This document shows positions 1 to 64,000 of a DNA stretch of 64,000 nucleotides, in pieces. This stretch comes from an uncultured Gammaproteobacteria bacterium. GTDB taxonomy: Bacteria; Patescibacteriota; Patescibacteriia; CAZGFX01. How positions within the stretch are numbered: position 1 is the stretch's first letter; each line of letters opens with the position of its first letter. Where the stretch lies: contig CAZGFX010000002.1 in the NCBI GenBank assembly GCA_964524845.1, positions 85,389 to 149,388 on the forward strand. Reading direction: 5' to 3'. The notes under the pieces were generated by a model, which ran no database searches, had not been told where the DNA came from, and worked only from the letters and a program-made list of their open reading frames with translations. A program made the translations under genes and the position numbers.

Positions 1-463
1 TTAATAAACGAAGACCTGCCGTATCAACAATATTCGTTTTCTTTCCTGTTTCAAACTCTGTATCAAAATTCCATTTATATAAAACTCCGGAAGCGCTTCC
101 TATTTCAGGAACAGCATCCATATGTGCAACTATTTTTTCTAGATAATCCGGTTCAAAAAACATGTCTTGATTAACCATAAAAACATATTTACTCTTAGAA
201 AGTCTCATGATCATATTATGCGCCGCTGCGAAACCTATGTTTGAACTTTTTTTAATAAGTTTCACTTCTGGGTATTTTTGATATATATGAGTTGCTGTTG
301 AGTCGTGTGATCCGTTATCTAAACATATAATTACAAAATCTTGGAATGTTTGATTTAAAATACTCTCCAGACAAAAATCAATATAGCGCTCTCCATCGAG
401 CGTTACCAGACTTATTATAACTTTTGGCACATTATGACGAACGTTGTTTTGATTCTGTTCCAT
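1..463 (-). CDS. glycosyltransferase family 2 (N-terminal part; C-terminus runs off the window)
   Basis: Not in ORF track because edge-truncated. ATG at 463-461; translation MEQNQNNVRHNVPKVIISLVTLDGERYIDFCLESILNQTFQDFVIICLDNGSHDSTA...VNQDMFFEP has the GT2 N-terminal fold signature; no stop before position 1. Confidence 0.7.
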   Translation of the reverse strand, partial: MEQNQNNVRHNVPKVIISLVTLDGERYIDFCLESILNQTFQDFVIICLDNGSHDSTATHIYQKYPEVKLIKKSSNIGFAAAHNMIMRLSKSKYVFMVNQDMFFEPDYLEKIVAHMDAVPEIGSASGVLYKWNFDTEFETGKKTNIVDTAGLRLL

Positions 464-1973
464 ATAAAAAAATAATCCATGAAATTATAAGAAATATCAT
501 GATTCCAAGAGGATGATTAAGGTATGGAGTCGTAATATGAGTAAACAGAAGTGCCAGAAGTGCCAGAAGTAATATGCCCCAAACTCCATACGAAAACGAT
601 GTTAAGATGTTCTTTTTCATTATAACTAAAAGATCAATAATCATTCTCCTAAATAAAAATAATAATAATAAAATACCGACAATACCAAACTTAAGCCAAA
701 AATCAAGATATCCCCACTCAAATGCGTATGTAGTATACATTCCTGAGGGTTCTTTTGCCAAAATACGAGGATCAGTTGAAAAATAAGTTACCGTTTTTCC
801 AACCCCCGCTCCTATAATCCAGTTCTCGGTTATTGATTTCCATAATGGCCCCAGAAGTTGTAAACGAGCCTCTCCGGCCGCATCGTCTGTTGTAACAAAC
901 CTATCTTTTAGAAAACCACTGCCTCTACCCGACAAATCAAGTTGGTTTATATAAACAACGAATGAAGCAGAAACAATTAAGGTAACAATACAATAAAGTA
1001 CGATACCGCCAAATCTTTTCAAAGATAAAAATCGTTTTAATATAATATAACTAAGAAAAACAGTTACAGCGAGAAATGTTCCGAGCCACATACTTCTAGA
1101 AAGACATAGTATAAGTGTGGACAGAAAAACAATATTAAAAAATATAAGCGCCTTGTTTTTTCTCAAAATATTTAGAAACGTTTCTTTCACACCTCTTGCC
1201 TTGTCAATAATAACAGCAAGTGTTCCTACATACGCTATCATCGTATAAATATGATTTTGGAAAAAAATTCTGTAATAAGGCCCCTGAATATAAGTTATCT
1301 CAGCAATTCCTGTATCTCGAAGCCATTTATAAAAAATACTGAGACTGTGTCCAGGTACATACCCAAACACTAGATAAACAAATAATGATTTTACAGAAAT
1401 TAACAAAGCTCCTGCAAATAAAATTGTTATTACTGATTTTATAACCTCTGATTTGTTTTTTATAAAAAATACAGGAAATATTAGAGCTAAATAAAGATAA
1501 TTATTAACATCATTGAACATATATGAAACGTTATTTCCGCGAAAATATGCAACACAAACCGAGAAAACTATCAAAACAAAAAATAAAATATAATATCGTG
1601 ATTTTATATATTCAAATCTCTCGCGCCATATATTTTTATAATCTTTGTAATTAATGATTGCATATACGAAAAATACTAGAAAAAACAACAAAAACATGGC
1701 CAAACGAATCGACAAAGTAATTTTCCCTTCATATTCTGGTAATGTAATTGGAGTAAATAGAAGATATCCTTTTGATCCAACAATGTTTTCCAGAATAATT
1801 CCAAATAGTCCATATTCGATATTTTTTATACATAAAAACAAGAAAAACAAACAAAAAACACCAAATATAAATGGCGCGTATGATGGTGTTGTGTATGAAA
1901 ACCAGGAAACAAACTCAAACGCGATTAGCCCCGCTAGTATATATGCAACGTGTTTGAAATTAATCTCTATCAT
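432..1973 (-). CDS. polytopic membrane protein, O-antigen ligase/polymerase-like (Wzy_C-type)
   Basis: 513 aa, about 10-12 predicted hydrophobic helices with a larger loop; sits in a GT/flippase cluster. Family assignment by architecture only. Confidence 0.45.
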   Translation of the reverse strand: MIEINFKHVAYILAGLIAFEFVSWFSYTTPSYAPFIFGVFCLFFLFLCIKNIEYGLFGIILENIVGSKGYLLFTPITLPEYEGKITLSIRLAMFLLFFLVFFVYAIINYKDYKNIWRERFEYIKSRYYILFFVLIVFSVCVAYFRGNNVSYMFNDVNNYLYLALIFPVFFIKNKSEVIKSVITILFAGALLISVKSLFVYLVFGYVPGHSLSIFYKWLRDTGIAEITYIQGPYYRIFFQNHIYTMIAYVGTLAVIIDKARGVKETFLNILRKNKALIFFNIVFLSTLILCLSRSMWLGTFLAVTVFLSYIILKRFLSLKRFGGIVLYCIVTLIVSASFVVYINQLDLSGRGSGFLKDRFVTTDDAAGEARLQLLGPLWKSITENWIIGAGVGKTVTYFSTDPRILAKEPSGMYTTYAFEWGYLDFWLKFGIVGILLLLFLFRRMIIDLLVIMKKNILTSFSYGVWGILLLALLALLFTHITTPYLNHPLGIMIFLIISWIIFLYGTESKQRSS

Positions 1974-2851
1974 AAGTCTTTGTTCTTGTGTTTAAATAAT
2001 CCTATTTTTTTCATTAACTCATGAATAAATGCCAGTAATATAGAAATATATAGGAAAGGAAATAAAATCACATACGAAAAAAAACCATAATTCTTTTTAA
2101 AATACAAAGCGACGCTTTTTATAAACATCTTTTGTCTAGCAACTGTTCTGTGTTTTGCAAAAGACTCTCCTTTCACATGTATAATACGCGTATGAGGATA
2201 ATACAAAACTGTATATCCTTTCTTCTTCGCATTAAAACATAAGTCAGCATCTTCCATCCATATCCAAAAACGCTCATCAAAACCACCAAACTCTTCAAGT
2301 AATCTTCTCGAACAAAACATAAAAGCACCCATAACCGAATCTACTCGTTGTATTATAGAATAATCAAAATCTTTCATAAGATAAGAATTTATAAAAGAAG
2401 GGAAAAAATTAGGAATTTTTAAAAGCACCAATAATTGGTCCACAATAGAAATGTCTTTACGAACAGACGGTTGAATACTCATATCTGGATATCTAAGCGA
2501 ACAACCAATGATACCTATATGATTTTTTTCTCTAAATAAATCAAATAATTTTAAAAGAGATTGATCTATAAACTCTGTATCAGGATTTAAAAAAAGTACG
2601 TGCTCCCCTGTCGATATACGAAACGCCTGATTATTTGCATAAGCGAATCCTTTGTTTTCTTTGTTTTCTATCAAATTAACAAAAGAAAATGATTTTGCGA
2701 CATCACGAGACTTATCTGAAGAATTATTATCAACAACAAAAACCTCCCACTCTGTAAGATATGAGGAATAATAGCGCTGGATAGACTCAAGACATTTTGT
2801 GAGCAATTCCTCTGCATTCCAACTAATTATAATTATTGAGAGACGCTTCAT
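1970..2851 (-). CDS. glycosyltransferase family 2
   Basis: LSIIIISWNAEELL...VVDNNSSD...LNPDTEF motifs typical of GT2. Confidence 0.8.
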   Translation of the reverse strand: MKRLSIIIISWNAEELLTKCLESIQRYYSSYLTEWEVFVVDNNSSDKSRDVAKSFSFVNLIENKENKGFAYANNQAFRISTGEHVLFLNPDTEFIDQSLLKLFDLFREKNHIGIIGCSLRYPDMSIQPSVRKDISIVDQLLVLLKIPNFFPSFINSYLMKDFDYSIIQRVDSVMGAFMFCSRRLLEEFGGFDERFWIWMEDADLCFNAKKKGYTVLYYPHTRIIHVKGESFAKHRTVARQKMFIKSVALYFKKNYGFFSYVILFPFLYISILLAFIHELMKKIGLFKHKNKDL

Positions 2852-4071
2852 GATGGTAATAATTTAAATATTTCATCAACCATAAATTTTTCTCTGCTTT
2901 CCCACGAGTGTTCTTCGGCCGCCGATATACCAAGTGTTTTTATACGATTTCTCTCATCATTTCCTATATTTACAAATTTATCAATAGCCAAAACAAAATC
3001 ATCCGAAGTTGATGCAATTGTTACAATATCCGGAAATAACTCTGCTCCTGACGTTGGTGTGGCCACAATAGGAAGCCCTGCAGCTAGATAATCATACATT
3101 TTCATTGGGTTATTTGATTTCACAAACTCATCATTTTTATGAGGGATAATACCTACGTCAAACTGTTGAACATACATTGGAAGCTGATCGTACGATTTAC
3201 GTCCCAAAAAAAATACATTTTGAAGTTTTTGAAGTGGTGATAAATCTATCTCATCCTTTGTTACGATTCCGAAAATTTCATTTTTCCAATTACGAGACGT
3301 TGGCCCAATAAGTACAAACGAATATTCTGGGCGAGCTTTCGCGCATGCATATACCAAATCAACATCAAAACGCTCTTGTATTGTTCCTGTGTATCCAATA
3401 ATTGGTTTTTTGATATTTCCAATATCACGAGTGATAAGTTTTTGCTCTTTTTGAAAATGACTACTATCTATTCCATTTGGCACCCAAAACGCTTTTTTGT
3501 GAGTTGAAAAAAGGTTTTTTTGTTCTTTTGAAACAGTAAAAATTATATCCGCATGAGTATCAATAAAAGCATATCGTTCCAAAAGAAGATCTTTGTATTT
3601 TGGATAACTTGGGTGTTCTGCCCAATTATCAACCGCGTCAAAGACATTAAGTTGTTGACCGAGTCTACCATCCATATAATCAACCAAAAAAGGGAAAAAT
3701 GACCATGTAACAATATTTCCAAAACCTAGTTCTGATACATGTTTTTTGATTCGTTCATATATCTTATCGCTCTGAGCAATTGTATAGATTGTTGAATAGA
3801 CAAAAACCTTATCATGAAGCGCCGTCAATGATTCGTGAAGGTTTTTTGAAACAATCGTACCGCTTTTGATTGGTGTAATGAAATTTTCTATAAAATTACG
3901 GACCGATCTTTTCTTCGTAACAGGAATATAATCAATATAAAATATTTTCCCTATTCTAGGATCTGATATAAGTTTTTTAAAAATATTATAATTACGATTG
4001 TTGATTCCGCGAAGAACCCACTCATTATAACACGACATTCCGAACATTATGATGTCAATTTTTTTCTCCAT
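2848..4071 (-). CDS. glycosyltransferase, GT1/GT4-like (GT-B fold)
   Basis: C-terminal KMYDYLAAGLPIVATPTSG sugar-nucleotide binding type motif; 4-bp overlap with neighbours. Confidence 0.65.
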   Translation of the reverse strand: MEKKIDIIMFGMSCYNEWVLRGINNRNYNIFKKLISDPRIGKIFYIDYIPVTKKRSVRNFIENFITPIKSGTIVSKNLHESLTALHDKVFVYSTIYTIAQSDKIYERIKKHVSELGFGNIVTWSFFPFLVDYMDGRLGQQLNVFDAVDNWAEHPSYPKYKDLLLERYAFIDTHADIIFTVSKEQKNLFSTHKKAFWVPNGIDSSHFQKEQKLITRDIGNIKKPIIGYTGTIQERFDVDLVYACAKARPEYSFVLIGPTSRNWKNEIFGIVTKDEIDLSPLQKLQNVFFLGRKSYDQLPMYVQQFDVGIIPHKNDEFVKSNNPMKMYDYLAAGLPIVATPTSGAELFPDIVTIASTSDDFVLAIDKFVNIGNDERNRIKTLGISAAEEHSWESREKFMVDEIFKLLPS

Positions 4072-5221
4072 ATGAAAATAATGTACGCATGATTGCGTTT
4101 CTTAATATCTGAGACTGAATTCTATAGTTAAAACGACGCTCAATACGAACCCTTCCATATTCAACAAAATGTTTACATAATTCAGAATCATCCAGTAGCT
4201 GTAAAATACGTTCCGCGGCTGCGGTCGAATTCAAAGGATCAACCAAAAATCCGTTTTTTCCATCTTCAACAGCCTCAGATACTCCACCAGAATTACCAGC
4301 AACCACAGGAAGTCCCATAATATTAGCTTCTAGAAAAACTATTCCGAATCCCTCAACATCTCCGTTTGGAAGTTCTCTTGGAAGAAGCGAGAATACGGAA
4401 CTAATCCTATACAACTGATTACGATCATAAGATGAAAAAATATTTGTAATAATCATAGCTCTATGACCAACTCCATGAGTATCAATAAGCGACCGCAGCC
4501 GCGCCTCTTCGGGTCCACCTCCTACAATAATCAAAAATGTATCGGGATCTTGTGTTTGAATATCTGCAAAAGCGCGAATCAGCATATCAAAACCTTTTCG
4601 TTCAACAAGTCTACCTACACTTATAATAATTTTTGAATTGGGAGGAATGTGAAATTTTTCACATATATCCTCTTTTTCTCCCTGTTTAAGTGGTAACGGT
4701 TCTTCTAAATTAGTAGCTGGATACACGACTTCTGTTTTTTCTTTTGATATTCCGTACTGCAAAGCGACCGATCTCGTCATTTCAGAGTTCAACACAACTA
4801 ACGATGCATCCTTCAAAACCAATGATACATTATTGAATGTCTTATCTTTTGTAATAAATGGAACTTTTATATCCATTCCATGAGCTATAACAACATAAGG
4901 TATACCTCGAGCACGCGCAATACGACGAACGGCCTGGCCTGATATGACTGGTTGTCCAGCAATAATGAGATCTGGTTTTGTTATACGAACAATGTGCCTC
5001 AGTTTCCACCACAAAAGAATCCATCTCGGACGAAACACATGAGAAAGCATTGCTATTCGTATAACATTAAATGGGAATTTTTTAACAGTTTCTCCTGATT
5101 TTGTTTTTGGAGCCACAACAGTAACGACGTCTTGTCGAAGTTCAGAACAAAGACCGTTCCCATATTCGCCTATACCACCTCTCATAGGAGGAAAATCGAC
5201 TGTTACATACAATATGTTCAT
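4055..5221 (-). CDS. glycosyltransferase family 4
   Basis: EGFGIVFLEANIMGLPVVAGNSGGVSEAVEDGKNGFLVDP, classic GT4 EX7E region. Confidence 0.8.
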   Translation of the reverse strand: MNILYVTVDFPPMRGGIGEYGNGLCSELRQDVVTVVAPKTKSGETVKKFPFNVIRIAMLSHVFRPRWILLWWKLRHIVRITKPDLIIAGQPVISGQAVRRIARARGIPYVVIAHGMDIKVPFITKDKTFNNVSLVLKDASLVVLNSEMTRSVALQYGISKEKTEVVYPATNLEEPLPLKQGEKEDICEKFHIPPNSKIIISVGRLVERKGFDMLIRAFADIQTQDPDTFLIIVGGGPEEARLRSLIDTHGVGHRAMIITNIFSSYDRNQLYRISSVFSLLPRELPNGDVEGFGIVFLEANIMGLPVVAGNSGGVSEAVEDGKNGFLVDPLNSTAAAERILQLLDDSELCKHFVEYGRVRIERRFNYRIQSQILRNAIMRTLFSYGEKN

Positions 5222-6669
5222 GGCCGTCTTATAAATTGTGTAATATATTTAGTATCCTGTATTGTAATTCCTTTCAACAAAATGAGAAGTCCACAATATA
5301 CAATTATTCCCGCAATTACCTCAATATAAAAATTACTATTGAGCCACCAAACAACCAAAAGCATGGCACATGAAGCAATAAGTGATGGGTATATTAGAGA
5401 AGCGAATACCGAAGCCTTCCATTCTACAATATCTTTTATAATCCAAAATCCTCGTACGGTCATAAAAATATAAGTTAGTAGCGCGGCGATCGCGGTTCCA
5501 ACATGCGCATAAAAAGGAATTAAAATAATATTTAATGTAATATATAAACCAACAGCAATTCCCAGCATAATCACGTTTTTGTTATGACGAAACGATCCAT
5601 TTATCAAAGCACCAGAAGAATAGCTTACGAAAACAAACGGAATCGCACATGCTAATAGTACAAGTGCTGAAGTTGCCGGCGCATACTCGTTCCCATACAA
5701 CTTATCAATTAATACATCGGCTACGCCGATTATACCGAAACAAATCGGCAATGATATTATTATGAGATATTTAAATATTGCATAAAATACCTCTTTTAAT
5801 TTTTCTCTATTCTCTTTGAAATATGATGTATATGCAGGATAAAGAGATGCTGCGACAGCTGCCGGAATAAATTGAAATGCAAAAGTCGTTTTAAAAGCAA
5901 CTCCGTAAAAGGAAACAAATTTTTCCCCAGCAAACTTCATAAGAAGCATGGGATCAAAATATGTCAAAAGACGTGTAAAAAGCCCGAGGAAAAAAAATGG
6001 TAATGCTCCAATCAAAATAACTCTAGCAACTTCTTTGTCCCATCGAAACTGTGAAAAACCTATTTTTCTAATAAACAAAAATCCTGCATAAAGAAAATTT
6101 CCTGCGCTTCCACACAAAAGAGCGAAAACTAAATAACGAACATCGACACCAAATACAAGAACAAATGTTATTCCAGCAATAGCTATGACTGATTGGAATA
6201 CGACAACAGAAATACTCTCATAATTAAGTTTATGAAGACCTCTAAATATAGAATATATCGATGTAGTTACCATATCTAGTATTGCCACACCAACCGTCAG
6301 AGCAATCAATCCATATAGAGACGAATCGTAATTTCCTATTAATAAAGTTCCAATAACTAGGCCATAAGTTATGATTGTTAAAGGAAGTTTAATTATAATA
6401 GAAACGAAAAAAAGTTTTCCAACACGAGTAATATCTTTTGCGACTTCTCTTATAAGATATCCTGCAACACCAACATCAACAAAAATTCCAAAAACCGATC
6501 CAAAAGAAACAATAAGTAAATACTGTCCCATAAGATCTTTTCCGAGCATCCTGGCGGCAAAAGCAAAATACACAAAAGCAACCACCTTTTGAAGAACGGA
6601 GGCGGTTACAAACATAATAGTGTTCTTTGATACGCTATGTGCCATATACATATAGCGGATATAAAGCAT
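5218..6669 (-). CDS. polysaccharide/oligosaccharide flippase (Wzx-type, MOP superfamily)
   Basis: 483 aa, about 12-14 TM helices, N-terminal pattern typical of Wzx polysaccharide biosynthesis proteins; clustered with GTs. Confidence 0.7.
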   Translation of the reverse strand: MLYIRYMYMAHSVSKNTIMFVTASVLQKVVAFVYFAFAARMLGKDLMGQYLLIVSFGSVFGIFVDVGVAGYLIREVAKDITRVGKLFFVSIIIKLPLTIITYGLVIGTLLIGNYDSSLYGLIALTVGVAILDMVTTSIYSIFRGLHKLNYESISVVVFQSVIAIAGITFVLVFGVDVRYLVFALLCGSAGNFLYAGFLFIRKIGFSQFRWDKEVARVILIGALPFFFLGLFTRLLTYFDPMLLMKFAGEKFVSFYGVAFKTTFAFQFIPAAVAASLYPAYTSYFKENREKLKEVFYAIFKYLIIISLPICFGIIGVADVLIDKLYGNEYAPATSALVLLACAIPFVFVSYSSGALINGSFRHNKNVIMLGIAVGLYITLNIILIPFYAHVGTAIAALLTYIFMTVRGFWIIKDIVEWKASVFASLIYPSLIASCAMLLVVWWLNSNFYIEVIAGIIVYCGLLILLKGITIQDTKYITQFIRRP

Positions 6670-6765
6670 TTTGTATCCGCAAAATACTGGGAAATTATAT
6701 CATATACACCCAAAAAATAAACTTTGTTTTTATGTAAAAAATGGCATAATGTAGATATTTTTTTA

Positions 6766-6792
6766 ACAGAAAACACGCCCGAACGGGCGTGT
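6766..6792 (-). terminator. rho-independent terminator downstream of rpsI
   Basis: Hairpin ACACGCCCG-AAC-GGGCGTGT at 6772-6791 with a U-run on the minus-strand transcript. Confidence 0.5.
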
Positions 6793-6821
6793 AAAAAATT
6801 GTCAAAACAAATTCCAAAATA

Positions 6822-7226
6822 TTAACGTTTCGACCATTGAGGAGCCTTACGAGCGCGCTTCAATCCTGGTTTCTTGCGTTCTTTTTCGCGAGGATCTCTT
6901 TTCAAAAGACCAGCCGCGCGAAGTTGTGATTTAAGTATAGGATCGTGAAAAAGAATTGCGCGCGCAACACCAAGTCTTATCGCTTCCGCTTGAGAACGAA
7001 CGCCTCCCCCAATAACCTTCACAGTAATGGTACCAATCGTTGTAAGATTAGAAATAACGAGAGGTTCCTTTATAAGTATGTTTAAATCAGCTTGCGGAAA
7101 ATATTTGGAAACATCTTTATCATTAACAATAATATCCGGCTTACCTCCGAGAGTAATACGAACTCTTGCTGACGCTGTTTTTCGTCTACCAACCGCTTGA
7201 ATAAAATTATCTTTTTTGAAAGCCAT
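6822..7226 (-). CDS. rpsI: 30S ribosomal protein S9
   Basis: GRRKTASARVRI...GGGVRSQAEAIRLGVARAI...KRARKAPQWSKR. Confidence 0.95.
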   Translation of the reverse strand: MAFKKDNFIQAVGRRKTASARVRITLGGKPDIIVNDKDVSKYFPQADLNILIKEPLVISNLTTIGTITVKVIGGGVRSQAEAIRLGVARAILFHDPILKSQLRAAGLLKRDPREKERKKPGLKRARKAPQWSKR

Positions 7227-7236
7227 ACAATAAACC

Positions 7237-7596
7237 CTAGTTATTAATCATTAAATGTTTCACGAGCTCAGCGCGATGTTTGTTCTTTGGAAGCATATTA
7301 TATATCGTTCTTCGAAGAACTTCTGCTGGATTTTTTTTCATCACTTCTTCCATTTTTCTACTCTTAAGACCTCCCGGATGCATTGAAACACGATAATACT
7401 TTTTCTGAGTAAGTTTATTACCAGATACTGTCATTTTTGAAGCATTATTTACTGTTACTCTGTCATTATTAAGAATATAGGGAGTATACGAAATACGGTG
7501 TTTTCCTATAAGAAGAGAAGCAACCTTGCTAGCAAGCCTTCCGACCGGCTGCGCAGTAGCATCAACAATATGATTTTTTATTTCGTTCTTAAGCAT
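7237..7596 (-). CDS. rplM: 50S ribosomal protein L13
   Basis: DATAQPVGRLASKVASLLIGKH...VTVNNASKMTVSGNK; rplM-rpsI order conserved. Confidence 0.95.
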   Translation of the reverse strand: MLKNEIKNHIVDATAQPVGRLASKVASLLIGKHRISYTPYILNNDRVTVNNASKMTVSGNKLTQKKYYRVSMHPGGLKSRKMEEVMKKNPAEVLRRTIYNMLPKNKHRAELVKHLMINN

Positions 7597-7611
7597 ACGT
7601 AATAATTTATA

Positions 7612-7962
7612 TTATACGAACTCTATCTGAACAACGTGTGATCCATCACCTGGACGATGTCCTGCCTTTATAATACGAAGATATCCTCCTTGTTTTGACT
7701 GATATCTAGGCGCAAGCACTTCTTTAATTTTCTTTGCCGCGTTTTCTGTAGGAAGATATGCGAGAAGCTGTCGATAAGAATGAAGATCTCCTTTTTTACC
7801 CTTGGTAATAAGTTTTTCTACAATCGGACGTATTGCTTTTGCTTTGGCTTCTGTTGTTTTAATTTTTTCACGAACAATAAGCTGTTCTGCTAAATTTTTA
7901 AGCAGACTTCGGCGTGGGCCAAGCGTTCTTCCAAGTACAACTGTTTTTCTCGCGTGTCTCAT
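7612..7962 (-). CDS. rplQ: 50S ribosomal protein L17
   Basis: MRHARKTVVLGRTLGPRRSLLKNLAEQLIVREKIKTTEAKAKAIRP...YLRIIKAGHRPGDGSHVVQIEFV. Confidence 0.95.
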   Translation of the reverse strand: MRHARKTVVLGRTLGPRRSLLKNLAEQLIVREKIKTTEAKAKAIRPIVEKLITKGKKGDLHSYRQLLAYLPTENAAKKIKEVLAPRYQSKQGGYLRIIKAGHRPGDGSHVVQIEFV

Positions 7963-7980
7963 AGTATATACATCAAAACA

Positions 7981-8685
7981 TTATAATGTTTGTTGATTAT
8001 CATCCCCTGCACACAACGCAAAATGATCAACAAGGATTTTAGCAGCTTTCTTAAAAGCTTGCCCAGGCATAATAGTACCATCCGTCTCAATGGTCAATAC
8101 GACCTTCTCAAAATTGGTCGCCTGTCCTACGCGAGTCATCTGAATATCATACCCAACCTTACGAACAGGAGAAAAAAGAGCATCAAGAACAATCATACCA
8201 ACAGGCAAATTACTTGCATCACGAGCCTCCACAGGAACATATCCTATGCCTTTTTCAATTACAACCTCCATTTCAAATATGGCCTTTGGATCAGTAAGTG
8301 TCGCAATATGAAGATCTGGATTTGCAATTTCAACAGCGGCATTTTTTTCAAAATCACCAGCAGTTATTTCACCCTTCTTTCCACTCACTTTCATACTTAT
8401 AAGTATCGGTCCGTCTTCATTTAAACGAACACGAAGCTTCTTTATATTAAGCATGATCTGAACAATATCTTCTTTCACGCCAGGAATACTTGTAAATTCA
8501 TGATCAGCTCCTTTTATCTTAAATGACGTTGGTGCGGCACCATCTAACGAGGAAAGAAGCACTCTGCGAAACGAATTCGCCAATGTAACACCATAACCAG
8601 GTGAACACGGCTCAATGACAACCTTTGTAGAAACAGGTGTCTCGTCTTCGGTATAAATTTTTGATGGAAGTTGTATTTCGTACAT
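7981..8685 (-). CDS. rpoA: DNA-directed RNA polymerase subunit alpha, N-terminal domain only (no alpha-CTD)
   Basis: 234 aa; aligns to the alpha-NTD dimerisation/assembly domain (ANSFRRVLLSSL...GVKEDIVQIMLNIKKL...) and stops 18 bp before rplQ, leaving no room for a CTD. Confidence 0.9.
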   Translation of the reverse strand: MYEIQLPSKIYTEDETPVSTKVVIEPCSPGYGVTLANSFRRVLLSSLDGAAPTSFKIKGADHEFTSIPGVKEDIVQIMLNIKKLRVRLNEDGPILISMKVSGKKGEITAGDFEKNAAVEIANPDLHIATLTDPKAIFEMEVVIEKGIGYVPVEARDASNLPVGMIVLDALFSPVRKVGYDIQMTRVGQATNFEKVVLTIETDGTIMPGQAFKKAAKILVDHFALCAGDDNQQTL

Positions 8686-8714
8686 ACTTATATAAAATAG
8701 TATTTAAAATTTTT

Positions 8715-9338
8715 TTACTTACGTGAATATAATTCAACGACGAGTTTCGGATCAAACTCAACATGTCCCATATCTACTACATTTGGCAACGCTTTAATTT
8801 TTGCTGTGAGACGATCTGTGTCAGATATAATCCAATCAGGAACTATAATATCCTTGTTCTTCTCTTTGTTTTTTACAAACAAAGGAGAATTCAGTGCAGA
8901 TTCTTTTATGGATATTGTATCTCCTTGGGAAACCTGAAATGAAGGTATGTTCACCTTCTTATCATTTACCTTAATAATTCCATGTGAAACAAGTTGACGT
9001 GCCTGTGGTCTCGTCAAAGCGAATCCTGCGCGATAAACAACATTATCAAGACGACCCTCGAGAAGTGAAAGAAGATTATCACCAATAACTCCTTTTTTGT
9101 TATGAGCTTGCTTGTAATAATTGAAAAACTGTCGTTCTAGAATTCCATATGTTCTTTTTGCCTTTTGTTTTTCTCTCATTTGTCTTCCATATTCCGTTAA
9201 ACGAGCAAAACGATCCTCCGGATTCTTTCCTGGTGCATGAGGTCTTTTCTTGAGAATACGATCATATTTCTCAGTACCAAAAAGGTTTGTTCCTTCTCGT
9301 CTACAAAGTCTTGCTTTTGGTCCTAAATATCGTGCCAT
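8715..9338 (-). CDS. rpsD: 30S ribosomal protein S4
   Basis: MARYLGPKARLCRREG...LEGRLDNVVYRAGFALTRPQARQLVSHG. Confidence 0.95.
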   Translation of the reverse strand: MARYLGPKARLCRREGTNLFGTEKYDRILKKRPHAPGKNPEDRFARLTEYGRQMREKQKAKRTYGILERQFFNYYKQAHNKKGVIGDNLLSLLEGRLDNVVYRAGFALTRPQARQLVSHGIIKVNDKKVNIPSFQVSQGDTISIKESALNSPLFVKNKEKNKDIIVPDWIISDTDRLTAKIKALPNVVDMGHVEFDPKLVVELYSRK

Positions 9339-9347
9339 ACGTATATT

Positions 9348-9746
9348 TTAAATTCTTCTTGGTTTCTTAGGTCTACATCCATTATGTGAAATAGGTGTTA
9401 GATCTTTTATCGAAAGAATGGTCAATCCATTTGCATGAATAGCTCTGACAGCAGCCTCACGACCAGCCCCTATTCCTCTTACAACTACATCGACCTCTTT
9501 AATTCCTGTATATTGTGCTTTATCTATAGCATCTTTTACAATCATTGAGGCAGCATATGGAGTGGCTTTCTTCGCGCCTTTAAATCCAACTACTCCGGCA
9601 GAAGACCAGCTTAAAACGCCTCCATGAGAATCGGCAAGAGTAACAATTGTATTATTGTATGTAGCCTGTACAAACGCCATGCCTTTCTTGACTTGTCGTT
9701 TTGTTTTCTTCTTGCTTACTTCCTTTTTCTTTATAGTTGTTGCCAT
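9348..9746 (-). CDS. rpsK: 30S ribosomal protein S11
   Basis: AFVQATYNNTIVTLADSHGGVLSWSSAG...VVVRGIGAGREAAVRAI. Confidence 0.95.
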   Translation of the reverse strand: MATTIKKKEVSKKKTKRQVKKGMAFVQATYNNTIVTLADSHGGVLSWSSAGVVGFKGAKKATPYAASMIVKDAIDKAQYTGIKEVDVVVRGIGAGREAAVRAIHANGLTILSIKDLTPISHNGCRPKKPRRI

Positions 9747-9763
9747 AACGTGATCTGATTAGA

Positions 9764-10147
9764 TTAAGTCTTTGTTAAAGCTCGTTTACCACTTCCAGCA
9801 GTATTGCGAACATTGCCCCGAACGGTACGAGAATTTGTCTTAGTTGTCTGTCCTCTTACAGGAAGTCCTTTTGCATGACGAGATCCTCTAAAACAATGAA
9901 TTTCTTTTAAGCGTTTTACATGTTGCATAATTTCACGCTTTAAATCACCTTCTATCTTAAATTGTTCTACACTCGCACGAAGTTTATTTACCTCATCTTC
10001 TGTCAGATTTTCAACTTTTGTATTCTCATCAATTCCAATCTGTGAAAGAATTTTCTTTGCACGAGGAATACCAATGCCGTAAATATACGTCAATGCTATA
10101 ACAACTCTTTTTTCTTTTGGAAGATTTCTTCCTGCAATACGTGCCAT
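9764..10147 (-). CDS. rpsM: 30S ribosomal protein S13
   Basis: [26 protein letters not shown]...; start moved to the in-frame ATG at 10147 (track start 10159 adds MNII). Confidence 0.93.
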
Positions 10148-10160
10148 AATAATATTCAAA

Positions 10161-10277
10161 TTAACCTTGTCTTTGTTTATGCTTAGGATTCTTCTTACAC
10201 ACGATATATACTCTTTTCTTTCTTCGTACCACCTGGCATGAAGAACATCGTGGTTTTGCTGCTGCGTGTACTTTCAT
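10161..10277 (-). CDS. rpmJ: 50S ribosomal protein L36
   Basis: Below the ORF-track size cutoff; hand translation [38 protein letters not shown] (38 aa), canonical L36, between infA and rpsM. Confidence 0.9.
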
Positions 10278-10290
10278 ACTTTGTTTTAAA

Positions 10291-10575
10291 TTAATAACGA
10301 TAGGTGATACGTCCTTTGGTAAGATCGTATGGAGTCATCTCAACCTTTACTTTATCTCCTGGTAAAAGCTTAATTTGATTCATACGCATTTTACCAGAAA
10401 GATGAGCTATGATTTTATGACCATTGTCGAGCGTAACCGCGAACTTCGCTCCCGGTAGAAGCTCGTCAACCATACCAGCATACTCAATGAAACCTTTTTT
10501 ATTTGCTTGCGGTCCGACATTTGGAGAAAATCTCCTCGAATCAGACAGCTTTTCACCGTTAAAAGTGTTATCCAT
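10291..10575 (-). CDS. infA: translation initiation factor IF-1
   Basis: Core [65 protein letters not shown]; about 25 aa N-terminal extension as called, true start may be downstream/non-ATG. Confidence 0.88.
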
Positions 10576-10753
10576 TACTTGTTTAGATTAAAAAATATAT
10601 TGAACACATAAATACGATGCGTTACTACGCATTGTGTATTTACATTATTTATGCTTATTTAACAAGTAGCTGGGCATAATTATATGTAAATAATGGCAAA
10701 AGTCAACTCCTTTTAGCCTCTTATCAAGCTACTTATTCACACATAATTACCCG

Positions 10754-12568
10754 CTATTTTTTATTTGCCAAAACAGTGGCTTTTATACGACGAATTCCAG
10801 CCGAAGAAGCCTCTTCTTTAAGTATTTTAAAACCCTCTAATTCAGCGGTATTTTCAACATGTGGTCCACCACAAATTTCTTTTGAAAAATCTCCTATAGA
10901 ATAAACTTTTAATTCATTCATCTTATTGTATTTTTCATCAAAAACACCCATTGCACCTGATCTTTTGGCATCTTCTCGACTCATGGTCTCGCAAGTAACC
11001 GGAAGTGATTTTTTTATTTGTTCGTTTACAATATCCTCGACTTTTTTTAATTCTTCTGGTGTAACTTTTTGTGGATTAGGAAAATCAAACCTAAGCCGTT
11101 CCGGAGTTATGTTTGAGCCTTTTTGTTCAACATGATCCCCAAGAACCATACGAAGAGCTTGTAAAAGCAGATGACTTGCTGTGTGAAGACGTACATTCTC
11201 TTTTGATGTATCGGCAAGTCCCCCTGCAAATTTCTGTGTTGCGCCCTCACGAGACTTGTTTTGGTGCTCTTTAAATAATTTTTCGAACCCTTCTTTATCA
11301 ACTCCAGCGAAACCATACTCAACGGACATTTCTGCTATTAACTCAAAAGGATATCCGTATGTCGTATATAAATCAAAAACATCTTCTCCGTTTAAAATAT
11401 TTCGATCAGAATATGTTCTAATCTTTTTATCAAAAACTCTTTCACCTTCTTGTAGTGTTTTTCTAAATAAATTTTCTTCTCTTTCAAAAGCCCCTAATAT
11501 AAATGATTGACGTTCATCAAGTTCAGAATAATAAATTATATATTGATCAATAATCAGTTTTGAAATTGTATTTAATATGTGTTCGTGTATGTTAATTTTA
11601 AAAGCGTTACGAATAGCTCGACGCAATAATTTACGCACAACATATCCCTGATCAACGTTTGATGGTCCCACTCCGTTTCTATCTCCAGTAATTATGGTAG
11701 CGGCTCTAATATGATCAGCAATAATACGAACGGATCTACGTATTAAATTATCTTGTTCGTATTGATATCGAGACAATTTACCCATTTCGAGTATTTTATC
11801 AATTATATTTCTAAAAATATCCGTCTCGTAAACACTCGTGCAACCATTCAATACGGCAAGAGTACGCTCAAGCCCCATGCCAGTATCAACGTTTTGTTTA
11901 TCAAGTTTCTCAAGAGCACCATTCTTGAAAGAAAACTCCATAAAAACATTATTCCATATTTCAACCCACCTAGAATCAGATGTGTCGAATTTATCAGGAG
12001 CAGGAGTGTCATTTGGTACCCAATAAAAAATTTCTGTATCAGGTCCACAAAGCCCATCAATACCCATCTTTGGCCACCAGTTGTTATCATCTCCCATAAA
12101 TTCAATTCTTTTTTCATGAACTCCCAAACTAATCCATTGTTTATACGAAACATCATCTTTAGGAACATTAAACTTTTCATTTCCTTCATAACACGTGAAG
12201 GCCAGGCGCTTCGGATCAAGTCCAAGCCATTTTTTATCTGTCAAAAACTCATAGCTCCATTCTATAGATTCCTTTTTAAAATAATCACCAAGAGACCAGT
12301 TTCCAAGCATTTCAAAAAAAGTAAGGTGGTTATCATCTCCAACCTCATCAATATCATTTGTGCGAATGCATTTCTGATAATTTACCAACCTATTTCCTGA
12401 TGGATGAATGTTTCCTGATAGATAAGGAACAAGTGGTTGCATTCCTGCCGTATTAAAAAGTACCGTATTATCGTTTTCTGGAATTATAGAAGCAGAAGGA
12501 ATTGCTACGTGTCCTTTTGATTCAAAAAATGATATAAATTTTTTCTTTAGATCGTCTGATGTCATCAT
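10754..12568 (-). CDS. alaS: alanine--tRNA ligase, short form (catalytic + editing domains, no C-Ala domain)
   Basis: 604 aa; N-terminal class II AlaRS core (FNTAGMQP...WSLGDYFK) and editing-domain HxxxH...CGGPH motifs (HTASHLLLQALR...ICGGPHVENT). Confidence 0.9.
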   Translation of the reverse strand: MMTSDDLKKKFISFFESKGHVAIPSASIIPENDNTVLFNTAGMQPLVPYLSGNIHPSGNRLVNYQKCIRTNDIDEVGDDNHLTFFEMLGNWSLGDYFKKESIEWSYEFLTDKKWLGLDPKRLAFTCYEGNEKFNVPKDDVSYKQWISLGVHEKRIEFMGDDNNWWPKMGIDGLCGPDTEIFYWVPNDTPAPDKFDTSDSRWVEIWNNVFMEFSFKNGALEKLDKQNVDTGMGLERTLAVLNGCTSVYETDIFRNIIDKILEMGKLSRYQYEQDNLIRRSVRIIADHIRAATIITGDRNGVGPSNVDQGYVVRKLLRRAIRNAFKINIHEHILNTISKLIIDQYIIYYSELDERQSFILGAFEREENLFRKTLQEGERVFDKKIRTYSDRNILNGEDVFDLYTTYGYPFELIAEMSVEYGFAGVDKEGFEKLFKEHQNKSREGATQKFAGGLADTSKENVRLHTASHLLLQALRMVLGDHVEQKGSNITPERLRFDFPNPQKVTPEELKKVEDIVNEQIKKSLPVTCETMSREDAKRSGAMGVFDEKYNKMNELKVYSIGDFSKEICGGPHVENTAELEGFKILKEEASSAGIRRIKATVLANKK

Positions 12569-12569
12569 A

Positions 12570-13745
12570 TTATTTCGTATCTTTTATTCGAATAGTGATA
12601 ATAATCGTTGATAATATTAACAAACCAACAATTAAAATCAATTCTTGTATTCCTGCGAATAACAAAACCAATGAAGCAAGAGCTACGGTTCCTAATCTAG
12701 AAACACTTGTAATTCCCCTAAACAGCATAATAAGAGTGCGATCAGTACTTTCTACTTTTTTAAAAAAATATGTCTCAGTCATAATCTCATAAAGAGCTGC
12801 TCCTATACGTGCTACAATCATCAATATTCCCCAAATAACCAAAGAAGAACCTGTGTACCATCCTATTCCTATAACACTTAATCCCATAACAAACACTCCT
12901 GTAATCATCATTTCTTTTTCTCCAAAAAATCTATCGGCCAAATCTCCGGCAAAAGTATCAATAACAACAAAAGGAACTAGCGCAAAAGAGATTACCAGAC
13001 CTATTTCAGACCAAGATAGACCTATTTCATTTTTAAGGTATATAGGCACGTATATCCACATCAATGTGTAAAATATATATAAAAATGCGTTTAAAATAAT
13101 AACTCGGGCTATATCTTTTTTATTTTTAAACGCATCTAATAACACACGAAAAACATTTTCACATATGTATAATTTTGTTTTTTCAACAATTGTGTGTTCG
13201 CGCATGTATCTAACAAGAACTATAAACATCGCGACGACAACCACTCCTACAAACCAAGAAATAAACGAATAGTCATACTTTTCAAAAATCCTACCGGAAG
13301 CATACGTCGCAACGATCAAAACTAAATTTGTAAGTGCAAGATATAATCCCCTTACAAACCCCATTGATTCGTGACCTGTATACGACTCAATATATACATC
13401 CGTGACATATCTTTGTACAAAATCAGCGAGAAAATAAATTGCGAATCCGACAATAACTAGGTGAAAATATCCTGTTCCGAGCCCAATCAAAGAAAGAGCA
13501 AACATTATTAAATTTACAAATGCAATATAATAAATATTTGTACGTTCATACCAACGAGGAGCCGCCACAACAAGCAAGACAATTAAAAAATATATAATAG
13601 TATAAAGAATACTCATCTTTTCGTCTCCAATCATTTCCGCAACCTTCACGGATGCAAATGTATTGATAAGACCGAATATAATATATGTTCCAATTCCTTG
13701 AAAAAACGTGCCCAGAATCTTTTTATTTTTTAACGTATTAATCAT
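12570..13745 (-). CDS. MFS-type transporter (putative)
   Basis: 391 aa, about 12 TM helices; family assignment from topology only. Confidence 0.5.
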   Translation of the reverse strand: MINTLKNKKILGTFFQGIGTYIIFGLINTFASVKVAEMIGDEKMSILYTIIYFLIVLLVVAAPRWYERTNIYYIAFVNLIMFALSLIGLGTGYFHLVIVGFAIYFLADFVQRYVTDVYIESYTGHESMGFVRGLYLALTNLVLIVATYASGRIFEKYDYSFISWFVGVVVVAMFIVLVRYMREHTIVEKTKLYICENVFRVLLDAFKNKKDIARVIILNAFLYIFYTLMWIYVPIYLKNEIGLSWSEIGLVISFALVPFVVIDTFAGDLADRFFGEKEMMITGVFVMGLSVIGIGWYTGSSLVIWGILMIVARIGAALYEIMTETYFFKKVESTDRTLIMLFRGITSVSRLGTVALASLVLLFAGIQELILIVGLLILSTIIITIRIKDTK

Positions 13746-13761
13746 AAATTACATGAAATAA

Positions 13762-14931
13762 TTATACAGTATACGTTTTTCTCATCCTCATCGTGATAAT
13801 TAGACTTGCGGCCAGCGCTAAGGCAACAAAAAGTATAAATGTATGAAGGGTTGCAAAATGAAGCAATACAGCCCCTACGATACTACAGGCAAGTCCTCCA
13901 GAAACAGTAAACATACTAAACATACTAATCTGATTTACGTCTTTTGCATCAACAAGACGATAAAACCGAGTATTAATCATCAATTCAAATAGTGCTATTC
14001 CAAACCTCGTCAGAAGCACTATTCCCATCCACACCAGCAACGCTGTACCAACATAAAAATAGGACAGAAACATACCGCAGACACCTATCAACAAACCAAT
14101 GTTTAGAAATAAATATTCTTTTGTGCGCACCTTATCAACCAATCTGCCAAATACATAATCAAACAATAAATAAGGTATATTATACATCGAAACTATCATG
14201 CCTATATATTCCCACGATAAAAAAAGATTTTGATGGAAATATATAAGCAAAAAACTCCAATCAAACGCATAAAAAAACCATAATATAAATTGTAAAAAAA
14301 GTAATTTAACAACATCAGGAGTTGTCTTTAAAATATTAAACGTACTTTTAAAAGGAATACCACAATGCTCTATCTTATTATCATCGCAAAAAAACAAGAA
14401 AAACAAAGAAAATACTATAGCAATAATAATTATATAAGCAGTATAAAGAGAAGTGTATCCGTAAGACTGAATAATGTACCCGGTAACTATAGGAGCTATA
14501 ACCCAACCTAAATTTAGAAGTGACAGATATCTGCCACGAACAGTACCTGTATTCTTGTTCTGAGTATACATCTCAACAAAAAGATCATTCACGAAGAAAA
14601 ATACGTACAGACTAACTATATATATCACTAGCGAAAGCAATACTGTACCAGCAAATGTCTGCTCAAAAAATAAAAGTATAAACGAACACAAAAAAACAAA
14701 ACTAGTAGCAAATATTATCCATGTCTTCTTGAATTTGCATATCCATCGACCCAAAAAAGGAATAAAAAGAAGTAGGGTAATATTTGCGACACCATATACA
14801 TAACCGACATACTCTGTACCAACTATTCCCCCTACTTTGTTTGCAATAAAAACACCAATTGATCCATCAATCAGAGTAATTAAAAAACCAGCTATAGAAA
14901 GTATATATGGACGCAATTTAATCGATAACAT
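13762..14931 (-). CDS. MFS-type transporter (putative), tandem paralog
   Basis: 389 aa, about 12 TM helices; similar size/architecture to upstream neighbour. Confidence 0.5.
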   Translation of the reverse strand: MLSIKLRPYILSIAGFLITLIDGSIGVFIANKVGGIVGTEYVGYVYGVANITLLLFIPFLGRWICKFKKTWIIFATSFVFLCSFILLFFEQTFAGTVLLSLVIYIVSLYVFFFVNDLFVEMYTQNKNTGTVRGRYLSLLNLGWVIAPIVTGYIIQSYGYTSLYTAYIIIIAIVFSLFFLFFCDDNKIEHCGIPFKSTFNILKTTPDVVKLLFLQFILWFFYAFDWSFLLIYFHQNLFLSWEYIGMIVSMYNIPYLLFDYVFGRLVDKVRTKEYLFLNIGLLIGVCGMFLSYFYVGTALLVWMGIVLLTRFGIALFELMINTRFYRLVDAKDVNQISMFSMFTVSGGLACSIVGAVLLHFATLHTFILFVALALAASLIITMRMRKTYTV

Positions 14932-15994
14932 GCGTATTAATTATAGCAGAAAAAAGCATTTTTCCCTCATTATTATAAACAACCGCGATCTGACCCGGAG
15001 TAATGGCTCTTACAGGTTCGTGCGAAACAATGCACACAATCCTTTTTTCGCTTTCAAAAAAAACATCACACCGCTTTAAGGGTTCGCGATATCTGGTCCG
15101 AACAAAAAGCTCACTCGAATCAATTTCGTCCTTTTCAGCTAAAAAATTGATATCCTCGCACGTCCAAGATGTCGTAAAAAGACGAGGACTATTTTCATGC
15201 GCAACAATAATTGTGTTGTTTTCTATATTTTTTTCAATTACGAAATAAGGTCCTCCTGAAAGACCTATTCCTTCTCTCTGTCCAATCGTGAAAAACTCAG
15301 CTCCATCATGAACGCCTAACACAACACCTTCTTCGTTAATAATATTTCCTTTGTGTGGAATAATTCTTTTTGAAAGAAACTCTTTTATATTTATGTGTCC
15401 TATAAAACACAATCCTTGACTATCTTTCTTTTCTGCGGTGGGAAGATTGTGTTTCGACGCATATAAACGAACATCCTGTTTTGTCATGTCGCCAATCGGA
15501 AATAAAGCGTGTTCGAACTGGTCGCGCGTCATGCGCGAAAGAAAATAAGACTGATCCTTATTTTGATCAACTCCGGTGTATACAGAGACACTTCCTTTCT
15601 CGCGCATGACGCGCGCATAATGTCCCGTCACAATATAATCAACTCCTTCTACTTGAGCTCGTTCCAAAAGAATTCCGAATTTTATTTCTCGATTGCAGAG
15701 CGCATCCGGATTAGGCGTTCTCCCATTCGCATACTCACGAAAAAAATAATCAACGATTTTTTCTCTATATTCTTTGCTGAAATCAATCATCCTAAAAGGC
15801 AAACCAAGACGTGTAGCAACCCTCATCGCATCTTCTCTGTCTTTTTTCCACGTACACATTCCCTGGTCTTCTGGAAATGATTCGTCCCAATTCTTCATAA
15901 AAACACACGTAATATCACCCGCCTCCTGTTCTTTAAGAAGCGATGCTGCAACAGAAGAATCAACCCCACCTGAAAGCGCAACCCATATTTTCAT
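14918..15994 (-). CDS. mnmA: tRNA-specific 2-thiouridylase
   Basis: PP-loop MKIWVALSGGVDSSVAASLL plus NREIKFG and C-terminal domains; start moved to ATG at 15994 (track start 16033 adds a hydrophobic 13-aa extension). Confidence 0.9.
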   Translation of the reverse strand: MKIWVALSGGVDSSVAASLLKEQEAGDITCVFMKNWDESFPEDQGMCTWKKDREDAMRVATRLGLPFRMIDFSKEYREKIVDYFFREYANGRTPNPDALCNREIKFGILLERAQVEGVDYIVTGHYARVMREKGSVSVYTGVDQNKDQSYFLSRMTRDQFEHALFPIGDMTKQDVRLYASKHNLPTAEKKDSQGLCFIGHINIKEFLSKRIIPHKGNIINEEGVVLGVHDGAEFFTIGQREGIGLSGGPYFVIEKNIENNTIIVAHENSPRLFTTSWTCEDINFLAEKDEIDSSELFVRTRYREPLKRCDVFFESEKRIVCIVSHEPVRAITPGQIAVVYNNEGKMLFSAIINTHVID

Positions 15995-16135
15995 GAGAAA
16001 AATATAACAGAAAAGATTTGCTTTGACAAACAAAAAAATAATATATATTATGATACTACTGTTCTTTTAAAATACATTCAAAAAAACAAACTTAAACAAA
16101 AAGGCCACCGCCATTAGCGGGGCAAGGAGTAAAAA

Positions 16136-16354
16136 ATGGGAAAAAAGAACCGAGAAATAACCGGAAAAAGAATTGAATTAACCTGCTGTGACAAATGTGG
16201 AGGCGACTGCCCTACTATCGGAATTGAAGCTGATGGAACACCATTTATCACAAGCGACGCGACCGGAAAATTTCAGAGAGTTGATTTTAAAAGCGCCGAT
16301 CAACTCAAAACCGTCATCACAAAAGCTCAAGAGCTTTTAAAACAAATTGGGTAA
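16136..16354 (+). CDS. hypothetical small protein
   Basis: 72 aa; AAGGAG Shine-Dalgarno 6 nt upstream of ATG; followed by terminator. Confidence 0.55.
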   Translation: MGKKNREITGKRIELTCCDKCGGDCPTIGIEADGTPFITSDATGKFQRVDFKSADQLKTVITKAQELLKQIG

Positions 16355-16362
16355 GTATCCAA

Positions 16363-16396
16363 TAAAAAAACCACTTCTTAATGAGAGGTGGTTTTT
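16363..16396. terminator. bidirectional rho-independent terminator
   Basis: A-run, hairpin CCACTTCT-TAATG-AGAGGTGG (16370-16390), T-run; between convergent genes. Confidence 0.6.
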
Positions 16397-16406
16397 TACT
16401 TAATGC

Positions 16407-17525
16407 TTATTTTATAAACTCAAATTTTTCTTCTTTTACTGTTTTTAGATAAATATCTTTATCAACAATATTATTAACAAATCTTTTAAATCCGGTAACA
16501 CTTTTAATATTTTCGAGAGCGTTTGTCTTTGTAATCATACACTGAATGTCGTCGGAACACTCTTTTATAACACTTGCCATAAACATGATGCTGTCATATC
16601 CATTTGCCGCATTAAATTCTGGAGTACTTTTATAAACTTCCTCGTATTCTTTTTTAAAAATATCATATCCGGAAACCATTGATGGATTAAATGAATAAGT
16701 ATATATAATTCCATTTGCGAGTTCTTTTGCTGTATTCAAAAGTATGTTGTTTTCCGTATTCCATACAGAAAAAAACTTACCATCAAATCCTAGTTCTTTA
16801 GATTGTTTGAGTATTACAGAATATTGCGCCGCATTAAAAGATGTAAATACTGCCTGACTTTTCATTTCTTTTGCTTTTAATATGTATGTTCTAAAATCTG
16901 GTGTCGATAGATTATCAACAGTTCCTTCGTTAACAACTTCCCCACCAAGTGCTGTAAATGATTTTTTAAACTTGTTTCGATATGTTTCTCCATAAAAATC
17001 AGACTGATACAAAACAGTCACCTTCCTAATACCTTGATCGTACATATATTGTGCGATACGTGAAGTTTCTTTTTCAGGAGCAGGAGCCAAATTGAAAAAG
17101 AATGGGTACTTGCCCTCAAGTGCTTCTGTTCTAACTGACAAACTATGAGTAAGTGCTTTACCATCAATAATATTTACAACAGCACCTGCCACAGCCCCAC
17201 AATACACAACGAGATTTTTTACCTTGTCTATATTAACAAGCTTTTGGACAGTATTAGCACCTTCTTTTGCATCACACTTATCATCTTCTACAATAAGTTC
17301 AATTTTTTTTCCTTTTATTCCTCCTTCTTTATTTATCTTATCAACAGCGAGACGCATACCATCAAGGGACCACTCACCAAGTTTTGCAACTGGTCCGGTA
17401 AGAGGGGTGCTTACTCCGATTTTAAAAACACCAGATTCTTTTGTTTTATTAGAATTTTTATTTATAATAAACCATATTCCCCCAATTATAACGATCACCA
17501 CAATAATCAAAATATATTTTTTCAT
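16407..17525 (-). CDS. ABC-type substrate-binding protein, LivJ/branched-chain amino acid-binding-like (membrane anchored)
   Basis: N-terminal TM anchor then periplasmic-binding-protein type 1 pattern (GVSTPLTGPVAKLGEWSLDGMRLAVDKINKEGGIKGKKIELIVEDDKCD). Confidence 0.7.
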   Translation of the reverse strand: MKKYILIIVVIVIIGGIWFIINKNSNKTKESGVFKIGVSTPLTGPVAKLGEWSLDGMRLAVDKINKEGGIKGKKIELIVEDDKCDAKEGANTVQKLVNIDKVKNLVVYCGAVAGAVVNIIDGKALTHSLSVRTEALEGKYPFFFNLAPAPEKETSRIAQYMYDQGIRKVTVLYQSDFYGETYRNKFKKSFTALGGEVVNEGTVDNLSTPDFRTYILKAKEMKSQAVFTSFNAAQYSVILKQSKELGFDGKFFSVWNTENNILLNTAKELANGIIYTYSFNPSMVSGYDIFKKEYEEVYKSTPEFNAANGYDSIMFMASVIKECSDDIQCMITKTNALENIKSVTGFKRFVNNIVDKDIYLKTVKEEKFEFIK

Positions 17526-17726
17526 ATAATTAAAATCATTATCTATAGTGTATCATACTATTTTTTTATCGTAATTGATTGTTTTAAAAAAATACTTAAA
17601 AGACCTGTGGAAAAGTAAAAAAATGACTGAAAATAAGACTTTATAACACTTGATTATTAACCATTTTTATGGTACATTTTTACGATAAAAACACAAGTAA
17701 AAAACACTCAGAAATAAGGAGAAAAA

Positions 17727-18038
17727 ATGAACAAGGTGCAAATGCTAACCGCCATAATAGAAGAATTACAAATATTAAAAGTAGGTCACGGCGAAGACCT
17801 TCTTGAGTGGCCAATTATAAGAAATCAACTGGCAAAGAAAGATTTCAAAACTCCAGATGAGTTTTTAAACGAATTAAAAAATTATCTAGACACAGTACAC
17901 TGGTTAGATGACAAAATACCAGGAACAGTAATAGGGTTTACAAAACACATTATCAAAACAATCAAAGCATGGGAAAACCATACAAAAAACAATAAACAAA
18001 TCAACAAAAGAACCAAGAAAGAAAGGGTAAAAAAATGA
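17727..18038 (+). CDS. hypothetical protein
   Basis: 103 aa; AAGGAG RBS upstream; overlaps start of next gene by 4 bp. Confidence 0.5.
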   Translation: MNKVQMLTAIIEELQILKVGHGEDLLEWPIIRNQLAKKDFKTPDEFLNELKNYLDTVHWLDDKIPGTVIGFTKHIIKTIKAWENHTKNNKQINKRTKKERVKK

Positions 18039-18937
18039 AAAAAGGTATCCTCCTCACTTTGATCGCCATAATGACTTTTGTCATTATAAATGACGCTCAT
18101 TCACAAGACTCCACATCATCAAAGCCGATTATAATGCAGGTTCAAAACCTGATAGTAAATAAGTATGCCGGCCTCTTGGTTGTGTATACGTCTCCGAAAG
18201 AAGATAATTTCAGAGTCTCGAAGACTCATTCTTTCCAGATCGGCATTCAGACAAAAACACCTGTTTTTGGTGGACCTGTTTTTTTAGAAACAAAAGGTGC
18301 TTTTCTCTTGAAAAACGATTACCAGGAGACGTTCGGTCATGCATATTTTTCTTACTATAGTGATCGCTTCTTTTGGACTGCCGGGTATCGTTTACGAACG
18401 ACCGGATATATTAAACCGAATCCGATAGGTCATGCCGGACACTTCGTACCAAGCGCACTTAATTATCTTCCTCTAAATGCAAATGGGGCGCTTATCGGAA
18501 CACGAATTGGCAGTTTCGTATTTAAAGGTGGCGCGTATCAAAACTTAAAAGAAAACAAGATTGGTTTTGATTACGGAGTAGATTGTTTCTTCTCCGATAT
18601 TACCACTATAACAGTGGCAGCAACTCATGAGCAAAAAAAAGTAACTCTTGGAACCTGGGTCGATATTGGGCCAAAGGAAAAACCTTATGCAACTTGGAAG
18701 ACCGCCTATAATGATTCGATCGTAACTGCGTTTGTAGAGGTAAACACCAAGTGGTGTAGTCCTTATATAAACGCCGTGCGTGATTATGACAAAAAAACAA
18801 ATGTGACTTTTGAAATAGGATGGACTAAGACGATGCCTGCTGGACTTGGAAAAAGCAAGCTTCTGATCGGATATGGAGTTCTACCACTCAAAAAAGAACG
18901 AAGACATAACTTATACATCTTCGCATATATTGAATAA
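18035..18937 (+). CDS. hypothetical secreted protein
   Basis: 300 aa; N-terminal signal peptide MKKGILLTLIAIMTFVIINDAHSQ; aromatic/Gly-rich, likely beta-rich. Confidence 0.55.
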   Translation: MKKGILLTLIAIMTFVIINDAHSQDSTSSKPIIMQVQNLIVNKYAGLLVVYTSPKEDNFRVSKTHSFQIGIQTKTPVFGGPVFLETKGAFLLKNDYQETFGHAYFSYYSDRFFWTAGYRLRTTGYIKPNPIGHAGHFVPSALNYLPLNANGALIGTRIGSFVFKGGAYQNLKENKIGFDYGVDCFFSDITTITVAATHEQKKVTLGTWVDIGPKEKPYATWKTAYNDSIVTAFVEVNTKWCSPYINAVRDYDKKTNVTFEIGWTKTMPAGLGKSKLLIGYGVLPLKKERRHNLYIFAYIE

Positions 18938-18946
18938 AAACATTAT

Positions 18947-18985
18947 AAAAACCCTCATTCACAACGAATGAGGGTTTTATTTTTG
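18947..18985. terminator. bidirectional rho-independent terminator
   Basis: Hairpin CCCTCATTC-ACAAC-GAATGAGGG (18952-18974) flanked by A-run and T-run; between convergent genes. Confidence 0.65.
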
Positions 18986-18998
18986 TGCCACAAAACTT

Positions 18999-20132
18999 TT
19001 ACTGAACTTCAATAAATTTTTTATCTTTTATTTGCACTGGTAATAACTTCATATTAATCTCCCTATTCGATTTTACAGTTACCGGACCGTTTACAGTTTC
19101 AATGGTGCCTAAATTTAAAAGACTCTGAAGAATATCTTTCTTTTGAACCTTGTTTTTTTCATTAACAACTTTTTCAAATATTTTTACAACATCATAACCA
19201 AATGACGCTGCCCATATAGGAGTAATACCATATGTATCAGAGAATTTTTTATTAAATTCGTTTCCTGTTTTACCAATAACACTTGGTAGCGTGGTTGTAT
19301 AAACTCCTTCTGAAAGGTTTTTATCATCAACAAACAAAGAATTATATAAAGATGCGTTACCGATAACAGCCAGCATTTGTTGTGAGCATTCAATAATATC
19401 AGAATTAAAACCAAGATCACGAGATTGTTTCAACAACAAAACAGCCTCTTGTGGAGTAAGAGGAACGGTTAAAAGAGCGTCGGGTTTTGATTCCTTTATT
19501 TTCATAAGTTGTGTACGCATATCGGTTGTATTGGAAATATAAAATTCTGATACTATTACATCAATATCATTTTTCTTGGCTAAATCCATAATAGCATTAC
19601 TCATGCTTACTCCATACTCATCATTAACAGCTAATATGGCTATTTTTTTATATAGTTGTTTTTTTATTATCCAATCGAAATGTGTCTGAGCAGTATCCGC
19701 TGGTGTAACAAAAAAACGAAAAGCATATTCACTTCCCGCAGGGGCATTTTCAGCAGATACAACACTCATCAAAAAAGGAATTTTATCTTCTTTTGAAATA
19801 GGAACTAGAGGCATACTTGCTCGACTAAGTATTGAGAACATTGCGTCAACATGATTAATATCTTTTAATTTTTTCCATGCAACCACAGATCCGTTTGCAC
19901 TACCTTGACTATCTTCATATATTATATTAACTTTTTTAATATTACTTTCTTGTAGAGCGAGATCCATTGCCTTTTTAACGTGTTCTCCATACAACGCCGT
20001 TGGCCCCGTAATAGGAAGTATTGCTCCAATAGTAATGCCACCGCCCTCTTCTTTATTTGTCTTTTGCATTATTGTGTATATAACAACAATAACTATTAAT
20101 AAAATAATAGCTAATAAAATATTTTTTTTCAT
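18999..20132 (-). CDS. ABC-type substrate-binding protein, LivJ-like (membrane anchored), second copy
   Basis: N-terminal TM anchor; GAILPITGPTALYGEHVKKAMDLALQESN... PBP type 1 pattern. Confidence 0.7.
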   Translation of the reverse strand: MKKNILLAIILLIVIVVIYTIMQKTNKEEGGGITIGAILPITGPTALYGEHVKKAMDLALQESNIKKVNIIYEDSQGSANGSVVAWKKLKDINHVDAMFSILSRASMPLVPISKEDKIPFLMSVVSAENAPAGSEYAFRFFVTPADTAQTHFDWIIKKQLYKKIAILAVNDEYGVSMSNAIMDLAKKNDIDVIVSEFYISNTTDMRTQLMKIKESKPDALLTVPLTPQEAVLLLKQSRDLGFNSDIIECSQQMLAVIGNASLYNSLFVDDKNLSEGVYTTTLPSVIGKTGNEFNKKFSDTYGITPIWAASFGYDVVKIFEKVVNEKNKVQKKDILQSLLNLGTIETVNGPVTVKSNREINMKLLPVQIKDKKFIEVQ

Positions 20133-20167
20133 AACAAGTTTAATAGTTTATAAATTATATCTTAAAA

Positions 20168-20857
20168 CTAAAAATATTTTCTCTCTTTTGATTTTTTGAC
20201 TATTGCAAAAGCTTCTTCTGCTGTATCAACAACCTTAAACAAATTAAAATCCTCCGGCGATATTGTCTGAAACTTTTCAAGCATTTTTTCTTTCATAAAA
20301 TCAACAAGCGGATCCCAAAAATCCTTACCAAGAAGTATAATTGGTAATGGATCTATTTTTTCAGTTTGTACAAGAGTCACGATCTCAAAAAACTCATCTA
20401 ATGTTCCAAATCCTCCAGGAAAATACACATATGCTTGAGACGACGCCGAAAGCATTACTTTACGAGAAAAGAAATAGTGAAAAGCGATCGATGTGGTCAC
20501 ATATGGATTAATACGTTGCTCAAGAGGAAGCTCTATATTGAGTCCGACTGACATTGCATTAACATTTTTTGCCCCCCTATTTCCGGCCTCCATAATACCA
20601 GGTCCCCCTCCTGTCACAATTGCAAATCCCTCTTTGGCAAGAAGTTCGCCTAGTCTTACAGCTTCTTTGTAATATTTATTATCTTCCGGTAGACGAGCCG
20701 ATCCGAAAAAAGTAACTCCCCGATGAATCTTTCCAAGATACTCAAATCCACGCACAAACTCCGCCATAATACGAAACATGCGCCAATTCGGATTATCATT
20801 AAAATCAAATTCGACCTTGCCCGGGATACAAAACTGTTTCTTTATCTCTGGTTGCAT
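20168..20857 (-). CDS. LOG family protein (TIGR00730-type Rossmann-fold nucleotide-binding protein)
   Basis: GVTFFGSARL...IVTGGGPGIMEAGNRGA...YVYFPGGFGTLDEFFE motifs. Confidence 0.85.
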   Translation of the reverse strand: MQPEIKKQFCIPGKVEFDFNDNPNWRMFRIMAEFVRGFEYLGKIHRGVTFFGSARLPEDNKYYKEAVRLGELLAKEGFAIVTGGGPGIMEAGNRGAKNVNAMSVGLNIELPLEQRINPYVTTSIAFHYFFSRKVMLSASSQAYVYFPGGFGTLDEFFEIVTLVQTEKIDPLPIILLGKDFWDPLVDFMKEKMLEKFQTISPEDFNLFKVVDTAEEAFAIVKKSKERKYF

Positions 20858-20923
20858 AAAAGGTAATAATTAAAATTCGTAATATGATATATTATAATAC
20901 ACATAGTATTATAACATGTGATA

Positions 20924-22411
20924 TCACTTTAAAACAAATGTTTCCTCAACTGGCGCACGAAGCGTTTCCGAAAGCACATACGTACTCTGTGAATCAGTAC
21001 ATACTCCGTGTATTGGTGTGTTATCTATACGACGAGCCGTTTTAAACTCTATGTAAAATGGAGAATTATTAAATTCCTCTGGGTATGATACGAATTCTGG
21101 AGGTGTGTTTGGTGTATTATATGTAAATACAAATGTACTTTTTGACTGAGCTGGAATTTTAATAGGAAATACTATTGTTTTTGCACCGTATTCATTATAA
21201 AAATCATACATATCAAGCGGAAGTACTTTTTTGTTTTCTTGCTGAATTCCAAAAACCTCAGCTATTGCATCTGGGTGTACATATATTTTTTCAAGCATCG
21301 TCACATCATTGGAAGATGTGTTTTTATAATCAATCCATAAAGTATTTTTGAGCGACACATTCTCATATGTCATTCTTCTCTCATATGATAATGATAAATT
21401 TTTCTTACATTCTGACTCCATACAATCATGATGTATTGAAAAAACATCTTTTGTTTTCTGACCAAAAGGATATACTGGTAAATTATTTTTTAAAAAAACA
21501 TCACGAAGAGTCATATTGGTAGTATATACATACATGTTCCCATTTTGAATTGCATAAAAAAGCTTATCATATGAAAAACCAGAGCACGAACCTTGTTCTG
21601 TAGTACTTATAAGCCCACACAAAACATCTGTCGAGAAATTATCAATTTTTATTAATGTATCAATTCCATATTTTGCACGAAGAGTTTCAAAGACATAAGG
21701 AGGCCTAGCTATCCACTTATCATTTTTTAAATCATCGTTGTTTTTATAATACCGAGCCATCATCTTCTTCTCCTCCTCGTTTATTACAAAAGGTATTTGA
21801 TCGCTCGTGCTTTCTAATTTCACACTGTCGTTGTATTTTTTATACACTGAAAATTTCTGTAATTTTCCACCAAAAAAATCATATTCTTCACCACTCACAG
21901 TTGCTACACCGAGCGTTTGTAATGAGTTTTTTATAGAAACATAAATCTCTTCGCCTTTGAATTTCGCCGCATTCGTATTAATGCTTCCTGAAAGATTTTT
22001 TACAAATTGTTCAACGGGTGATTTAAAAAAACTAGTTTGTATATCATCTGTCTTTATAAAAGAAGTAAATTTCTCATCAGAAAAATTATAACCCAATATG
22101 TACTCTTTTGTATGTTCTATAATTGATTTAACAATATGTATGTCTGAACGAAATCTAGGTAGAATATCAGCGATCATAATACGATCAATTTGTTTTTCCA
22201 TCGTCTGTAGTTTCTCCAACACAAGGTCAGACCTATTCTCATCAGTTGAGCTTGTAAGAATATTAATAAGCGAATGAACGCGCACGACATCAAGAACAAT
22301 TATAAAAACAAGTGCGATACCACATATTATATAAGCAAAAAACCGTATTTTCTTTAAAACAGAAATTTTCCTGTATGTATCAAGATCCTTCACAGGACGC
22401 GTTTCTTCCAT
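20924..22411 (-). CDS. hypothetical membrane-anchored protein (last gene of ATPase module)
   Basis: 495 aa; single N-terminal TM (FFAYIICGIALVFIIVL), large extracytoplasmic domain; 12 bp downstream of the ATPase gene. Confidence 0.5.
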   Translation of the reverse strand: MEETRPVKDLDTYRKISVLKKIRFFAYIICGIALVFIIVLDVVRVHSLINILTSSTDENRSDLVLEKLQTMEKQIDRIMIADILPRFRSDIHIVKSIIEHTKEYILGYNFSDEKFTSFIKTDDIQTSFFKSPVEQFVKNLSGSINTNAAKFKGEEIYVSIKNSLQTLGVATVSGEEYDFFGGKLQKFSVYKKYNDSVKLESTSDQIPFVINEEEKKMMARYYKNNDDLKNDKWIARPPYVFETLRAKYGIDTLIKIDNFSTDVLCGLISTTEQGSCSGFSYDKLFYAIQNGNMYVYTTNMTLRDVFLKNNLPVYPFGQKTKDVFSIHHDCMESECKKNLSLSYERRMTYENVSLKNTLWIDYKNTSSNDVTMLEKIYVHPDAIAEVFGIQQENKKVLPLDMYDFYNEYGAKTIVFPIKIPAQSKSTFVFTYNTPNTPPEFVSYPEEFNNSPFYIEFKTARRIDNTPIHGVCTDSQSTYVLSETLRAPVEETFVLK

Positions 22412-22423
22412 ATTAAATAAAAA

Positions 22424-24316
22424 TTATCTTTTATGAATCGAGATTGGTTGACGTGAAAGCGCCTCTTTAAGGCTTATGGGAGCGGGTTGTGTCACTTGTT
22501 GTAATGGTGTTTGTTGTTCGGTGTGTTCTTTCTCACGAGAAACAGGAGACACACCAAAACGAGAAGGTGTTTTTGATAATAGTGGATTTCCCATTGATGG
22601 ATTTCCCATTGATGGTGATTGGGACGGCTTGTTTCTTTCTCCTTTTGTAAAAGAGTTTTCGCGATCTATAATATCTGTAATACGATGTTCTATTGCGTTT
22701 GGATTTTCCATTATCGCTTTTTGACGTCTGTATACAGCAAGACAATCTTTACAGAGCACTGGGCGTTTCCCGTCTGGTTTAAATGGTACCATTGTTTCAT
22801 TTCCACACCCATCGCATTTAGTTTCAAACATTTCTTTTTGTGCTGGCAAATCGCCCGTTTCTGTTTGTGGATATTGTGCGCTTTGCGTATTTTGTGAAAA
22901 AGAAGAATATTGACTAGGTGCTTGTATGTGCACTTCTTGTGTTTTTTCAAAAACAGGTTGCTTGGGAGATGTTTGTGTCGAATAAGGCGATGGTTCCTCT
23001 ACCTTGTGTACAACGGCTGTACTTAATATGCCACCAGGAGCATGTGCCCACAAACGAATACCCTCTTCAACCTCAGCACGCGGTCGAGCATATTTCTTTC
23101 TGGTGAGTTCTGTAATTATTTTTTCCGTTTCAACGCTTTTTGGAATTTTAAATGTGTTTAGTGTGTTTGCTGAAAACGCATCAGACGTAACCCCATTCAC
23201 CATAAGCTTAATATAACATGTTGCCAACTTGAGATTTACAAGGTCGTTTTTCGTAAAATTAGGAGCAAACTCTTTCTCAAGGAAATCAGCATCATCGGCA
23301 CCAACTCGAAATGAAAGAAGTGTTCCAACATTTCCGAACACTGCGTTGCGAACCTCATCAATAAGCTGTTGAATATACTGATGCGCTATAATAAGATTCA
23401 AACGATATTTTCGGGCTTCTGATAATATTCCAGCGAAAGACTCTGTAGCAAAGTTTTGAAACTCATCAACATATAAATAAAAATCCGGACGTTCGTTTTC
23501 ATTAACAATATCAACCCTGCTCATAGCCGCCATCTGAAGCTGTGTAATAATCATAGCACCAAGAAGTGCTGAATTATCCTCGCCAATTCTTCCTTTTGAA
23601 AGATTAACGATTAGAACCATCTTATTATCCATGATATGACGAATATCGACAGGGCTTTTTATCTGGCCAACGATGTTCCTCATCATTGTTGATGATAGAA
23701 ATTGTCCGACTTTGTTCTGTATAGGAGCCGTTGCTTCAGCTTTGAGTTTGTCCGGATATTTAGGATACTCATCAAGCCAAAATGTTCTTACCGATGTGTT
23801 CTTTACATATTGTAATACATTTTTACGATAATCATTATCAACCAATATTCTCATGATTCCAAGCATCGTACTTTCGGGATATTCCAAAAGAGCGAGAATA
23901 GCATTTCGAAGCACATACTCAAGGCGAGGACCCCATGAATCAGCCCATATCTTTTTAAATACAGCGACAAGTCCTGATGCGACCAGATGGCATTGGGCAG
24001 GATTATGAACGTGCATAACATTAAAACCTATTGGAAACTCCGTATCTGAAGGATTAAAATACACAATATCTTCATATCTGTTTGGCGGAATCATTTTAAT
24101 AATATCTTCGGCATATTCTCCGTGCGGATCAATCAGGGCAACACCCTCTCCATTATAAATATCCTGTATAATCATGTTTTTGATAAGAGTCGTTTTTCCC
24201 ATACCCGTCTTACCAACAATATAAAAATGCTTGCGACGATCTTCTCGCCTAATACCAAACTTCACCGATTTGTTTCGATAATTTGTTTCAGCGAATATAT
24301 TTAAATCTTTTGGCAT
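22424..24316 (-). CDS. VirD4/TraD-like coupling-protein-type P-loop ATPase (FtsK-HerA superfamily) with C-terminal C4 zinc ribbon
   Basis: Walker A GKTGMGKTT, Walker B-like FYLYVDEFQNF; C-terminal CDGCGNE...CKDCL plus low-complexity tail. Start set to ATG at 24316 (track start 24367 is TTG and overlaps upstream gene). Confidence 0.65.
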   Translation of the reverse strand: MPKDLNIFAETNYRNKSVKFGIRREDRRKHFYIVGKTGMGKTTLIKNMIIQDIYNGEGVALIDPHGEYAEDIIKMIPPNRYEDIVYFNPSDTEFPIGFNVMHVHNPAQCHLVASGLVAVFKKIWADSWGPRLEYVLRNAILALLEYPESTMLGIMRILVDNDYRKNVLQYVKNTSVRTFWLDEYPKYPDKLKAEATAPIQNKVGQFLSSTMMRNIVGQIKSPVDIRHIMDNKMVLIVNLSKGRIGEDNSALLGAMIITQLQMAAMSRVDIVNENERPDFYLYVDEFQNFATESFAGILSEARKYRLNLIIAHQYIQQLIDEVRNAVFGNVGTLLSFRVGADDADFLEKEFAPNFTKNDLVNLKLATCYIKLMVNGVTSDAFSANTLNTFKIPKSVETEKIITELTRKKYARPRAEVEEGIRLWAHAPGGILSTAVVHKVEEPSPYSTQTSPKQPVFEKTQEVHIQAPSQYSSFSQNTQSAQYPQTETGDLPAQKEMFETKCDGCGNETMVPFKPDGKRPVLCKDCLAVYRRQKAIMENPNAIEHRITDIIDRENSFTKGERNKPSQSPSMGNPSMGNPLLSKTPSRFGVSPVSREKEHTEQQTPLQQVTQPAPISLKEALSRQPISIHKR

Positions 24317-24320
24317 ATTT

Positions 24321-25901
24321 TTATTTTTTATTATCGAGATTAAACATCGTGTCAGGATTATAATCAAGACTTAATTTTTGAGCATCTTGTCCTTCTTTAG
24401 ACATAATTTCTTCATCTTCTTCTTCGCCGCTTGGAATAAATGCTTTCATAAAATCCTCCCCTGGCTCATTTGTTCGTGCAGAAAGTGAAACATCTAACTC
24501 AGATGCAACAGGAAGACCGGGAGACACGGCATTCGGATCGTACCTGTGTTCATATTCTTTATTTGTCATCATGTCATCATTGATAATCGCCATTGGAACA
24601 CCTCCTCCAGGAAGAATTTTTCCGACGGCTTGTATATCAAAAGACGGATCTCCTATTGGCAACGTAACAGGAGCGGATGATTTTGCCGCTTCTACAGTCT
24701 TAATGAGAGTTGCTTTTATGTTTGCGGCTGGGAAGTGATACATCGTGGCAAGTTCCTGCCCTGTCATAATCATCGGTGCATCTCCTCCCATACTTCTTTC
24801 TTTAAATAAACGTACCATCTCTCCTTGTTTTGCAGACAATTTTTCAGGAACTTTGAAATAAGCGTCTTTTATTTCTGTTACGGATGTGGAACTTGGCACA
24901 ATACTATTAAGCCCAAGTGAATTAAACTGATTTAATGCTCCTATAATTGCAACGATGCCTCGTTCTTTTGAATAAACTTTTTTATGAGCAATATAAAGAA
25001 GACGCATTTTCGTCTTGAATGCATATTGAGAAATTTTTTCAGCAACTCCTTTTGCGACTTGTTGTAGATACGGATCATCATCTTTTGCTGCTGTTTTTTC
25101 TTCTTTTTTCTGAGCAGCAGACCCGGCTGGAATACCAAATGATAATATCCATTCGCTGAAATTCCATAGTGCATCAACAACCCACTGAACAAACTTATCT
25201 CCTGTATGTTCTTTTGCGGCTGGTTTTCCATCCTTACTCTTAAGACCAGCCAGAAACTTCTTTCCATCTTCGTTCCATTTTGAATCCTGAGGAGTAATTA
25301 TAAATTGTAGTGCCACCATTTCTCCTGTGCGTATTTTTGACAAATTTTCAATTATTGATGATATCGGATCAAATTTATCACTAATTTGAGAAAACGTCTT
25401 TATTGGAATATAACTTTCTTTTTTAAAAACAAAATCATTTGCCCATACCGTATATGATGATTCTATTTCATGAACATCTTTTGGAACATCGTCCATATAA
25501 TCTCTGACTTCTGCTATTTCAGCATCCGGATACTGTGCGAATAATGCTGCTTCTATAAGATCACGAATTACAACTGGGCATCTTACCAAAAATTGAATAT
25601 ATCCTTCTATACTGATTAGCTCAAAACTGATCGTATGACCAATAGAAGAAGATAGAGCAACAAAAACATGTTCAACGGCCATAAGGCCTTGTGTATTAAC
25701 ACGAGGAATATCAATTGCGAGAAGAATGTATTTTATTTCTTCTTTTTTCTTTTTTGATTTTTCTTTTTCATTATGTGCTGTGATCAGCATATATAAAAAA
25801 GCTCCCAGGATTAAAAAAGCACCACCATACGTAAAAAACAGTATGGTGAGTTGCCAGGGACTTTCCCCTAAAATATGTATGAGTTCGGCAATCATCGGCA
25901 T
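24321..25901 (-). CDS. hypothetical membrane-anchored protein (first gene of ATPase module)
   Basis: 526 aa; N-terminal TM (LTILFFTYGGAFLILGAFLYMLI), acidic C-terminal tail; stop 4 nt from ATPase start. Confidence 0.5.
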   Translation of the reverse strand: MPMIAELIHILGESPWQLTILFFTYGGAFLILGAFLYMLITAHNEKEKSKKKKEEIKYILLAIDIPRVNTQGLMAVEHVFVALSSSIGHTISFELISIEGYIQFLVRCPVVIRDLIEAALFAQYPDAEIAEVRDYMDDVPKDVHEIESSYTVWANDFVFKKESYIPIKTFSQISDKFDPISSIIENLSKIRTGEMVALQFIITPQDSKWNEDGKKFLAGLKSKDGKPAAKEHTGDKFVQWVVDALWNFSEWILSFGIPAGSAAQKKEEKTAAKDDDPYLQQVAKGVAEKISQYAFKTKMRLLYIAHKKVYSKERGIVAIIGALNQFNSLGLNSIVPSSTSVTEIKDAYFKVPEKLSAKQGEMVRLFKERSMGGDAPMIMTGQELATMYHFPAANIKATLIKTVEAAKSSAPVTLPIGDPSFDIQAVGKILPGGGVPMAIINDDMMTNKEYEHRYDPNAVSPGLPVASELDVSLSARTNEPGEDFMKAFIPSGEEEDEEIMSKEGQDAQKLSLDYNPDTMFNLDNKK

Positions 25902-25941
25902 GGACGATTAAATGAGGAGCCAAACGAACTAGCGTCGCTAA

Positions 25942-27024
25942 TTATACGAGTGTATATGCTCCGTTTTCTAATTTCTTAAATTTCTTTTTATTCATAAGAG
26001 CGAGTACAATAGTGCTCTTTTTTACCATACGTTGCTTGAGTACGTGCTCTGTGATCTCATCTTTAGTTAATGGTTTTCCTACAGTACGAAGCACTTCTTC
26101 AATAACATCGGCAACGACACCTGGTTTATATCCCCATTCTTTAAGGGCATACATACCGCGTCCAATAAGAACATATTTCTGATCAAGAATAAGTTCGTTG
26201 TGAACTGTTGCTGGATGAGCTTTTTTCTTGTCTTTAAATACCTCATTAATTCTACGAGCAATATCAGTAAAATGCATTGGGTGTCCTTCTTTCTTTAGAA
26301 CAAGATAAATCTTATCGTTAATTTTCTTCGGAGTTACTGTAGGCCAGTTAGCCTTTCCCCACTCTCCATATACATTCTTTTCAATAAGTTTACTTAACTC
26401 AAGAAGAGAAAGTAAAAAATTATTTGTCACCTTATCTTTATTCTCATTAAAATGACGTGTTTTTGAAAGACGTTCCTCTATATGAGTTTTCTGCATAGGA
26501 TCTGACATGGAATCAAAAATTTCATGTAAAACATCTAACGTTTTTTCTACAAACTGATCATCAACATGCTTCAATCTCCACGAACAATACATCTTGTCGT
26601 GTTCCTTGTGACAATTAAAGCTATCCTGAGTAAAATTACGCAATAAGAAAATAAGAATGTTTTTCTTTACATCACCAGCTTCAGCATCAGCAACAAGTCT
26701 ATCAACAAGATATTGCTCATGCATGACTCCGCCATATTCAAGAAGAAGATTTCGTATAACATTCTTTACTGGTTCGATTACCTTACCAAGAACTTCGCTA
26801 TTTTTAAGTTTCTTAATAGTAGCGTTTTCTACTTGTCGAATACGTTCGCGAGTAACGCCATAATGTTTGCCGATCTCTTCTAGAGTTTTAATTCTTCCTC
26901 CATCAAGAGCGTATCGACCACCAATAACGCCAGTTTCACGATCAGTTAAACCAGCAAACAAAACCTTAACGATTGATTCCAAATCGATGTTTTTGTTTGC
27001 AACATGTTCTTTATTATTTGTCAT
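25942..27024 (-). CDS. sigma-70 region-4-like HTH protein with C-terminal HARE-HTH-like domain(s)
   Basis: N-terminus LTDRETGVIGGRYALDGGRIKTLEEIGKHYGVTRERIRQVENATIKKL matches sigma-70 region 4; C-terminal ...HPMHFTDIARRINE...YVLIGRGMYALKEWGY resembles HARE-HTH. Confidence 0.55.
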   Translation of the reverse strand: MTNNKEHVANKNIDLESIVKVLFAGLTDRETGVIGGRYALDGGRIKTLEEIGKHYGVTRERIRQVENATIKKLKNSEVLGKVIEPVKNVIRNLLLEYGGVMHEQYLVDRLVADAEAGDVKKNILIFLLRNFTQDSFNCHKEHDKMYCSWRLKHVDDQFVEKTLDVLHEIFDSMSDPMQKTHIEERLSKTRHFNENKDKVTNNFLLSLLELSKLIEKNVYGEWGKANWPTVTPKKINDKIYLVLKKEGHPMHFTDIARRINEVFKDKKKAHPATVHNELILDQKYVLIGRGMYALKEWGYKPGVVADVIEEVLRTVGKPLTKDEITEHVLKQRMVKKSTIVLALMNKKKFKKLENGAYTLV

Positions 27025-27162
27025 ATCCCTTTTAGATTACGGCTAAACTCTAGCATGTAAATTATTTTAAGTCAATAGTTTGAAGCGAAATGACCCACAT
27101 GCCAAAAAACTAGAGTTTTAAGCCAATATTTGTCTATTGTATGTTATAATTAAATATATTTA

Positions 27163-28065
27163 TTAACGTGAGCGATACTTATCCCACAATATTAATAATG
27201 GACTTGCAATAAATATTGATGAGTATGTACCAACAATAATACCAATAACAAGTGCCAAAACGAAATATTGAATTGTCGTTCCACCAAAGAAAAACATTGA
27301 GAGAAGAACAAACAAGGCTGTCGAAGACGTATTAATAGAACGAACAAGCGTTTCATTAATACTTGTATTAATAATATCTTTAAATGAGCTATGTTTATCT
27401 CTTAAAAGATTTTCTCTTACTCTATCAAACACAACAATTGTGTCATGAACGGAGAAACCAAGAACTGTAAGAAGTGCTGTTATAAACAAGCTATCAATTT
27501 CAACCCCTTTGAAATGTCCTAAGAAACTAAATATTCCAGCTGTTATTGTAACATCATGCACTAGTGCGATTATGGCCGCAAAACCATACACAAACGATGA
27601 TATTGGTTTTGATACCTTACGAAATGCATATGCTATATATATAACAATACCTATAAGAACTAATATAATAGAAAGGTAAGCGTTTCGTTTCGTTTCGCTT
27701 CCTATAACACTTCCTATAGAATCAAAACGACGCTCTTCTATCTTGTTTTGATCTTTCTCATATGTTTTTTTGATATCGTCTATAAGTTTTGCATGATCGT
27801 CAGCCGAAAGTTCTTTCGTCTTTATGACAATCGACGTATCTCCAAGTGGTTGTACTTTCGCATCAGCAAAACCATTGTCTTTTAAAACACTTGCTATGTC
27901 TTTGGAATCAGGACGAGGACCCGAAAAAGATATTTCGACAAGCGATCCTCCTGTAAAATCAATATTTGGCTTGAGCCCCCAAGCGATAAGTGCTGTGGCG
28001 CTTATAAGTACCAACAAAACCGACAGGCCGAGAAAAATCTTGTTATATTTTACAATGTTAAACAT
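27163..28065 (-). CDS. secF: protein translocase subunit SecF
   Basis: 300 aa; FTGGSLVEISF..., 6 TM, directly downstream of secD. Confidence 0.9.
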   Translation of the reverse strand: MFNIVKYNKIFLGLSVLLVLISATALIAWGLKPNIDFTGGSLVEISFSGPRPDSKDIASVLKDNGFADAKVQPLGDTSIVIKTKELSADDHAKLIDDIKKTYEKDQNKIEERRFDSIGSVIGSETKRNAYLSIILVLIGIVIYIAYAFRKVSKPISSFVYGFAAIIALVHDVTITAGIFSFLGHFKGVEIDSLFITALLTVLGFSVHDTIVVFDRVRENLLRDKHSSFKDIINTSINETLVRSINTSSTALFVLLSMFFFGGTTIQYFVLALVIGIIVGTYSSIFIASPLLILWDKYRSR

Positions 28066-28069
28066 ATGA

Positions 28070-29812
28070 TTATTCTATAATAAAGAACTTGTTATGTCTG
28101 ATAAACGCCGGCACTGTTACCAAACGCAATATAGTGCGAGTAACATTGATTGCTGTAAAAATACTGACAAGAATACCAAGTCCGAGTGTAACAGCAAAAC
28201 CTTGAATCATACTTGTTGATGTAAAATACAAGATTGCGCATGTGATCAAACTTGAAACATTTGAATCCCTAATCGAATTCCAAGCGCGTAAAAAACCTTC
28301 TTCAATTGCAACAGAAAACGGATGTCCTGCGCGAAGTTCTTCTTTTGTGCGTTCAAAAATCAGAATATTTGCATCAACTGCCATACCAACCGAAAGTAAG
28401 TAACCAGCAACGCCAGCAAGTGTTAATGTAATAGGAATAAACTCAAAAAGAGCAAGTAAAATAACCGAGTAAACTCCAAGGGCAATAACTGATATCAGCC
28501 CTAAGAAACGATAAAACACAATCATGAATACCGAAACCAGAATTAAACCTATAAGACCAGCGACAATGCTTGTGTGAACCGATTCTGCTCCAAGTGTTGG
28601 ACCAATTGTTTGTTGGCTTAGAAGTGTTATTGGCACAGGAAGCGCGCCTGCACTGAGGCGCCGCGCCAATTCTTTTGCCACTTGAGCGTTTTCCATATTC
28701 GTAATCACTGCGTCACCGCCAATAATTTTCTCACTTACGCGTGGCGCCGAAAGAACGCTTCCATCAAGAAAGATTGCAACTTGTTTTCCAACGTTACGCC
28801 CAGTAATATCTTCGAACAACTTCTTTCCCTCATCGTTAAAAGCAAGTTGGACAAGTGGGGTACTTGTATTTTGATCAAAAATGACTTTTGCCGATTTGAG
28901 TTGAGTACCCGAAAGTCCCGTGGTCTTCCACATCACAGTATCTCCAAGCGCAGCAAGAAGATCTTTGCTTGTTCTGATTTTGAATAAAATATGACTTACT
29001 TTTACCTCTTTTTCTTTTGAGGCCGGCTTTCCATCAGTCGCGGGAACATCAACTTCGCGAACATCATCAAGTTTTATAATATGATATCCAAATTGAGATT
29101 TTACAAGAGAAGGAAATAGCTCTCCTTTGTTTTTTAATTTACCAAAAACAACATCTTCGAACTCTTTAACATACATTCCTTTGCGAGCCCAATCAAGCTG
29201 TCCCCCATTATCTCTTGTCCCGTCTTGTGAACGTTCTTTTGCAAGTGTTGCAAAATCTTTACCAGCCTTAACTTCCGCGAGTGTTTTGTCTGCAAGTTCT
29301 TTCATGCTTTTGTTTATTTTTTCAGCATCACCTTCAAACTTAGATGCTTCGGTATCAATTTCAGCTTCTGTTTTTGCTTCTTTGAATTCCAAAATAGGTG
29401 TTTCTCCTATTTTTTTAATCGCATCTTTTAAATCTGATATTCCTGGTAATTCGATAATAATACGATCCTGCCCAGATGTCGTTACTGATGGTTCTCCAAC
29501 ACCAAATGCATTGACTCTTCTTTCAATTACATCTCTAGCGCCCTCAATCGCCTCACGCACATCTCCTATTGGGACACGCGAAAGATCGGCTTGATACACA
29601 AGCTGTGCTCCACCTTTTAGATCAAGCCCTAAATGAGGTGTAAAAGAGTTAAAAAACTTACTCGCCCAAAAACGCTCTGGAATATGCGGTGTGGCAATTA
29701 AAGCGCACACCACACTCAAAATAACGATAAAAACAAAAGACCCCCAGACCTTTCTTCTGCTTACCGGCTTTCTAGCATTGTTCTTTTGATCCATAAATTG
29801 TGTTAAAAACAT
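28070..29812 (-). CDS. secD: protein translocase subunit SecD with embedded parvulin-type PPIase-like segment
   Basis: LGLDLKGGAQLVYQADLS start of P1 domain, C-terminal 6-TM SecD core; residues about 185-250 FATLAKERSQDGTRDNGGQLDWARKGMYVKEFEDVVFG...FGYHIIKL match parvulin motifs. Confidence 0.88.
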   Translation of the reverse strand: MFLTQFMDQKNNARKPVSRRKVWGSFVFIVILSVVCALIATPHIPERFWASKFFNSFTPHLGLDLKGGAQLVYQADLSRVPIGDVREAIEGARDVIERRVNAFGVGEPSVTTSGQDRIIIELPGISDLKDAIKKIGETPILEFKEAKTEAEIDTEASKFEGDAEKINKSMKELADKTLAEVKAGKDFATLAKERSQDGTRDNGGQLDWARKGMYVKEFEDVVFGKLKNKGELFPSLVKSQFGYHIIKLDDVREVDVPATDGKPASKEKEVKVSHILFKIRTSKDLLAALGDTVMWKTTGLSGTQLKSAKVIFDQNTSTPLVQLAFNDEGKKLFEDITGRNVGKQVAIFLDGSVLSAPRVSEKIIGGDAVITNMENAQVAKELARRLSAGALPVPITLLSQQTIGPTLGAESVHTSIVAGLIGLILVSVFMIVFYRFLGLISVIALGVYSVILLALFEFIPITLTLAGVAGYLLSVGMAVDANILIFERTKEELRAGHPFSVAIEEGFLRAWNSIRDSNVSSLITCAILYFTSTSMIQGFAVTLGLGILVSIFTAINVTRTILRLVTVPAFIRHNKFFIIE

Positions 29813-30039
29813 CGAAATATTACCACATGAGATTGAAAAAAGTAAAGTATTATAAATGGTTGTTGTTTAACAAGGCTTTTTTTCCAAAAAAACACTGGAA
29901 GAAGGCATAAAAACCTTTTATAAATTAATAGTTGTTTTGTTTTTAAAAAAATTCAATTGCTCATTTTTATATTATACAGTATGCTTTTAATAATCTGTGA
30001 CGATTATTTTATATTATTTTTTATCTTTATTACAACACA

Positions 30040-31398
30040 ATGTTCTCTCTAAAAACAAAAAGAATATTATATATATGCGCATTTCTTGTTTTTTTTATAT
30101 GCGTTCCAATTATTATAGGATATAGCTCGGGTTTTCGTATTAATTGGAATAATTTTAGAATATTCAAAACAGGACTTCTATATTTAGAAACAATTCCTCG
30201 TCTCGTAAAAATAGATATAGGAGGTAAAACCATGACGAAATTAACTCCTTACCGTGCCAACAACCTGTATCCAGGAAATTACATTGTCAGCATACACAAA
30301 GATGGTTATTACAGCTGGCAAAAAGAAGTATCGATTCAATCTGGAGAAAGCACCTTATATAAAAATATTCGTCTTTTTCCAATATCGACGCCACGACAAC
30401 TAATCTCAAAAATAAAAAACACGAAAGATTATAATAAACATGGAATTATTTTTGAAACTGATTCTGAATACGAATATTATATGTATGATGATTCATCTCC
30501 ACGTATAACAATACCAAAAACAACAATATCGAAACCACCGATCCTTAATCGCACAGAAAACGCACTTATATATAAAAAAGACGATGTTTATATAATAGAA
30601 AAAATTGGTATAACTCGTTCGATTAACAAAATACCCGAGAAAACAAACGAAACAAATATTCGTTCCGAAAAAAATATAATAGAAAAAGAGCAAAAGAAAG
30701 AAGATTTCCGCACTCACATTCAAGAAATATACTGGGCTAATACAGATACAGTCATATATATTGATGATAATAATACTGTTTTTGGTTATACAATCAATGA
30801 TTCACAACCTATTTTGCTTGATAAGAAAAAAAACCAAAAAGATATATATTTTAAATGGGGTGGAAATTTTTATAAAATAACAAATGATGACGACTCTTCT
30901 TTTGTCCAAGAATTAACCGAAGATGCTTCGTGGAACACTTCGTTTATTCTACCAAAAAGTCTATCTATTACATATCGATATGACATAATGAACTCTTTAC
31001 TTAATCTACTGGATACGGAACGAAATATCTGGTATCAACTTCATCCACAAACGTTCACATACTCAATTATTCAAAACGCTTCTTGTATTCAACCGCTTCG
31101 CAAAGACACAACATCATATTACAATGATCACGAGGTGTTTAGTATCAAAGACTCAGAGCGCCCTGTTTTATTAACTCGATCTTCTATTCCAATAAAAAGA
31201 TCGTTTATTCTTCCTGATCAGTCATATTTTTTTATTCTTTATGCAAATGGAGACCTAACAATCAATGAAAACGATACGAAAGGAAAAAGAAATATAATTA
31301 CAATTGCAAACTCCGTCGAAGATTTTTTTGTACATCCGTCATTTTCAAAAATATATATAATAAAAGAAGACACGCTCTTAAGTATGTCTATTGAATAG
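30040..31398 (+). CDS. hypothetical membrane-anchored protein
   Basis: 452 aa; N-terminal TM; large extracytoplasmic domain. Confidence 0.5.
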   Translation: MFSLKTKRILYICAFLVFFICVPIIIGYSSGFRINWNNFRIFKTGLLYLETIPRLVKIDIGGKTMTKLTPYRANNLYPGNYIVSIHKDGYYSWQKEVSIQSGESTLYKNIRLFPISTPRQLISKIKNTKDYNKHGIIFETDSEYEYYMYDDSSPRITIPKTTISKPPILNRTENALIYKKDDVYIIEKIGITRSINKIPEKTNETNIRSEKNIIEKEQKKEDFRTHIQEIYWANTDTVIYIDDNNTVFGYTINDSQPILLDKKKNQKDIYFKWGGNFYKITNDDDSSFVQELTEDASWNTSFILPKSLSITYRYDIMNSLLNLLDTERNIWYQLHPQTFTYSIIQNASCIQPLRKDTTSYYNDHEVFSIKDSERPVLLTRSSIPIKRSFILPDQSYFFILYANGDLTINENDTKGKRNIITIANSVEDFFVHPSFSKIYIIKEDTLLSMSIE

Positions 31399-31415
31399 TA
31401 ATACTTGAAAAAAAT

Positions 31416-32519
31416 TTATAAAAAACGACTCACCCACCCAATACATCTCTCAACTATTTTAAGTTTGTACTTAGCATACCACGGTGATTTAAACTCATAA
31501 TAATGAGATCCTGATATAATTCCTTCTGTATCAGAAACTATATCCTGAACGACACTGGGATCGGAAACAACGATGCTATTTTCATAATTATACTCCTTAC
31601 TTCTATTATCAAAATTATATGATCCGAGAACCACTCTTTTCTCATCTGCTATAATTGTTTTTGAATGCAACTTTCCAGGCCAAAGAAAGGTTTTGATTGG
31701 ACGATTAATATTATTATATTCGTATAAAAGTCGAAGCCTGGCAAATATAACCCATCGTAAAAAAGCCGTCTCATATCTACCAGGAAGAACAATAGTAACA
31801 GAAACACCTCTATCTAAAGCGTCCTGTAAAGACTTTATAATATCATCGGATGGTAAAAAATACGTATGCATAAAAATAAGAGATTTTGATGCACTTTTTA
31901 TAAGTGAAATAATCTGATCATGAATAATGTTTTTTCCCCAAGGAAATTTATTAAAAAAAGAAAAGTGTTCATGAATATAAAAAACAGGAAGACGCACTCC
32001 TTTTTGTATAAAATAATTTAGCTTCTGAACACTTTTTACCAAACCTTTGTTTGCTATTACGAGTCCGGAGTCAACCCACTTATCATGCGCCCTTTCTCCA
32101 TAAAACTCACTCGATATGTTTACACCACCTATAAGAATTATACGATTATCTATTACAAGTAGTTTATGATGATTAACCTCGATAAATGTCGAAAAAAGTC
32201 TTTTCAATCGAGATGTTTTATAAGGATTATGAGCATAAACCTCAACTCCGTTTTCTTCGAGTCTTTGAAAAAAACTTCTTTTTGTTAGGACACATCCGTG
32301 AGCATCGTATATCAAACGTACACGAACACCACTTCTGGCCTTGTTTATAATAGCTAAGGAGAATCTTTCTCCTATCTCATCATCCTCAACTTGATAAAAA
32401 TTCGCCTCAATACTTTCTGTGGCTTTTTCAATAAGCGAAAAAATCTCATCTAGAACTTTTTTGCCAGAATTAAGAAAATATAAATGCTTGTTTTTTGGTT
32501 TTATACCAAACTTATACAT
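31416..32519 (-). CDS. phospholipase D family protein, cardiolipin synthase B-like
   Basis: Two HKD motifs: HHKLLVIDNRIILIGGVNIS and HSKTIIADEKRVVLGSYNFDNRS; no TM segment. Confidence 0.75.
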   Translation of the reverse strand: MYKFGIKPKNKHLYFLNSGKKVLDEIFSLIEKATESIEANFYQVEDDEIGERFSLAIINKARSGVRVRLIYDAHGCVLTKRSFFQRLEENGVEVYAHNPYKTSRLKRLFSTFIEVNHHKLLVIDNRIILIGGVNISSEFYGERAHDKWVDSGLVIANKGLVKSVQKLNYFIQKGVRLPVFYIHEHFSFFNKFPWGKNIIHDQIISLIKSASKSLIFMHTYFLPSDDIIKSLQDALDRGVSVTIVLPGRYETAFLRWVIFARLRLLYEYNNINRPIKTFLWPGKLHSKTIIADEKRVVLGSYNFDNRSKEYNYENSIVVSDPSVVQDIVSDTEGIISGSHYYEFKSPWYAKYKLKIVERCIGWVSRFL

Positions 32520-32541
32520 ATTGTAATAAATTTAAAAAACT

Positions 32542-32925
32542 CTATCTATACGCCACAACAGGAATTGATATACTCAATAAACACATTGTTCCAAAAATAA
32601 TTGTGTCATAAGGAGAAACCATATCAATACGATTATATATGAGCATCGACAAACACAAAAGAAGCAATGTCCAGACTCCTATCTTCCATGTTTTTTTCCA
32701 AACTGAAATATCTTTTTTAAAAGATGGTCCAAGAGAAGCGCATACTCCAATAATTATAATAAAAAGACAAACACGCGAGAGATCTATCCAATTACTAAAA
32801 AAACCTGGTTTAACATATTCAAACACAAAAGCCATTATCACAGCAGTACTGAATATATCAAAAATCGCCCCGCACACAGACTGAAATACCGATGTTGTTT
32901 TTGCCTTTATGTCTAATATTTTCAT
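32542..32925 (-). CDS. small membrane protein
   Basis: 127 aa, 4 hydrophobic segments. Confidence 0.4.
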   Translation of the reverse strand: MKILDIKAKTTSVFQSVCGAIFDIFSTAVIMAFVFEYVKPGFFSNWIDLSRVCLFIIIIGVCASLGPSFKKDISVWKKTWKIGVWTLLLLCLSMLIYNRIDMVSPYDTIIFGTMCLLSISIPVVAYR

Positions 32926-32929
32926 ACAA

Positions 32930-34408
32930 TTACTTCATAAATGCATTATAATACGTTTTAATGTTTTTCCAAAAAAACGCCTTTTCTTTGAAAAAAGATA
33001 CTTTTATTTTTCTAACCCTAAGGCGCTCATTACGTTCATTGAGATAAGGAGAAGAAACGATGAGTCGGGTCGTTCCTTTTGTAATTGCAATATTGGAAAG
33101 ATTGAAGGTCGTCTCAATTTTTCTCCATATATCATCAATATTCTGTGGGATAATATATTTTGCATAAATAAAACGAACAGAATCAAAATTTGTAGTATCA
33201 CCCAAAAGCATTTCTTTTGGATTAAAAAATGTGTCCCTCGAAAAGGAAAACAACCCATTTCCTGTAACAATTACGTCGTTTAAAGGAATTAATAGAGTGT
33301 TTTCTTGTTTTTCGTTTGAATAACCAACAGGAGTAAATGTGTTCGCTATTTCTACAGGAAATTCACCGACACGCACTGTTTGAAGTCCAAGCTTGTGGTG
33401 TGTTTTAAATAAAAACGTATTACTATTTGTAAAAACTATTGATGGGTCAAATTTTAAATCAATTAGACCATCCGCATACTCTCTGCTATCAACTGGATAT
33501 ATTTTATTAATAAAAGTTATGTATTGTTGAGCAGTATCAATACCCCTAATAAGAATATCATCGTTACATTGTACTTCTATCCGATAAGCTCCTTCTGATA
33601 ATCCTGTTTGATAGAGTGAAATTATACGTTTTGGAGTAGCTGGATCTTTGTCGCTCACCAAACCATCATCTGCAAACACCTGGTTGAATTTCAAATTTCC
33701 CCCCATATCATAAATAGAAACCGAAACGATATCAGGTCCGATGTTTCGGTTTATATCCTGAAAAATTATTTTAGTATCAAGTGGCTCTTCATTTCCAATA
33801 TATGTATAAAACTGATGAGCCCCTCGAAGCGAATTGTTCATTACAAGTCTTTTGTCAGAAACTTTATAATCACGAATCTTAAAAGAAGGTACATCAGTAA
33901 TTGAATAATATACAACACCTTTTTCATCTCGAACATGAGATACGAAATCATCAATTGAAGAATATTTTTTATCTCTTTGCCACAATACGTATCCGTCTTT
34001 TTCCAATCTTTTCCATTTCAAATCATTAAGTTTTTTATAATCAACGGTGGACAGTTCATATCCCCATGATATAGCATCTTTTAGTGCTCCAACTTGAACC
34101 AGATCCTGTTCGTGTGTTCGATATTCCATTTCTAATTTCATTTTTTCATAACCCATTGGTATTCTCACATCAACATAAACAGGTTCTACGATGATATCAT
34201 CGGTCACGTATCCTTCTGTCTCGTTTCGTTCAATTCTGCCATATGGAAAAAAAGAAGAAATTACCGGTGAGTCGTGCACAATATCATAAGTAAATGACAA
34301 TGATCGCACAAACCCCATATCAATATAAAAAGCGTATGCAAATGCGCTTACGCATACCACAATACACAAGAATCGAATAATTTGAATATAGATGTTATTT
34401 CTTTCCAT
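32930..34408 (-). CDS. hypothetical membrane-anchored protein
   Basis: 492 aa; N-terminal TM (IIRFLCIVVCVSAFAYAFYI); overlaps downstream gene start by 14 bp. Confidence 0.5.
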   Translation of the reverse strand: MERNNIYIQIIRFLCIVVCVSAFAYAFYIDMGFVRSLSFTYDIVHDSPVISSFFPYGRIERNETEGYVTDDIIVEPVYVDVRIPMGYEKMKLEMEYRTHEQDLVQVGALKDAISWGYELSTVDYKKLNDLKWKRLEKDGYVLWQRDKKYSSIDDFVSHVRDEKGVVYYSITDVPSFKIRDYKVSDKRLVMNNSLRGAHQFYTYIGNEEPLDTKIIFQDINRNIGPDIVSVSIYDMGGNLKFNQVFADDGLVSDKDPATPKRIISLYQTGLSEGAYRIEVQCNDDILIRGIDTAQQYITFINKIYPVDSREYADGLIDLKFDPSIVFTNSNTFLFKTHHKLGLQTVRVGEFPVEIANTFTPVGYSNEKQENTLLIPLNDVIVTGNGLFSFSRDTFFNPKEMLLGDTTNFDSVRFIYAKYIIPQNIDDIWRKIETTFNLSNIAITKGTTRLIVSSPYLNERNERLRVRKIKVSFFKEKAFFWKNIKTYYNAFMK

Positions 34409-36185
34409 TGTTTTCTAAAATCTCGATCTTATATAAAGACTCTTTTGTATCAAAACGAATGTTGTTTATCTTCCTAACATATATACCAAGTGGTTTTATT
34501 TTTTCATTAAAATACCAAAGCTCAAACTTACCCATTGTGAAATAATGCCAATATACCGGAACCCCTTGTATAACGAGCTCTTTCGCGATTTCAGACATTT
34601 TGTCTTGCTCCAACGATGGCATTACTCTCCTGACATGAATATAATTTTTATCTTGATTTACCTGAGAAATGACAGCATTTTCTTCTGTCACAGAAAGTAT
34701 GCTTTGCACTTTTTTATATCCAAAATCAATGGCTTTTGAAATTGAAATAAGTCCATCATACTTATCAAGAAATGCATCTCGAACACCAGCTCCAACCAAT
34801 CCGCACACAATACAAATAGCAAAAACTTTGTTTTTCCAATTTATATTCCAACCCCGCATAATCGCATAGGAAACATAAGGGATAACAAATATATAAATTG
34901 GCAACCAGTATCTGGTATGAGAATCACCGATGCTTATTTTCTGAACTGTATTATCAAAAAAATTCCACGATCCGTATAAAAGTATTAGAATCAAAGAAAC
35001 AAATACAAACCAAGAGAAAAAAACAATTGATCGAATATGGTTTCTCAGTACACGAATACCCTTTCGATTGATGGCTATTATAATATCCCCCACCGTAATA
35101 ATAAAGCCAAGCACAAACAAAAGTAAGTAATACCAAAAATTATTAATTATAAAATTACTCACTGTATTTATAATGGTTGATAAATCAAATCCGAAAGGAG
35201 CAATAAACAATCGAAGCAAGTGTCCAATTTCTCCGAGCTTGCCACGAACAAAAATATCAGAAATTATATAACCGTAACCCATGTCTGTGGCATATCCCAC
35301 AGACACCGCAGTACCATAATATTTGATATTAAAAAGAAATACAGGAGTGAGCATTGCGCACATTACAAATAATATCAAAATACTTCGAAGTAATGTTTGT
35401 TTTATTGTTGTGCGCGAAATAAATGCAGCCACAATAACAGAAAGAACAAGAACGAAAACTTCCGAGCTCCGTACCATAAGCGCCATACCCAAAACAAGAC
35501 CAGATAATACTCCATATAAATAGTTTTGCCATTTTGTACTTATTATTTGTCCTGCATAAATACACAAAGCCGTCCCAATAAGCCAAAGATCTACAAACAA
35601 CATGTTATGCATTAGTGATCTGTTTTGCCAATACACAACAGCCGGAAAAAACGCCGTGATAACAACGGTGAGAAGGGCTGTCTTTTTTTCAAAAAATATT
35701 TGCACAATATAATACAATGATCCGAGCCCAATCAAGGTAAAAATAAATAAATAAAAAGGTACAGCGGACATTCCAAACAATTTTGCGAGAGTACCGAATA
35801 AAAGTGGCATACCTATAAAACTTGTTGGAATCTGATATAAAGAATCAACTATTCGAACACTTCTCGGAACAACAACCGGAAGCGATATTTTTGAATTTAT
35901 ATCATCAACAAACGCAAGTGTTGTGTTACGAGCAAATTGTGATATATATCTATAATTTGCAGTACCATCTGGTGAATTATCAAGAACAAAATTATATTCC
36001 GGATAATTCGCGCGTAATTCCGTACGAGCTGGTGTATATACGCTTATGAATGGAAGAAAGTTATAAATAAAAAAGAGAAGAAGTACAATACAACCTCCCA
36101 CAAACCACTTCCAATTTTCTTTTATAATTGTTATAAAAACATTATAATAACGCAAAAATATCAATTTCATGCTTCTATTGTACAC
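34395..36185 (-). CDS. GT-C fold membrane glycosyltransferase candidate (PMT/ArnT-like)
   Basis: 596 aa; multi-TM N-terminal half with acidic DD motif in first loop (LAFVDDINSK), C-terminal soluble domain; architecture like polyprenol-phosphate-sugar dependent transferases. Confidence 0.45.
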   Translation of the reverse strand: MYNRSMKLIFLRYYNVFITIIKENWKWFVGGCIVLLLFFIYNFLPFISVYTPARTELRANYPEYNFVLDNSPDGTANYRYISQFARNTTLAFVDDINSKISLPVVVPRSVRIVDSLYQIPTSFIGMPLLFGTLAKLFGMSAVPFYLFIFTLIGLGSLYYIVQIFFEKKTALLTVVITAFFPAVVYWQNRSLMHNMLFVDLWLIGTALCIYAGQIISTKWQNYLYGVLSGLVLGMALMVRSSEVFVLVLSVIVAAFISRTTIKQTLLRSILILFVMCAMLTPVFLFNIKYYGTAVSVGYATDMGYGYIISDIFVRGKLGEIGHLLRLFIAPFGFDLSTIINTVSNFIINNFWYYLLLFVLGFIITVGDIIIAINRKGIRVLRNHIRSIVFFSWFVFVSLILILLYGSWNFFDNTVQKISIGDSHTRYWLPIYIFVIPYVSYAIMRGWNINWKNKVFAICIVCGLVGAGVRDAFLDKYDGLISISKAIDFGYKKVQSILSVTEENAVISQVNQDKNYIHVRRVMPSLEQDKMSEIAKELVIQGVPVYWHYFTMGKFELWYFNEKIKPLGIYVRKINNIRFDTKESLYKIEILENNGKK

Positions 36186-36239
36186 TATATAAATCCAATT
36201 AAAAAGTGTACAATATCCTCATGCTCACTCTATAATTCT

Positions 36240-37682
36240 ATGAAAATGAACGACATTTTACGGCAAGTTTTTCACAATTTTGTCTGGTATGGAACTGCCG
36301 AGGGAGTTACATTAGGAATCGGTTTCATTGTTATATCACTTATTTCTCGATATCTAGGAAGTGAGCAATTTGGGTATTATACTTATGCTTTTGCATTTGC
36401 CGGTATTTTTACCGTTATTATAGATGCTGGTTTAACTGTTTTTGCATATAGATATATACGAGATTTTCCTCAAAAAATAGCATTTTTCAGAAAACATGTT
36501 GCATATATCAAAATTATTTTTGGTATCATATCAGCATTATTCATCGTTGGATTACAGTTTTTGATACTTGGGAAAAACGATTATGTCGTCAGCATCACGG
36601 TTATAATTCTTTTACATTTCTTATTTTTATCATTATCCGATTTTTTACGAGCGCTTCTTCGTATATACAACAACATTCGTACCGAAACAATATTTCGAAT
36701 TTTTCAATATATATTACTCGTTATTTTGATATGGTGCTGTATATTACAAGACGCTGGACTTATGGGCATAGTATGGTCATATGCGATAAGCGCCGGAGTA
36801 GGATTTTTTGGCATATGGATATATACGACAAGATATTGCAAAAATAACACGTGCGAAAAAAAAGATGAAAAAGAAAAAACAATTGATACACAATATGCGT
36901 TTTCTTTATTAAAAACATCATGGCCACTTGCTGCATCCGCTTTGTTCATATCGATATATTATTATATTGATACAATTTTAATTGATTTTTGGTGGCCAGC
37001 AAACGAGCTTGGTTTGTATGGAGCCGCATATAAACTTCTCATAATATCTCTTACCGGAGCATTTGCGCTTGTAAATATACTTCAGCCACTTCTTCCAAAA
37101 ATAAAAAAAGAACATCCGAATATTTTTAACGATTTTCTTAAAATAATAATCCGAGGAATCGTTATTGTAATTATTCCAATTATCATAGCGTGTGGCATAT
37201 ATGCACGACCTATTGTCGTATTTATATTTGGCGAATCGTTTGCGGATGCGGCGCCCGTATTCCAAATATTGATATTTTCAGCTTTTTTTACTTATATTGG
37301 AGCGACACTCAGCGCAACTCTTCAGACTGTTTTTTCTCCTATTACATATACGAAAATTGTAGCGTTTGGCGCTTTTTGTAACATAGTACTTAATCTGCTT
37401 GTTATTCCTCATTATGGAATTACGGGCGCCGCATGGGTTACACTTATTACAGAGTTCGTTGTCACAGTTTATATGCTTAAAAAAACAGCAGAGAATACTG
37501 GTATATACGATATTTTTAATTCGCGATTTATTTGTTTCGTACTTGTTGTATGCGGTATACTTATAACACCATTCTTGTTCGCGGATTATTATACTTCTTT
37601 ATTCGTTTTTCTTGTGATGTGTTGTATATATATTGTAATAACTTTTTATTGGTTTTTTAAAAAGATTTTTCGATACCAATGA
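36240..37682 (+). CDS. polysaccharide biosynthesis protein / flippase (Wzx-like, MOP superfamily)
   Basis: 480 aa, about 12-14 TM; 4-bp overlap (ATGA) with next gene. Confidence 0.7.
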   Translation: MKMNDILRQVFHNFVWYGTAEGVTLGIGFIVISLISRYLGSEQFGYYTYAFAFAGIFTVIIDAGLTVFAYRYIRDFPQKIAFFRKHVAYIKIIFGIISALFIVGLQFLILGKNDYVVSITVIILLHFLFLSLSDFLRALLRIYNNIRTETIFRIFQYILLVILIWCCILQDAGLMGIVWSYAISAGVGFFGIWIYTTRYCKNNTCEKKDEKEKTIDTQYAFSLLKTSWPLAASALFISIYYYIDTILIDFWWPANELGLYGAAYKLLIISLTGAFALVNILQPLLPKIKKEHPNIFNDFLKIIIRGIVIVIIPIIIACGIYARPIVVFIFGESFADAAPVFQILIFSAFFTYIGATLSATLQTVFSPITYTKIVAFGAFCNIVLNLLVIPHYGITGAAWVTLITEFVVTVYMLKKTAENTGIYDIFNSRFICFVLVVCGILITPFLFADYYTSLFVFLVMCCIYIVITFYWFFKKIFRYQ

Positions 37683-39784
37683 TATTTTCTTTTAATAGAA
37701 TTGTTATTATTGCAATTCACCTCCTAGTGATCTCCTGTTTTGTTGTATTACAATTTTATTTTCATATTCAATCACCTTATATTACAGGATTAATCGTTCT
37801 TATGGGTGGTGTGGTCTCAGGAATAGGATTTATAAAACATAAACCTTTTTCTCAACAAATAATATTCGGATTACTGATATTTGTTTCATTTATTATTATT
37901 TTTAATACTGTTGCGTATTATCTTTATTTTGTAACAAACGACGTTTTGTATGGATCTCTTGTCATAGCATATGTTCTTCCTGTTTTTTTCTTAAAAAGAA
38001 ATTACACATTATCAATAGAAACGAAGGGGTTATTTACTAATAATACATTTATATCGGCTCTTTTATTTATTGCATATATTGTACTTTTTTTAACTATTGC
38101 ACATATTCTAGCTCACAATCCAATCACAATCGCTACGAGATCGCTCTGGGGATTGATCCCTTCGTATATTTTTCCAATATATATACTCACCACAATAACA
38201 CTTCTTCTTCTTATCGCCCAAAGAAACGCATTTGTTTCAATGGTTTGTATCGGATTACATTATTTACTCACTTTTTCTTGTATATGGATGACTTATAAGC
38301 TCGGATATGGCTTTGATCCATTCCTTCATCAGGCATCAGAAAAAATACTTATTGAAACCGGAACACTGCTTCCAAAGCCTCCTTATTATATCGGACAATA
38401 TGTAACAATTGCATCATTACATTCTTTCTTTAATATTTCAATCACATACGCCGATCGACTATTGGTTCCGATCGGAGCCGCACTAACTATACCTTTTGTA
38501 ATTTATTCAGTATTCAAAGATTCGTTCACCAGTTCGCATAAGCTTCTTCCTTTTCTTTCTCTTATTCCCTTATGCTTCGTATTCAATGAATTCACATATA
38601 CTACACCTCAATCATTTGCAAATCTGTGGGCATTTTTGACTGTACTTCTCAGTATTTATTATATTGGCGATGATGATATACCGTTTTTGGTTATCGGACT
38701 TCCCGCACTTGTCGCACTTTGTATACATCCATTAGCAGGTATTCCGATTTTCTTTTTTGTTATTATTGTAGCATTTTATCACCGCATTCAGCACAAGCTT
38801 CCAATTGGAAAACAGCTTCGACGCATTATTTTCTGGCAGCTTGTTGCCTTGAGTATTATTATCCTTCCGCTAGCGTTTATTCTTAATTCGACAACAGGTT
38901 CTACCGGAACAGAAAGTACACAACAAGGTATTATTACAACACTACTCGCGGCATTTCCAAAAATATATTGGCACGATTTTCACTCTGTTATTAATATTGT
39001 TTATACATATATATACAATGAAAAAATGATTTTCATTGTGTGTGCACTGATCGGTCTCCTTGTCGTTGCTCGTAAACAAAAAACAAGATTTTTTTTAATC
39101 TATCCGCTCTATTTCGGAGCACTTATTATCACATATATTATTTTATCAACAAAAGTTGATTTTTCTTTTTTAATATCATATGAACAAAATATATTTCCCA
39201 CTAGGGTATTGAAAATGAGTTTTCTAGCTCTATATCCACTTGTTCTTATTTGTGCATATTTTTTCATTCAAAAAATTAACAAGAAATCTCCTTCTCATAC
39301 CATATTCTTTATATTTTGTGGCGCAATTATGATTGGTAGCGCATGGTATGCGTCATATCCTCGTTTTGACGATATTTATAAGGATAAGGGATATAATACA
39401 TCAAACACAGATTTTAAAATCGTAAACGCACTAGACCAAGCAAATAAAAACAATAATTACATTGTACTTGCAAATCAGGCCGTATCCGCCGCAGCAATAC
39501 AAGAGTTTGGTTTTAAAAAATATTATACTGATAAAAACGTATTTTTCTATCCTATTCCGACATCGGGCCCTCTATATTCCATATATACTGACATGGTGTA
39601 CAACACTCCGTCTAGAGAAAAGGCGGCGGACGCAGCTCTTCTTACTGATGTTAATAATGTATTTTTTGTAGTAAATAAATACTGGGTAAATTATGATGTT
39701 GTTGTTGAACGAGCAAAAGCAAGTGCAACAGAATGGTGGTCTGTTGACGATGGAAATGCACATGTTTTTTATTATAAATTTTAA
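37679..39784 (+). CDS. large polytopic membrane protein (possible glycan polymerase or GT-C transferase)
   Basis: 701 aa, at least 14 hydrophobic helices plus C-terminal soluble domain; translationally coupled to flippase. Confidence 0.45.
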   Translation: MIFSFNRIVIIAIHLLVISCFVVLQFYFHIQSPYITGLIVLMGGVVSGIGFIKHKPFSQQIIFGLLIFVSFIIIFNTVAYYLYFVTNDVLYGSLVIAYVLPVFFLKRNYTLSIETKGLFTNNTFISALLFIAYIVLFLTIAHILAHNPITIATRSLWGLIPSYIFPIYILTTITLLLLIAQRNAFVSMVCIGLHYLLTFSCIWMTYKLGYGFDPFLHQASEKILIETGTLLPKPPYYIGQYVTIASLHSFFNISITYADRLLVPIGAALTIPFVIYSVFKDSFTSSHKLLPFLSLIPLCFVFNEFTYTTPQSFANLWAFLTVLLSIYYIGDDDIPFLVIGLPALVALCIHPLAGIPIFFFVIIVAFYHRIQHKLPIGKQLRRIIFWQLVALSIIILPLAFILNSTTGSTGTESTQQGIITTLLAAFPKIYWHDFHSVINIVYTYIYNEKMIFIVCALIGLLVVARKQKTRFFLIYPLYFGALIITYIILSTKVDFSFLISYEQNIFPTRVLKMSFLALYPLVLICAYFFIQKINKKSPSHTIFFIFCGAIMIGSAWYASYPRFDDIYKDKGYNTSNTDFKIVNALDQANKNNNYIVLANQAVSAAAIQEFGFKKYYTDKNVFFYPIPTSGPLYSIYTDMVYNTPSREKAADAALLTDVNNVFFVVNKYWVNYDVVVERAKASATEWWSVDDGNAHVFYYKF

Positions 39785-39817
39785 CACGCGCATTATCCAA
39801 ATAATGTTCTTGGTGTT

Positions 39818-41056
39818 TTATTTTAATTTAGCCTCGATTTCTTTAAAATAATTATCAAATGTGAGATGCTCGACTGATTTTATACATGCTTGACGCATAT
39901 TATAAAAACATGATGGATCTTGTTTTTTCATCTCAACAAGTTGTTTGAGACGACGACGAAAATCATTATCACTTTTAAATGTCCATCCGTTAATTCCTTC
40001 TTCGATAAGTTCTGCGGCACCACCTATGTCTCTGGTAAGAACCGGGACGCCGTTGCGCAAAGACTCAACAATAGATGTAGGAAAGTTTTCATATACCAGC
40101 GTCGGTAATACACTAATGTCATAACTTTGAAAAACGAAATCTATTTCATCATTGTCACATACTCCACACAAGTTCACTGATGGATATTTATTTTTTATTA
40201 TTTCAACAGCGAGCCCTCGTCCATAAATAAAAAGATTGATATCATTCATAGTGGATATTATAGAACACAAGCCCAAAATCCCTTTGTATTCCGCCACTTG
40301 TCCTACATATACCATTGAAATTGGTAAACTAGCAATGTTGGGTGGCAAAAACTTTTTTGGTTTTTTATACAAAGGATTTCTTATTACAGCCTCATGCCCA
40401 TCATTAAAAAGATTTTTTGTTTGATAATATTCTTTCAAAAAAAACGAAGGAAAAATGAGACAATTTGGACTTTTCCACACAATTTTTATAAGTCTGGTAT
40501 ACATCCATATGATGAAAAAATTATTAAAAAAAGAATGTTCTTTTCCTAAAAACAAAAGCCCCGACGGATTGGCATATTGTATGTCGTGCACTGTATGAAC
40601 CCATTTAACCGATGATAATGTAGTACATACACGCACAATTCCTTTGAGACCAAAACCTTTTATATTGTGGGTAAAAACAGTATCTATTGAATGTGTACGA
40701 ATATAATCTTTCAGTTTTCTTTCATAAGCGGAAGAAAAAATATCATATACATGCCAAAAAAGACGTCGTAAAATATTAAAAGAGTCTATATTCAAAAGAT
40801 TGATATCTGATAAATTTTTCCAATAAACATATACTATACCGTCTCTAATTTCTTTCTTATCACTATTAGTATGTAAAGAAACAACATGTACATTATAACC
40901 TCTCTCGACACAAGCGTTTGCAAGATTACGAGCAACAACTTCCGCGCCACTTTTTTCATTTGGATAAAACAATGATGATATAATAAGAATATTTTTCATC
41001 TTTTTTGTGATTCGCTCATAAGAAATCGCTCTAACGCTTCTACGTGTATTGGCCAC
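39818..41056 (-). CDS. glycosyltransferase family 4
   Basis: ENFPTSIVESLRNGVPVLTRDIGGAAELIEEGINGWTF. Confidence 0.75.
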   Translation of the reverse strand: MANTRRSVRAISYERITKKMKNILIISSLFYPNEKSGAEVVARNLANACVERGYNVHVVSLHTNSDKKEIRDGIVYVYWKNLSDINLLNIDSFNILRRLFWHVYDIFSSAYERKLKDYIRTHSIDTVFTHNIKGFGLKGIVRVCTTLSSVKWVHTVHDIQYANPSGLLFLGKEHSFFNNFFIIWMYTRLIKIVWKSPNCLIFPSFFLKEYYQTKNLFNDGHEAVIRNPLYKKPKKFLPPNIASLPISMVYVGQVAEYKGILGLCSIISTMNDINLFIYGRGLAVEIIKNKYPSVNLCGVCDNDEIDFVFQSYDISVLPTLVYENFPTSIVESLRNGVPVLTRDIGGAAELIEEGINGWTFKSDNDFRRRLKQLVEMKKQDPSCFYNMRQACIKSVEHLTFDNYFKEIEAKLK

Positions 41057-42183
41057 CTATAATGTTTTGACGCATGTTGAAAAGCTTCGTGTGACATTGA
41101 CTTGCGAACATCAGGAGAAGCAAATAAATATTCAATTTTTTCTCTAAGATCAAGTATATTGCCTGGTTTTACAAGAAGCCCCATCACGCCTTCTCTGGCA
41201 ACCGAACGAACGCCTGGTAAATCAGATGCGATTACTGGGGTTCCTTGTGACATTGATTCTGCTAATACTATTCCAAAAGCCTCTGTTTTATCTATGGACG
41301 GCAAAATAGTAACATAAGCGCCTTTATACGCAGCACGAAGCTCCTCATCGCTTACGCGACCAGCGAACACGACTCGATCTCTCATGTTATATAAACCTAC
41401 AAAATCCTCATAATACTTCCTCATGTTTCCATCTCCGCATATAACAAGCCGAATATCGTCTGTTTCCATAATAGCCCCCAATAGACGATCAAGACCCTTA
41501 AAATAATGTGCCTTATCAAGGGCGGCAACAAATAAAATATATGGGTGGTCTGTGTTTATATTAAATTTTGATAAAAACGAGGATGGGTCTATTTGTGAAA
41601 AAAACAACTCGTTTACCCCAAAAGGCATTTCGACACACCTATCAACATATTCGGATATTTCCGAGTGACGAATATAATCAATCGATGCCGTACCTATCTT
41701 CTCGGCACGACGAATAATTAAATTGTTAAATAGTTTTTTATATATTTCAAAAAAAATTTTTTTAAACCAAGTACCGACAGGATCGAAATGATACCATACA
41801 TAATAAGGTATTTTCCGCGCGCGGGCCGCGGCTACTGCCCATTCAATAAACCCGAATGACGGATAATGACACAAAACACAATCACAGTCTCGGATATATT
41901 TCATGACACTAGGAGCATATCCAGCTATACCAATAGTAAAAAGAGGGCTGATGCGAATAACTCTCACACCATTTAAATATTCTTCTTCGTTTTCCCTAAT
42001 TTTAATATCATTTAATTCTTTTTTTTCATTAATAGACAGGCTATTTTTCAACGATTTGTTTTCTGGCACAAGTACTGTCACCGCGTGCCCGCGCGCCACA
42101 AGTCCCTCGGCTTGTTCTTTGGCGACTGCCGCCTGTCCTCCGCGATATGGAGCATATACTGATGTAACTATAATAATATTCAT
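40996..42183 (-). CDS. glycosyltransferase family 4
   Basis: EAFGIVLAESMSQGTPVIASDLPGVRSVAREGVMGLLV. Confidence 0.8.
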   Translation of the reverse strand: MNIIIVTSVYAPYRGGQAAVAKEQAEGLVARGHAVTVLVPENKSLKNSLSINEKKELNDIKIRENEEEYLNGVRVIRISPLFTIGIAGYAPSVMKYIRDCDCVLCHYPSFGFIEWAVAAARARKIPYYVWYHFDPVGTWFKKIFFEIYKKLFNNLIIRRAEKIGTASIDYIRHSEISEYVDRCVEMPFGVNELFFSQIDPSSFLSKFNINTDHPYILFVAALDKAHYFKGLDRLLGAIMETDDIRLVICGDGNMRKYYEDFVGLYNMRDRVVFAGRVSDEELRAAYKGAYVTILPSIDKTEAFGIVLAESMSQGTPVIASDLPGVRSVAREGVMGLLVKPGNILDLREKIEYLFASPDVRKSMSHEAFQHASKHYRWPIHVEALERFLMSESQKR

Positions 42184-42187
42184 ATGT

Positions 42188-43306
42188 TTATCGTATCAAA
42201 CCATGAATAAAACGTATACATGTCCAATACACACACAAACAAGGATTGACAATATAATAAAGCAAAAAATTTTTCACTTTTTCACTCTTAACGTCGCATA
42301 CAAATCGTTTATAAAAATCTGATCTGTATATTTTCCAAACAGATCTAATATGTGCTTTATCATGCCGTATATTCTTCCAAACCTCAACTGAAAACAACTG
42401 TTTATATACCAACATCTTTTTTGGAAACCAACCATGAATAATAGAATATCCGAGTGTGCCTACTTCAAATGCAAAAAGCACTGGAAAAATAAAAAATAAC
42501 ATCCATAGATCAAAGTACGTAAAAAGAAATATATATCTATTTCGCTCCATATAATTTATTAGTCCTACACTTCCGGAAAAAGAATATTTATGATACACAA
42601 TTGATTCTGGTTCAACATATACATCATAACCAGCAATAATTGCACGCATACAAAATTCGAGATCTTCGTGATACATAAAATAAAAATCTCTAAACATACC
42701 AATTTCTGATATTATATTTATCGGAATACACACTGCCGCTCCGCTACAATATGTATATTTATGATGTTTCCAATCAATTTCACTTTCGCTCACTCCTTCG
42801 GCTCCGGCATATCCAATACCATAAAACGTAGCTAGATTCCCGGCGCTATTTACAATACGATTTGTACCATATTCAATAAGAAGAGACTGAATAATCCTCT
42901 TCTTGTTGAGTTTTTCAGCTGTCTCAATAATACAATCAATAGCGTTTGAATCTATTTCTGTATCTTGGTTTAGCAAAAAAACATAATCGAAATTGTTTTT
43001 TTTACAAAACTCTATGCCTTTATTATTTCCTCCTGCAAAACCAAGATTTTTTTCAGAAAAAATTAAATGCAATGGAAACTTGATAATAGAACGGCCTTCT
43101 TCAACGCGCTTATTCGAATCATCTGGGGACGCATTATCAACATAAATAATTTCCGGAACACACTTGTTTGTATTAATTTTTGAAATAGATAAAAAAAGAG
43201 GGTGTATATATGACGCTGCATTATACCCCACAATTATAACTCCAACTCTTGGTTTATTATTCATGTTTTGTATCATGTGTTTCCATTGATGTGTTTTCTT
43301 TTCCAT
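42188..43306 (-). CDS. glycosyltransferase family 2 with C-terminal membrane segment
   Basis: VGVIIVGYNAASYI...YVDNASPDDS...LLNQDTEID; start may be at a downstream in-frame Met. Confidence 0.75.
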   Translation of the reverse strand: MEKKTHQWKHMIQNMNNKPRVGVIIVGYNAASYIHPLFLSISKINTNKCVPEIIYVDNASPDDSNKRVEEGRSIIKFPLHLIFSEKNLGFAGGNNKGIEFCKKNNFDYVFLLNQDTEIDSNAIDCIIETAEKLNKKRIIQSLLIEYGTNRIVNSAGNLATFYGIGYAGAEGVSESEIDWKHHKYTYCSGAAVCIPINIISEIGMFRDFYFMYHEDLEFCMRAIIAGYDVYVEPESIVYHKYSFSGSVGLINYMERNRYIFLFTYFDLWMLFFIFPVLFAFEVGTLGYSIIHGWFPKKMLVYKQLFSVEVWKNIRHDKAHIRSVWKIYRSDFYKRFVCDVKSEKVKNFLLYYIVNPCLCVYWTCIRFIHGLIR

Positions 43307-43649
43307 TTTCTATGTTTTTTCCATGCACAGCTTTCTCATGCCCTAATATACGAATCAGGCGTGTCATATCGTACTGAAGTTTTTGTATCCTAGCAAGAAG
43401 TCTAAATACAGAATAAAATAATACTAAAATTGAAACATAAACCAAAAGATCAGCACCACGCGCCACACCTACATACGAAGCCAGAATATCAGTACTCTTT
43501 GGAGACAAAGCTGCAAGTGCCAACAAAATCCAAAAAACGAGCCAAATATACATACTCGGGGTTGAAACTTGTTTGTTGCGATGCTGACGAATTGTCTTGA
43601 TAATGACAAACACAACAAAGATGAGAATCGCGTATTGAATTACCATCAT
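43257..43649 (-). CDS. small membrane protein, DUF2304-like GT2 partner
   Basis: 130 aa, 3-4 TM; sits immediately downstream of a DPM1-like GT2. Confidence 0.55.
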   Translation of the reverse strand: MMVIQYAILIFVVFVIIKTIRQHRNKQVSTPSMYIWLVFWILLALAALSPKSTDILASYVGVARGADLLVYVSILVLFYSVFRLLARIQKLQYDMTRLIRILGHEKAVHGKNIENGKENTSMETHDTKHE

Positions 43650-43650
43650 A

Positions 43651-44322
43651 TTATTTTATAAATTTACCCAAAAGAAGTTCCTTTATTATTCGAAGACCTC
43701 CTAACAATCCTTGTCCATACTCTGCATAAAGAATATCAACGGGACGCTCAACAAAGCGAAGTTTATGAATTGATATTTCTTCAATAATTTCAGAAGCATG
43801 CGCCATTCTATCTTGAGTAATACGAATTGTCCTAGCAGCATGAGAAGATAATGCTCGAAAACCATTGTGTGCATCAGTAAGCCACAAACCCGTAAAGAAA
43901 AAATTTATTAACTTTGAAACAGGGAGCACGATCGCTCTTTTGGAAAAAGGAATATTCTTTTTGTCAGCTCCTTTTAAAAATCTAGATCCAAGAACAATAT
44001 CTGATTCTTTTGAAATGATTGGTTGTATCATTCTTTCTATATCCTTTACTTGGTGTTGCCCATCGCTATCAAAATGAATTATAATGTCAGCACCAATAGA
44101 CAGTGCATACTCCGTCCCAGTTGCTAATGCTGCCCCCTGTCCAAGATTGATACAATGTTCTATATATATACATGGTAACGAGCAAAGTATTTCCCGAGTA
44201 TTATCTTTCGATCCATCATTCACAGTAATAACTTCATCAACATGGGAACATAATTTTATAATAACATCGCTTACTGTTTCTGCGACGTTAAAACAAGGAA
44301 CAACTGCGACTATCTTCGGCAT
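43651..44322 (-). CDS. polyprenol-phosphate glycosyltransferase (GT2, DPM1/GtrB/ArnC-like)
   Basis: KIVAVVPCFNVAETV...TVNDGSKDNT...HFDSDGQH motifs. Confidence 0.8.
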   Translation of the reverse strand: MPKIVAVVPCFNVAETVSDVIIKLCSHVDEVITVNDGSKDNTREILCSLPCIYIEHCINLGQGAALATGTEYALSIGADIIIHFDSDGQHQVKDIERMIQPIISKESDIVLGSRFLKGADKKNIPFSKRAIVLPVSKLINFFFTGLWLTDAHNGFRALSSHAARTIRITQDRMAHASEIIEEISIHKLRFVERPVDILYAEYGQGLLGGLRIIKELLLGKFIK

Positions 44323-44333
44323 ACAAATAATAA

Positions 44334-45383
44334 TTATTTAATATCATTCATTGACAAACTGTCTACCATTTCGGACATCGTCACTGTATTGAGTGTTGTG
44401 CGCATATATTCGATCGTTCTGGTAATTCCATCCTGAAGTGTGACGAGAGGAAGCCAACCAAGTTGATTTTTTACCATGTTTGTATCAGGAAGAACAGAAT
44501 ATGTACTGAACGGAAGTGTTTCTCCTTGTCTTAATTCTGAAGCAGATCCTGCCAATCCAATAATCAACTGAGCGGTTTCAGTAACTGACACACCTATAGA
44601 CTGTCCTATGTTTATAGGAGACGATATTTCAGATACTGATAATTTTATTAACGCATCAACCATATCATCAATATAACAATATGATTGTTTTGCTTTTGGA
44701 TCACCATAAATAACAATATCCTTGTTTGAAAGCGCCGTTAATATAAGTTCTGGGATCAATCTCCCTGATTGAGCCGACATACGAGGTCCGTACGTATTAA
44801 AAATACGAGCAATTTTAATATCTAGATTATATACGTTACGATAATTTATAGCCATTGTCTCAGCAAACCTCTTCCCTTCATAATAAGCGCTTCTAGGTCC
44901 AGTAAAATCTACAATGCCAACATTTTTTTCGTTATAATATAAGTTATCACTAGATGGTTCTCCATATACAGATGATGTAGAACCATGAACGAATACGGAT
45001 CCATAAGTACGCGTCATCTCGAGAAGATTTTTTATAACCAACGAATTTGCATCTAATGTATTAATAACATACTTGGTAAAGTTTTTTACCGATATCGGAC
45101 ATGCAAAATTAAATATTGTTTGTATTCCCTGAAATCGTACTTTAAATTTATCAAGTTCGGGAACAGTATTTAAATCAATAGGAACCGAGCAGTCGTGATT
45201 CAAAAATACGAATTTCGGATGCTGTAAAAGATGTTGTATATTATCAATTTGGCTAGTTACAAAATTATCTATACAAATTATATGGTGTCCTTCAGCAAGT
45301 AATCGTTCACACACATGGGAACCTATAAATCCGGCTCCTCCTGCAACTACTATATTTTTCTCTTTATATGTTTGTGAGGTCAT
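44334..45383 (-). CDS. NAD-dependent epimerase/dehydratase, UDP-glucuronate decarboxylase-like (UXS/ArnA-type SDR)
   Basis: Rossmann [13 protein letters not shown]; catalytic region [13 protein letters not shown] resembles the UXS YDEGKR motif. Confidence 0.7.
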
Positions 45384-45467
45384 TGTTGTATATAAAAACT
45401 ATTACGATACCTACATTGTATCAATCAGACGCCGTTTTAACAAGGAGCTAAAATACTAAAAAATGGC

Positions 45468-46217
45468 TTAATAACAGGGTTTTTTCTTTATGCGGAACAG
45501 TCGTCTATGTACAAACCGAATATGAAGAAGATCATATAATACACGAGCATAGTCGAAAAGCAGCACTGTTGAACTCGTGTCGTTGACCCATCTAACAGGA
45601 ACTTCTTTAATTTTCAAGTCGTGTTTTTTCGCAATATATAAAAGTTCAAAATCAAATGAGAACCTCCTTGTTACTTGTTCATCCAAAAAATGTTTGAACA
45701 TTTTATTAAAAAGTTTAAAACCACATTGAGTGTCTCGTATAGATAATCCGAGTATCTTTCGAATCAAAAAATTACCAACCTTTCCAAGTGTTTCTTTGTA
45801 CCACACCTGATGTACTTCTATAATTGAATCAGACAAACCCCTTGAACCTATAATTACATCATAATCCGCGATATATTGGATGAGTTTTTCTAGTTCACAA
45901 ATATCTGTCGAGAAATCTGCGTCTATCATAAGCATCCATTCATAACGCGCATCGCGGAAGCCTGTATTTACAGCAAAACCCTTCCCTTCGTTCGGCGAAT
46001 ATGAAATTACACGAACCGGATCACCAAATCCTTCCGCGATGCGCGCGGTCGCATCCGTAGACCCATCATTCACAACAATAACCTCATATATATATCCGCG
46101 AGCATTACAATATGAACAAATACGAGTAATCGCTGAAGCAATTGATTTCTCTTCGTTGTATACAGGAACGATAACTGAAAGCGAGAACCGATTTTGTGTT
46201 AATGGTGTCATATACAA
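45468..46217 (-). CDS. polyprenol-phosphate glycosyltransferase (GT2, DPM1-like)
   Basis: LSVIVPVYNEEKSI...VVNDGSTDAT...MIDADFSTD. Confidence 0.8.
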   Translation of the reverse strand: MYMTPLTQNRFSLSVIVPVYNEEKSIASAITRICSYCNARGYIYEVIVVNDGSTDATARIAEGFGDPVRVISYSPNEGKGFAVNTGFRDARYEWMLMIDADFSTDICELEKLIQYIADYDVIIGSRGLSDSIIEVHQVWYKETLGKVGNFLIRKILGLSIRDTQCGFKLFNKMFKHFLDEQVTRRFSFDFELLYIAKKHDLKIKEVPVRWVNDTSSTVLLFDYARVLYDLLHIRFVHRRLFRIKKKPCY

Positions 46218-46292
46218 AGGTTTCCTAATACAAAATAATTATTATAATATAAGTATAGCAACAAATATAATTCTTTCATACAAAAACCATAT

Positions 46293-46754
46293 TTATTCAT
46301 CATGCGCTGACAAAGATGTCAGCTTATGCCGAAAAGTCCAAAACTTGTTACCAAAAAAATTGACTAATACCGTACAAGCAACCGCGCACAGCTTCGCTAT
46401 AATAACATGATATTCCAATGTTCCGTGTATAACATATAAAACAAGTTCAGATACACCTAGTCCGAGAAGCGCGACAATAAAAAATTTAGGTATTTCATAA
46501 TAAGCTTTGCCGGAAGATCGAAATGTAAATTTTCTGTTCAATGTAAAACTCAATAATACAGAAAAAATAAAAGAAACTATGTTTGTAATCAGATAATAAT
46601 ATTGAAAAAAAGAAACCGAAAACACAAGAAGCCAAAAAACTCCGATATCAAATAACGTTACAATGCCACCAATAAAAGAAAACATTATAAAATCTCCGAA
46701 TACCGAATCACGAACAATTCGATACGGCTTCCACAATCTTAATCTCTCCACCAT
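46293..46754 (-). CDS. GtrA family membrane protein
   Basis: 153 aa, 4 TM, FIGGIVTLFDIGVFWLL...NRKFTFRS pattern typical of GtrA. Confidence 0.65.
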   Translation of the reverse strand: MVERLRLWKPYRIVRDSVFGDFIMFSFIGGIVTLFDIGVFWLLVFSVSFFQYYYLITNIVSFIFSVLLSFTLNRKFTFRSSGKAYYEIPKFFIVALLGLGVSELVLYVIHGTLEYHVIIAKLCAVACTVLVNFFGNKFWTFRHKLTSLSAHDE

Positions 46755-48760
46755 ACACCATCTCTCAAGTGAATTAGATCAAAATCCCAAACATTTTTTA
46801 TCGGAACCTTATCATACCTATCAAAAAAATTTGTTGATATGACTCCGTCTCGGTTTGAAGGAAGAGTGAATACTACATCTTGTTTATCATCAAGAACACC
46901 TCTTAAATAATCAACTTTTTTACTATCATTTATCACGTCGTCTTTTAAATACTCATAAGCCGATGAATAATTATGTAGCCTATTCCAAGAATATGAGTAT
47001 AATTTATCATCTGTTAAATATAATCGTTTTCCATATCTATTATTTCTTCCGCTTTCATATTGAACCAATCCACTTCCATCCGCGTTCGAAACCGCCATAT
47101 CTTTTTTCCAGCCCTCTCTCGCATCACTTAAGATAACTGCTACCTCTGGATTTCCATCAGCATTTAAATCTCTTACATCAACATCATAACCGGCTATTAA
47201 TTTAGGAGATAGAGCGAACCACTGCGCATAAACTTTACCAAACATATCAAATACTCTTACATGAGGACCTCCTCCTCTATATGGCACTGTAACAATTAAA
47301 TCCTTCTCCCACTTACCACCTAATTGTCTTCCGAGTGGACCGTTTCTCCTTATCGTATCAACACGAACACCTCCGATAAAAAGATCTCCATACGCCTGAA
47401 ACCTTGTTCGAAATATGCCATCGTATTCAAACACATCAACAATTGATTTCCTTCCATTAATATATGAAACGGCTATTTCATCAACTCCGTCTGCATCGAA
47501 ATCTCCGGTCGTCATCTGCACATCATCTAGTGCCCCTCGATATATTAAAAATGATTGTATGATATTTCCTTCTGTCGTTACTATGCGTAAATAATACTTT
47601 CCGTTTTCTTGCACAATAACAGCAAGGACCGTGTGCGGAACAATTGTAATTGCTTTGATTATTGAATCAACGATATTGAGGGCTCTCACCGTCGTTCCTT
47701 CTGATCCTAGTGGTGTCGCATTATTAATCAAAAGATCTCTGATTTCAGAGTTTGTATAATATGGATACTCCGACATTATATACGCGGCGGCGGCGGAAAC
47801 AAACCCAGTAGCAAGAGACGTTCCCCACCATCCTGTTCCTACAGTATCTCGAAGCGTCGAACGTTCATATTCGTACGTAAGCGTTGAAATAATTTGTTCA
47901 CCGATTGCATAAATATCAACGCACGTATCTCCAACATTTGAAAAAACTGACACGGATTTTGTTTTTGCTATAGAACCAACCCCAATAACTATATTATCAG
48001 AAAAAACTGAACACACCGGATATAATGGCTTGTCGTTTAAATTTCTTCTTACAGCACCATCTTTGTATTCTCCGTTTCCAGCCGCCGCTACTATGAGTAC
48101 ACCGTGATCCCATGCATATTGAATGGCTTTTTTGAGCTCAAGACTTTCCTTTCCTGATATAAAACTCATGTTTATTACTCTCGCTCCATGATCTACTGCG
48201 TAATATATTCCTTTGATAACTGCATTAATATCTCCTATACCGTTCGCGGCGACAGCGCGAATAGGCATTATTTTTATATTTCCTTTTCCAACTCCTACCG
48301 TCCCGTTTCCATTGTGTTCGGCCGCGATAATTCCAGCAATAAAAGTTCCGTGATGCATGGCTTCGTATGATGCACCAGTTGATGTAACAGGAGATGGATT
48401 GCTATCGTTATCAGCAAAATCCCATCCATTATAATCATCTGTATATCCATTATAATCATCATCTTTCCCGTTTCCTGGTATTTCACGATAATTATGCCAG
48501 ATATTTTTCATGAGATCAGGATGATCAAGGTCAACCCCGGAATCAATAACAGCAACAACAACTTGATTTACACCATTATAATCAGTCCAAACCTTCTCCA
48601 TTTCCATCGTACGTAAATAATCCATGTTCACATACATCGAATCGCCTGGTATATATGTTTTTATTATTTGTACATCTTGCGCCTCAGCAAACACACCAAA
48701 AAACATTCCTATACAAATAGGAATTATAAGAAGTTTTCGTGCTATCTCATGCCATTTCAC
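46739..48760 (-). CDS. secreted subtilisin-like serine protease (peptidase S8) with C-terminal FG-GAP-like repeats
   Basis: Signal peptide; catalytic triad regions VAVIDSGVDLDHPDL, HGTFIAGIIAA, GTSLATGFVSAAAAYI; C-terminal DFDADGVDEIAV / RDLNADGNPEVAV repeats. GTG start. Confidence 0.85.
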   Translation of the reverse strand: MKWHEIARKLLIIPICIGMFFGVFAEAQDVQIIKTYIPGDSMYVNMDYLRTMEMEKVWTDYNGVNQVVVAVIDSGVDLDHPDLMKNIWHNYREIPGNGKDDDYNGYTDDYNGWDFADNDSNPSPVTSTGASYEAMHHGTFIAGIIAAEHNGNGTVGVGKGNIKIMPIRAVAANGIGDINAVIKGIYYAVDHGARVINMSFISGKESLELKKAIQYAWDHGVLIVAAAGNGEYKDGAVRRNLNDKPLYPVCSVFSDNIVIGVGSIAKTKSVSVFSNVGDTCVDIYAIGEQIISTLTYEYERSTLRDTVGTGWWGTSLATGFVSAAAAYIMSEYPYYTNSEIRDLLINNATPLGSEGTTVRALNIVDSIIKAITIVPHTVLAVIVQENGKYYLRIVTTEGNIIQSFLIYRGALDDVQMTTGDFDADGVDEIAVSYINGRKSIVDVFEYDGIFRTRFQAYGDLFIGGVRVDTIRRNGPLGRQLGGKWEKDLIVTVPYRGGGPHVRVFDMFGKVYAQWFALSPKLIAGYDVDVRDLNADGNPEVAVILSDAREGWKKDMAVSNADGSGLVQYESGRNNRYGKRLYLTDDKLYSYSWNRLHNYSSAYEYLKDDVINDSKKVDYLRGVLDDKQDVVFTLPSNRDGVISTNFFDRYDKVPIKNVWDFDLIHLRDGVWWRD

Positions 48761-48822
48761 AATATTTAAACATTTAAATCTTCGTGCCTAGTATAAAATA
48801 TTTCCCTAATTTAAGCAATGCA

Positions 48823-49046
48823 CATTGTAACCTCGACACCATATTGTCACCCCGAACGAAGTGAGGGGTTGTCACCTCGACCCGCCTCGTCACCTCGAAC
48901 TAAGTGAGGGGCCTCACCAACACTGTCACCTAGACACCACATTGTCATCCTTAACTGACATTGTCATCCTTAACCCACATTGTCATCCTTAACTGACACT
49001 GTCATCCTTAACTGACACTGTCATCCTGAACTTGTTTCAGGATCTT
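48823..49046. repeat. degenerate tandem array of about 10 short units, core TTGTCAYCYYGAAC, ending in a palindromic hairpin
   Basis: Read directly: units such as ATTGTCACCCCGAACGAAGTGAGGGG, TTGTCACCTCGAC, and 4 near-identical ACTGTCATCCTTAACTGAC copies (48939-49016), then ATCCTGAA-CTTGT-TTCAGGAT. Confidence 0.75.
49017..49045. repeat. left 29-bp inverted repeat flanking the GIY-YIG gene
   Basis: ACTGTCATCCTGAACTTGTTTCAGGATCT; exact reverse complement of 49402-49430. Confidence 0.85.
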
Positions 49047-49059
49047 CCATGATACATTG

Positions 49060-49335
49060 TCATAATAACAAATCTTTGAGTTCCGGATTATACTCTTTTA
49101 TCAAATTCCATTTCCACTTTCTGTGCCAACGTTTTAATTGCTTTTCTCTTTCTAGTGCATCATATATGGACTCGTATTCTTCTGTGAACACTAATTTCGT
49201 CAAATGATATCTACGCGTAAACACGCCTCCTTTCTTGTTTCTATGAAACATCACACGACGAATAATATCGTTAGTGACACCAATATATAAGGTTGTGTTG
49301 GTATAATTTGTTAAGATATAAACGTAGTAAGACAT
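49060..49335 (-). CDS. GIY-YIG nuclease family protein (small, UPF0213-like)
   Basis: 91 aa; YVYILTN...LYIGVTNDIIRRVMFH...GG.FTRRY...E.EKQLKRW pattern of the GIY-YIG fold. Confidence 0.8.
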   Translation of the reverse strand: MSYYVYILTNYTNTTLYIGVTNDIIRRVMFHRNKKGGVFTRRYHLTKLVFTEEYESIYDALEREKQLKRWHRKWKWNLIKEYNPELKDLLL

Positions 49336-49401
49336 AATATATCTATATCACTTGTCTTTTAGAAACTAAAGCGCCGTCTGTGAATTACTTAGTTACACGG
49401 T

Positions 49402-49430
49402 AGATCCTGAAACAAGTTCAGGATGACAGT
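49402..49430. repeat. right 29-bp inverted repeat flanking the GIY-YIG gene
   Basis: AGATCCTGAAACAAGTTCAGGATGACAGT; exact reverse complement of 49017-49045. Confidence 0.85.
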
Positions 49431-49460
49431 AATAATAAGTTGTCGGCCTCCCCCAAAACA

Positions 49461-49494
49461 AAAACTCCCCCGCCCGAAGGCAAGGGGAGTTTTT
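49461..49494 (-). terminator. rho-independent terminator of the large surface-protein gene
   Basis: GC-rich hairpin ACTCCCC-(GCC-CGAA-GGC)-GGGGAGT with U-run on the minus transcript, 30 nt after the stop. Confidence 0.6.
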
Positions 49495-49525
49495 AGTAAC
49501 GATACTAAACGAGGTACAAATTCGG

Positions 49526-52500
49526 TTAGTACGTAGTAACAGCACCGAGAACAGGCAACGACGGTGAGAATGTAGAATTAACAGTTGTTGAGTTGTCGAA
49601 CGCTGAGATATACGAGTAAGGAACAGGGCCTGCGGTTGCAGGGAATGGGCCAGCTGAACCCTCGAGACGACTAGAAAGCGTCACATTAGATTGAACCGGA
49701 GCTGGTGCATTAGCACCATCCATCTTGATGTTTGAGGTGTTAGCATAGAGTCTGAACTCTTTTGAATTACCCTGAGTAATCGTAATTGCTGATGTAAGCG
49801 CGAACTGTACCGTCTGAGAAGAGACAGTAGCAGTAAGTGTAGCTGGGATCGCCACATCACTTGAATCCTTAAGAACGTAACCGGTAACTTTACAATTTGT
49901 GATTGTAACACCGCTACACGCTGGTACGATATCACCATCGAACGAAGAGAAAGGACCGTTTGAACCGGAGATAGTAAATGTGATTTGAGTCATAGTGAGA
50001 TCTCTTCCACCATCAGCCTTAATGCTGTATTTGCCAATCATTTGATTAGCCTGTGGAGCTAGTGTCGTATTTGACATTGTGCTTGTCATAACAGCAACAA
50101 CATCATCGGCTCTGTGTACTCTTATCGCATGCTTAGCATTTGTATAGAGAGCACCAGCTGTTCCAGCTGCGTTTTCTGTCATGTTAATAACATAAACACC
50201 TGCCGTACCATAAGCCGTATCTCCAATTGTTGGAGCTGTTGTAAGAGTTGATAATGCGGCACCGATTGCAACGCCTGCTGCATTTGTAACAACAGCGAAG
50301 CCTGTGGATGCGGTTCCTACAGTATCAGCTACGAACACTAGGTCACCTGGTTCATAAACTACTTCAGCATTTGTGCTTGTATTATCAGCAAGACCCAGTC
50401 TTGAGATTCTATAAGCACTTGACCACGTAGTTGTACCAGCAGCGCTGTTGAAAATAACAGTACCACCGTTAAAATCAGCTACGTTTGTTGTAATGCCATA
50501 CGCTGGATATGTAACACCAGCAGTAGCACCTGTAGAATAGATGAACTGGCCACTAACAGAAGATTGTGTTCCGTTTGGCAAGAATGTATCAGCTGCAGTA
50601 AGAGTACCTGCAACTTCCTGCGACAAGTTTGATACGAGACCGACTGAGTCGATGTCGAATATAACAGGCGCGATCAGTTGAGTAGCAGCTGCATTTGTAG
50701 CAAGAGCTTGAATAGCAGCGGCATCAGCCTTTACAGTCAATACTTTTGAGCTTCCCTTCTCAACTGAAACAGTTAAACCAGAGAAGCTTGCTTCGTATCG
50801 AGCTGAAGTGCTGTTGTACTGCAATGGCTGTTCGCCAATCTTCGTAGCGCCATCATAGAGATATACTCTTGTGATGTTCTTATCGAAGTTGAGGCCTCCC
50901 ATGACAATCTTACTGATCTTCGCACCTTCAACTAGGTTGGAAGTGAATTTGAAGTCAGCGAGGTTTGCCATAGTCTGGCTTGCAACGATGATAGACGAAG
51001 ACACTGCGGATGTCGGATCATACGAGAAGCTTAGTAAGCCACCCGTCGTTGACATCGTCATGATCTGAAGATCGGTTGCAGCTGCAGTCAAAGACTTGTT
51101 TGATGGTACTGCGACACCAGTAGCTGCTGCCGTAAGCCTCAATGAAGCATTATCAGAAACACCAGATGAAGCAATAGAACCAACAACCCGAATTTGAACA
51201 GATGCATTTGCAGCTAGGTTCAATTCTCCAGAAACAGAGAATGTTGGTGAGCTAGCCGGAGTCGACTGTGTATCACCAATCTTGACCCATGCTGAACCTG
51301 ACCACTTGTAAAGCATAACGTTGGAAATTTTGTTTCCAGCAAATGCATTTGTATTCGCGCCAGTTGGGAATGTATTTCCAGCTGTTCGTGTACCAATGGT
51401 AAAGTTCGAAACATTTGCACCCTCAGCAGCAGCCGTTGAAAGAACGAACTGTGCTAGAGGAGCGGCTGTAGAACCGGTAACGATAGTAGTGCTTGGCAAT
51501 GAGTTATCAATAGCAATATTCATTGAAGAATCTTCTACTGACAATGTGTTTGCTGGAACACCAGATGTATGAAGACTAACACCCGCTCCTACAGAAGTAC
51601 TACCATTTGTTTGGTTAAGATTGCTTGAAAGAAGTTTAACTTCCCATCCATTCAAAACACCCTTAATCTGACTATTTATAGGGAAGTGAGTAGAATCGGA
51701 AGATTCGCTCTTCAATTGAGCAACTAATTTAACCTGTTTTGTCTGGCCGGCAGGAATCGTGAGATAAGGAGACAATGTGTACTTAACAACATAATATGTA
51801 TTTGCGGCAATAGATCCTTTCGGAACATTTACGTTTGATACAGAAGATGCTATTGAGTTATTGTTTCCATCCCATAGACCAGCTGTGTCAAGATTTCTGT
51901 TTGTACCAGCTGTTCCATCGGTTGCGTAACCAACATAGATTACACGAACCTCTGTGTCTTCACCAGCAGCAACAAAATCATATACACCTATCGTTTGGTT
52001 TGAACCTGCAGCCACCTTATTTGAAGGAGACGATGGAGATAAACCTAATGACTGTGTACCCTGATTAATGTTGTGTAATGAGATATTATCTGATGAGGAA
52101 GTAATTTTATCACCAATTGGGAAAGTTGTGTCATTGCTTGTATCAACTTTAGGCAAGAAACTTACGCCGGTCTCAAGACCACGAAGCGTTATGTCTTCTG
52201 CTTGTTCTACAACAAGTTGAAGTGTTCTGCTTGTCCCACCAATAACATCAGCTTTTACAGTCAATGTTACGGTATTGCCTTCTGCCATTGACAATCCGGT
52301 CGTCGTAATGACAGCCTGATTGTTTACATTAAGCGACGAAACAGAACCAATAAGAGCACCGGTTGATTCGTTATATACTTTTATATTCTGTATATCAGAT
52401 GCAGTTGCAGTACCTCTGTTTGTAAGAACGATTCGATCTATTGCAATCTGCTCGTTAGTTACTTCAAAGATTTTGAACTGCGCAATAACTTCTCCTGTGT

Positions 52501-53716
52501 CGCCAACATCAAGATTCTGAGAATAATTTCCTACAGAACCGATGCGGGCACTTCCAAGTAAGGTGCTACCATCAATAATAGACATTTCATTGCCTCTTAT
52601 TGGAAATGTTCCACGAACAGTACCACCAGAAATAGTGATGCCTGTAGCAGACTCAATTCCGAGCGCAATTGTACCATTATTATTACCTGCCTCTACAATG
52701 TCAGCAGCTAGATAAACAGTAGTTGTCTGACCGGCAGTCAATGCGATAGGATCGCTTGTGAAGTTAATAGTTGCATAACCATTATACAAGCTTACCGTAC
52801 CACCATGACGGTTGTTGTTTGAATCAAGAATTTTGACACCTTCAAGTATATTATCACTTGATACGCCATATCTCTTGATTGTAACTCCAGTCAAGTTTAC
52901 CGCAGTGCTTGCGCCGTTGGTAACGTTGATTGCAGTCATTTTAAAGTTACCAGCTCCATCAGGTACAGTCATAGAAGCTGGAGTGCTTGAAGCCAATGAG
53001 AATGTGATATCTCCTGAAATAACTGGAGAACCACCACCTGTTGGATAATCCAACAAAGTAGTCTCAAGGCCTGTGATAGAAGTACCGATATTGAATGCAG
53101 ATACTGCGCCAGCAGTAACTTCATGTACAAACTCGTTTCTGAACATGTTTGCAGTGAATGCAGACTCAGAAGCGAATGGGCGGCGTTTGCTACCCTCAAT
53201 ATAGTACTTAGTACCATCTACTTTTATCAATTGACCGGTTGGGAACTGGTTCACCGTAGAAATTGCGGTGCCGGTATGATAAGTAGCGGCGAATGTATTC
53301 GGATTAATATCTTTGATCCACTGATTCCAGTTTGATCCGAATAATGAAGCTGCGATTGTTTCAGAGCCGACGTGGCGAATTGAAGCGCCATTCTCGACTG
53401 CATAGGTCTCGGAAAAATCCGGAACCTTAACCATCCAAGTACCAGAGCGAACGCCCATAGTACCAGCTAGATGGAATGCAGCGAAGTCAGCATCAGAAAC
53501 AGTCTGCACAGCATCGAAATTTTCATATCGAGAAAAGAACTCGACTTGTGAAGGGAAAGTGTACAAACCATTGTTTCCGCCTACGAAATATACGGTCGTT
53601 GAAGATGCTTTCTTAACGAGAGCTCCTTCATTGTAAGTAGCTGCTGCTACATCTGTGTAGATGAGAAGCGATGCCACTACCGTGAACAAGGCAAAAACTT
53701 TTCTGAATTTACTCAT
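49526..53716 (-). CDS. large secreted Thr/Ser/Ala/Gly-rich surface protein (putative S-layer or adhesin-like)
   Basis: 1396 aa; signal peptide MSKFRKVFALFTVVASLLIYTDVAAA; N-terminal pair of about 85-aa repeats, then long low-complexity region; no LPXTG. Gene is much more GC-rich than surroundings. Confidence 0.7.
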   Translation of the reverse strand: MSKFRKVFALFTVVASLLIYTDVAAATYNEGALVKKASSTTVYFVGGNNGLYTFPSQVEFFSRYENFDAVQTVSDADFAAFHLAGTMGVRSGTWMVKVPDFSETYAVENGASIRHVGSETIAASLFGSNWNQWIKDINPNTFAATYHTGTAISTVNQFPTGQLIKVDGTKYYIEGSKRRPFASESAFTANMFRNEFVHEVTAGAVSAFNIGTSITGLETTLLDYPTGGGSPVISGDITFSLASSTPASMTVPDGAGNFKMTAINVTNGASTAVNLTGVTIKRYGVSSDNILEGVKILDSNNNRHGGTVSLYNGYATINFTSDPIALTAGQTTTVYLAADIVEAGNNNGTIALGIESATGITISGGTVRGTFPIRGNEMSIIDGSTLLGSARIGSVGNYSQNLDVGDTGEVIAQFKIFEVTNEQIAIDRIVLTNRGTATASDIQNIKVYNESTGALIGSVSSLNVNNQAVITTTGLSMAEGNTVTLTVKADVIGGTSRTLQLVVEQAEDITLRGLETGVSFLPKVDTSNDTTFPIGDKITSSSDNISLHNINQGTQSLGLSPSSPSNKVAAGSNQTIGVYDFVAAGEDTEVRVIYVGYATDGTAGTNRNLDTAGLWDGNNNSIASSVSNVNVPKGSIAANTYYVVKYTLSPYLTIPAGQTKQVKLVAQLKSESSDSTHFPINSQIKGVLNGWEVKLLSSNLNQTNGSTSVGAGVSLHTSGVPANTLSVEDSSMNIAIDNSLPSTTIVTGSTAAPLAQFVLSTAAAEGANVSNFTIGTRTAGNTFPTGANTNAFAGNKISNVMLYKWSGSAWVKIGDTQSTPASSPTFSVSGELNLAANASVQIRVVGSIASSGVSDNASLRLTAAATGVAVPSNKSLTAAATDLQIMTMSTTGGLLSFSYDPTSAVSSSIIVASQTMANLADFKFTSNLVEGAKISKIVMGGLNFDKNITRVYLYDGATKIGEQPLQYNSTSARYEASFSGLTVSVEKGSSKVLTVKADAAAIQALATNAAATQLIAPVIFDIDSVGLVSNLSQEVAGTLTAADTFLPNGTQSSVSGQFIYSTGATAGVTYPAYGITTNVADFNGGTVIFNSAAGTTTWSSAYRISRLGLADNTSTNAEVVYEPGDLVFVADTVGTASTGFAVVTNAAGVAIGAALSTLTTAPTIGDTAYGTAGVYVINMTENAAGTAGALYTNAKHAIRVHRADDVVAVMTSTMSNTTLAPQANQMIGKYSIKADGGRDLTMTQITFTISGSNGPFSSFDGDIVPACSGVTITNCKVTGYVLKDSSDVAIPATLTATVSSQTVQFALTSAITITQGNSKEFRLYANTSNIKMDGANAPAPVQSNVTLSSRLEGSAGPFPATAGPVPYSYISAFDNSTTVNSTFSPSLPVLGAVTTY

Positions 53717-53871
53717 GATATATTTTACACTAAATTAATATTGCGATATTACAGATGTACGTACAAAAAGCACGAGACATCATACGCAGTATTTCCCTAA
53801 TCTATTATTAGACCAGGGATAAACGACACAAACAGTGATAGAATACAATATGTCGTCTACCCTATTCCAAT

Positions 53872-55032
53872 TTATTTGTTTTCATCCTGTGAAGTCACCG
53901 ACGCATCCTTATTTACAGGAGTGTCTTTTACCAACTCTCTTCCATAATCATCAAATCTTTGTCGTGTCCGTTCAGCGTTAAAGATCGCCTGTAACTTCTG
54001 TATTTCGTTTATTGAATCACTGAACTTATCGGTCGCTACATGTGCCTCAATACTCTTTTTGGTCTCTTCTACTTGTTGATCTAGAAGTCTGTAATGTTTC
54101 TGTTCTTCCAATAAATTATTATATCGCACCTGCTCTTCGAAAGAATCAATATATAAAAACTCATTTCCAATAATAATATTTCGTTTTATTTCTTTCGTAT
54201 ATATATCCATAAGTTCTCCCAATACTTCTATAATACGATCTGATATATCCTTCTTTGTAAGAACATCCGGACTTATATTACCGGCTTCAAAATTCATAAC
54301 AAGATCTTTGAATACGGAAAAACTCAATGTATCGAGATCGTTTTGTGCATCATCGATTACATTGTTATGATTGGTATCAATTGACTTGATATCCATGTTT
54401 TTAAGAGTTTCTGATATTTCTCCAGCAGTATTCTGAACTGTTTGTGATAATGTGAAATAACGAGTGTTTTTCTGATCTTGAGAATCGCTTTTTGTCGCAT
54501 TCGCATCCTGTTTAACAACGTCTAGAAGTTCACGAGCAGAAACAACTTCTGCTTTTGCAGTTGTTACTGTCTTTTTTATTGCGATCAAATTGCTTCCCGC
54601 ATCACGTTCTGCTAGTTTTTGTGCCTCAACTATACGTCTTGATGCATATTTGAGACGAAGCTCAGCCTCTGCATTCGGTGATGTGGTTACCATAAGAGAC
54701 ACCTTCTCTTTCATTATTTTAATTGGATAAAGAGTATCACCAGGTACAGTATCATCAGCGCTTGCTAGAAAGACTCCTCCCGAAAGCATTACCACGCACG
54801 CCACAGCTATACTTCTCGATAAAACAGAAGTTAGACCGCGTTGAGTATAAAGAAGTGATAAATGAACTAGGTTGTCCAAACGAACACGAGTATTGTCACC
54901 CGTTTGAATACGATGTACATCATGTGCACGAATATGCGCATTAATTTTATCACGGCATGAATATCTAAAACTAAGAGATGGTTTTATCTCTTTCAAATGC
55001 TTAAGTATTCTTGCTGTAACAAAATTATTCAT
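53872..55032 (-). CDS. putative membrane-anchored anti-sigma factor
   Basis: Start moved to ATG at 55032, 13 bp after the ECF sigma stop; one TM (SIAVACVVMLSGGVFLASA), extracytoplasmic coiled-coil-rich domain. Assignment by position and topology. Confidence 0.5.
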   Translation of the reverse strand: MNNFVTARILKHLKEIKPSLSFRYSCRDKINAHIRAHDVHRIQTGDNTRVRLDNLVHLSLLYTQRGLTSVLSRSIAVACVVMLSGGVFLASADDTVPGDTLYPIKIMKEKVSLMVTTSPNAEAELRLKYASRRIVEAQKLAERDAGSNLIAIKKTVTTAKAEVVSARELLDVVKQDANATKSDSQDQKNTRYFTLSQTVQNTAGEISETLKNMDIKSIDTNHNNVIDDAQNDLDTLSFSVFKDLVMNFEAGNISPDVLTKKDISDRIIEVLGELMDIYTKEIKRNIIIGNEFLYIDSFEEQVRYNNLLEEQKHYRLLDQQVEETKKSIEAHVATDKFSDSINEIQKLQAIFNAERTRQRFDDYGRELVKDTPVNKDASVTSQDENK

Positions 55033-55045
55033 TATACAAAAACTG

Positions 55046-55606
55046 TTAATTAATAGGATGATCCTTAAGTGCACGCCGCAATGCTTGTTGCGCTCTCGAT
55101 ACAAGAACCCGAACAGCTCCTGTTGTTTTATCAAGTGCTCGAGCCATATCGCCAATACTCATATCATTAACAAACTTCATTATCAATACTTCTCGATACT
55201 CATCTTTGATCTTCGACATGAGATTATCAAGCTTCTCAATATCGATTTTTATATCTATAAGTATTTCCACATCATTATCAGAAGCAACAAAAGTGTCCTC
55301 ATCATCAATATCAATATGTGTTTCCGTCTGATGTTTGTTTCGAAAAAAATCAATGACCAGATTTCGAGCCGTTCGATAAAAAAGTGCTCTTATATTATCA
55401 ACATTCTTTTCTGATGTAACAATATAATCTAACACCTTAATAAAAGTCTCACTAGTCAAATCCTCGGCATTACTATCGTGTCTTACCTTGAAAAAAACAT
55501 AACGGTATATCTCGTCAAGATACTTGTCATACAGTTTTCCGTACACCTCAGTACGTCCAGACCGTATTTGGAGCACATAAATCTGATCCTGTGCCTCATT
55601 AAACAT
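55046..55606 (-). CDS. RNA polymerase sigma factor, ECF subfamily
   Basis: 186 aa; region 2 (YDKYLDEIYRYVFFKVRHDSNAEDLTSETFIKV) and region 4 (MSIGDMARALDKTTGAVRVLVSRAQQALRRAL). Confidence 0.8.
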   Translation of the reverse strand: MFNEAQDQIYVLQIRSGRTEVYGKLYDKYLDEIYRYVFFKVRHDSNAEDLTSETFIKVLDYIVTSEKNVDNIRALFYRTARNLVIDFFRNKHQTETHIDIDDEDTFVASDNDVEILIDIKIDIEKLDNLMSKIKDEYREVLIMKFVNDMSIGDMARALDKTTGAVRVLVSRAQQALRRALKDHPIN

Positions 55607-55789
55607 ACCGTTCTCGTTATATATGACGATTAAGTGGAGAAAATGTTACAGTTTTGTCACATTTTCATCCTGATTAACATAGATTGACTTGGGGTATTAA
55701 AAAACCCTATACAACTCAATTGGTACAAAAATACAATAAAAACTTGCTTAGTGTATAGGGAAATATCGGGAAAAGTTAAATAGATTATC

Positions 55790-56875
55790 TCATAACGTTA
55801 TTGAGTTTTCAAGTGTTTTATCCCCTCTTTTAACTTTTATTTTTACAATATCACCTTTTTTGTATGTTCCTAAAATTTCACCAATATCGTATTTTTTATC
55901 AATTAATATGTTATCTATTGATATAATTATATCTCCCTTAATCAAATCGAATTGTTGAATATTATTTTTATTCAGATTTGACTGTTTCTTTCCTCCAACA
56001 GAAACAACATAGGCTCCATTCTTTTCTCCGTTAAAGAGTTTGTTTAAATTGTCTTTTTCACCTGCTATAAAAGATATATCAAGACAAGACGCATTTAACA
56101 CCGTTCTTTGAACAAAAGATTTATTCTTTAGAAAATGGCTCACAGTTAGCTCTATATAATCACTTGGAATTATAGTGTCATTTTTATCACCTTTTATTCC
56201 TATTACCAGACCGTTTTTATTGACAATTGGGGTGCCCGGTGAAATATTTGTTATTAATTCACCAACATATCTATCATTTACTTTATCAGAGGTATAAGGA
56301 TTAATTGTATGAGCTGACTGTCGTTCTCTTAAAGAAACGGTATCTATTGCCATATCTTCGAAAACAAACTTAAGGGCATAATAAACGTCACCTTCTACAA
56401 AAGAGTCGGCATTTGCTATCTGTATAGGATTACTTGAGGTGTTATCAATTTTTATAATGAAAAGACCTGTCAATGGATCTTCGTGTGTCTCTAGAATTGG
56501 GAGTATTGTTCTATCAGGAGTAATAATAACCGCATCACGAATCTTGTCTGTTTTATATGATGTCACGAGCCAGCCATCTGACGTCGCCGCAACAGCATAT
56601 CCCATAATATCGGTTCTATCATATAAACTGCCTGTTTTTTTCGGAAGTGCGATTCCAAAAAGTGCATTATTGTTTTTCTCTTTCAGGTTTTTTGTCGAAA
56701 AACGAACCTCTTGTTCACTCAAAACAAAAGGGCGCAAATCCACAGGCTGTTGAATAGCCGTGCCAGCAATATTTTTTATAATCGGAAGAAATGTCTCGTG
56801 ATAAAGAAAAAGACCTCCGACAATACCAACAAAAAGAACCACACACACTATAATAATAAAAGAGAAAATACGCAT
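55790..56875 (-). CDS. membrane-anchored HtrA/DegS-like protein with PDZ-like C-terminus, probably catalytically inactive
   Basis: N-terminal TM; trypsin-like region where the expected TNNHV and GNSGG motifs read TSYKT and SPGTP; C-terminal GAYVVSVGG...GDIIISIDN...GDIVKIKVKRG resembles PDZ. By-eye alignment. Confidence 0.4.
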   Translation of the reverse strand: MRIFSFIIIVCVVLFVGIVGGLFLYHETFLPIIKNIAGTAIQQPVDLRPFVLSEQEVRFSTKNLKEKNNNALFGIALPKKTGSLYDRTDIMGYAVAATSDGWLVTSYKTDKIRDAVIITPDRTILPILETHEDPLTGLFIIKIDNTSSNPIQIANADSFVEGDVYYALKFVFEDMAIDTVSLRERQSAHTINPYTSDKVNDRYVGELITNISPGTPIVNKNGLVIGIKGDKNDTIIPSDYIELTVSHFLKNKSFVQRTVLNASCLDISFIAGEKDNLNKLFNGEKNGAYVVSVGGKKQSNLNKNNIQQFDLIKGDIIISIDNILIDKKYDIGEILGTYKKGDIVKIKVKRGDKTLENSITL

Positions 56876-56916
56876 ATAATTTTTTACGTTAAGATAATTA
56901 AACCGTGTTTTTCACG

Positions 56917-57684
56917 TCAGATCCATCGTGCCGTAAGAAAAACGAGAAGCATTACAAACAAAGTAACGGCGACTATCCTTCGTAAATCGGATCTAAGATA
57001 ATTTTGTGGATTAAGAATATAATAAAACACCTGTATACTTGTATATACTATTATGAATGCCATGAAGGCCTGCACATAAAAAGTAACAGAAGTATATGCG
57101 ATAATCGCCATCATTTGAAGCGTAATAACAGTACCTGATATCACAAACACACGTGCATTATGATATAATACTCTCCGTATCCAAAAACAAAAATAATAGA
57201 AAAATACCACTACAACAATAGAGATTCCGAGCATAAGAGTCAAAGAAATTGTTGTTTTGAGTAAAATACTATAAACCGAAATAAAATATATATACATTCC
57301 TATAAACGCTGTATAACTTAGAATTGAAACAGTTCTATCAGGAAGCAGTGCCGGTTTTGCACGACCGTAATACAATACCTGATCGAAATACACTATGCTC
57401 CATAATAAATATACAACAAGTATTCCCCATTGACGCACAGGGTCATTCTGAAATGAGTATATATAAAACATTGAAGCCGAAACAATCACAGCGAGCCCGC
57501 CGTACAAAACAGCATGAGTCCATTCATCAAACCCAAGAAGATATATAACATATAAAAAAACAAATATCATGCTAATAAAAATAGCCCAATAATAGTATTC
57601 GGGCACATAAGCACCAATTAAAAAAGCACTTCCGACCAGAATGATCGGGACAATGTGAAGAAGTGTTTTTTTAATTATAAACAT
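56917..57684 (-). CDS. polytopic membrane protein, hypothetical
   Basis: 255 aa, about 7-8 TM helices. Confidence 0.45.
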   Translation of the reverse strand: MFIIKKTLLHIVPIILVGSAFLIGAYVPEYYYWAIFISMIFVFLYVIYLLGFDEWTHAVLYGGLAVIVSASMFYIYSFQNDPVRQWGILVVYLLWSIVYFDQVLYYGRAKPALLPDRTVSILSYTAFIGMYIYFISVYSILLKTTISLTLMLGISIVVVVFFYYFCFWIRRVLYHNARVFVISGTVITLQMMAIIAYTSVTFYVQAFMAFIIVYTSIQVFYYILNPQNYLRSDLRRIVAVTLFVMLLVFLTARWI

Positions 57685-57701
57685 GAAACAATAAAATTAA
57701 A

Positions 57702-58289
57702 TTATTTTAATAAACGTTCTGCTTCTAGTTCTATACGATCATCATAAAATATAAGAGAATTATAATTTATTTTATTAATTCCTGATGTAAGAGTTGAAAT
57801 AAATGGAGAAATTAATTTCTCAATTGTTTTTTCTATTGGGGAAGAAAAAAATGTGTCACCAGCAATAACATCTTCTACTGTAATAATCACTTTTTTATCA
57901 ACTAATTTTCCACGAAGAACAAGTGTTAGATGAGTAACTATTGGTTTTGATAAATCAGCATCAAAAACAATTGTGCCATCATTTTTTATATCAACACTAC
58001 TGTTCTTCATGCTTCCTGATTCTGTTGTGTTGTTACCGCTCTCTATCTCCTTTTTAATAAGATTTGAGATATACTCCTCTGTAATAACAAATGTTTTCTC
58101 TCCAACAATAGGGAAAGATGTTTTCCCTTGTATAAAAGATCTGAGTGAATCGTTGGAAATCAAAGGTAAAGACGATGATGTGCCACCTCCTCCGACCAAA
58201 GAGAGAATATTACTCCCATATCGTTGATACGCATAATATCCACCAAAAACGATACCAGCAAGAATAAGAAATATTACAAAAATACGCAT
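57702..58289 (-). CDS. hypothetical membrane-anchored protein
   Basis: 195 aa, N-terminal TM. Confidence 0.45.
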   Translation of the reverse strand: MRIFVIFLILAGIVFGGYYAYQRYGSNILSLVGGGGTSSSLPLISNDSLRSFIQGKTSFPIVGEKTFVITEEYISNLIKKEIESGNNTTESGSMKNSSVDIKNDGTIVFDADLSKPIVTHLTLVLRGKLVDKKVIITVEDVIAGDTFFSSPIEKTIEKLISPFISTLTSGINKINYNSLIFYDDRIELEAERLLK

Positions 58290-58292
58290 AAA

Positions 58293-58658
58293 TTATTTTT
58301 TAAGCAAATCAATTGAAGATGATATCCACTCGTTTTCTCTTTGAAGAGCGACCAGTGTATTAAAATCGTTTTTTAATCTATATTGATGAATTGCAGTTAG
58401 AAGATTCATATGAAACGATCTAAACTCTCCGGGAACGACCATAACGAGAATATTTTTTTCTTTTTTCTCAAGAGATACAGATGCACTGAGAATATCACTG
58501 ATCATTTTTTTATATTCACTAGTAGACGGGACCACATTATTAGCAATGGTTTGTGACAATGGACTATTAACGGCGCGCGGAGAATCATCTTTCCTGATTT
58601 TTTCACACCCAATAGCAATTAATGCCACAACAATAACAAAAGGTATTATTTTTTTCAT
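58293..58658 (-). CDS. putative lipoprotein
   Basis: 121 aa; signal plus lipobox-like LIAIGC. Confidence 0.45.
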   Translation of the reverse strand: MKKIIPFVIVVALIAIGCEKIRKDDSPRAVNSPLSQTIANNVVPSTSEYKKMISDILSASVSLEKKEKNILVMVVPGEFRSFHMNLLTAIHQYRLKNDFNTLVALQRENEWISSSIDLLKK

Positions 58659-58664
58659 ATATTT

Positions 58665-59645
58665 TTAATCGAATAATGACTTATATGTGTTTTTTTGACG
58701 AGAGGATTCTTCTGCCATATAAATTTCCATATGTCGAAGATAATCTAGTTCGACATCAGAATGATGGCCAATCTTCTTTCGCAATCGACGAAGCTCTCTT
58801 ATAAGACGATACACATACCATGACAATACAATAAGAAAAATTACTAAAATATATAAAATATAATCAGCCGCTTCAAAATTAATACCATATCTTGACTCAG
58901 CTTCAAATGTTTTTGTAATTATAGAGAGCGAATTAATTGTAAATATAGGAGATTTAAAATCATGAATTCTTTCTCCTGATGCTGTAATATAATATTTTCC
59001 AGGAGGAAGCATTAGAGAAAACAATCCGTCTGAATCAGTCTCTAATGGATTTGATTGAAAAAAACTTCTAGAATCCCACACGCCCCACTCATTAATCGGA
59101 AAATTAAATGAATATATGGTCACTTTTGCTTTAGAAACGGGATAAATATTATCTTCGCTTGTTTTCGTAACAATATTAGAAGAAGGATCAATACTAACTG
59201 GCACATCTACATTATAATATATACCACTCACATCAAGAAAACTTACGGAAAACGTATATTCACCAGATGGAAGATTATAAACAAATGTTCCTTCATAAAT
59301 ACCATCTAAATTTTTGTCATCTAGAAGTGTTTTTGTTTGATTTGTTGTTACAAATACTGAGGTAACATTATATTCTGGGGCCACACTTACGGAATATTCT
59401 ACGCCGTTCATTAACATAAGCCGATCGTTTCCCGTAAGATCAAATAAAATATTTTTTCCTTTTATTCCAATCGTGAACCCATAATCTTTCACGAGTTTTT
59501 GAAGTGCCGTGACACCATCAGAAGAACCCACACCAACAAAAGTATCGGCGGCACGAACATAAGTATAAGAAAAAACAGATGCGAGCAAGCACCCTATAAA
59601 TACAGCCAAAACCCATTGTAAAACAGATTGTATACGACCCATCAT
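58665..59645 (-). CDS. hypothetical secreted/membrane protein with Ig-like/carboxypeptidase-regulatory-like region
   Basis: 326 aa; N-terminal signal, C-terminal TM followed by basic tail. Confidence 0.45.
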   Translation of the reverse strand: MMGRIQSVLQWVLAVFIGCLLASVFSYTYVRAADTFVGVGSSDGVTALQKLVKDYGFTIGIKGKNILFDLTGNDRLMLMNGVEYSVSVAPEYNVTSVFVTTNQTKTLLDDKNLDGIYEGTFVYNLPSGEYTFSVSFLDVSGIYYNVDVPVSIDPSSNIVTKTSEDNIYPVSKAKVTIYSFNFPINEWGVWDSRSFFQSNPLETDSDGLFSLMLPPGKYYITASGERIHDFKSPIFTINSLSIITKTFEAESRYGINFEAADYILYILVIFLIVLSWYVYRLIRELRRLRKKIGHHSDVELDYLRHMEIYMAEESSRQKNTYKSLFD

Positions 59646-59764
59646 CTCCTCATAATAATCGAGTACATGGTACTACAAACAGCTTTGTTTGTAAAATACA
59701 AAGATGATAAAAATTATAATTTTAAACAATTGAATTTTTGTGTAATAATCAGTATAGTGTAGAC

Positions 59765-60232
59765 ATGAAAAACATAACAATTCTCGCCATTGGCAAACTC
59801 AAAGAACCATATTCAAAAGACGCAATTATTGAATATAATAAACGTCTACGACCATTCGTGCAAATTAATATTATTGAGCTTCCTTCTTTCCCATTTAAAA
59901 AAGAAGGAGAGAAAAATATTTCAATTAAAAAAGAAAACGACTATATAAATGAGGCCTTGAAACGATTTGATGATTGTTTTGTTGTGGCCTTAGATAAAAA
60001 AGGCAAACAATTATCATCTGAGACATTCGCATCATTCCTCGAAAAAGAGAAAAGAGATGTTATTTTTATTATAGGAGGAGCACTTGGTTTGAATGATGAG
60101 ATAAGGAAAAAAGCACACCTAATTCTTTCTCTCTCAGACATGACATTCACCCACGAAATGTCCCGAGTACTGCTCATGGAACAAATCTACAGAGCAACTA
60201 TGATTAACAATAACAGAGATTATCATTATTGA
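59765..60232 (+). CDS. rlmH: 23S rRNA (pseudouridine1915-N3)-methyltransferase RlmH
   Basis: SPOUT-family pattern MKNITILAIGKLKEPY...IFIIGGALGLNDE...; start moved to ATG at 59765 (track start is TTG at 59738). Confidence 0.85.
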   Translation: MKNITILAIGKLKEPYSKDAIIEYNKRLRPFVQINIIELPSFPFKKEGEKNISIKKENDYINEALKRFDDCFVVALDKKGKQLSSETFASFLEKEKRDVIFIIGGALGLNDEIRKKAHLILSLSDMTFTHEMSRVLLMEQIYRATMINNNRDYHY

Positions 60233-60261
60233 TTGTAGTGATAAAAATAGTAGAAATTTAA

Positions 60262-60289
60262 AAACACCACGAGTATGTGGTGTTTTTAA
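60262..60289. terminator. bidirectional terminator between rlmH and tRNA-Ser
   Basis: Hairpin ACACCAC-GAGTAT-GTGGTGT with flanking A-run and T-run. Confidence 0.55.
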
Positions 60290-60291
60290 AA

Positions 60292-60382
60292 TGGAGGAGG
60301 AAGAGGGATTCGAACCCTCGACACGTTTATCACGTGTGACGGTTTTCAAGACCGTTGCCTTAAACCACTCAGCCATTCCTCC
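60292..60382 (-). tRNA. tRNA-Ser (anticodon UGA), long variable arm, CCA encoded
   Basis: Minus-strand GGAGGAATGGCTGAGTGGTTTAAGGCAACGGTCTTGAAAACCGTC...GAGGGTTCGAATCCCTCTTCCTCCTCCA; anticodon loop CTTGAAA; close to canonical bacterial tRNA-Ser(UGA). Confidence 0.85.
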
Positions 60383-60449
60383 CCAAAAAGATAACGAGCA
60401 GAAAGAGTATACCTAAAATAACCGTTTTTTCAATCTGCGTGTTAATAAA

Positions 60450-60683
60450 TCACTCTATAGAATAAGTATATTCACCGCTTTTTAAAAACTGGTGATATTG
60501 ATCAAATATTCGCTGTCCGGCATCAAGTTTTCCAACATCAAGGGCGTCTTCTCTAGTAAAAAAATCAAGTGTACTCTGAACCTCTTCTGTTTGTTCTCCG
60601 TCTTTGGAAATAATAAGCGTATATCCGACTTTCTTACTGTCTTCTATTTTTCGTTCGATTACTTTTATTGTTATATGAGGCAT
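60450..60683 (-). CDS. hypothetical small protein
   Basis: 77 aa, non-repetitive charged sequence between two tRNA genes; no recognisable motif. Confidence 0.4.
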   Translation of the reverse strand: MPHITIKVIERKIEDSKKVGYTLIISKDGEQTEEVQSTLDFFTREDALDVGKLDAGQRIFDQYHQFLKSGEYTYSIE

Positions 60684-60760
60684 ACATAAAGAATAATAAT
60701 AGGAAATCGCTTGAAAAGCAAGGAATAATGTTATATGATATGCCTGTTTTTATACACAAT

Positions 60761-60835
60761 GGTCCCATCGTCTAAGGGCTAGGACACTACCCTCTCACGG
60801 TAGTAATCGGGGTTCGAATCCCCGTGGGATCACCA
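60761..60835 (+). tRNA. tRNA-Glu (anticodon CUC), CCA encoded
   Basis: GGTCCCATCGTCTAAGGGCTAGGACACTACCCTCTCACGGTAGTAATCGGGGTTCGAATCCCCGTGGGATCACCA; clover-leaf checks out by hand; very similar to canonical bacterial tRNA-Glu except the anticodon. Confidence 0.85.
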
Positions 60836-60839
60836 TTCG

Positions 60840-60916
60840 ATCGTCGCTTCGCTCCTCACTCATGGCGGGGCCATTCTTTCTATATAATCGTCGCTTCGCT
60901 CCTCACTCATGGCGGG
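60840..60916. repeat. two perfect 30-bp direct repeats 47 bp apart, just 3' of tRNA-Glu
   Basis: ATCGTCGCTTCGCTCCTCACTCATGGCGGG at 60840-60869 and 60887-60916; region is much more GC-rich than flanks. Confidence 0.8.
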
Positions 60917-60988
60917 TCACGTCGCTTGCGAGTAACGTGACGGGGCCACTCGGTCAACCCCCGCAAAGCGGGATCCCGCCTTGCGGGA

Positions 60989-61022
60989 ATTGTCACCTCG
61001 AATCTGCATTGTCACCTCGAAC
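60989..61022. repeat. two tandem ATTGTCACCTCGAA units, same family as the 48823-49046 array
   Basis: ATTGTCACCTCGAATCTGC / ATTGTCACCTCGAACGAAAGTG followed by hairpin CCTGAC-GCAT-GTCAGG (61032-61047), echoing the hairpin at 49022-49042. Confidence 0.7.
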
Positions 61023-61190
61023 GAAAGTGCCTGTCCTGACGCATGTCAGGAAGAGGTCTCGCCCACTACACGTCGCTTTGCTCATCATCAACCGTAACCA
61101 TTTTCACAATCGCATTTTTATAGGTGCGGTTTTTTGTTTCTAAATAAAAAACTCTCTTCTTTTTTATAGATAGAGAGTTTGAATTATTAT

Positions 61191-61439
61191 TCACATTAAG
61201 TCTTGATTGTCCCGCGCACCATATTTCTCATAATTATTGTCGCACCTTGTACAATGAGCACCGAATTTATCAATTCCGGTTCCTTTACAACGATGACACA
61301 AGCGAGGATGATCCGAATTTATTCCCATACAAAGAACACAAGAAAAACCTCCATAGGAACCTGTTCCATGACAAGCATTACATTTTCCATCTCCTCTGGG
61401 AACAATCGTATTAAATCTTTTATACTCGTTTTCGCTCAT
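61191..61439 (-). CDS. small cysteine-rich protein with DnaJ-type CxxCxGxG zinc-finger repeats
   Basis: 82 aa; CNACHGTG, CVLCMG, CHRCKGTG, CTRC; strong promoter and AAGGAG RBS upstream. Confidence 0.6.
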   Translation of the reverse strand: MSENEYKRFNTIVPRGDGKCNACHGTGSYGGFSCVLCMGINSDHPRLCHRCKGTGIDKFGAHCTRCDNNYEKYGARDNQDLM

Positions 61440-61468
61440 GTTTTGCTCCTTTTTTAGCTTTTTTTATC

Positions 61469-61496
61469 ATTTTAGGTCGTTTTAATATTTTGTCAA
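61469..61496 (-). promoter_or_regulatory. sigma-70-type promoter for the zinc-finger protein gene
   Basis: Minus-strand TTGACA (61496-61491), 16-nt spacer, TAAAAT (61474-61469), then AAGGAG RBS before the ATG at 61439. Confidence 0.5.
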
Positions 61497-61578
61497 TTGT
61501 ATTATTCGTGTTCTTATGCTAATATTGGGATCCGTTCTTTAAAAAATTAAACAAAAGCTCCTGAAAGGGGGTGTTCGT

Positions 61579-61773
61579 ATGAGCATCGAAAAATGGGAAA
61601 GGGACTTTATAATAAAGTCCTCTGTAGTCCCAATCAATGGAGTAGAGACACACATACATCCGTTCGGTCCAAAAGAAGATAATGTTAGGATAAAAACAAG
61701 TATCAATATTGGCGATGGAATTCCACCTCTGGAATTGCATAATCCACCTTTTTATCCAACGGACGGGTTTTAA
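61579..61773 (+). CDS. hypothetical small protein
   Basis: 64 aa; AGGGGG RBS 7 nt upstream of ATG; followed by terminator. Preferred over the overlapping minus-strand ORF 61519-61740. Confidence 0.5.
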   Translation: MSIEKWERDFIIKSSVVPINGVETHIHPFGPKEDNVRIKTSINIGDGIPPLELHNPPFYPTDGF

Positions 61774-61793
61774 AAATCTCTACAAACCAAAAC

Positions 61794-61826
61794 AAAACCA
61801 TCAGTTAAAAACTGGTGGTTTTTTTA
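61794..61826 (+). terminator. rho-independent terminator
   Basis: Hairpin ACCATCAG-loop-CTGGTGGT (one G-U pair) followed by TTTTTTT. Confidence 0.55.
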
Positions 61827-61840
61827 TGTAATTGAAAAAC

Positions 61841-62398
61841 ATGATACAATGTCATCAATATTATAATAATATGCTAAATAAACTATCAAAAATAATCCTA
61901 CACGCGCTTCCTGTTGTTATCATGATTGGGCTTATTCCTGTTTTCAAAAATGATTTTGTGCTTACAGGAATATATGTCCTTATTATTATTATTTCGTTTG
62001 CGATCAACTACGAACGAAAAGAATATATATTTTTTATATTCGGTTTTGTCGCGATGTTTATTTCCGAATTCATATTCATATCAACTGGTGTCGAATCGTT
62101 TGAAAGAATAAGTCTGTTCGGAATTATGCCACTCTGGCTTCCATTTCTGTGGGCATATGCGTTCGTTGCAATAAAACGATCTATTATCACAATTCTATAC
62201 GAAAATAAAATATCATCAGAAACATTCGGAAATGAAATATCTATGTGCAGAAAACTTTTTCAAGAAAAAAAATCATGCGCGTGGGGTACGTGCGAATCGT
62301 GCGGTGTAATTCCGCTTCTATACAAACTTCATAAAAATATCTTTATAGAGAAAAAAGAAGAAATTGATAAAATAAAAAACGAGAACCTATCTAAATAA
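61841..62398 (+). CDS. hypothetical membrane protein
   Basis: About 185 aa, 3-4 TM helices, Cys-containing C-terminal tail (CAWGTCESCG); first ATG at 61841 (track start 61832 is TTG). Confidence 0.45.
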   Translation: MIQCHQYYNNMLNKLSKIILHALPVVIMIGLIPVFKNDFVLTGIYVLIIIISFAINYERKEYIFFIFGFVAMFISEFIFISTGVESFERISLFGIMPLWLPFLWAYAFVAIKRSIITILYENKISSETFGNEISMCRKLFQEKKSCAWGTCESCGVIPLLYKLHKNIFIEKKEEIDKIKNENLSK

Positions 62399-62449
62399 AC
62401 ACTAAACAAATATTTAGAATATAATCTTTAAGCCACTTTCTAACAATTA

Positions 62450-62476
62450 TCAGCACTCTAACTATACGATTGCTAA
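62450..62476 (+). promoter_or_regulatory. CIRCE-like inverted repeat (candidate HrcA operator) upstream of clpB
   Basis: TCAGCACTC-N9-GATTGCTAA versus consensus TTAGCACTC-N9-GAGTGCTAA (one mismatch per half-site, exact 9-nt spacer). Confidence 0.45.
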
Positions 62477-62498
62477 TCTATTTTTAATGGTGTATAAT
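62470..62498 (+). promoter_or_regulatory. putative sigma-70 promoter of clpB
   Basis: TTGCTA (62470-62475), 17-nt spacer, TATAAT (62493-62498); -35 overlaps the right CIRCE half-site. Confidence 0.45.
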
Positions 62499-62526
62499 AC
62501 CAATATTATGGTATAATTTCATTTGT

Positions 62527-64000
62527 ATGGACATAAATAAACTTACATTTAAAACACAGGAAATACTCCAAAACTCCCAATCGCTCGCTACGAACACTCG
62601 ATCATCATCAGTAGATATTCCCCACCTAATCAAGACAATTATCACTGATACCGAGAACATCGTGCATAGCATCCTTAATAAAATAAATATTCCGATTTCG
62701 GAAATAGAAAAAATTATTGATGCGGAAATAAAAAAACTTCCAACCATTTCATCTGTCCAAGGAACAGTGCCTTTTTCTAATGATGTACTAAAAACACTTT
62801 CCGAAGCGGAAAAAATCGCAACGAAAAACAAGGACTCTTATATAAGTGTCGAACACGTGTTTGAAGCGATACTCAAACAAGGATTTCCGTATATATCTCA
62901 ATTTAAATTATACGGACTTGACCTAGAATCTTTCGTATCTGCTGTATCAAATGCAAAAGGTTCTGCAAAAATAGACTCCCCCGCTCCGGAGGCGAAGTTT
63001 ATGACACTAGAAAAATACACAATTGATCTAACTGCTAGAGCAGCAAAAGAAGAACTGGACCCGATCATAGGCAGAGATGACGAAATAAGACGAGTCATAC
63101 AAGTTCTCTCAAGAAGAAACAAAAACAATCCTGTTCTTATTGGAGAGCCTGGTGTAGGAAAGACTGCGATCGTTGAAGGACTGGCCCAGCGCATAGTAAA
63201 TGGCGATGTTCCAAACAGCCTTAAAAACAACAAGCTTTTAACACTTGATCTTGGTGCTCTTCTTGCCGGAGCGAAATTTCGAGGAGAGTTTGAGGAACGA
63301 TTGAAATCTGTCATTAGAGAAATAGAGGAGGCTCCGATCAAAATTATTCTTTTCATGGATGAATTACATACGATTGTCGGCGCAGGAGCGGCAGAAGGAG
63401 CGATAGATGCATCCAATCTTCTTAAACCAGCACTAGCGAGAGGAGAATTACGTGCAATTGGCGCCACAACACTCAATGAATACAAAAAATACATTGAAAA
63501 AGATGCCGCTCTTGAAAGAAGGTTTCAGCCGGTTCTCGTGAATGAACCGTCTGTAGACAACAGTATTGCAATACTTCGTGGAATAAAAGAGAAATACGAG
63601 GTACATCACGGTGTTCGTATCACTGATAATGCTGTCGTGGCCGCTGTAAATCTTTCAAAACGATATATTACAGACAGGTTTCTTCCTGACAAAGCAATCG
63701 ACCTTATTGACGAAGCTACCTCGGCACTTCGAATCGCTATTGATTCAATGCCGACCGAACTTGATGTACTTCATCGAAAAATAACTCAGCTTGAAATCGA
63801 AAAGCGCGCATTAACAAAAGAAAAAAACAAGGAAAAAACAGAAACGATTGACAAAGAACTGGCACATCAAAAAGAAAAGTTTGTGGCACTTGAAATAAGA
63901 TGGAAAAAAGAAAAAGAATTGATTAACAAAATACAAGACGCGAAACAACAAATAGATAAACTTAAACAAGAAGCGGAAATCGCTGAAAGAAATTCAAATT
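62527..64000 (+). CDS. clpB: ATP-dependent chaperone ClpB (5' part; continues past window end)
   Basis: Not in ORF track (edge-truncated). [18 protein letters not shown]...; NBD1 Walker [16 protein letters not shown], Walker [10 protein letters not shown], then long M-domain coiled coil; no stop to 64000. Confidence 0.9.

Follow-up and report, generated by a model that had tools for sequence, protein, structure and literature searches.

An RNA polymerase alpha subunit without a carboxy-terminal domain in the Patescibacteria

[quoted passage not shown] Its C-terminal domain (CTD) mediates the effect of UP elements, the class I activation that CRP-like factors exert and several further regulator contacts. 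The rpoA gene in the DNA analysed here, a stretch of 64 kb that we call the window, is much shorter. This raises the question of whether the gene is complete and, if so, of how a polymerase built on its product would find and regulate its promoters. Our analysis indicates that this rpoA is very probably genuine and complete, and that it comes from an uncultivated Patescibacteria (CPR) bacterium whose lineage has lost the CTD together with the linker, which would leave an RNAP with no alpha-borne module for contacting DNA or activators.

The rpoA gene and its product

The rpoA open reading frame runs on the minus strand from an ATG at 8685 to a TAA at 7983-7981 and comprises 234 codons. Since the stop is TAA, the recoding of UGA that occurs in some CPR lineages is no issue for the end of the gene. 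An earlier note on this DNA, made from the sequence alone, had described a protein of this length that stops 18 bp before rplQ, with no frameshift or split gene. The coordinates agree with this description, and the arrangement is reproduced in an independent sample and in the nearest genomes. In the Logan assembly of run SRR12133403 we found 4,705 identical bases around rpoA. A close relative from JGI metagenome 3300075153 (P0001) is 97% identical, encodes 234 aa and has the same 18-nt spacer to rplQ; the two proteins share the C-terminus C[AV]GDDNQQTL.

The gene lies in a conventional alpha operon with the order infA-rpmJ-rpsM-rpsK-rpsD-rpoA-rplQ-rplM-rpsI (Table 1), and thus occupies the canonical rpsM-rpsK-rpsD-rpoA-rplQ position. 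Coding space for a CTD downstream of rpoA is excluded, because 18 nt are too short to hold it. The spacer keeps the frame of rplQ and contains no in-frame stop, a state that we judge to be due to chance. Pfam detected no extra domain on either neighbour, L17 or S4, and both are of ordinary size.

Table 1. Coordinates of the rpoA operon and of other features of the window
Feature	Position	Strand	Basis or remark
Glycosyltransferase and flippase cluster, first	432-6669
Terminator-like hairpin (8 bp stem, 6 GC pairs) and T-run, 3' of rpsI	6773..6792	minus	consensus match only
rpsI (S9), last gene of the operon	6822..7226	minus	PF00380
rplM (L13)	7237..7596	minus	PF00572
rplQ (L17), 116 aa, ordinary length	7612..7962	minus	PF01196, residues 20-116
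rpoA-rplQ spacer, 18 nt, tgttttgatgtatatact	7963..7980	minus	between rpoA TAA and rplQ ATG at 7962
rpoA, 234 aa, alpha-NTD only	7981..8685	minus	Pfam, TIGR02027, PDB phmmer, AF2, Foldseek
rpsD (S4), 207 aa, directly upstream of rpoA	8715..9338	minus	Pfam
rpsK (S11)	9348..9746	minus	PF00411 on identical Logan contig
rpsM (S13), 127 aa from ATG	9764..10147	minus	start as called on Logan contig
rpmJ (L36), 38 aa	10161..10277	minus	sequence and position only
infA (IF-1), first gene of the operon	10291..10575	minus	PF01176
Candidate operon promoter TTGACT-16 nt-TATAAT, 11/12 matches, alaS-infA gap	10679..10706	minus	consensus match only
Alanyl-tRNA synthetase, 604 aa	10754-12568	minus
Large Pfam-less ORF	20924-22411
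TrwB/VirD4-like type IV coupling ATPase	22424-24367	minus
Large Pfam-less ORF	24321-25901
Sigma70_r4 and HARE-HTH protein, 360 aa	25942-27024	minus	Pfam, structure model
SecF	27163-28065		follows SecD
SecD	28070-29812	minus
Glycosyltransferase and flippase cluster, second	36240-46754
ORF of 1396 aa	49526-53716	minus	no Pfam match at E<=1e-5
DUF5667 protein, follows ECF sigma	53872-55155	minus	listed ORF overlaps sigma gene by ~110 nt
ECF-type sigma (Sigma70_r2 and r4_2)	55046-55606	minus	Pfam

Pfam recognized two alpha-NTD families in the product, PF01193 at residues 25-222 (E 5e-20) and PF01000 at residues 56-172 (E 8.7e-29), and no match to the alpha-CTD (PF03118) was obtained even at E<=1. 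TIGR02027 aligned over profile positions 2-208 of 298 and scored 239.5, above its cut-off of 227.8. Each of the eight NF0035xx alpha equivalog models matched over only some two thirds of its profile and, for this reason, scored below its cut-off. In a phmmer comparison with the PDB, residues 10-222 correspond to residues 14-228 of E. coli alpha. Aligned with E. coli alpha, and in agreement with the phmmer alignment, residue 224 falls near E. coli 230 and the last residue near E. coli 240, which is the start of the inter-domain linker. The translation had previously been read as an alpha-NTD ending where the linker begins, and an alignment with full-length RpoA had been proposed as a check; that reading stands on the Pfam, TIGR02027 and PDB results alike. 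The double helix-hairpin-helix domain on a flexible linker that characterizes RpoA is absent from this protein.

An AF2 model built on 39 sequences (mean pLDDT 87.6, pTM 0.79) ends in a helix at residues 207-225, followed by nine disordered residues. Foldseek superposed it at TM 0.83-0.91 on the alpha chains of solved RNAPs from Mycobacterium, Thermus, E. coli, Clostridium and others. In E. coli alpha, the residues involved in core assembly are R45, L48 and E80, which contact beta, and K86, V173 and V180, which contact beta' (PMC8321222). Four of them are identical in the window protein (R41, L44, K82 and V174, equivalent to R45, L48, K86 and V180), and the other two are conservatively replaced (Q76 for E80, L167 for V173); T34 and S46 are conserved too. 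Moreover, the R, L and K that correspond to E. coli R45, L48 and K86 do not vary among 144 relatives. Hence, RpoA of the window is a complete alpha-NTD, consisting of the Rpb3/Rpb11-type dimerisation domain and, inserted in it, the domain that binds beta/beta'. With the whole fold and the assembly residues kept, it is equipped to dimerise and to nucleate core assembly, and it presumably does assemble into the core.

Compared with the canonical RpoA (E. coli, 329 aa; TIGR02027), the window protein is homologous over the full length of the NTD: it is 38-47% identical to alpha chains of known structure, folds alike, keeps the beta and beta' contact residues and is encoded at the same place in the operon, between rpsD and rplQ. 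It differs in having neither the flexible linker nor the CTD of about 80 aa. An assembly platform that resembles the alpha-NTD and carries no alpha-CTD is also found in the archaeal Rpo3 (subunit D) and the eukaryotic Rpb3-AC40. Identity with archaeal subunit D was rejected, as NF001988 scored 14.1 bits against a cut-off of 153. The window RpoA is clearly a bacterial alpha and is expected to pair with itself, unlike Rpo3, which pairs with Rpo11.

C-terminal states among relatives

The closest named relatives of the window proteins belong to CPR phyla. A non-exhaustive pattern scan over GTDB, with each species represented by a single genome, yielded 43 rpoA loci, the 19 closest of which, at 48-53% identity, come from Patescibacteria, Magasanikbacteria, Uhrbacteria and some mislabelled MAGs. 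Nine of the MAGs with Patescibacteria-type CTD-less rpoA loci (L002, L003, L005, L012, L013, L015, L017, L018 and L038) are GTDB representatives titled 'uncultured Gammaproteobacteria bacterium', and these titles look like mislabels. All 19 closest genomes encode an alpha of 232-296 aa without a CTD, and in every one of them rplQ directly follows rpoA, at spacers of -11 to 115 nt and in variable phase. A profile HMM built from 23 CPR CTDs plus that of E. coli was positive in each of the 24 other loci, which belong to Saccharibacteria, Dojkabacteria, Doudnabacteria, Bacilli and Mycoplasma. The comparison of rpoA length across related genomes that had been suggested earlier is therefore clear, and it corrects one assumption of the earlier note: a CTD-less alpha is less unusual than was thought, since most of the closest relatives have one. 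The window gene encodes a complete alpha-NTD without a CTD at the canonical rpoA locus, and this state is stable across the lineage.

Larger protein collections gave the same picture. Among the 120 best database hits (NTD identity 50-57%), 95 have no CTD. In a representative library of 1.84 billion proteins clustered at 50% identity, which contained 8,530 alpha-like clusters, the CTD was absent from 56 of the best 150 cluster representatives.

The C-termini of these relatives fall into three states, namely a canonical CTD, an NTD followed by an acidic linker with a lysine-rich or RGRP end, and a bare NTD as in the window. The canonical CTD was present in 23 of the 120 best hits, mostly Doudnabacteria-like proteins of 304-323 aa, and two further hits carried CTD fragments at contig ends. 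Bare NTDs accounted for 16 hits, including a Magasanikbacteria protein of 235 aa (P0036) that occurs on 18 contigs. The remaining 79 proteins have a low-complexity tail of 23-81 aa without CTD signal (for example P0009, P0028, P0039, P0062, P0069 and P0072). The terminal 15-mer of 54 of these 79 carries a net charge of at least +4, and 43 combine this basic end with an acidic stretch. Twelve contain a K/R-RGRP-K/R core, that is, an AT-hook motif (12/79 tailed proteins, 12/120 best hits). Such an ending might stand in for the CTD by binding DNA in the minor groove. Our literature search found no report linking an AT-hook with RpoA. In a neighbour-joining tree of the NTDs, too crude for counting independent losses, the bare forms are scattered among the tailed ones, which suggests that they arose by repeated trimming.

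Some alphas deviate from these states. A basic linker is combined with a CTD in P0084 and P0118, P0375 (404 aa) carries a tandem pair of CTDs, and P0337 (501 aa) extends beyond its CTD in a long K/A-rich tail of the histone-H1 kind. P0248 and P0304 each join two different NTDs in one polypeptide, and P0247 shows an exact internal duplication that is probably an assembly artefact.

Alphas without a CTD have been described before, in Hodgkinia, in Tremblaya and, in one sentence, in Parcubacteria (PMC8321222). The same source credits Sheveleva et al. (2002) with a CTD-less rpoA in the Euglena plastid. For Parcubacteria it cites Nelson and Stegen (2015), whose main text does not mention the polymerase. 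All these cases resemble the window in their intact alpha-NTD and wholly lost CTD, and occur in lineages with small genomes and few transcription factors. However, Hodgkinia and Tremblaya live inside insect cells as symbionts, and CPR genomes are much larger than theirs, whereas the loss seen in the window belongs to a large radiation of environmental bacteria in which ECF sigma factors persist. Apart from PMC8321222, our literature search returned nothing specific on alpha-CTD loss in the CPR. As far as we searched, this loss has been mentioned without an accompanying analysis and is hardly characterised. The window rpoA is an ordinary example, typical of its clade, and adds to the known CTD-less alphas.

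Promoter recognition without an alpha-CTD

For assembly and basal transcription the alpha-NTD is enough, whereas UP elements and many activators require the CTD (PMC8321222). The engineered E. coli truncations alpha(1-235) and alpha-256 (Igarashi and Ishihama; Hayward et al., both as cited in PMC8321222) assemble core and holoenzyme. According to the same source, such truncations support basal transcription but neither UP-element use nor class I activation. Their end point is nearly equal to that of the window RpoA; the difference is that they are laboratory constructs, whereas the window represents a natural and evolutionarily stable state. Because the E. coli truncations behave in this way, we infer a corresponding mechanism for the window RpoA, including the loss of contacts with UP elements and activators. 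The 234-aa alpha-NTD would dimerise and nucleate the alpha2-beta-beta' core as in other bacteria, giving a polymerase that would carry no DNA-binding or activator-binding module on alpha. UP elements would go unrecognized and CTD-dependent (class I type) activation would be absent. Promoter strength and regulation would then rest on sigma-DNA contacts, sigma switching and repressors, and further regulation might come from factors touching sigma region 4, the alpha-NTD or beta/beta'. By analogy with these constructs, promoter recognition by sigma alone, with CTD-free regulation, would be the most likely arrangement.

The window contents are consistent with sigma-based regulation, as they include an ECF-type sigma factor and a protein with a sigma-region-4 domain. 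The ECF sigma and the DUF5667 protein that follows it look like a sigma/anti-sigma pair; given the overlap of the listed DUF5667 frame with the sigma gene, its true start probably lies later. CRP/FNR-type activators with a ligand-binding domain are reported to be absent from the CPR (PMC12531629). From this report and from the CPR affiliation we infer a host with a reduced genome and few CTD-dependent activators.

A stable natural polymerase without the CTD confirms that reduced-genome bacteria can live without this domain. As a further consequence, models of promoters and predictions of regulons that come from training on E. coli or Bacillus, with their A/T-rich UP regions and CTD-dependent activators, should not be applied to these CPR lineages. 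A systematic survey of the extent of CTD loss, of the AT-hook-like tails and of the sigma4-winged-helix protein would be worthwhile.

In E. coli, the CTD is important in vivo, and some compensation for its loss might therefore be expected. One could imagine that, in a large part of the CPR, the alpha-CTD has been replaced by other contacts with upstream promoter DNA, namely by acidic alpha tails with an AT-hook or lysine-rich end in many lineages and by the sigma-region-4 protein, acting in trans, in those with a bare NTD. We regard this as improbable; if true, these bacteria would recognize their promoters in a way known from no bacterial RNAP studied so far. The C-terminus of Myxococcus CarD offers a parallel for the tails. 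It is HMGA-like and histone-H1-like, with an acidic stretch that precedes either RGRP AT-hooks or a K/A/P-rich tail. Many tails of the relatives, not the window protein, are alike in having an acidic stretch and then a K-rich or RGRP end, and so share the layout of a minor-groove binder of AT-rich DNA that is tied to the transcription machinery. They differ in sitting on alpha instead of on a CarD/CdnL module, and their DNA binding is a prediction. The window alpha itself has neither the acidic stretch nor a basic patch.

Somewhat more doubtful still is the part of this idea that concerns the window directly, in which the Sigma70_r4 and HARE-HTH protein, non-homologous to the CTD, would dock on RNAP, bind DNA near promoters and so supply the upstream-DNA contact in trans. 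This protein unites a domain resembling region 4 of primary sigma factors with HARE-HTH, a fold shared with the domain through which the Firmicute delta subunit binds RNAP. In its structural model (pLDDT 90.8), an N-terminal domain is followed by four tandem winged helices. Foldseek matched the N-terminal domain, at 45-54% identity and an rmsd of 1-2 A, to region 4 of sigmaA in complexes with -35 DNA. The recognition-helix motif VTRERIRQ(I/V)E is kept, in the window as TLEEIGKHYGVTRERIRQVEN. With at least 2650 hits, the family is a large one; its members vary little in length and are 41-48% identical, and those that are named all belong to the Patescibacteria, which fits a putative housekeeping role. 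These features speak for a contact in trans, but similarity to the alpha-CTD is nil, and a sigma-region-4 domain is equally able to compete with sigma for the beta flap, as an anti-sigma-like or regulatory factor would. The protein could be an RNAP-associated factor that might either provide RNAP with an extra DNA contact or compete with sigma. As a hidden carrier of the alpha-CTD it was rejected, with an hhalign probability of 0.3% and no CTD-like Foldseek match.

A CTD function kept elsewhere in the genome, as a stand-alone CTD, a fusion to another protein or a second full-length rpoA, is slightly less probable again. It could be argued that the 64 kb searched are part of a contig of at least 309,728 bp, and that some bacteria possess two alpha genes, such as Francisella with alpha1 and alpha2 (6wmp). 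Against this, the six-frame translation of the window (1,381 segments, 64 kb) contained no CTD-like segment, the best E value of 0.52 being noise, and no stand-alone CTD was detected in 117.7 kb around rpoA of the 19 CTD-less relatives. Over all loci compared, the CTD HMM matched only the known CTD-bearing rpoA genes and detected every positive control. The search for a stand-alone CTD that the earlier note had called for was thus negative within the window and these relatives' loci. In addition, the truncated gene occupies the canonical rpsD-rpoA-rplQ position, and the non-exhaustive GTDB pattern scan gave one rpoA locus per genome. The truncation persists across lineages that are about 50% identical and their tails vary, a pattern that points to relaxed or changed selection on the C-terminus and not to a conserved split gene.

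That the short rpoA is an artefact or a pseudogene, owing its stop to a sequencing or assembly error or to a recent nonsense mutation, has only the a priori expectation of a longer bacterial alpha in its favour, and we rejected it as next to impossible in view of the rplQ start 18 nt on, the identical DNA in the contig of a second assembler, the matching length, C-terminus and spacer of the independent 97% identical sample, and the many diverged relatives in the CTD-less state.

Equally negligible is readthrough of the stop codon into an alpha-NTD-L17 fusion, which we rejected because spacer length and phase are not conserved among relatives: the spacer is a multiple of three without an in-frame stop and is equally long in the close relative, yet only 9 of the 19 CTD-less relatives have theirs in frame, the spacers of several open with double stops (e.g. 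TAATAG), TAA is the least leaky stop codon, and an open in-frame spacer of six codons would arise by chance in roughly one case in four. The reading we retain is that of a genuine alpha-NTD polymerase subunit whose lineage has lost the CTD.

Operon signals and other features of the window

In the candidate promoter upstream of infA, the -35 hexamer is directly preceded by an AAAA run, which is uninformative at 35% GC. The promoter scan as a whole was at chance level (26 sites against 21.6 expected), and only this site is noteworthy. The infA frame is listed as 94 aa, as is the Logan gene call, and its IF-1 domain is confined to residues 31-93; either IF-1 has an N-terminal extension of about 25 aa or the true start is internal. 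For rpsM, the longest listed frame reaches a TTG at 10159. The Rfam scan of the window returned two tRNAs only.

The alanyl-tRNA synthetase upstream of the operon retains the catalytic core and the SAD domain. The E. coli enzyme has 876 aa, and the C-terminal part is apparently missing here, which would be another domain loss in a housekeeping protein. SecD carries an inserted PpiC-type peptidyl-prolyl isomerase domain (Rotamase_3), placed after the first P1 segment and before the P1 head. The TrwB/VirD4-like coupling ATPase has a treble-clef zinc finger near its C-terminus and is flanked by the two large Pfam-less frames. The 1396-aa frame lies in the sole stretch of raised G+C in the window (0.42 against about 0.35). 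Finally, the two large clusters encode glycosyltransferases, Wzx-like flippases, a Wzy/O-antigen-ligase-like protein, an epimerase and a GtrA-like protein. They take up much of the window, which indicates a heavy investment in cell-surface polysaccharide.

Follow-up and report, generated by a model that had tools for sequence, protein, structure and literature searches.

Three open reading frames lie tightly packed on the (-) strand of the 64-kb window, the whole 64,000-nt stretch of DNA that was analysed; all coordinates below are on that strand. They encode, in order, a 526-aa DUF8128 (PF26449) protein (25901..24321; 524 aa in the public gene call), a 630-aa P-loop ATPase of the VirD4/TrwB class (22424..24316) and a 495-aa apparent ORFan (20924..22411). 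A mechanical call of the ATPase frame, 24367..22424, begins at a TTG codon; the ATG at 24316 gives the 630-aa protein and a 4-nt spacer to the gene before it (TAA-aaat-ATG), in agreement with the public gene call. The spacer between the ATPase gene and the 495-aa gene is 12 nt (TAA-tttttatttaat-ATG). Packing and spacer lengths are as the first-pass annotation had described them. The three frames are not products of chance: two have large homologue families, and the third runs for 495 codons at 33–38% GC. GC content is even over the region, a promoter and terminator scan of positions 20000–27400 returned counts at shuffle level, and no names are recorded for the three window proteins in public protein clusters. 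Upstream of the three genes lies a 360-aa protein that Pfam resolves into sigma-70 region 4 and HARE-HTH domains (25942..27024).

The nucleotide-binding domain of the ATPase (residues ~1–430) contains a helical insert; downstream of it, a disordered linker leads to the zinc ribbon and then to a tail of low complexity. It scored above the cutoff for each of the Pfam families TrwB_AAD_bind, DUF87 and TraG-D_C, and its best PDB matches by sequence were TrwB and DotL. Homologues number more than 8000, at ~55% identity, and every named one is from Patescibacteria. The Walker A motif, GKTGMGKTT (residues 35–43; 24188..24214), and the Walker B motif, YLYVDE followed by FQNF (YLYVDE: residues 280–285; 23462..23479), were read from the sequence. 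In an alignment of 26 homologues, G35, K36, G38, G40 and K41 of the former and Y280, Y282, V283, D284, E285, F286, Q287, N288 and F289 of the latter stretch are invariant. Between the two motifs, an AF2 model of moderate overall quality (pLDDT 64) places a helical block at residues ~106–230 (pLDDT 72–93), which the Pfam match also covers; it is a candidate counterpart of the all-alpha domain inserted at this level in VirD4/TrwB proteins. The nucleotide-binding domain, with both Walker motifs, is that of the TrwB/VirD4 family, but the family's N-terminal transmembrane (TM) domain is absent: hydropathy predicts no hydrophobic segment, and Walker A starts at residue 35 (at residues 34–57 in 83 of 83 relatives). 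Its closest structural and sequence similarity is not to HerA/FtsK. Judged by its sequence, the ATPase is a soluble VirD4/TrwB-class homologue of type IV coupling proteins (T4CPs) without a TM domain. The first-pass annotation had read it as a VirD4-like soluble protein with a C-terminal zinc ribbon, no N-terminal TM anchor, a GKTGMGKTT Walker A and a Walker B-like DEFQNF; the HMM search that it had proposed, together with the NCBIfam and PDB matches, the hydropathy and the alignment, bears out each of these points.

Residues 494–527 (22736..22837) are predicted to form a CxxC-x17-CxxC treble-clef zinc ribbon, which matches both Pfam zf_Tbcl_2 (PF23477; 52.5 bits, cutoff 27, E 3.9e-14) and the NCBIfam model TIGR04272 (57.5 bits, cutoff 36, E 7.8e-16). 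All four of its cysteines (C501, C504, C522 and C525) are invariant in the 26 aligned homologues. The CxxC-N17-CxxC pattern pointed out in the first-pass annotation belongs to a recognised domain. The ribbon is modelled with pLDDT 76–91 and was found by a strict regular expression in 64 of the 83 relatives. Zinc binding by this type of domain has been demonstrated in small proteins of Methanosarcina mazei (PMC12704099). The C-terminal tail, in contrast to the ribbon, is unalignable among homologues and not conserved. The perfect 15-bp tandem duplication that had been pointed out there was recovered by TRF at 22583-22615 (2.2 copies, 100% match, encoding PSMGN-PSMGN). Given its place in the non-conserved tail, we rejected it as a functional feature; it would most simply reflect replication slippage in low-complexity sequence.

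The protein encoded directly before the ATPase belongs to PF26449, the family listed by precomputed Pfam matches for the window protein and nearly all of its homologues; the term 'DUF8128' was absent from the literature searched. A hydropathy scan predicts a single TM helix at residues ~18–42 (25776..25850), and the AF2 model shows a long helix at residues 15–55. After the helix comes a VirB4-N-terminal-domain-like fold (~58–400), and residues 403–526 form a disordered acidic tail. Because a K-rich stretch, HNEKEKSKKKKEE, directly follows the TM helix, the large domain is predicted by the positive-inside rule to be cytoplasmic. The top 12 Foldseek matches to the model were all TrwK chains, at low TM-scores of ~0.3. 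Structures limited to the C-terminal domain or to a coupling protein (4ag5, TrwB and DotL) were absent from the Foldseek matches, which makes the N-terminal domain of VirB4 the part that DUF8128 resembles. At the level of sequence, hhalign comparison of the DUF8128 profile with the TrsD and TrsE/VirB4 sequences of pGO1 gave nothing, Pfam CagE_TrbE_VirB did not match the protein, a PDB sequence search with the profile had no matches, and searches against NCBIfam and against Pfam without PF26449 gave nothing usable. The link between DUF8128 and VirB4 is thus a structural one only.

In 64 of 77 species, the DUF8128 gene lies directly upstream of the ATPase gene on the same strand, and the median distance between them is 9 nt; a small single-TM protein takes its place as partner of the ATPase in some Patescibacterial lineages. 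The two proteins also occur as one chain. In a natural fusion (L016:11200-13695), DUF8128 occupies residues 6–395 and the ATPase residues 405–825, and each of the 80 fusion-type metagenome loci retrieved carries one ORF matching both profiles (70 complete, median 841 aa). This fusion is a paralogous family of ~840 aa, anciently diverged from the split pair. The PHROG family phrog_5156 (824 positions) has the same layout, with the DUF8128 protein aligning at 78–330 and the ATPase at 391–804. On plasmid CP085709.1 of Bacillus sp. CMF21, an 870-aa 'DUF87 domain-containing protein' matches both the DUF8128 (8e-11) and the ATPase (1e-45) profiles, and its gene precedes genes for a relaxase, for VirB4-like and VirB6-like proteins and for a CwlT-like cell-wall hydrolase; within this ICEBs1-like conjugation cluster it takes the coupling-protein position. 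Like the pair, this protein has a DUF8128-like N-terminal region and an ATPase, there in one chain; it differs in having no predicted TM helix or zinc ribbon (~28% identity) and in being plasmid-borne inside a full conjugation cluster. It is known from sequence, and no experimental characterisation was found in the literature. Phylum-wide adjacency and fused paralogues show that the DUF8128 and ATPase genes behave as one unit. We did not find the fixed DUF8128 partner, the fused paralogue or the same fusion on a Bacillus plasmid described in the searched literature.

The pair lies among core chromosomal genes: its neighbours include SecDF, MnmA, AlaS, LOG, and ribosomal or RNA-polymerase genes. 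The sigma-region-4/HARE-HTH gene (Sigma70_r4 1.6e-12, HARE-HTH 1.8e-11; PDB matches to SigA/RpoD region 4 only) precedes the pair in the same orientation at 50 of 70 loci, at a median gap to the DUF8128 gene of 105 nt, looser than the spacing within the pair. It is a frequent upstream neighbour, and the tie may be functional or merely syntenic. No VirB4, VirB6, relaxase, T4SS channel, pilin or integrase gene is present in the 64-kb window, and no VirB3 or VirB8 gene near the pair. T4SS channel, pilin, VirB4 and relaxase genes were likewise not found within 8 kb in the related loci. When two VirB4 sequences from Firmicutes were used as phmmer queries against the flanks of 163 related loci, a weak test, no VirB4-like gene emerged, only weak cross-matches to the ATPases themselves. 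The pair therefore lacks the linkage to relaxase or mating-pair-formation genes that goes with VirD4/TrwB. In the favoured reading, it is passed on vertically as part of Patescibacterial chromosomes.

Coupling proteins without a TM domain that are paired with a membrane protein form a recognised subfamily, to which TraJ/TraI of pIP501 belong (PMC7434980). As in that system, a VirD4-class ATPase without an N-terminal TM domain is encoded here right after a membrane protein presumed to tether it, and in this arrangement the pair is of the TraJ/TraI type. It differs from TraJ/TraI in its usual partner, which has 400–530 aa and a VirB4-N-terminal-domain-like cytoplasmic fold where TraI is a small membrane protein, in the zinc ribbon (CxxC-x17-CxxC) of its ATPase, and in its setting, which is chromosomal and phylum-wide, away from relaxase and mating-pair-formation genes, rather than part of a conjugative element. 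The NCBIfam model for CD1115-family VirD4 scored 47 bits against a cutoff of 250, and the ATPase is therefore no member of that family. With VirB4 (TrwK of R388, which acts with VirB3) the pair shares the modelled fold of DUF8128, which resembles the TrwK N-terminal region. However, VirB4 has a CagE_TrbE_VirB domain and a C-terminal ATPase in one protein, whereas the chains here are split, no similarity in sequence can be detected between DUF8128 and VirB4 or TrsD, and no VirB3, VirB6 or VirB8 genes lie nearby. NCBIfam VirB4 models aligned with the P-loop stretch of the ATPase alone (31–69 and 32–70), far below cutoff, and hhalign comparison of the ATPase profile with TrsK or TrsE gave P-loop-level matches only.

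A 2025 survey reported VirD4-like T4CP homologues in 2,918 of 3,035 Patescibacteria genomes (96%, compared to 80% for VirB4), with only 148 of 5,713 homologues near virB4 (Quinonero-Coronel et al. 2025, PMC12102498). As far as the available portions of the survey go, its homologues share with our ATPase the annotation 'type IV secretion system DNA-binding domain-containing protein', a copy number of about two per genome and a rarity near virB4; the two families are almost certainly the same. Those portions analyse the virB4 neighbourhood and make no mention of a DUF8128 partner, of split and fused types, of the zinc ribbon or of a conserved sigma4/HARE-HTH neighbour. In family terms, a tie of the ATPase to Patescibacterial T4SS genes is reasonable.

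Hydropathy gives the 495-aa protein one N-terminal hydrophobic helix (~residues 24–40), as it does the DUF8128 protein, in line with the suggestion that both proteins flanking the ATPase are membrane-anchored; a large extracytoplasmic domain is predicted to follow the anchor. Judging by the 12-nt spacer, the gene is probably co-transcribed with the pair. A word-indexed search of 5.8 billion clustered proteins and a full HMMER search of 1.84 billion representatives each returned only the protein itself, searches of Pfam, NCBIfam, PADLOC and PHROG gave no match, and the gene downstream of the ATPase varies by lineage (MnmA, PGK, LOG, glycosyltransferases, pilin-domain proteins and others). The first-pass annotation had suggested that the three genes could make up a minimal device for moving DNA or protein, and had made this depend on conservation of the triad across relatives. 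Co-orientation with 4-nt and 12-nt spacers, the predicted membrane anchor of the 495-aa protein and the two T4SS_pilin-domain proteins that follow the ATPase in one Moranbacteria genome are points for reading all three genes, the 495-aa one included, as one self-contained device. This reading is nevertheless very unlikely: the 495-aa gene is present in 0 of 83 related loci, unrelated housekeeping genes take its position in other lineages, and a single TM helix does not make a polytopic channel-like architecture. The three genes do not co-occur, and the three-gene claim therefore fails, largely refuted by the missing conservation of the 495-aa gene; its two-gene core, adjacent in most species and fused in the paralogues, survives. 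The 495-aa gene appears from its sequence to be a lineage-specific surface ORFan outside the conserved module. Also very unlikely is an anti-phage defence module, or what is left of a conjugative or phage element after integration. PADLOC did return partial matches to mad8 (1e-15), HerA and DndH, homologues are also carried by plasmids and by the SPO1-like and G phages of Bacillus, and the fused form has a PHROG family of its own in phrog_5156. However, the family is near-universal in the phylum at ~55% identity and holds a fixed position among core genes (SecDF, MnmA, AlaS), without a GC anomaly or an integrase, relaxase, nuclease or methylase partner, and PADLOC had no match for the DUF8128 or 495-aa proteins. 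We rejected the defence-system reading because this distribution is core, phylum-wide and syntenic.

A T4SS-independent role is a tentative possibility of more weight: the pair, and the fused paralogue too, would be a membrane-associated housekeeping machine, derived by exaptation from a coupling protein of conjugation, that translocates or remodels DNA or nucleoprotein belonging to the cell itself, for instance during replication, segregation or repair. The survey authors raise exaptation of the VirD4-like homologues to another function, and report that the homologue of S. epibionticum is non-essential for epibiotic growth while the T4SS is essential (PMC12102498). The wider distribution of these homologues than of VirB4 and their near absence from virB4 loci point the same way, although incomplete MAGs or the sensitivity of the profiles could account for part of the former gap. 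So does gene context: the pair is always in core syntenic neighbourhoods, its frequent upstream neighbour is a DNA-binding protein, the fused paralogue adjoins dnaX in 43 of 80 loci, and in one split-type lineage the pair lies between nrdR-nrdD-nrdG and an RNase_T-family exonuclease. Gene order kept in reduced genomes need not mirror function, however, and the nearest homologue with a role-suggesting context stands where a conjugation cluster would have its coupling protein. In at least one Saccharibacterium, TM7x, an ftsK gene is annotated (PMC10768705); there is therefore no obvious vacancy for a segregation motor, which weakens the idea of an FtsK replacement.

With moderate confidence, we favour the reading that two genes form the core of this locus and together encode a split ATPase of the type IV coupling protein (VirD4/VirB4) class, tethered to the membrane and vertically inherited in Patescibacteria. 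With channel, relaxase and VirB4 genes all missing from the surroundings, its function is inferred: most likely, the pair is a membrane-tethered nucleic-acid or substrate-coupling ATPase. The DUF8128 subunit would hold the ATPase motor against the membrane from the cytoplasmic side. In VirD4 this role falls to the N-terminal TM domain, and in VirB4 to VirB3 and the N-terminal domain; for the TM-less TraJ of pIP501 it falls to the membrane protein TraI (PMC7434980). The motor would oligomerise and spend ATP to engage or translocate its substrate, most likely nucleic acid or nucleoprotein that may be recognised via the zinc-ribbon tail. Most plausibly, the split pair would serve a Patescibacterial T4SS encoded elsewhere in the genome, whose cluster has no coupling protein of its own; the T4SS cluster of Southlakia contains no recognisable one (PMC10633639). 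An unlikely extension would make the pair a phylum-wide motor for nucleic-acid import or handling, an architectural intermediate between VirB4 and VirD4 that takes in or processes host RNA or DNA at the cytoplasmic membrane, possibly via a T4SS tube.

Patescibacteria, which live in dependence on host cells, account for a large part of bacterial diversity. In the only species in which this was tested, their T4SS is essential, although its own cluster lacks a coupling protein. Orphan VirD4-like ATPases are near-universal in the phylum and had already been counted; we found no dissection of them in the searched literature. Added here are a fixed, VirB4-N-terminal-domain-like membrane partner, an ancient fused paralogue, and an architecture shared with a Bacillus protein at a coupling position. 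Two genes and one paralogue thus become concrete targets for testing, and redundancy between the split and fused paralogues may explain the reported non-essentiality. An architecture that bridges VirB4 and VirD4 also bears on the divergence of both ATPase families. Finally, a 2026 preprint reports uptake of host RNA by a mechanism that 'remains unresolved' (10.64898/2026.06.21.733656); if true, the import-motor reading would fill that gap.

Three co-oriented ORFs on the minus strand lie tightly packed: a 526-aa DUF8128 protein (25901..24321), a 630-aa ATPase and a 495-aa protein (22411..20924) beginning 12 nt past the ATPase stop. A mechanical call begins the ATPase ORF at TTG 24367; the ATG at 24316, 4 nt past the stop of the 526-aa ORF, agrees with the public gene call. 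By hydropathy, the two flanking proteins each have a single TM segment at the N-terminus, whereas the ATPase has none. The first-pass annotation had described the packing (4-nt and 12-nt spacers), the membrane-anchored flanks of an unanchored ATPase, the Walker A and B motifs, the four-cysteine zinc ribbon and the 15-bp tandem duplication, and all were present. GC ranges from 30 to 44% across the window, with no GC island at the locus itself. Neighbors include SecD, SecF, a LOG-family protein, two periplasmic binding proteins and MnmA; further genes encode MFS transporters, AlaS, RpoA, S4 and many glycosyltransferases. Genes for VirB4 and VirB6, proposed earlier as worth checking, were absent from the 64-kb window, as were pilin, relaxase and integrase genes. 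The DUF8128–ATPase pair resides in the core chromosome, distant from T4SS genes.

Two other parts of the window stood out. At 17727-18937, two overlapping plus-strand ORFs (103 and 300 aa) without a family match interrupt a nearly all-minus-strand region, between two periplasmic-binding-protein genes on the minus strand. A 1396-aa ORF (49526-53716, minus strand) with no Pfam match lies beside a subtilase in the window's GC-richest part (0.40-0.44 against ~0.34 elsewhere) and could represent either acquired DNA or a giant surface protein.

Walker A (G35KTGMGKTT), Walker B (YLYVD284E285) and the zinc-ribbon cysteines (C501, C504, C522, C525) of the ATPase were invariant in an alignment of 26 diverse homologues. 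The perfect 15-bp repeat (2.2 copies by TRF, 22583-22615) sits in a tail over which homologues cannot be aligned. Pfam matched TrwB_AAD_bind (1.4e-14), DUF87 (1e-10), TraG-D_C (1.2e-4) and zf_Tbcl_2 (3.9e-14). The NCBIfam CxxC-x17-CxxC domain passed its cutoff, the NCBIfam conjugative VirD4/TraD models fell far under theirs, and the top PDB sequence matches were TrwB and DotL. These matches identify the ATPase as a VirD4/VirB4-clade motor nearest to coupling proteins, and not as a HerA or FtsK; of the VirD4/HerA-like label given initially, only the VirD4 part stood. None of 83 relatives had an N-terminal TM domain, and 64 carried the zinc ribbon. More than 8000 homologues were found at ~50-58% identity, every named one from Patescibacteria. 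The closest was only 56% identical, which argues that the source is a poorly sampled Patescibacteria lineage. The zinc-ribbon module is sometimes separate: a 577-aa zf_Tbcl_2 protein lies between DUF8128 and the ATPase at one related locus (L079:6255-7988), and small ORFs following the ATPase at two others (L082:10114-10470, L068:4444-4779) match the C-terminal part of the ATPase profile.

From more than 600 matches to the ATPase profile, we fetched 80 loci from different species genomes, added three from earlier look-ups, and scanned the ORFs with profiles. DUF8128 lay directly upstream of the ATPase on the same strand in 64 of the 77 loci with sufficient upstream sequence (median gap 9 nt). 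A sigma-70-region-4/HARE-HTH gene preceded DUF8128 more loosely, in 50 of 70 loci (median gap 105 nt). The gene downstream of the ATPase was not conserved: 30 downstream ORFs were singletons, and the small clusters were MnmA, PGK, LOG, glycosyltransferases and similar genes. The 495-aa protein had no match in the related loci scanned, among 5.8 billion clustered proteins, or among 1.84 billion representatives searched exhaustively with HMMER. Thus the triad originally proposed is not conserved across relatives, and the supposed three-gene device contracts to two genes without the 495-aa member. This two-gene core, with a frequent third neighbor upstream, holds, and its genes are inherited together.

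In the window, the sigma-70-region-4/HARE-HTH protein (360 aa, 25942-27024, minus strand) has sigma-70 region 4 at its N-terminus and two HARE-HTH stretches; it may bind DNA or associate with RNA polymerase. SecD-SecF often precedes this gene. In six loci (L020, L023, L030, L032, L035 and L060) a small 80-140-aa single-TM protein replaces DUF8128; there the order around the split-type ATPase, as in L023:4157-10491, is NrdR, NrdD, NrdG (radical SAM), the small TM protein, the ATPase and an RNase_T-family exonuclease. In a Moranbacteria locus (L002:9827-12595), two ~450-aa proteins directly after the ATPase carry N-terminal T4SS_pilin (PF18895) domains (26.9 bits each, cutoff 26.6).

In the public annotation, the 526-aa protein carries PF26449 (DUF8128), a name we did not find mentioned in the literature searched. 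An alignment of 35 homologues showed strong motifs. In the AF2 model, a long helix at the N-terminus precedes a confidently modeled alpha/beta core (residues 58-400), and the acidic tail is disordered. The top twelve Foldseek matches to this model were TrwK chains (E 2e-5 to 7e-4). No structure limited to a VirB4 C-terminal domain or to a coupling protein appeared in the list, which argues that DUF8128 matches the VirB4 N-terminal domain, and the modeled core shows that fold. The likeness is confined to structure: comparisons with VirB4 and TrsD at the sequence and profile level were negative. Many DUF8128 C-termini end, after a disordered acidic linker, in a short conserved motif (D/E-x-x-K/R-F-G or PPxNLP-F/I/V) that might be a docking peptide; the tail in the window (24324-24695) is longer and ends differently.

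A paralogous family joins the two proteins in a single chain. An 831-aa ORF in one related locus (L016:11200-13695), 9.4 kb from that locus's split pair, matches the DUF8128 profile over residues 6-395 and the ATPase profile over 405-825. The window ATPase (BLASTP, 42% identity, 1e-105) and DUF8128 protein (24%, 3e-18) align end to end along it. A metagenome scan with this fusion returned more than 583 relatives; in all 80 loci retained one ORF matched both profiles (70 complete, median length 841 aa), and none had a zinc ribbon. PHROG phrog_5156 (824 positions) likewise matches the two window proteins in tandem. In a rough NJ tree of ATPase cores, fused (52) and split (79) forms were reciprocally monophyletic, loci without an adjacent DUF8128 nesting within the split clade. 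The 5,713 homologues that PMC12102498 reports from 2,918 genomes would be consistent with two paralogue types in each genome. The fused paralogue (TM, DUF8128, ATPase; ~840 aa; L016:11200-13695 and L089-L168) has its own conserved neighborhood: upstream, an unknown ~165-aa protein (53/80 loci) or a second cluster of ~158 aa (10 further loci); downstream, an unknown ~215-aa protein (27 loci) and dnaX (43 loci); and, close by, CysS, CorA and L27.

Outside Patescibacteria, tblastn picked up weaker homologues, some plasmid-borne (Streptomyces, Bacillus, haloarchaea, Sulfolobus) and others encoded by SPO1-like Bacillus phages and phage G. The phage proteins (KF669649.1 93740-94963, JN638751.1 91999-93105), annotated as hypothetical, share 24-27% identity with the ATPase core. 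On Bacillus sp. CMF21 plasmid CP085709.1, typed as non-mobilizable by MOB-suite, an 870-aa 'DUF87' protein matches both the DUF8128 (8e-11) and ATPase (1e-45) profiles. It heads a conjugation cluster (L171 14695-27446) with a replication-relaxation relaxase, conjugal transfer proteins, a VirB4-sized ATP-binding protein, a large conjugal transfer protein and a lytic transglycosylase/C40 peptidase. This is the gene order of ICEBs1, where the place of the 870-aa protein is that of the coupling protein. Hence DUF8128 joined to the ATPase appears to be a type of coupling protein found in monoderm conjugative elements. Such a reading fits the conclusion of PMC12102498 that the Patescibacterial T4SS derived from monoderm conjugation machinery.

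How might the pair work? From the lysine-rich stretch past its TM helix, the DUF8128 domain is predicted to be cytoplasmic, where it would tether, and perhaps regulate, the ATPase motor. The TM domain does this job in VirD4, VirB3 and the N-terminal domain do it in VirB4, and TraI does it for TraJ in pIP501 (PMC7434980). The motor would assemble as an ATP-driven ring, while the zinc ribbon and variable tail would recognize the substrate, probably nucleic acid. A domain of the CxxC-x17-CxxC type has been shown to bind zinc in M. mazei (PMC12704099).

The pair may couple substrates to the distant T4SS, a role favored by its ancestry and by the lack of a coupling protein in the T4SS cluster (PMC10633639). 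A role independent of T4SS is favored in turn by the wider distribution of the ATPase family than of VirB4, by DNA-metabolism neighbors (dnaX, nrdDG, an exonuclease) and by the reported non-essentiality of the family in S. epibionticum, although the last could also stem from paralogue redundancy.

The ATPase family is already annotated and counted in the literature. We found no description of its obligate DUF8128 partner, of the partner's VirB4-N-terminal-domain-like fold, of the split/fused paralogy or of the Firmicutes homologue at the coupling position. As a variant of TM-less two-partner coupling proteins, the DUF8128-ATPase pair is moderately interesting for specialists in T4SS and Patescibacteria.

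Follow-up and report, generated by a model that had tools for sequence, protein, structure and literature searches.

The secD-secF locus

The 64-kb stretch of DNA analysed here, referred to below as the window, has a low G+C content (about 0.31-0.38) and carries on its minus strand a secD gene that is followed, 4 nt downstream, by the start of secF. The secD-secF pair is called in the same way on a public contig that encodes an identical SecD protein, so that this protein is present on two contigs. The two genes, and the segments of SecD that are found in SecD proteins generally, are positioned as follows.

28070..29812, minus strand: secD with an embedded parvulin domain, 580 aa (ORF list; a single uninterrupted ORF)
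27163..28065, minus strand: secF, the partner subunit, 300 aa (SecD_SecF_C, E 1.9e-58)
29684..29746, minus strand: TM1 of SecD, residues about 23-43 (hydrophobic stretch; model helix 19-40; Thermus SecDF alignment)
29372..29545, minus strand: N-terminal part of the P1 base, SecD_1st, residues 90-147 (PF21760, E 3.4e-19)
28634..28933, minus strand: P1 head subdomain, residues 294-393 (PF22599, E 2.7e-27, profile positions 15-114 of 114)
28121..28624, minus strand: TM2-TM6 with the GMAVDAN motif, residues 397-564 (PF02355; invariant columns; 3AQP alignment)

The window protein scores 378.4 bits against the TIGR01129 secD model (cut-off 244.4), has the complete SecD-specific set of Pfam domains (SecD_1st, SecDF_P1_head and SecD_SecF_C) and aligns with Thermus thermophilus SecDF (3AQP) with an E-value of 1e-83, and its full structural model matches SecDF structures. 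It belongs to SecD (TIGR01129; RND-superfamily SecDF) by its match to the family model, by its TM1/P1/TM2-6 layout, with model helices of the membrane part at residues 19-40 and 408-572, by its secF neighbour and by the Asp of the AVDxN motif. This residue, D480, is invariant in 38 sequences and is aligned with the GAAVDGN sequence of Thermus SecDF 3AQP; we take it to be the conserved transmembrane Asp of the proton pathway, a role that is known from work on Thermus. The SecD_1st segment terminates in a conserved strand, LEFKE, of which L141, E142 and F143 are invariant in the alignment of homologues, and the alignment of the P1 head to Thermus SecDF begins at Thermus residue 160. Given the position of TM1 and the correspondence to the periplasmic P1 region of Thermus SecDF, the region up to TM2 is extracytoplasmic. 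The closest full-length homologues share no more than about 50-55% identity with the window protein, and those that are named are all from Patescibacteria (Komeili-, Kerfeld-, Veblen-, Falkow- and Kuenenbacteria), which places the source of the window in a lineage of these small-genome (CPR) bacteria.

A parvulin domain within the P1 region of SecD

Two rotamase profiles match the window protein between SecD_1st (residues 90-147) and SecDF_P1_head (294-393), the latter being followed by SecD_SecF_C (397-564). Rotamase_3 (PF13616) is matched by residues 147-251 (E 2.8e-23, 83.1 bits, cut-off 22.5) and Rotamase (PF00639) by residues 163-250 (E 2.9e-17, 63.8 bits, cut-off 21.7), both far beyond chance. 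A preliminary description, made from the DNA sequence alone, had placed a parvulin-type segment in the first extracytoplasmic domain of SecD, at 28958-29335 (residues 160-285), and had quoted the peptide FATLAKERSQDG...FGYHIIKL, which is residues 187-248, and the strand KVSHILFKI, which is residues 271-279; the Pfam matches and the structural models bear this assignment out. The same combination of Pfam domains is present in 120 of the 120 best database homologues.

The insert has the parvulin fold, in which helices pack on an antiparallel sheet of four strands; the parvulins listed with it are PrsA, SurA domains 1 and 2, PEB4, Ess1, PpiD and Par10. Its structural matches include PpiD and SurA, and its best sequence matches among solved proteins are SurA domain 2 and PrsA. 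Pfam detects no SurA_N-type domain in the window SecD, which is therefore not a member of the PrsA/SurA/PpiD family of chaperone-foldases and has only the parvulin module in common with them. The parts of the insert are listed in the order of the protein chain.

29045..29368, minus strand: parvulin core in the native order alpha1 to beta4, residues 149-256
29021..29044, minus strand: hairpin loop from beta4 to the relocated beta1, residues 257-264 (DSSP of both models)
28979..29020, minus strand: relocated beta1, residues 265-278, SKEKEVKVSHILFK (translation; H274 codon 28991-28993)
28931..28969, minus strand: two short helices that lead back to the P1 head, residues 282-294 (DSSP 282-288 and 291-294)

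The core contains S195-x-D197, G204, L206, Y214, F218, S239 and the FGYHII motif, in which H244 is encoded by the codon at 29081-29083. The hairpin loop differs in length among homologues, and H274 and L276 of the relocated beta1 are invariant in the homologue alignment.

In SecDs that have no insert, the LEFKE strand is joined to the head motif, W..TGL(S/T)G, by a variable loop of a few to roughly 35 residues. Residues 60-157 of the window SecD correspond to residues 34-129 of Thermus SecDF, and residues 300-565 to Thermus 160-425, with a base-to-head connector of about 30 residues in Thermus SecDF versus about 140 in the window SecD. It follows from this alignment that the parvulin fills the P1 base-to-head connector, outside the membrane and between TM1 and TM2. 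How the insert is oriented relative to the P1 head is uncertain in the full model, which has a pTM of 0.58.

Circular permutation of the inserted domain

The canonical order of the parvulin fold is beta1-alpha1-alpha2-alpha3-beta2-alpha4-beta3-beta4, whereas in the SecD insert beta1, the xSHILx strand that carries H274, is located behind beta4, the strand that carries H244. That KVSHILFKI follows FGYHII rather than preceding it had been noted in the preliminary description, which left a permuted and a split domain as possibilities; the strand order was confirmed, and the domain is permuted. The first profile position that is matched is 13 for Rotamase_3 and 11 for Rotamase, so the N-terminal strand is absent from its usual place, and in neither model does DSSP assign a strand between the LEFKE base strand and alpha1. 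Both models have strands at residues 242-256 (GYHIIKL...) and 265-278 (...EVKVSHILFK), separated by the hairpin loop. The two histidines of the parvulin fold are carried by beta1 and beta4, which lie side by side in antiparallel orientation, and a chain in which the end of beta4 is looped to the start of beta1 is thus the expected outcome of a permutation. H244 and H274 are predicted to be adjacent in the insert, based on the DSSP hairpin and on homology.

When the insert was de-permuted in silico, by placing residues 265-281 before residue 149, coverage of the PF00639 profile increased from positions 11-97 to positions 1-97, with a rise in score from 67.6 to 71.5 bits. A profile built from 27 de-permuted inserts is colinear with entire PPIase domains, namely those of Pin1 (54-163), Ess1, plant Pin1 and S. 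aureus PrsA (9-109), and its first strand, kEVkasHiLlktk, is aligned to PEIKASHILVKDE of PrsA1 (6XD8). As the first profile positions are recovered solely after de-permutation, the SecD insert is a circular permutant and not a canonical member of the parvulins. The extracytoplasmic P1 region of SecD contains, within it, a complete, circularly permuted parvulin domain, and the permutation may be what allows insertion through the beta1/alpha1 loop.

To our knowledge, the parvulin fold is not known as a circular permutant. The full-text literature searched, with most subscription journals outside its coverage, contains no report of a circularly permuted parvulin and no description of a SecD-parvulin fusion, in agreement with the earlier supposition that the fusion had not been described. 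The SecD-Rotamase combination is already visible in precomputed Pfam annotations, of proteins that are named only 'protein translocase subunit SecD'.

Distribution and two-unit forms

A survey of SecD orthologues located the insert in several groups of Patescibacteria. Among the 80 best species-representative loci, 40 have a single insert and are labelled Komeili-, Kerfeld-, Magasanik-, Moran- and Nomurabacteria and 'Parcubacteria group', although some of these labels are those of obviously mislabelled MAGs. There is no insert in 31 loci, from Portnoy-, Doudna-, Nealson-, Lipton- and Paceibacteria and from Melainabacteria/Sericytochromatia. The remaining nine loci, from Peregrini-, Peri- and Uhrbacteria, encode a version with two units and, in three of these (L049, L055 and L066), SecD and SecF are fused in a protein of about 1,030-1,060 aa. 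Two units are also present in the SecD of Falkowbacteria (P0103, P0117). Two-unit SecD ORFs were seen in L041, L042, L045, L047, L049, L055, L059 and L066.

The order within the two-unit proteins is a degenerate core, a SHIL strand, an intact core with FGYHII and then a second strand. The His of this last strand is lost in Peregrini- and Peribacteria and kept in Falkowbacteria. Judged by this pattern of histidines, the two-unit form fits an arrangement in which the hairpin of a degenerate permuted parvulin houses a canonical, putatively active one.

Stand-alone PrsA-like relatives

The insert was searched against 1.84 billion representative proteins, and its best 150 matches are mostly multi-domain and stand-alone parvulin proteins; five of the 150 are SecD proteins. 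With multi-domain proteins, in which scores add up, set aside, the nearest relatives are about 320-380 aa in length and 45-53% identical to the insert, in alignments that span the relocated strand. These proteins have an N-terminal membrane anchor, SurA_N-type domains (PF13624, PF13623 or PF09312) and a Rotamase domain, and those that are named are annotated as 'peptidylprolyl isomerase' and come from Patescibacteria, mostly Candidatus Magasanikbacteria (e.g. P0131, P0273, P0276 and P0315). The stand-alone set consisted of P0131 and P0273-P0387.

Both strand orders occur in this family. Among 120 stand-alone proteins, 66 have the plain canonical order, about 46 are permuted, with the motif order FGYHI, hairpin, EVKA(S/R)HILF, and in 7 the strand lies ahead of FGYHI together with an extra GG motif; the sequences are otherwise colinear. 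Canonical and permuted stand-alone proteins have an average core identity of 58%, with a maximum of 83%, and the identity between the cores of SecD inserts and those of stand-alone proteins, at 43-45%, is below this 58%. As the stand-alone family has both orders, permutation is a feature of a clade of parvulins in Patescibacteria and not of SecD alone, and comparison of these sequences suggests that it has probably arisen, or been exchanged, easily. In a neighbour-joining tree of the ~85-residue cores, a tree that is too weak for events to be counted, the SecD inserts are mostly together and the stand-alone forms with the permutation are interspersed, as several groups, among those with the canonical order. 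Together, the related canonical, permuted and nested-looking two-unit forms offer a clean natural case of how a permutation arises.

The stand-alone sequences also indicate that a free PrsA-like foldase is not, in general, missing from CPR bacteria. The SecD fusion need not replace an absent foldase, since Patescibacteria also encode the stand-alone PrsA-like proteins. A search with an HMM of the insert detected no second parvulin gene at E < 1 in the six frames of the 64-kb window, nor was a second parvulin found in the 3.2 kb that adjoin the window at its start or within 3 kb of secD in the 80 related loci. In one Patescibacteria contig (L082), a stand-alone PrsA-like gene at 10001-11071 directly follows a DivIC gene, downstream of a ribosomal-protein/rpoA/glycosyltransferase block that is also present at 4-10 kb of the window; secD was not found in the 12.8 kb of this 17,792-bp contig that were covered. 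At the position in the window genome that matches this PrsA-like gene there are only glycosyltransferases, Wzy_C and DUF4012.

Active-site conservation and the role of the insert

Conservation was evaluated in 158 single-insert SecDs, of which 40 are from species-representative loci and 117 from protein clusters, the window protein being the remaining one. H244 is present in 156 of these and H274 likewise in 156, S195 in 155, and D197 and G204 in 157 each, with position 239 being Ser or Thr in all 158. The proline-pocket positions 206, 214 and 218 are occupied by L, by F, M, L or Y, and by F or Y, respectively. The insert therefore has two histidines on neighbouring strands, the Ser-Asp pair, a Ser or Thr before the second histidine and a hydrophobic pocket, residues that we presume, from general knowledge of the family together with the colinear alignment, to match those of the Pin1 active-site numbering. 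This pattern equals the active-site set of active parvulins, which argues for selection on the catalytic site. In Pin1, the two conserved histidines are reported to contribute mainly to stability and, for this reason, their conservation is not a proof of catalysis. In two SecDs, L013 (ORF 2986-4653) and L019 (ORF 2944-4665), both histidines are gone together, FGYHII being changed to DAYYVL or RGLFII and SHIL to SQIE or AMIA, without loss of the domain or of the remainder of SecD. As the histidine-less domain is retained, a non-catalytic role is enough in at least these two proteins.

The host SecD is, in this reading, a normal proton-driven SecDF subunit in which the variable P1 base-head connector has acquired a complete parvulin domain. 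The chain enters this domain at alpha1, continues to beta4 (FGYHII), turns in the hairpin and passes through the xSHILx strand last, before it reaches the P1 head. The P1 head of SecD is thought, from work on Thermus and Deinococcus, to capture the emerging chain and to pull it by use of the proton gradient. The parvulin lies outside the membrane and would be beside this capturing surface, and a PrsA-type parvulin at the head hinge would meet an emerging chain immediately. Beyond the domain identity, permutation, insertion site, residue conservation and lineage distribution, which are established, we infer an activity and an action on substrates, and consider that the SecD parvulin is probably a translocon-tethered foldase or chaperone that would bind chains as SecD pulls them from SecYEG and, in the chains so bound, would speed Xaa-Pro isomerization. 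With the active-site residues conserved, a coupling of folding to export is plausible, and is likewise something that we infer. It is rather doubtful, but possible, that an active permuted parvulin in the P1-head hinge allows one polypeptide both to pull a chain from SecYEG and to isomerize its prolines, with the swing of the head presenting and then releasing the client; if true, translocation and folding would be united covalently in one machine of Patescibacteria.

Parvulin domains that have the fold and lack PPIase activity, as in SurA domain 1 and the parvulin domain of PpiD, are reported in translocon-associated chaperones, and the insert could, like them, be a non-catalytic holdase module that provides a larger P1-head capture surface and prevents back-sliding or aggregation, with no isomerization of prolines. 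The retention of the insert in L013 and L019 after the loss of both histidines is consistent with such a role, as is the first unit of the two-unit variants, which is degenerate yet kept. We nevertheless regard a holdase as unlikely. S195, D197, S/T239, H244, H274 and the pocket positions 206, 214 and 218 are kept in about 99% of the 158 sequences, and this, at an overall identity of only about 50%, exceeds the need of a mere binding surface. In addition, the closest solved relatives, SurA domain 2 and PrsA, are active domains.

A structural or regulatory insert, functioning as a spacer, brake or lever on the swing of the P1 head, or as a docking site for a further component of the envelope, would have no direct role with clients. 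The insert is located exactly at the P1 base-head connector, a region of variable length, and SecD P1 does tolerate lineage-specific additions, E. coli SecD being larger (a 622-residue chain). Such a role is, however, very improbable, because it leaves unexplained the specifically parvulin identity of the insert, with its conserved active-site residues, and the presence of the same permuted domain in stand-alone PrsA-like chaperones that bear SurA_N. The likelihood that secD and a separate PPIase gene were joined artificially, by a chimeric assembly or by wrong calling of the ORF, is negligible, as the ORF is uninterrupted, the protein is identical on two contigs, the Pfam E-values are strong and the insert is internal, with SecD P1 segments on both sides, and artefact and chance alike are rejected by the more than 150 distinct sequences with the same architecture from NCBI, JGI, ENA and Logan assemblies.

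Comparison with known systems

The role proposed for the SecD parvulin as a translocon-tethered foldase or chaperone falls elsewhere to proteins that act in trans: PrsA in Gram-positives, PpiD/YfgM in E. coli and a PrsA-like dome on the translocon in Mycoplasma. PrsA of Bacillus and Staphylococcus (1ZK6, 6XD8, 2JZV and 4WO7) is in the same parvulin family and is closest in sequence to the insert, with near-identical motifs (EVKASHIL, YSED..GGDLG, MVKEFE and SQFGYHIIK). Both PrsA and the insert also lie on the outward side of the membrane, in cells that presumably have no outer membrane, and the clients of both are likely to be Sec substrates. PrsA, however, is a lipoprotein of its own, in which the strands have the canonical order and an N/C chaperone domain is present, whereas the insert is permuted, is part of SecD and has no SurA_N/NC domain. 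The stand-alone SurA_N plus parvulin proteins of Patescibacteria are the nearest relatives of the insert, about 40% having the same permutation and over half the canonical order, but they differ from SecD in being separate proteins of about 350 aa with a membrane anchor and SurA_N-type domains. The SecDFs of Thermus and Deinococcus (3AQP, 5YHF and 5XAN) have the P1 base, P1 head, TM2-6, AVDxN Asp and SecF partner in common with the window SecD but have no PPIase domain, their base-to-head connector being about 30 residues long.

In E. coli, PpiD/YfgM and SurA are parvulin-containing chaperones that, like the SecD insert, are positioned at the exit of SecYEG/SecDF, in this case the periplasmic exit, but these are separate proteins with the canonical order. 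In Mycoplasma pneumoniae, also a genome-reduced organism, a 'dome' formed by Mdp444/Mpn444, Mpn436 and Mpn489 on SecYEG-SecDF places PrsA-like parvulins over the Sec translocon. Crosslinks have been found between Mpn444 and SecD, and substrate density touches the active PPIase domain. The dome is non-covalent and consists of very large lipoproteins that are restricted to Mycoplasma, whereas here a single parvulin is fused into SecD; by analogy, the dome is an independent, non-covalent precedent for a PrsA-like foldase sited at the translocon.

Folding at the exit of the Sec translocon, and whether SecDF passes chains to foldases, is an active question, with recent work on the translocon contacts of PpiD/YfgM and SurA and, in 2025, on the translocon-foldase dome of Mycoplasma. 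The covalent fusion, which is conserved in many uncultivated lineages, is direct genomic evidence that SecD P1 and a PrsA-type foldase share a substrate and a place, and it provides a compact system for testing the coupling of folding to export. As PrsA is a known bottleneck of industrial secretion in Bacillus, the fusion also suggests an engineering route.

Other genes in the window

Just downstream of secF, a minus-strand gene at 25942-27024 encodes a 360-aa protein in which an N-terminal sigma-70 region-4 is combined with a HARE-HTH domain, an unusual pairing. A further minus-strand gene, at 22424-24367, encodes a 647-aa TrwB/TraG-like ATPase (type IV coupling protein or HerA-type) with a treble-clef zinc finger, and is flanked by two large ORFs, 20924-22411 and 24321-25901, both of which are without a Pfam match. 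The alanyl-tRNA synthetase encoded at 10754-12568, also on the minus strand, is short (604 aa); its catalytic domain matches positions 2-436 of 552 and is followed by a tRNA_SAD domain, with no C-terminal extension.

The only stretch of the window with a raised G+C content, 0.40-0.44 versus about 0.31-0.38 elsewhere, contains a minus-strand ORF (49526-53716) for a 1,396-aa protein that has a signal-peptide-like start and no Pfam domain, and a gene for a secreted subtilase (46739-48760) adjoins this ORF. Divergent from secD, on the plus strand, a gene at 30040-31398 encodes a protein of 452 aa that is anchored in the membrane and contains a PEGA domain, and is adjoined by a gene (31416-32519) for a PLD-type, cardiolipin-synthase-like protein.

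Follow-up and report, generated by a model that had tools for sequence, protein, structure and literature searches.

A probable ssn locus in a Patescibacteria genome: a small GIY-YIG nuclease gene between inverted hairpin repeats

The main finding of this study is that a 414-bp unit in a genome of the Patescibacteria (CPR) is very probably an ssn locus, in which the gene of an Ssn-family GIY-YIG nuclease lies between its cognate hairpin repeats. One characterised member of this family, SsnA of Neisseria meningitidis, is a single-domain GIY-YIG nuclease of about 94 aa. In single-stranded DNA (ssDNA), Ssn cuts a few nucleotides to the 5' side of hairpin repeats that carry a GTC tag (Chenal et al. 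2025, Nat Commun 16:2388, PMC11893778). These repeats, termed NTS or SRM, typically flank the ssn gene in Neisseria and in many other bacteria (PMC11893778). A first-pass annotation of the same DNA had stated that it knew of no described element family built on a GIY-YIG protein of about 90 aa with such repeats, a statement that is superseded by the published Ssn proteins and their NTS/SRM repeats (PMC11893778). The unit therefore belongs to the Ssn/hairpin-repeat system published in 2025 and does not represent a novel type of mobile element. Its interest lies in extending that system to a Patescibacteria genome and to an AT-rich class of hairpins that the published motif does not detect, and with one gene and two perfect repeats it provides a clean minimal example.

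Layout of the locus and its repeats

The window, by which we mean the whole 64-kb stretch of DNA analysed here, carries the ssn gene at 49060-49335 on the minus strand, encoding a 91-aa single-domain GIY-YIG nuclease. A 29-bp sequence, ACTGTCATCCTGAACTTGTTTCAGGATCT, occupies 49017-49045 on the plus strand, and its exact reverse complement occupies 49402-49430, the inverted pair extending to 35 nt at 94%. Given this orientation of the gene, the copy at 49402-49430, which reads ACTGTCATCCTGAACTTGTTTCAGGATCT on the gene strand, is the upstream repeat (core GTC-hairpin-C at 49403-49427) and the copy at 49017-49045 is the downstream one (core at 49020-49044); they are separated from the gene by 66 bp and 14 bp, respectively, both inside the limit of 500 bp applied to the flanking repeats of ssn genes. 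The unit lies between a surface-protein gene, whose 1396-aa product has no Pfam match, and an S8 subtilase gene. In all of these respects, namely the exact coordinates and sequence of the repeats, the GIY-YIG reading frame, both gaps and the two neighbours, the first-pass annotation was accurate, and its 8-bp-stem hairpin in each repeat is reproduced by ssDNA folding, which gives for each copy an 8-bp stem with a 5-nt loop at -6.1 kcal/mol (z = -2.5 and -3.4). Only these two copies of ACTGTCATCCTGAACTTGTTTCAGGATCT are found in the 64-kb window when up to 3 mismatches are allowed, and none of 100 shuffled sequences gives a match. The upstream 1396-aa gene has an intrinsic terminator, a stem-loop at 49467-49486 on the minus strand that has a T-run tail to about 49457 and is enclosed by a longer inverted repeat at 49460-49494; lying just outside the 414-bp unit, this terminator delimits the unit without belonging to it.

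Both copies consist of a TGTC tag, the stem ATCCTGAA, the loop CTTGT, the opposite arm TTCAGGAT and a C, which is followed by T, and the GTC tags of both face outward from ssn. The published NTS reads C-GTC, ATTCCCGC, GMAV, GCGGGAAT, C, YRG, and its function depends critically on the three bases (GTC) that directly precede the palindrome and on the C that directly follows it (PMC11893778). These critical positions, GTC 5' of the palindrome and C directly 3', are kept in both window copies. The published SRM search motif, HGTCWYN(0-2)YYVSBRHN(0-5)WNVSBRGN(0-2)RNCYNB (PMC11893778), nevertheless has zero matches in the 64-kb window and does not match the window repeat itself, because it demands G/C where the stem has A/T; as a control, the same motif matches the NTS sequences and the repeats of two other loci, L211 from a syntenic Patescibacteria relative and L215 from a gonococcal strain. 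The window repeat also agrees with the definition of the CGTC-tagged REPs, having a TGTC tag, an 8-bp stem (ATCCTGAA) that begins with AT and a 5-nt loop. These REPs were catalogued earlier by Di Nocera, De Gregorio and Rocco (2013, BMC Genomics 14:522, PMC3733652) and include dRS3 of Neisseria and RPE-4/RPE-6 of Rickettsia. Since the 64 kb holds just two intact repeats, the host genome may not share the repeat expansion of Neisseria.

On the outer side of the downstream repeat, a 19-bp tandem array of 4.9 copies (48939-49032, plus strand) repeats the head half of the repeat, ACAYTGTCATCCTTAAC. The first half of the left repeat forms the last unit of this array, whose units lack the 3' stem arm and extend outward from the tag side, and head-half arrays are likewise placed on the tag side at three other ssn loci (L135, L143 and L174). 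Further out, and in the same orientation as the array, two 43-bp units at 48825-48911 (plus strand) carry weaker GTCACC-tagged hairpins, GTCACCCCGAACGAAGTGAGGGG at 48846-48868 and GTCACCTCGAACTAAGTGAGGGG at 48889-48911. As their folding does not surpass that of shuffled sequence, these units are probably degenerate relatives of the repeat. The first-pass annotation had not mentioned the strand of the gene, the terminator, the tandem array or these two hairpin units. The head motif occurs once more, as ACATTGTCAT, at 49054-49063 on the plus strand, where it overlaps the stop codon of ssn. Several homologs take their stop codon from the repeat, namely the TGA within its ATGAC tag, which yields C-terminal tails such as ...DPETSSG. 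Translation of the hairpins also explains spurious open reading frames and tails such as CHPELVSGS, DPETSSG and MLKQVQHD, and the repeats explain assembly breaks beside ssn genes, both of which are of practical use for annotation.

The nuclease, its relatives and the repeat classes

Membership of the protein in the Ssn family and the repeat architecture around its gene are shown in this analysis. The 91-aa protein matches the Pfam GIY-YIG family PF01541 over residues 3-76 (E=3.3e-15) and has neither a second domain nor a separate DNA-binding domain in Pfam. It is 47% identical to the ssnA ortholog of N. gonorrhoeae in a gapless alignment over 85 of 94 aa (90%; 76 bits, pairwise E=5e-25); the comparison sequence is an ortholog reconstructed from DNA (L215:1447-1728), not the N. 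meningitidis reference CAX49033.1, and its reading frame in that strain has no canonical start codon. The same gonococcal ortholog is matched by tblastn against 7.3 Gb at E=4e-10, and hhalign aligns it with the window protein at a probability of 99.8%. Judged against this ortholog, the window protein falls within the published homology criterion for Ssn, a blastp E<1e-10 with coverage of at least 75% (PMC11893778). The SsnA mutants that have been studied are Y6A, Y17A and E64A (PMC11893778), and Y6, Y17 and E64 are present in the window protein at these positions. In an alignment of 40 homologs Y17 and E64 are invariant, while Y6 is conserved in at least 90%. Homologs are 91-123 aa long, and the best of them (P0002) is 75% identical to the window protein. 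The Ssn family corresponds to CDD cd10448 (GIY-YIG_unchar_3) (PMC11893778); a search of the window protein against NCBIfam gave no match, and the UPF0213 proteins 1zg2 and 1ywl are distant relatives in the PDB (profile E about 1e-5). Two other assignments were rejected: as a defence system, the protein gave just a weak, partial PADLOC match to UzuA (residues 3-35), and as a phage homing endonuclease it gave weak PHROGs matches, mostly to the N-terminal 35 residues or so and all at E>=7e-5.

The same architecture recurs around homologs of the gene. Among 57 metagenomic homolog loci with sufficient flank, 34 have a forward tagged hairpin upstream and 41 an inverted one downstream, and at 31 of them (54%) tagged hairpins stand on both sides with the tags outward. 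The published SRM motif is matched at 13 of these loci, in contrast to 46 for a generalised GTC-hairpin-C pattern; at 81% of the loci one or more tagged hairpins lie no further than 250 nt away, the background density being 0.115 per kb. Upstream and downstream copies share the stem class at each locus, with 0 cross-class cases among 43 loci. Protein identity does not correlate with repeat class (mean identity 55.5% where the repeats are of the AT-rich CTGAA class, 54.4% where they are GC-rich), so that any co-evolution of enzyme and repeat specificity is invisible at the crude level of overall identity. In the Patescibacteria relative L211, a homolog 53% identical to the window protein lies between two identical copies of TGTCATTCCCGCGAAGGCGGGAATCCAG, a repeat that fits the published SRM motif and equals the Neisseria NTS apart from its first base.

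The CTGAA repeat class, to which the window repeat belongs, is widely distributed and structurally constrained. At least 120 stretches of GTDB species-representative genomes contain it, spread over many phyla and with chromosomes of Pedobacter and Sphingomonas among them, against a chance expectation that we estimate at about 0.07, and one match is in an archaeal MAG. The first-pass annotation had proposed a search for further copies; the repeat class is found in many genomes beyond the window, and the 64-kb window itself holds just one pair and one gene. Among 151 copies, Watson-Crick pairing is kept by the free stem pair in 144 and by a second variable pair in 147; a pyrimidine precedes GTC in 138 (C in 81, T in 57) and follows the closing C in 146. 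Copies are found in both orientations; 142 of 152 (about 93%) have no ssn within the 8-kb locus, and for 75 of 151 an inverted copy follows on the tail side at no more than 150 nt, so that gene-less doublets are common.

These observations bear on two other explanations of the repeats. It is conceivable that they are ordinary REPs, moved by a RAYT (a Y1 tyrosine transposase) or by some other enzyme, with the GIY-YIG gene merely lying among them. The repeats do fit the CGTC-tagged REP super-family, the majority of copies are distant from any ssn, and the doublets resemble REPINs. However, no dedicated transposase has been found for CGTC-tagged REPs (PMC3733652), a genome-wide screen picked ssnA as the sole repeat-associated gene, and purified Ssn proteins specifically bind and cut the repeats (PMC11893778). 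Together with the excess of tagged hairpins next to ssn over background, and with the fact that the flanked gene encodes a GIY-YIG domain and not Y1_Tnp and that the tag is GTC and not GTAG, this makes such an origin highly improbable. The second explanation, that the hairpins work as RNA, either as terminators, as mRNA stabilisers or as a regulatory structure of a housekeeping gene, appears more remote still. A role in RNA has been proposed for REPs by Di Nocera et al. (PMC3733652), the ssn transcript probably includes both hairpins, and the covariation in the stem is compatible with structure in either RNA or DNA. Yet there is no relevant Rfam match in the window at gathering thresholds or in the locus at E<=1, two tRNAs being found elsewhere, and the hairpins are not followed by a T-run. 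Moreover, the GTC tag and the C that follows the stem are unpaired and yet conserved, as expected for recognition by a protein, the motif is found in either orientation and mainly at a distance from the gene, and SsnA does not bind an RNA version of its repeat (PMC11893778).

Position and mobility of the cassette

The first-pass annotation had described the unit as a transposon-like or homing cassette. Its view of the gene and its two repeats as one unit with a transposon-like structure is upheld, such units recur across bacteria, and their IS-like layout has been remarked on by those who described Ssn as well (PMC11893778), but active mobility is not supported by the evidence. Of the features used to recognise insertion sequences and transposons, inverted repeats are present, whereas target-site duplication and multiple copies were not found in the 64-kb window: the flanks, ...TTAACTGAC on one side of the unit and AATAATAAG... 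on the other, contain no direct repeat, and there is no second copy of the cassette in the window. Two homologous proteins that recur on 17-18 contigs each always have one genomic context, and these contigs represent the same organism across many samples. The evidence for the cassette as an active transposon is therefore weak.

A different question is whether the cassette changes its place over longer times. The first-pass annotation had reasoned that conservation of the gene and both repeats at the same syntenic position everywhere would speak for a housekeeping gene with structured flanks. Instead, ssn in L211 occupies a different intergenic slot than in the window, so that relocation of ssn over long time scales is likely; this comparison of positions uses a distant syntenic relative, the nearest homologs of the neighbouring subtilase being no more than 38% identical. 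A third relative has no ssn beside its subtilase. The gene with its repeats looks like a long-domesticated and occasionally relocating element, comparable to RAYT/REP, rather than an active transposon. The shift of its position within a conserved neighbourhood bears on whether Ssn cassettes should be regarded as mobile elements that have become domesticated.

A stronger claim would make the 414-bp unit an element that moves autonomously, whose GIY-YIG nuclease nicks the repeat ends so that the cassette is copied elsewhere, for instance into gene-less doublets, by repair or homing. We consider this quite unlikely, even though several observations would fit it. Apart from the terminal inverted repeats with their outward tags, the gene-less forward-inverted doublets of the same geometry and the shifted or absent gene in the relatives, proteins 56-62% identical to the window protein bear names from other phyla (Balneolaceae, Deltaproteobacteria and Delongbacteria), whereas the relatives of the neighbouring subtilase do not exceed 38%. 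GIY-YIG genes are also among those listed as transferred from Patescibacteria, a large number of homologs come from very short contigs terminating at the repeats, and the head-half arrays, which lie on the cutting side of Ssn, could be scars of repair. Against this stand the single gene copy with its two repeats and no target-site duplication in 64 kb, the constant context of the recurring homologs, the absence of ssn from the 8-kb locus of the great majority of repeat copies and the finding of just 7 homologs in 2.9 million viral contigs. In addition, the predicted cuts are on opposite strands and would not free a single-stranded copy as in IS200/IS605, and the characterised Ssn enzymes are specific for ssDNA, strand transfer not being among their known activities. 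GIY-YIG nucleases hydrolyse DNA without a covalent intermediate that could serve strand transfer. Somewhat less improbable, though still unlikely, is a broader possibility, in which the cassette propagates itself now or did so recently by a mechanistically new route, and the CTGAA class was missed by the published motif so that the reach of Ssn has been much underestimated. On this possibility Ssn would nick the tag side, repair would copy the cassette, or the hairpins alone, into other doublets, and the half-repeat arrays on the tag side would be the scars of such copying.

Proposed function and comparison with known systems

For the ssn locus as we read it, cleavage of ssDNA, the cut positions and the biological role are inferred by analogy with the characterised enzymes. 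By this analogy, the window protein would bind its repeat solely as single-stranded, hairpin-folded DNA, would read the sequence of the stem together with the GTC tag 5' and the C immediately 3' of the stem, and would place its nick in the repeat-bearing strand, a few nucleotides to the 5' side of the tag. Because both tags point outward, the predicted cuts fall just beyond the 414-bp unit and on opposite strands, at about 49431-49436 (minus) and 49010-49016 (plus). A likely role in the cell would be the processing of repeat-carrying ssDNA that arises from natural competence, replication or repair, which would modulate recombination around the repeat cluster, here beside cell-surface genes. 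Competence genes are reported to be prevalent in Patescibacteria (PMC12455944). For biotechnology, each new pair of Ssn and repeat is a candidate site-specific ssDNA cutter of new specificity.

Among known systems, the Ssn/SRM system offers the closest comparison. In both, the protein consists of a lone GIY-YIG domain, measures about 91-94 aa and carries Y6, Y17 and E64, the window protein sharing 47% identity with the gonococcal ortholog, and in both the gene has repeats on either side that consist of a pyrimidine and GTC, an 8-bp stem starting with AT, a loop of 4-5 nt and a C. As in that system, repeats of the CTGAA class also occur dispersed and as inverted doublets in other genomes, and those of the window cluster near cell-surface genes. 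The window differs in its AT-rich stem and loop (ATCCTGAA/CTTGT instead of ATTCCCGC/GMAV), which place it outside the published SRM motif, in its host, since Patescibacteria (CPR) are absent from the main text of PMC11893778, in showing two intact repeats in 64 kb, and in flanking copies that are identical over 29 bp and have a tandem array of half-repeats attached. The CGTC-tagged REPs resemble the window repeats in their CGTC or TGTC tag, a stem of 8-9 bp starting with AT, a loop of 4-5 nt and a short unpaired tail, and they occur mostly as inverted dimers. Their stem sequence is different, however, they were described mainly in Alphaproteobacteria, whereas the CTGAA class extends over many phyla, and no associated enzyme was found for them (PMC3733652).

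The likeness to RAYT/REP systems (REPINs) concerns organisation, in that a single-copy nuclease gene lies between two inverted, short, tagged hairpins, the hairpin class is also dispersed, in other genomes, as doublets and the layout suggests a domesticated element. In contrast to the HUH/Y1 transposase and GTAG tag of those systems, Ssn is a GIY-YIG hydrolase with a GTC tag, and no strand-transfer activity is known for it. Free-standing homing endonucleases such as I-TevI and the Seg proteins of T4-like phages share the GIY-YIG domain and the small intergenic gene, but they exceed 200 aa, have a separate DNA-binding domain, cut double-stranded DNA and are found mainly in phages and introns, whereas the window protein has almost no viral homologs and its PHROGs matches that cover some 35 N-terminal residues stand at E>=3.6e-4. 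The UPF0213/YhbQ-like proteins (1zg2 and 1ywl) are likewise stand-alone GIY-YIG domains of about 100 aa; they are distant by profile comparison (E about 1e-5) and belong to a different CDD family, for which flanking repeats are not known. It is with the Ssn enzymes and their hairpin repeats that the locus in this Patescibacteria genome shares both the form of its protein and the arrangement of the repeats around it.

A published nuclease and repeat system in a Patescibacteria host

Direct reading of the window sequence bears out the perfect inverted repeats described in the first-pass annotation, at the coordinates claimed: ACTGTCATCCTGAACTTGTTTCAGGATCT occupies 49017-49045 on the plus strand and its exact reverse complement 49402-49430, the pair extends to 35 nt at 94%, and a 91-aa GIY-YIG ORF (49335..49060, minus strand; Pfam GIY-YIG, E=3.3e-15) lies between both repeats. 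Folding as single-stranded DNA also recovers the claimed 8-bp stem in each copy, with a 5-nt loop and -6.1 kcal/mol. The 64-kb window holds only these two copies with up to 3 mismatches allowed, and none of 100 shuffles contained a match. Read in the direction of the GIY-YIG gene, the locus begins with the gene of a 1396-aa protein without Pfam match and its terminator (49486..49467), followed by the forward-orientation repeat, a 66-nt spacer, the GIY-YIG gene, a 14-nt spacer and the inverted-orientation repeat. [quoted passage not shown] A 50-aa ORF at 49393-49545 (minus strand) is spurious, being translated hairpin, and the window's Rfam matches are confined to two tRNA genes, at 60295-60382 (minus strand) and 60761-60832 (plus strand).

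The view that no described family matches this arrangement has to be given up, since the Ssn nucleases and their SRM repeats are published (PMC11893778). SsnA of Neisseria meningitidis, a 94-aa single-domain GIY-YIG protein (CDD cd10448), binds the NTS repeat CGTCATTCCCGCGMAVGCGGGAATCYRG in single-stranded DNA form only and has its cut site a few nucleotides upstream; cutting depends most on the base triplet 5' to the palindrome and binding on the C immediately past it, and neither dsDNA nor RNA nor the reverse strand serves as a substrate (PMC11893778). Transformation with NTS-containing DNA is lowered by SsnA in N. meningitidis, and SRMs are found near 71% of ssnA homologs and on both sides in 42% (PMC11893778). 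These repeats already had a place in an earlier catalogue as CGTC-tagged REPs, often with a TGTC tag, which have an 8-9 bp stem beginning AT and a 4-5 nt loop, occur mostly as inverted dimers and "apparently lack a dedicated transposase" (PMC3733652).

A tblastn search of a plasmid collection matched two N. gonorrhoeae chromosomes, in a 94-codon ORF amid canonical NTS repeats, which we take as the ssnA ortholog because Y6, Y17 and E64 fit the mutant numbering of PMC11893778. Both records (NZ_CP119142.1 and NZ_CP119140.1) are complete 2.17-Mb chromosomes deposited or typed as plasmids; in the former (locus L215) the ORF is open from 1432, with ATT at the expected start and the first ATG/GTG/TTG at codon 24, and its start may be non-canonical or mutated. 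The window protein is 47% identical to this ortholog over 85 gap-free residues (E=5e-25), and the ortholog matches the family profile with a probability of 99.8%. The window repeat likewise has the NTS frame, with T-GTC, an 8-bp stem starting AT, a 5-nt loop, the returning stem, C and T. The published degenerate SRM motif recognised the NTS controls and gave no match in the window; it demands G/C at stem positions where the window repeat has A/T. We conclude that the window locus adds a member to the published Ssn/SRM system. Its novelty is modest and lies in three points, the Patescibacteria host, an AT-rich repeat class that is widespread and missed by the published search motif, and half-repeat arrays attached on the cut side.

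Hairpins at homologous loci and the dispersed CTGAA class

Homologs of the window protein number in the hundreds at 50-75% identity, all of about 90-120 aa with GIY-YIG as the sole domain, and some are named as Patescibacteria, Balneolaceae, Deltaproteobacteria or Delongbacteria. Many are on contigs shorter than 2 kb, and contigs frequently break off a few bases from ssn (L221, L223-L225 and many of those below 2 kb), which fits assembly breaks at flanking repeats. In two loci with homologs 65-68% identical (L002, L003), hairpins of the same type adjoin the gene, and their stems carry compensating changes, such as ATCCTGAA/TTCAGGAT versus ATGCTGAA/TTCAGCAT. Family proteins in databases often bear the terminal tails CHPELVSGSH, DPETSSG or MLKQVQHD, which are translated hairpin; such ORFs or tails (CHPELVSGS, DPETSSG/DAETSSA, MLKQVQHD) occur in P0013, P0035, P0041, P0064, P0065, P0098, P0101 and P0113.

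From 80 metagenomic loci collected by protein similarity, we scored the 57 with at least 250 nt on each side, with a generalised search for GTC followed by a stem of 7 bp or more, a loop of 3-9 nt and C. Within 250 nt of the gene, a forward hairpin stands upstream in 34/57 loci, an inverted hairpin downstream in 41/57 and both in 31/57; at least one is present in 46/57, compared with 13/57 flagged by the published SRM motif, and at a distance from the gene such hairpins have a background density of 0.115 per kb. Published repeat-association figures may therefore be too low for AT-rich classes. Stems vary between loci, from the CTGAA type of the window to GC-rich types such as ATTCCCGC-GAAG-GCGGGAAT, and at each locus the upstream and downstream copies share their class (cross-class cases, 0/43 loci). 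At most CTGAA-class loci the third stem pair is not the same in the two flanking copies, the upstream one typically having ATCC and the downstream one ATGC.

The CTGAA class is also dispersed far from ssn genes. Scanning of GTDB species-representative genomes with GTCATNCTGAAYTTRTTTCAGNATC found it in at least 120 stretches, against a chance expectation that we estimate at about 0.07. The hosts among the matches listed include Gracilibacteria, Saccharibacteria and other Patescibacteria, Bacteroidota, Sphingomonadaceae, Nitrospirota, Treponema, Gastranaerophilales, Endomicrobium, Firmicutes, a Rickettsia endosymbiont and one Nanoarchaeota MAG, and 142 of the 152 copies listed have no GIY-YIG gene in their own 8-kb locus. 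Among the 151 listed copies with sufficient flank, Watson-Crick pairing holds for the free stem pair in 144 and for the Y/R pair near the loop in 147; a pyrimidine directly precedes GTC in 138 and directly follows the closing C in 146. In 75/151 the tail side, opposite the GTC tag, has an inverted partner no more than 150 nt away; these gene-less doublets are laid out like the gene-containing unit. The Nanoarchaeota contig (JAHIPG010000372.1; locus L029, 2672-2740), binned as a DPANN archaeon, carries a forward-inverted doublet of the CTGAA type, whose presence there could stem from mis-binning or from a transfer between episymbionts.

Predicted cuts and half-repeat arrays

By analogy with SsnA, the window enzyme would recognise each repeat once its strand is single-stranded and folded, and would nick a few nucleotides 5' of TGTC. 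The predicted cuts fall just outside the unit, near 49431-49436 (minus strand) and 49010-49016 (plus strand). The enzyme could plausibly act on DNA imported by competence, reportedly a common trait in Patescibacteria (PMC12455944), and on single-stranded DNA that opens up at replication forks or along repair tracts.

The window array of head halves, that is, the tag plus the 5' stem arm (48939-49032), sits exactly on the predicted cut side, and tag-side head-half arrays are also present at the ssn loci L135 (~100-280 and ~2930-3100), L143 and L174. Across 452 complete repeats, orphan head halves adjoin the tag side three times as often as the tail side (63 vs 20), and head-half arrays of at least two number 7 vs 0, whereas orphan tail halves have no such bias (31 vs 37). 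Speculatively, this tag-side bias would fit slippage during repair of Ssn nicks.

Probable rare relocation of the repeat-ssn-repeat unit

That the unit is a novel GIY-YIG mobile element, the candidate reading of the first-pass annotation, is only partly supported. In favour of some mobility is a comparison with a second Patescibacteria MAG (GCA_028707495.1, L211), which shares the window's neighbourhood at 27-44% amino-acid identity (a DUF5667 gene, large surface protein, subtilase, GtrA, epimerase, GT2 and DUF2304). Its ssn homolog, 53% identical, occupies the subtilase/GtrA gap, whereas that of the window occupies the surface-protein/subtilase gap; in the window the subtilase and GtrA genes overlap and leave no room for ssn between them. 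A third relative has no ssn beside the subtilase, relatives of the window subtilase reach at most 38% identity while Ssn homologs with other-phylum names are 56-62% identical, and a published analysis places GIY-YIG genes among those exported by Patescibacteria. Against active movement, the 64 kb contain a single gene copy, a target-site duplication looked for at the unit's flanks is absent, two homolog proteins, each on 17-18 contigs, keep one unchanging context apiece, and the predicted cuts fall on opposite strands. Moreover, we know of no strand-transfer chemistry for GIY-YIG enzymes. We therefore prefer to see the unit as a domesticated cassette that seldom relocates.

On either side of the L211 ssn stands an identical copy of TGTCATTCCCGCGAAGGCGGGAATCCAG, which is the Neisseria NTS except for the first base, and a gene-less CTGAA-type doublet lies 3.4 kb away (12976-13042), so that 4 kb of this locus hold both repeat classes. 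In both the window and L211 the two flanking copies match without a single difference over 28-29 nt, suggestive of a recent gene conversion or duplication event.

For the published system, the NTS-ssnA-NTS layout was called identical to that of insertion sequences and a RAYT/REP-like domestication scenario was raised (Chenal et al. 2025, PMC11893778). Genes for Ssn recur within or beside cell-surface or glycosylation clusters (window 43651-53716; L211; L226-L233), with surface protein, subtilase, GtrA, glycosyltransferase, epimerase and DegT genes as neighbours, a setting that echoes Neisseria, where NTS reportedly cluster near surface-protein genes.
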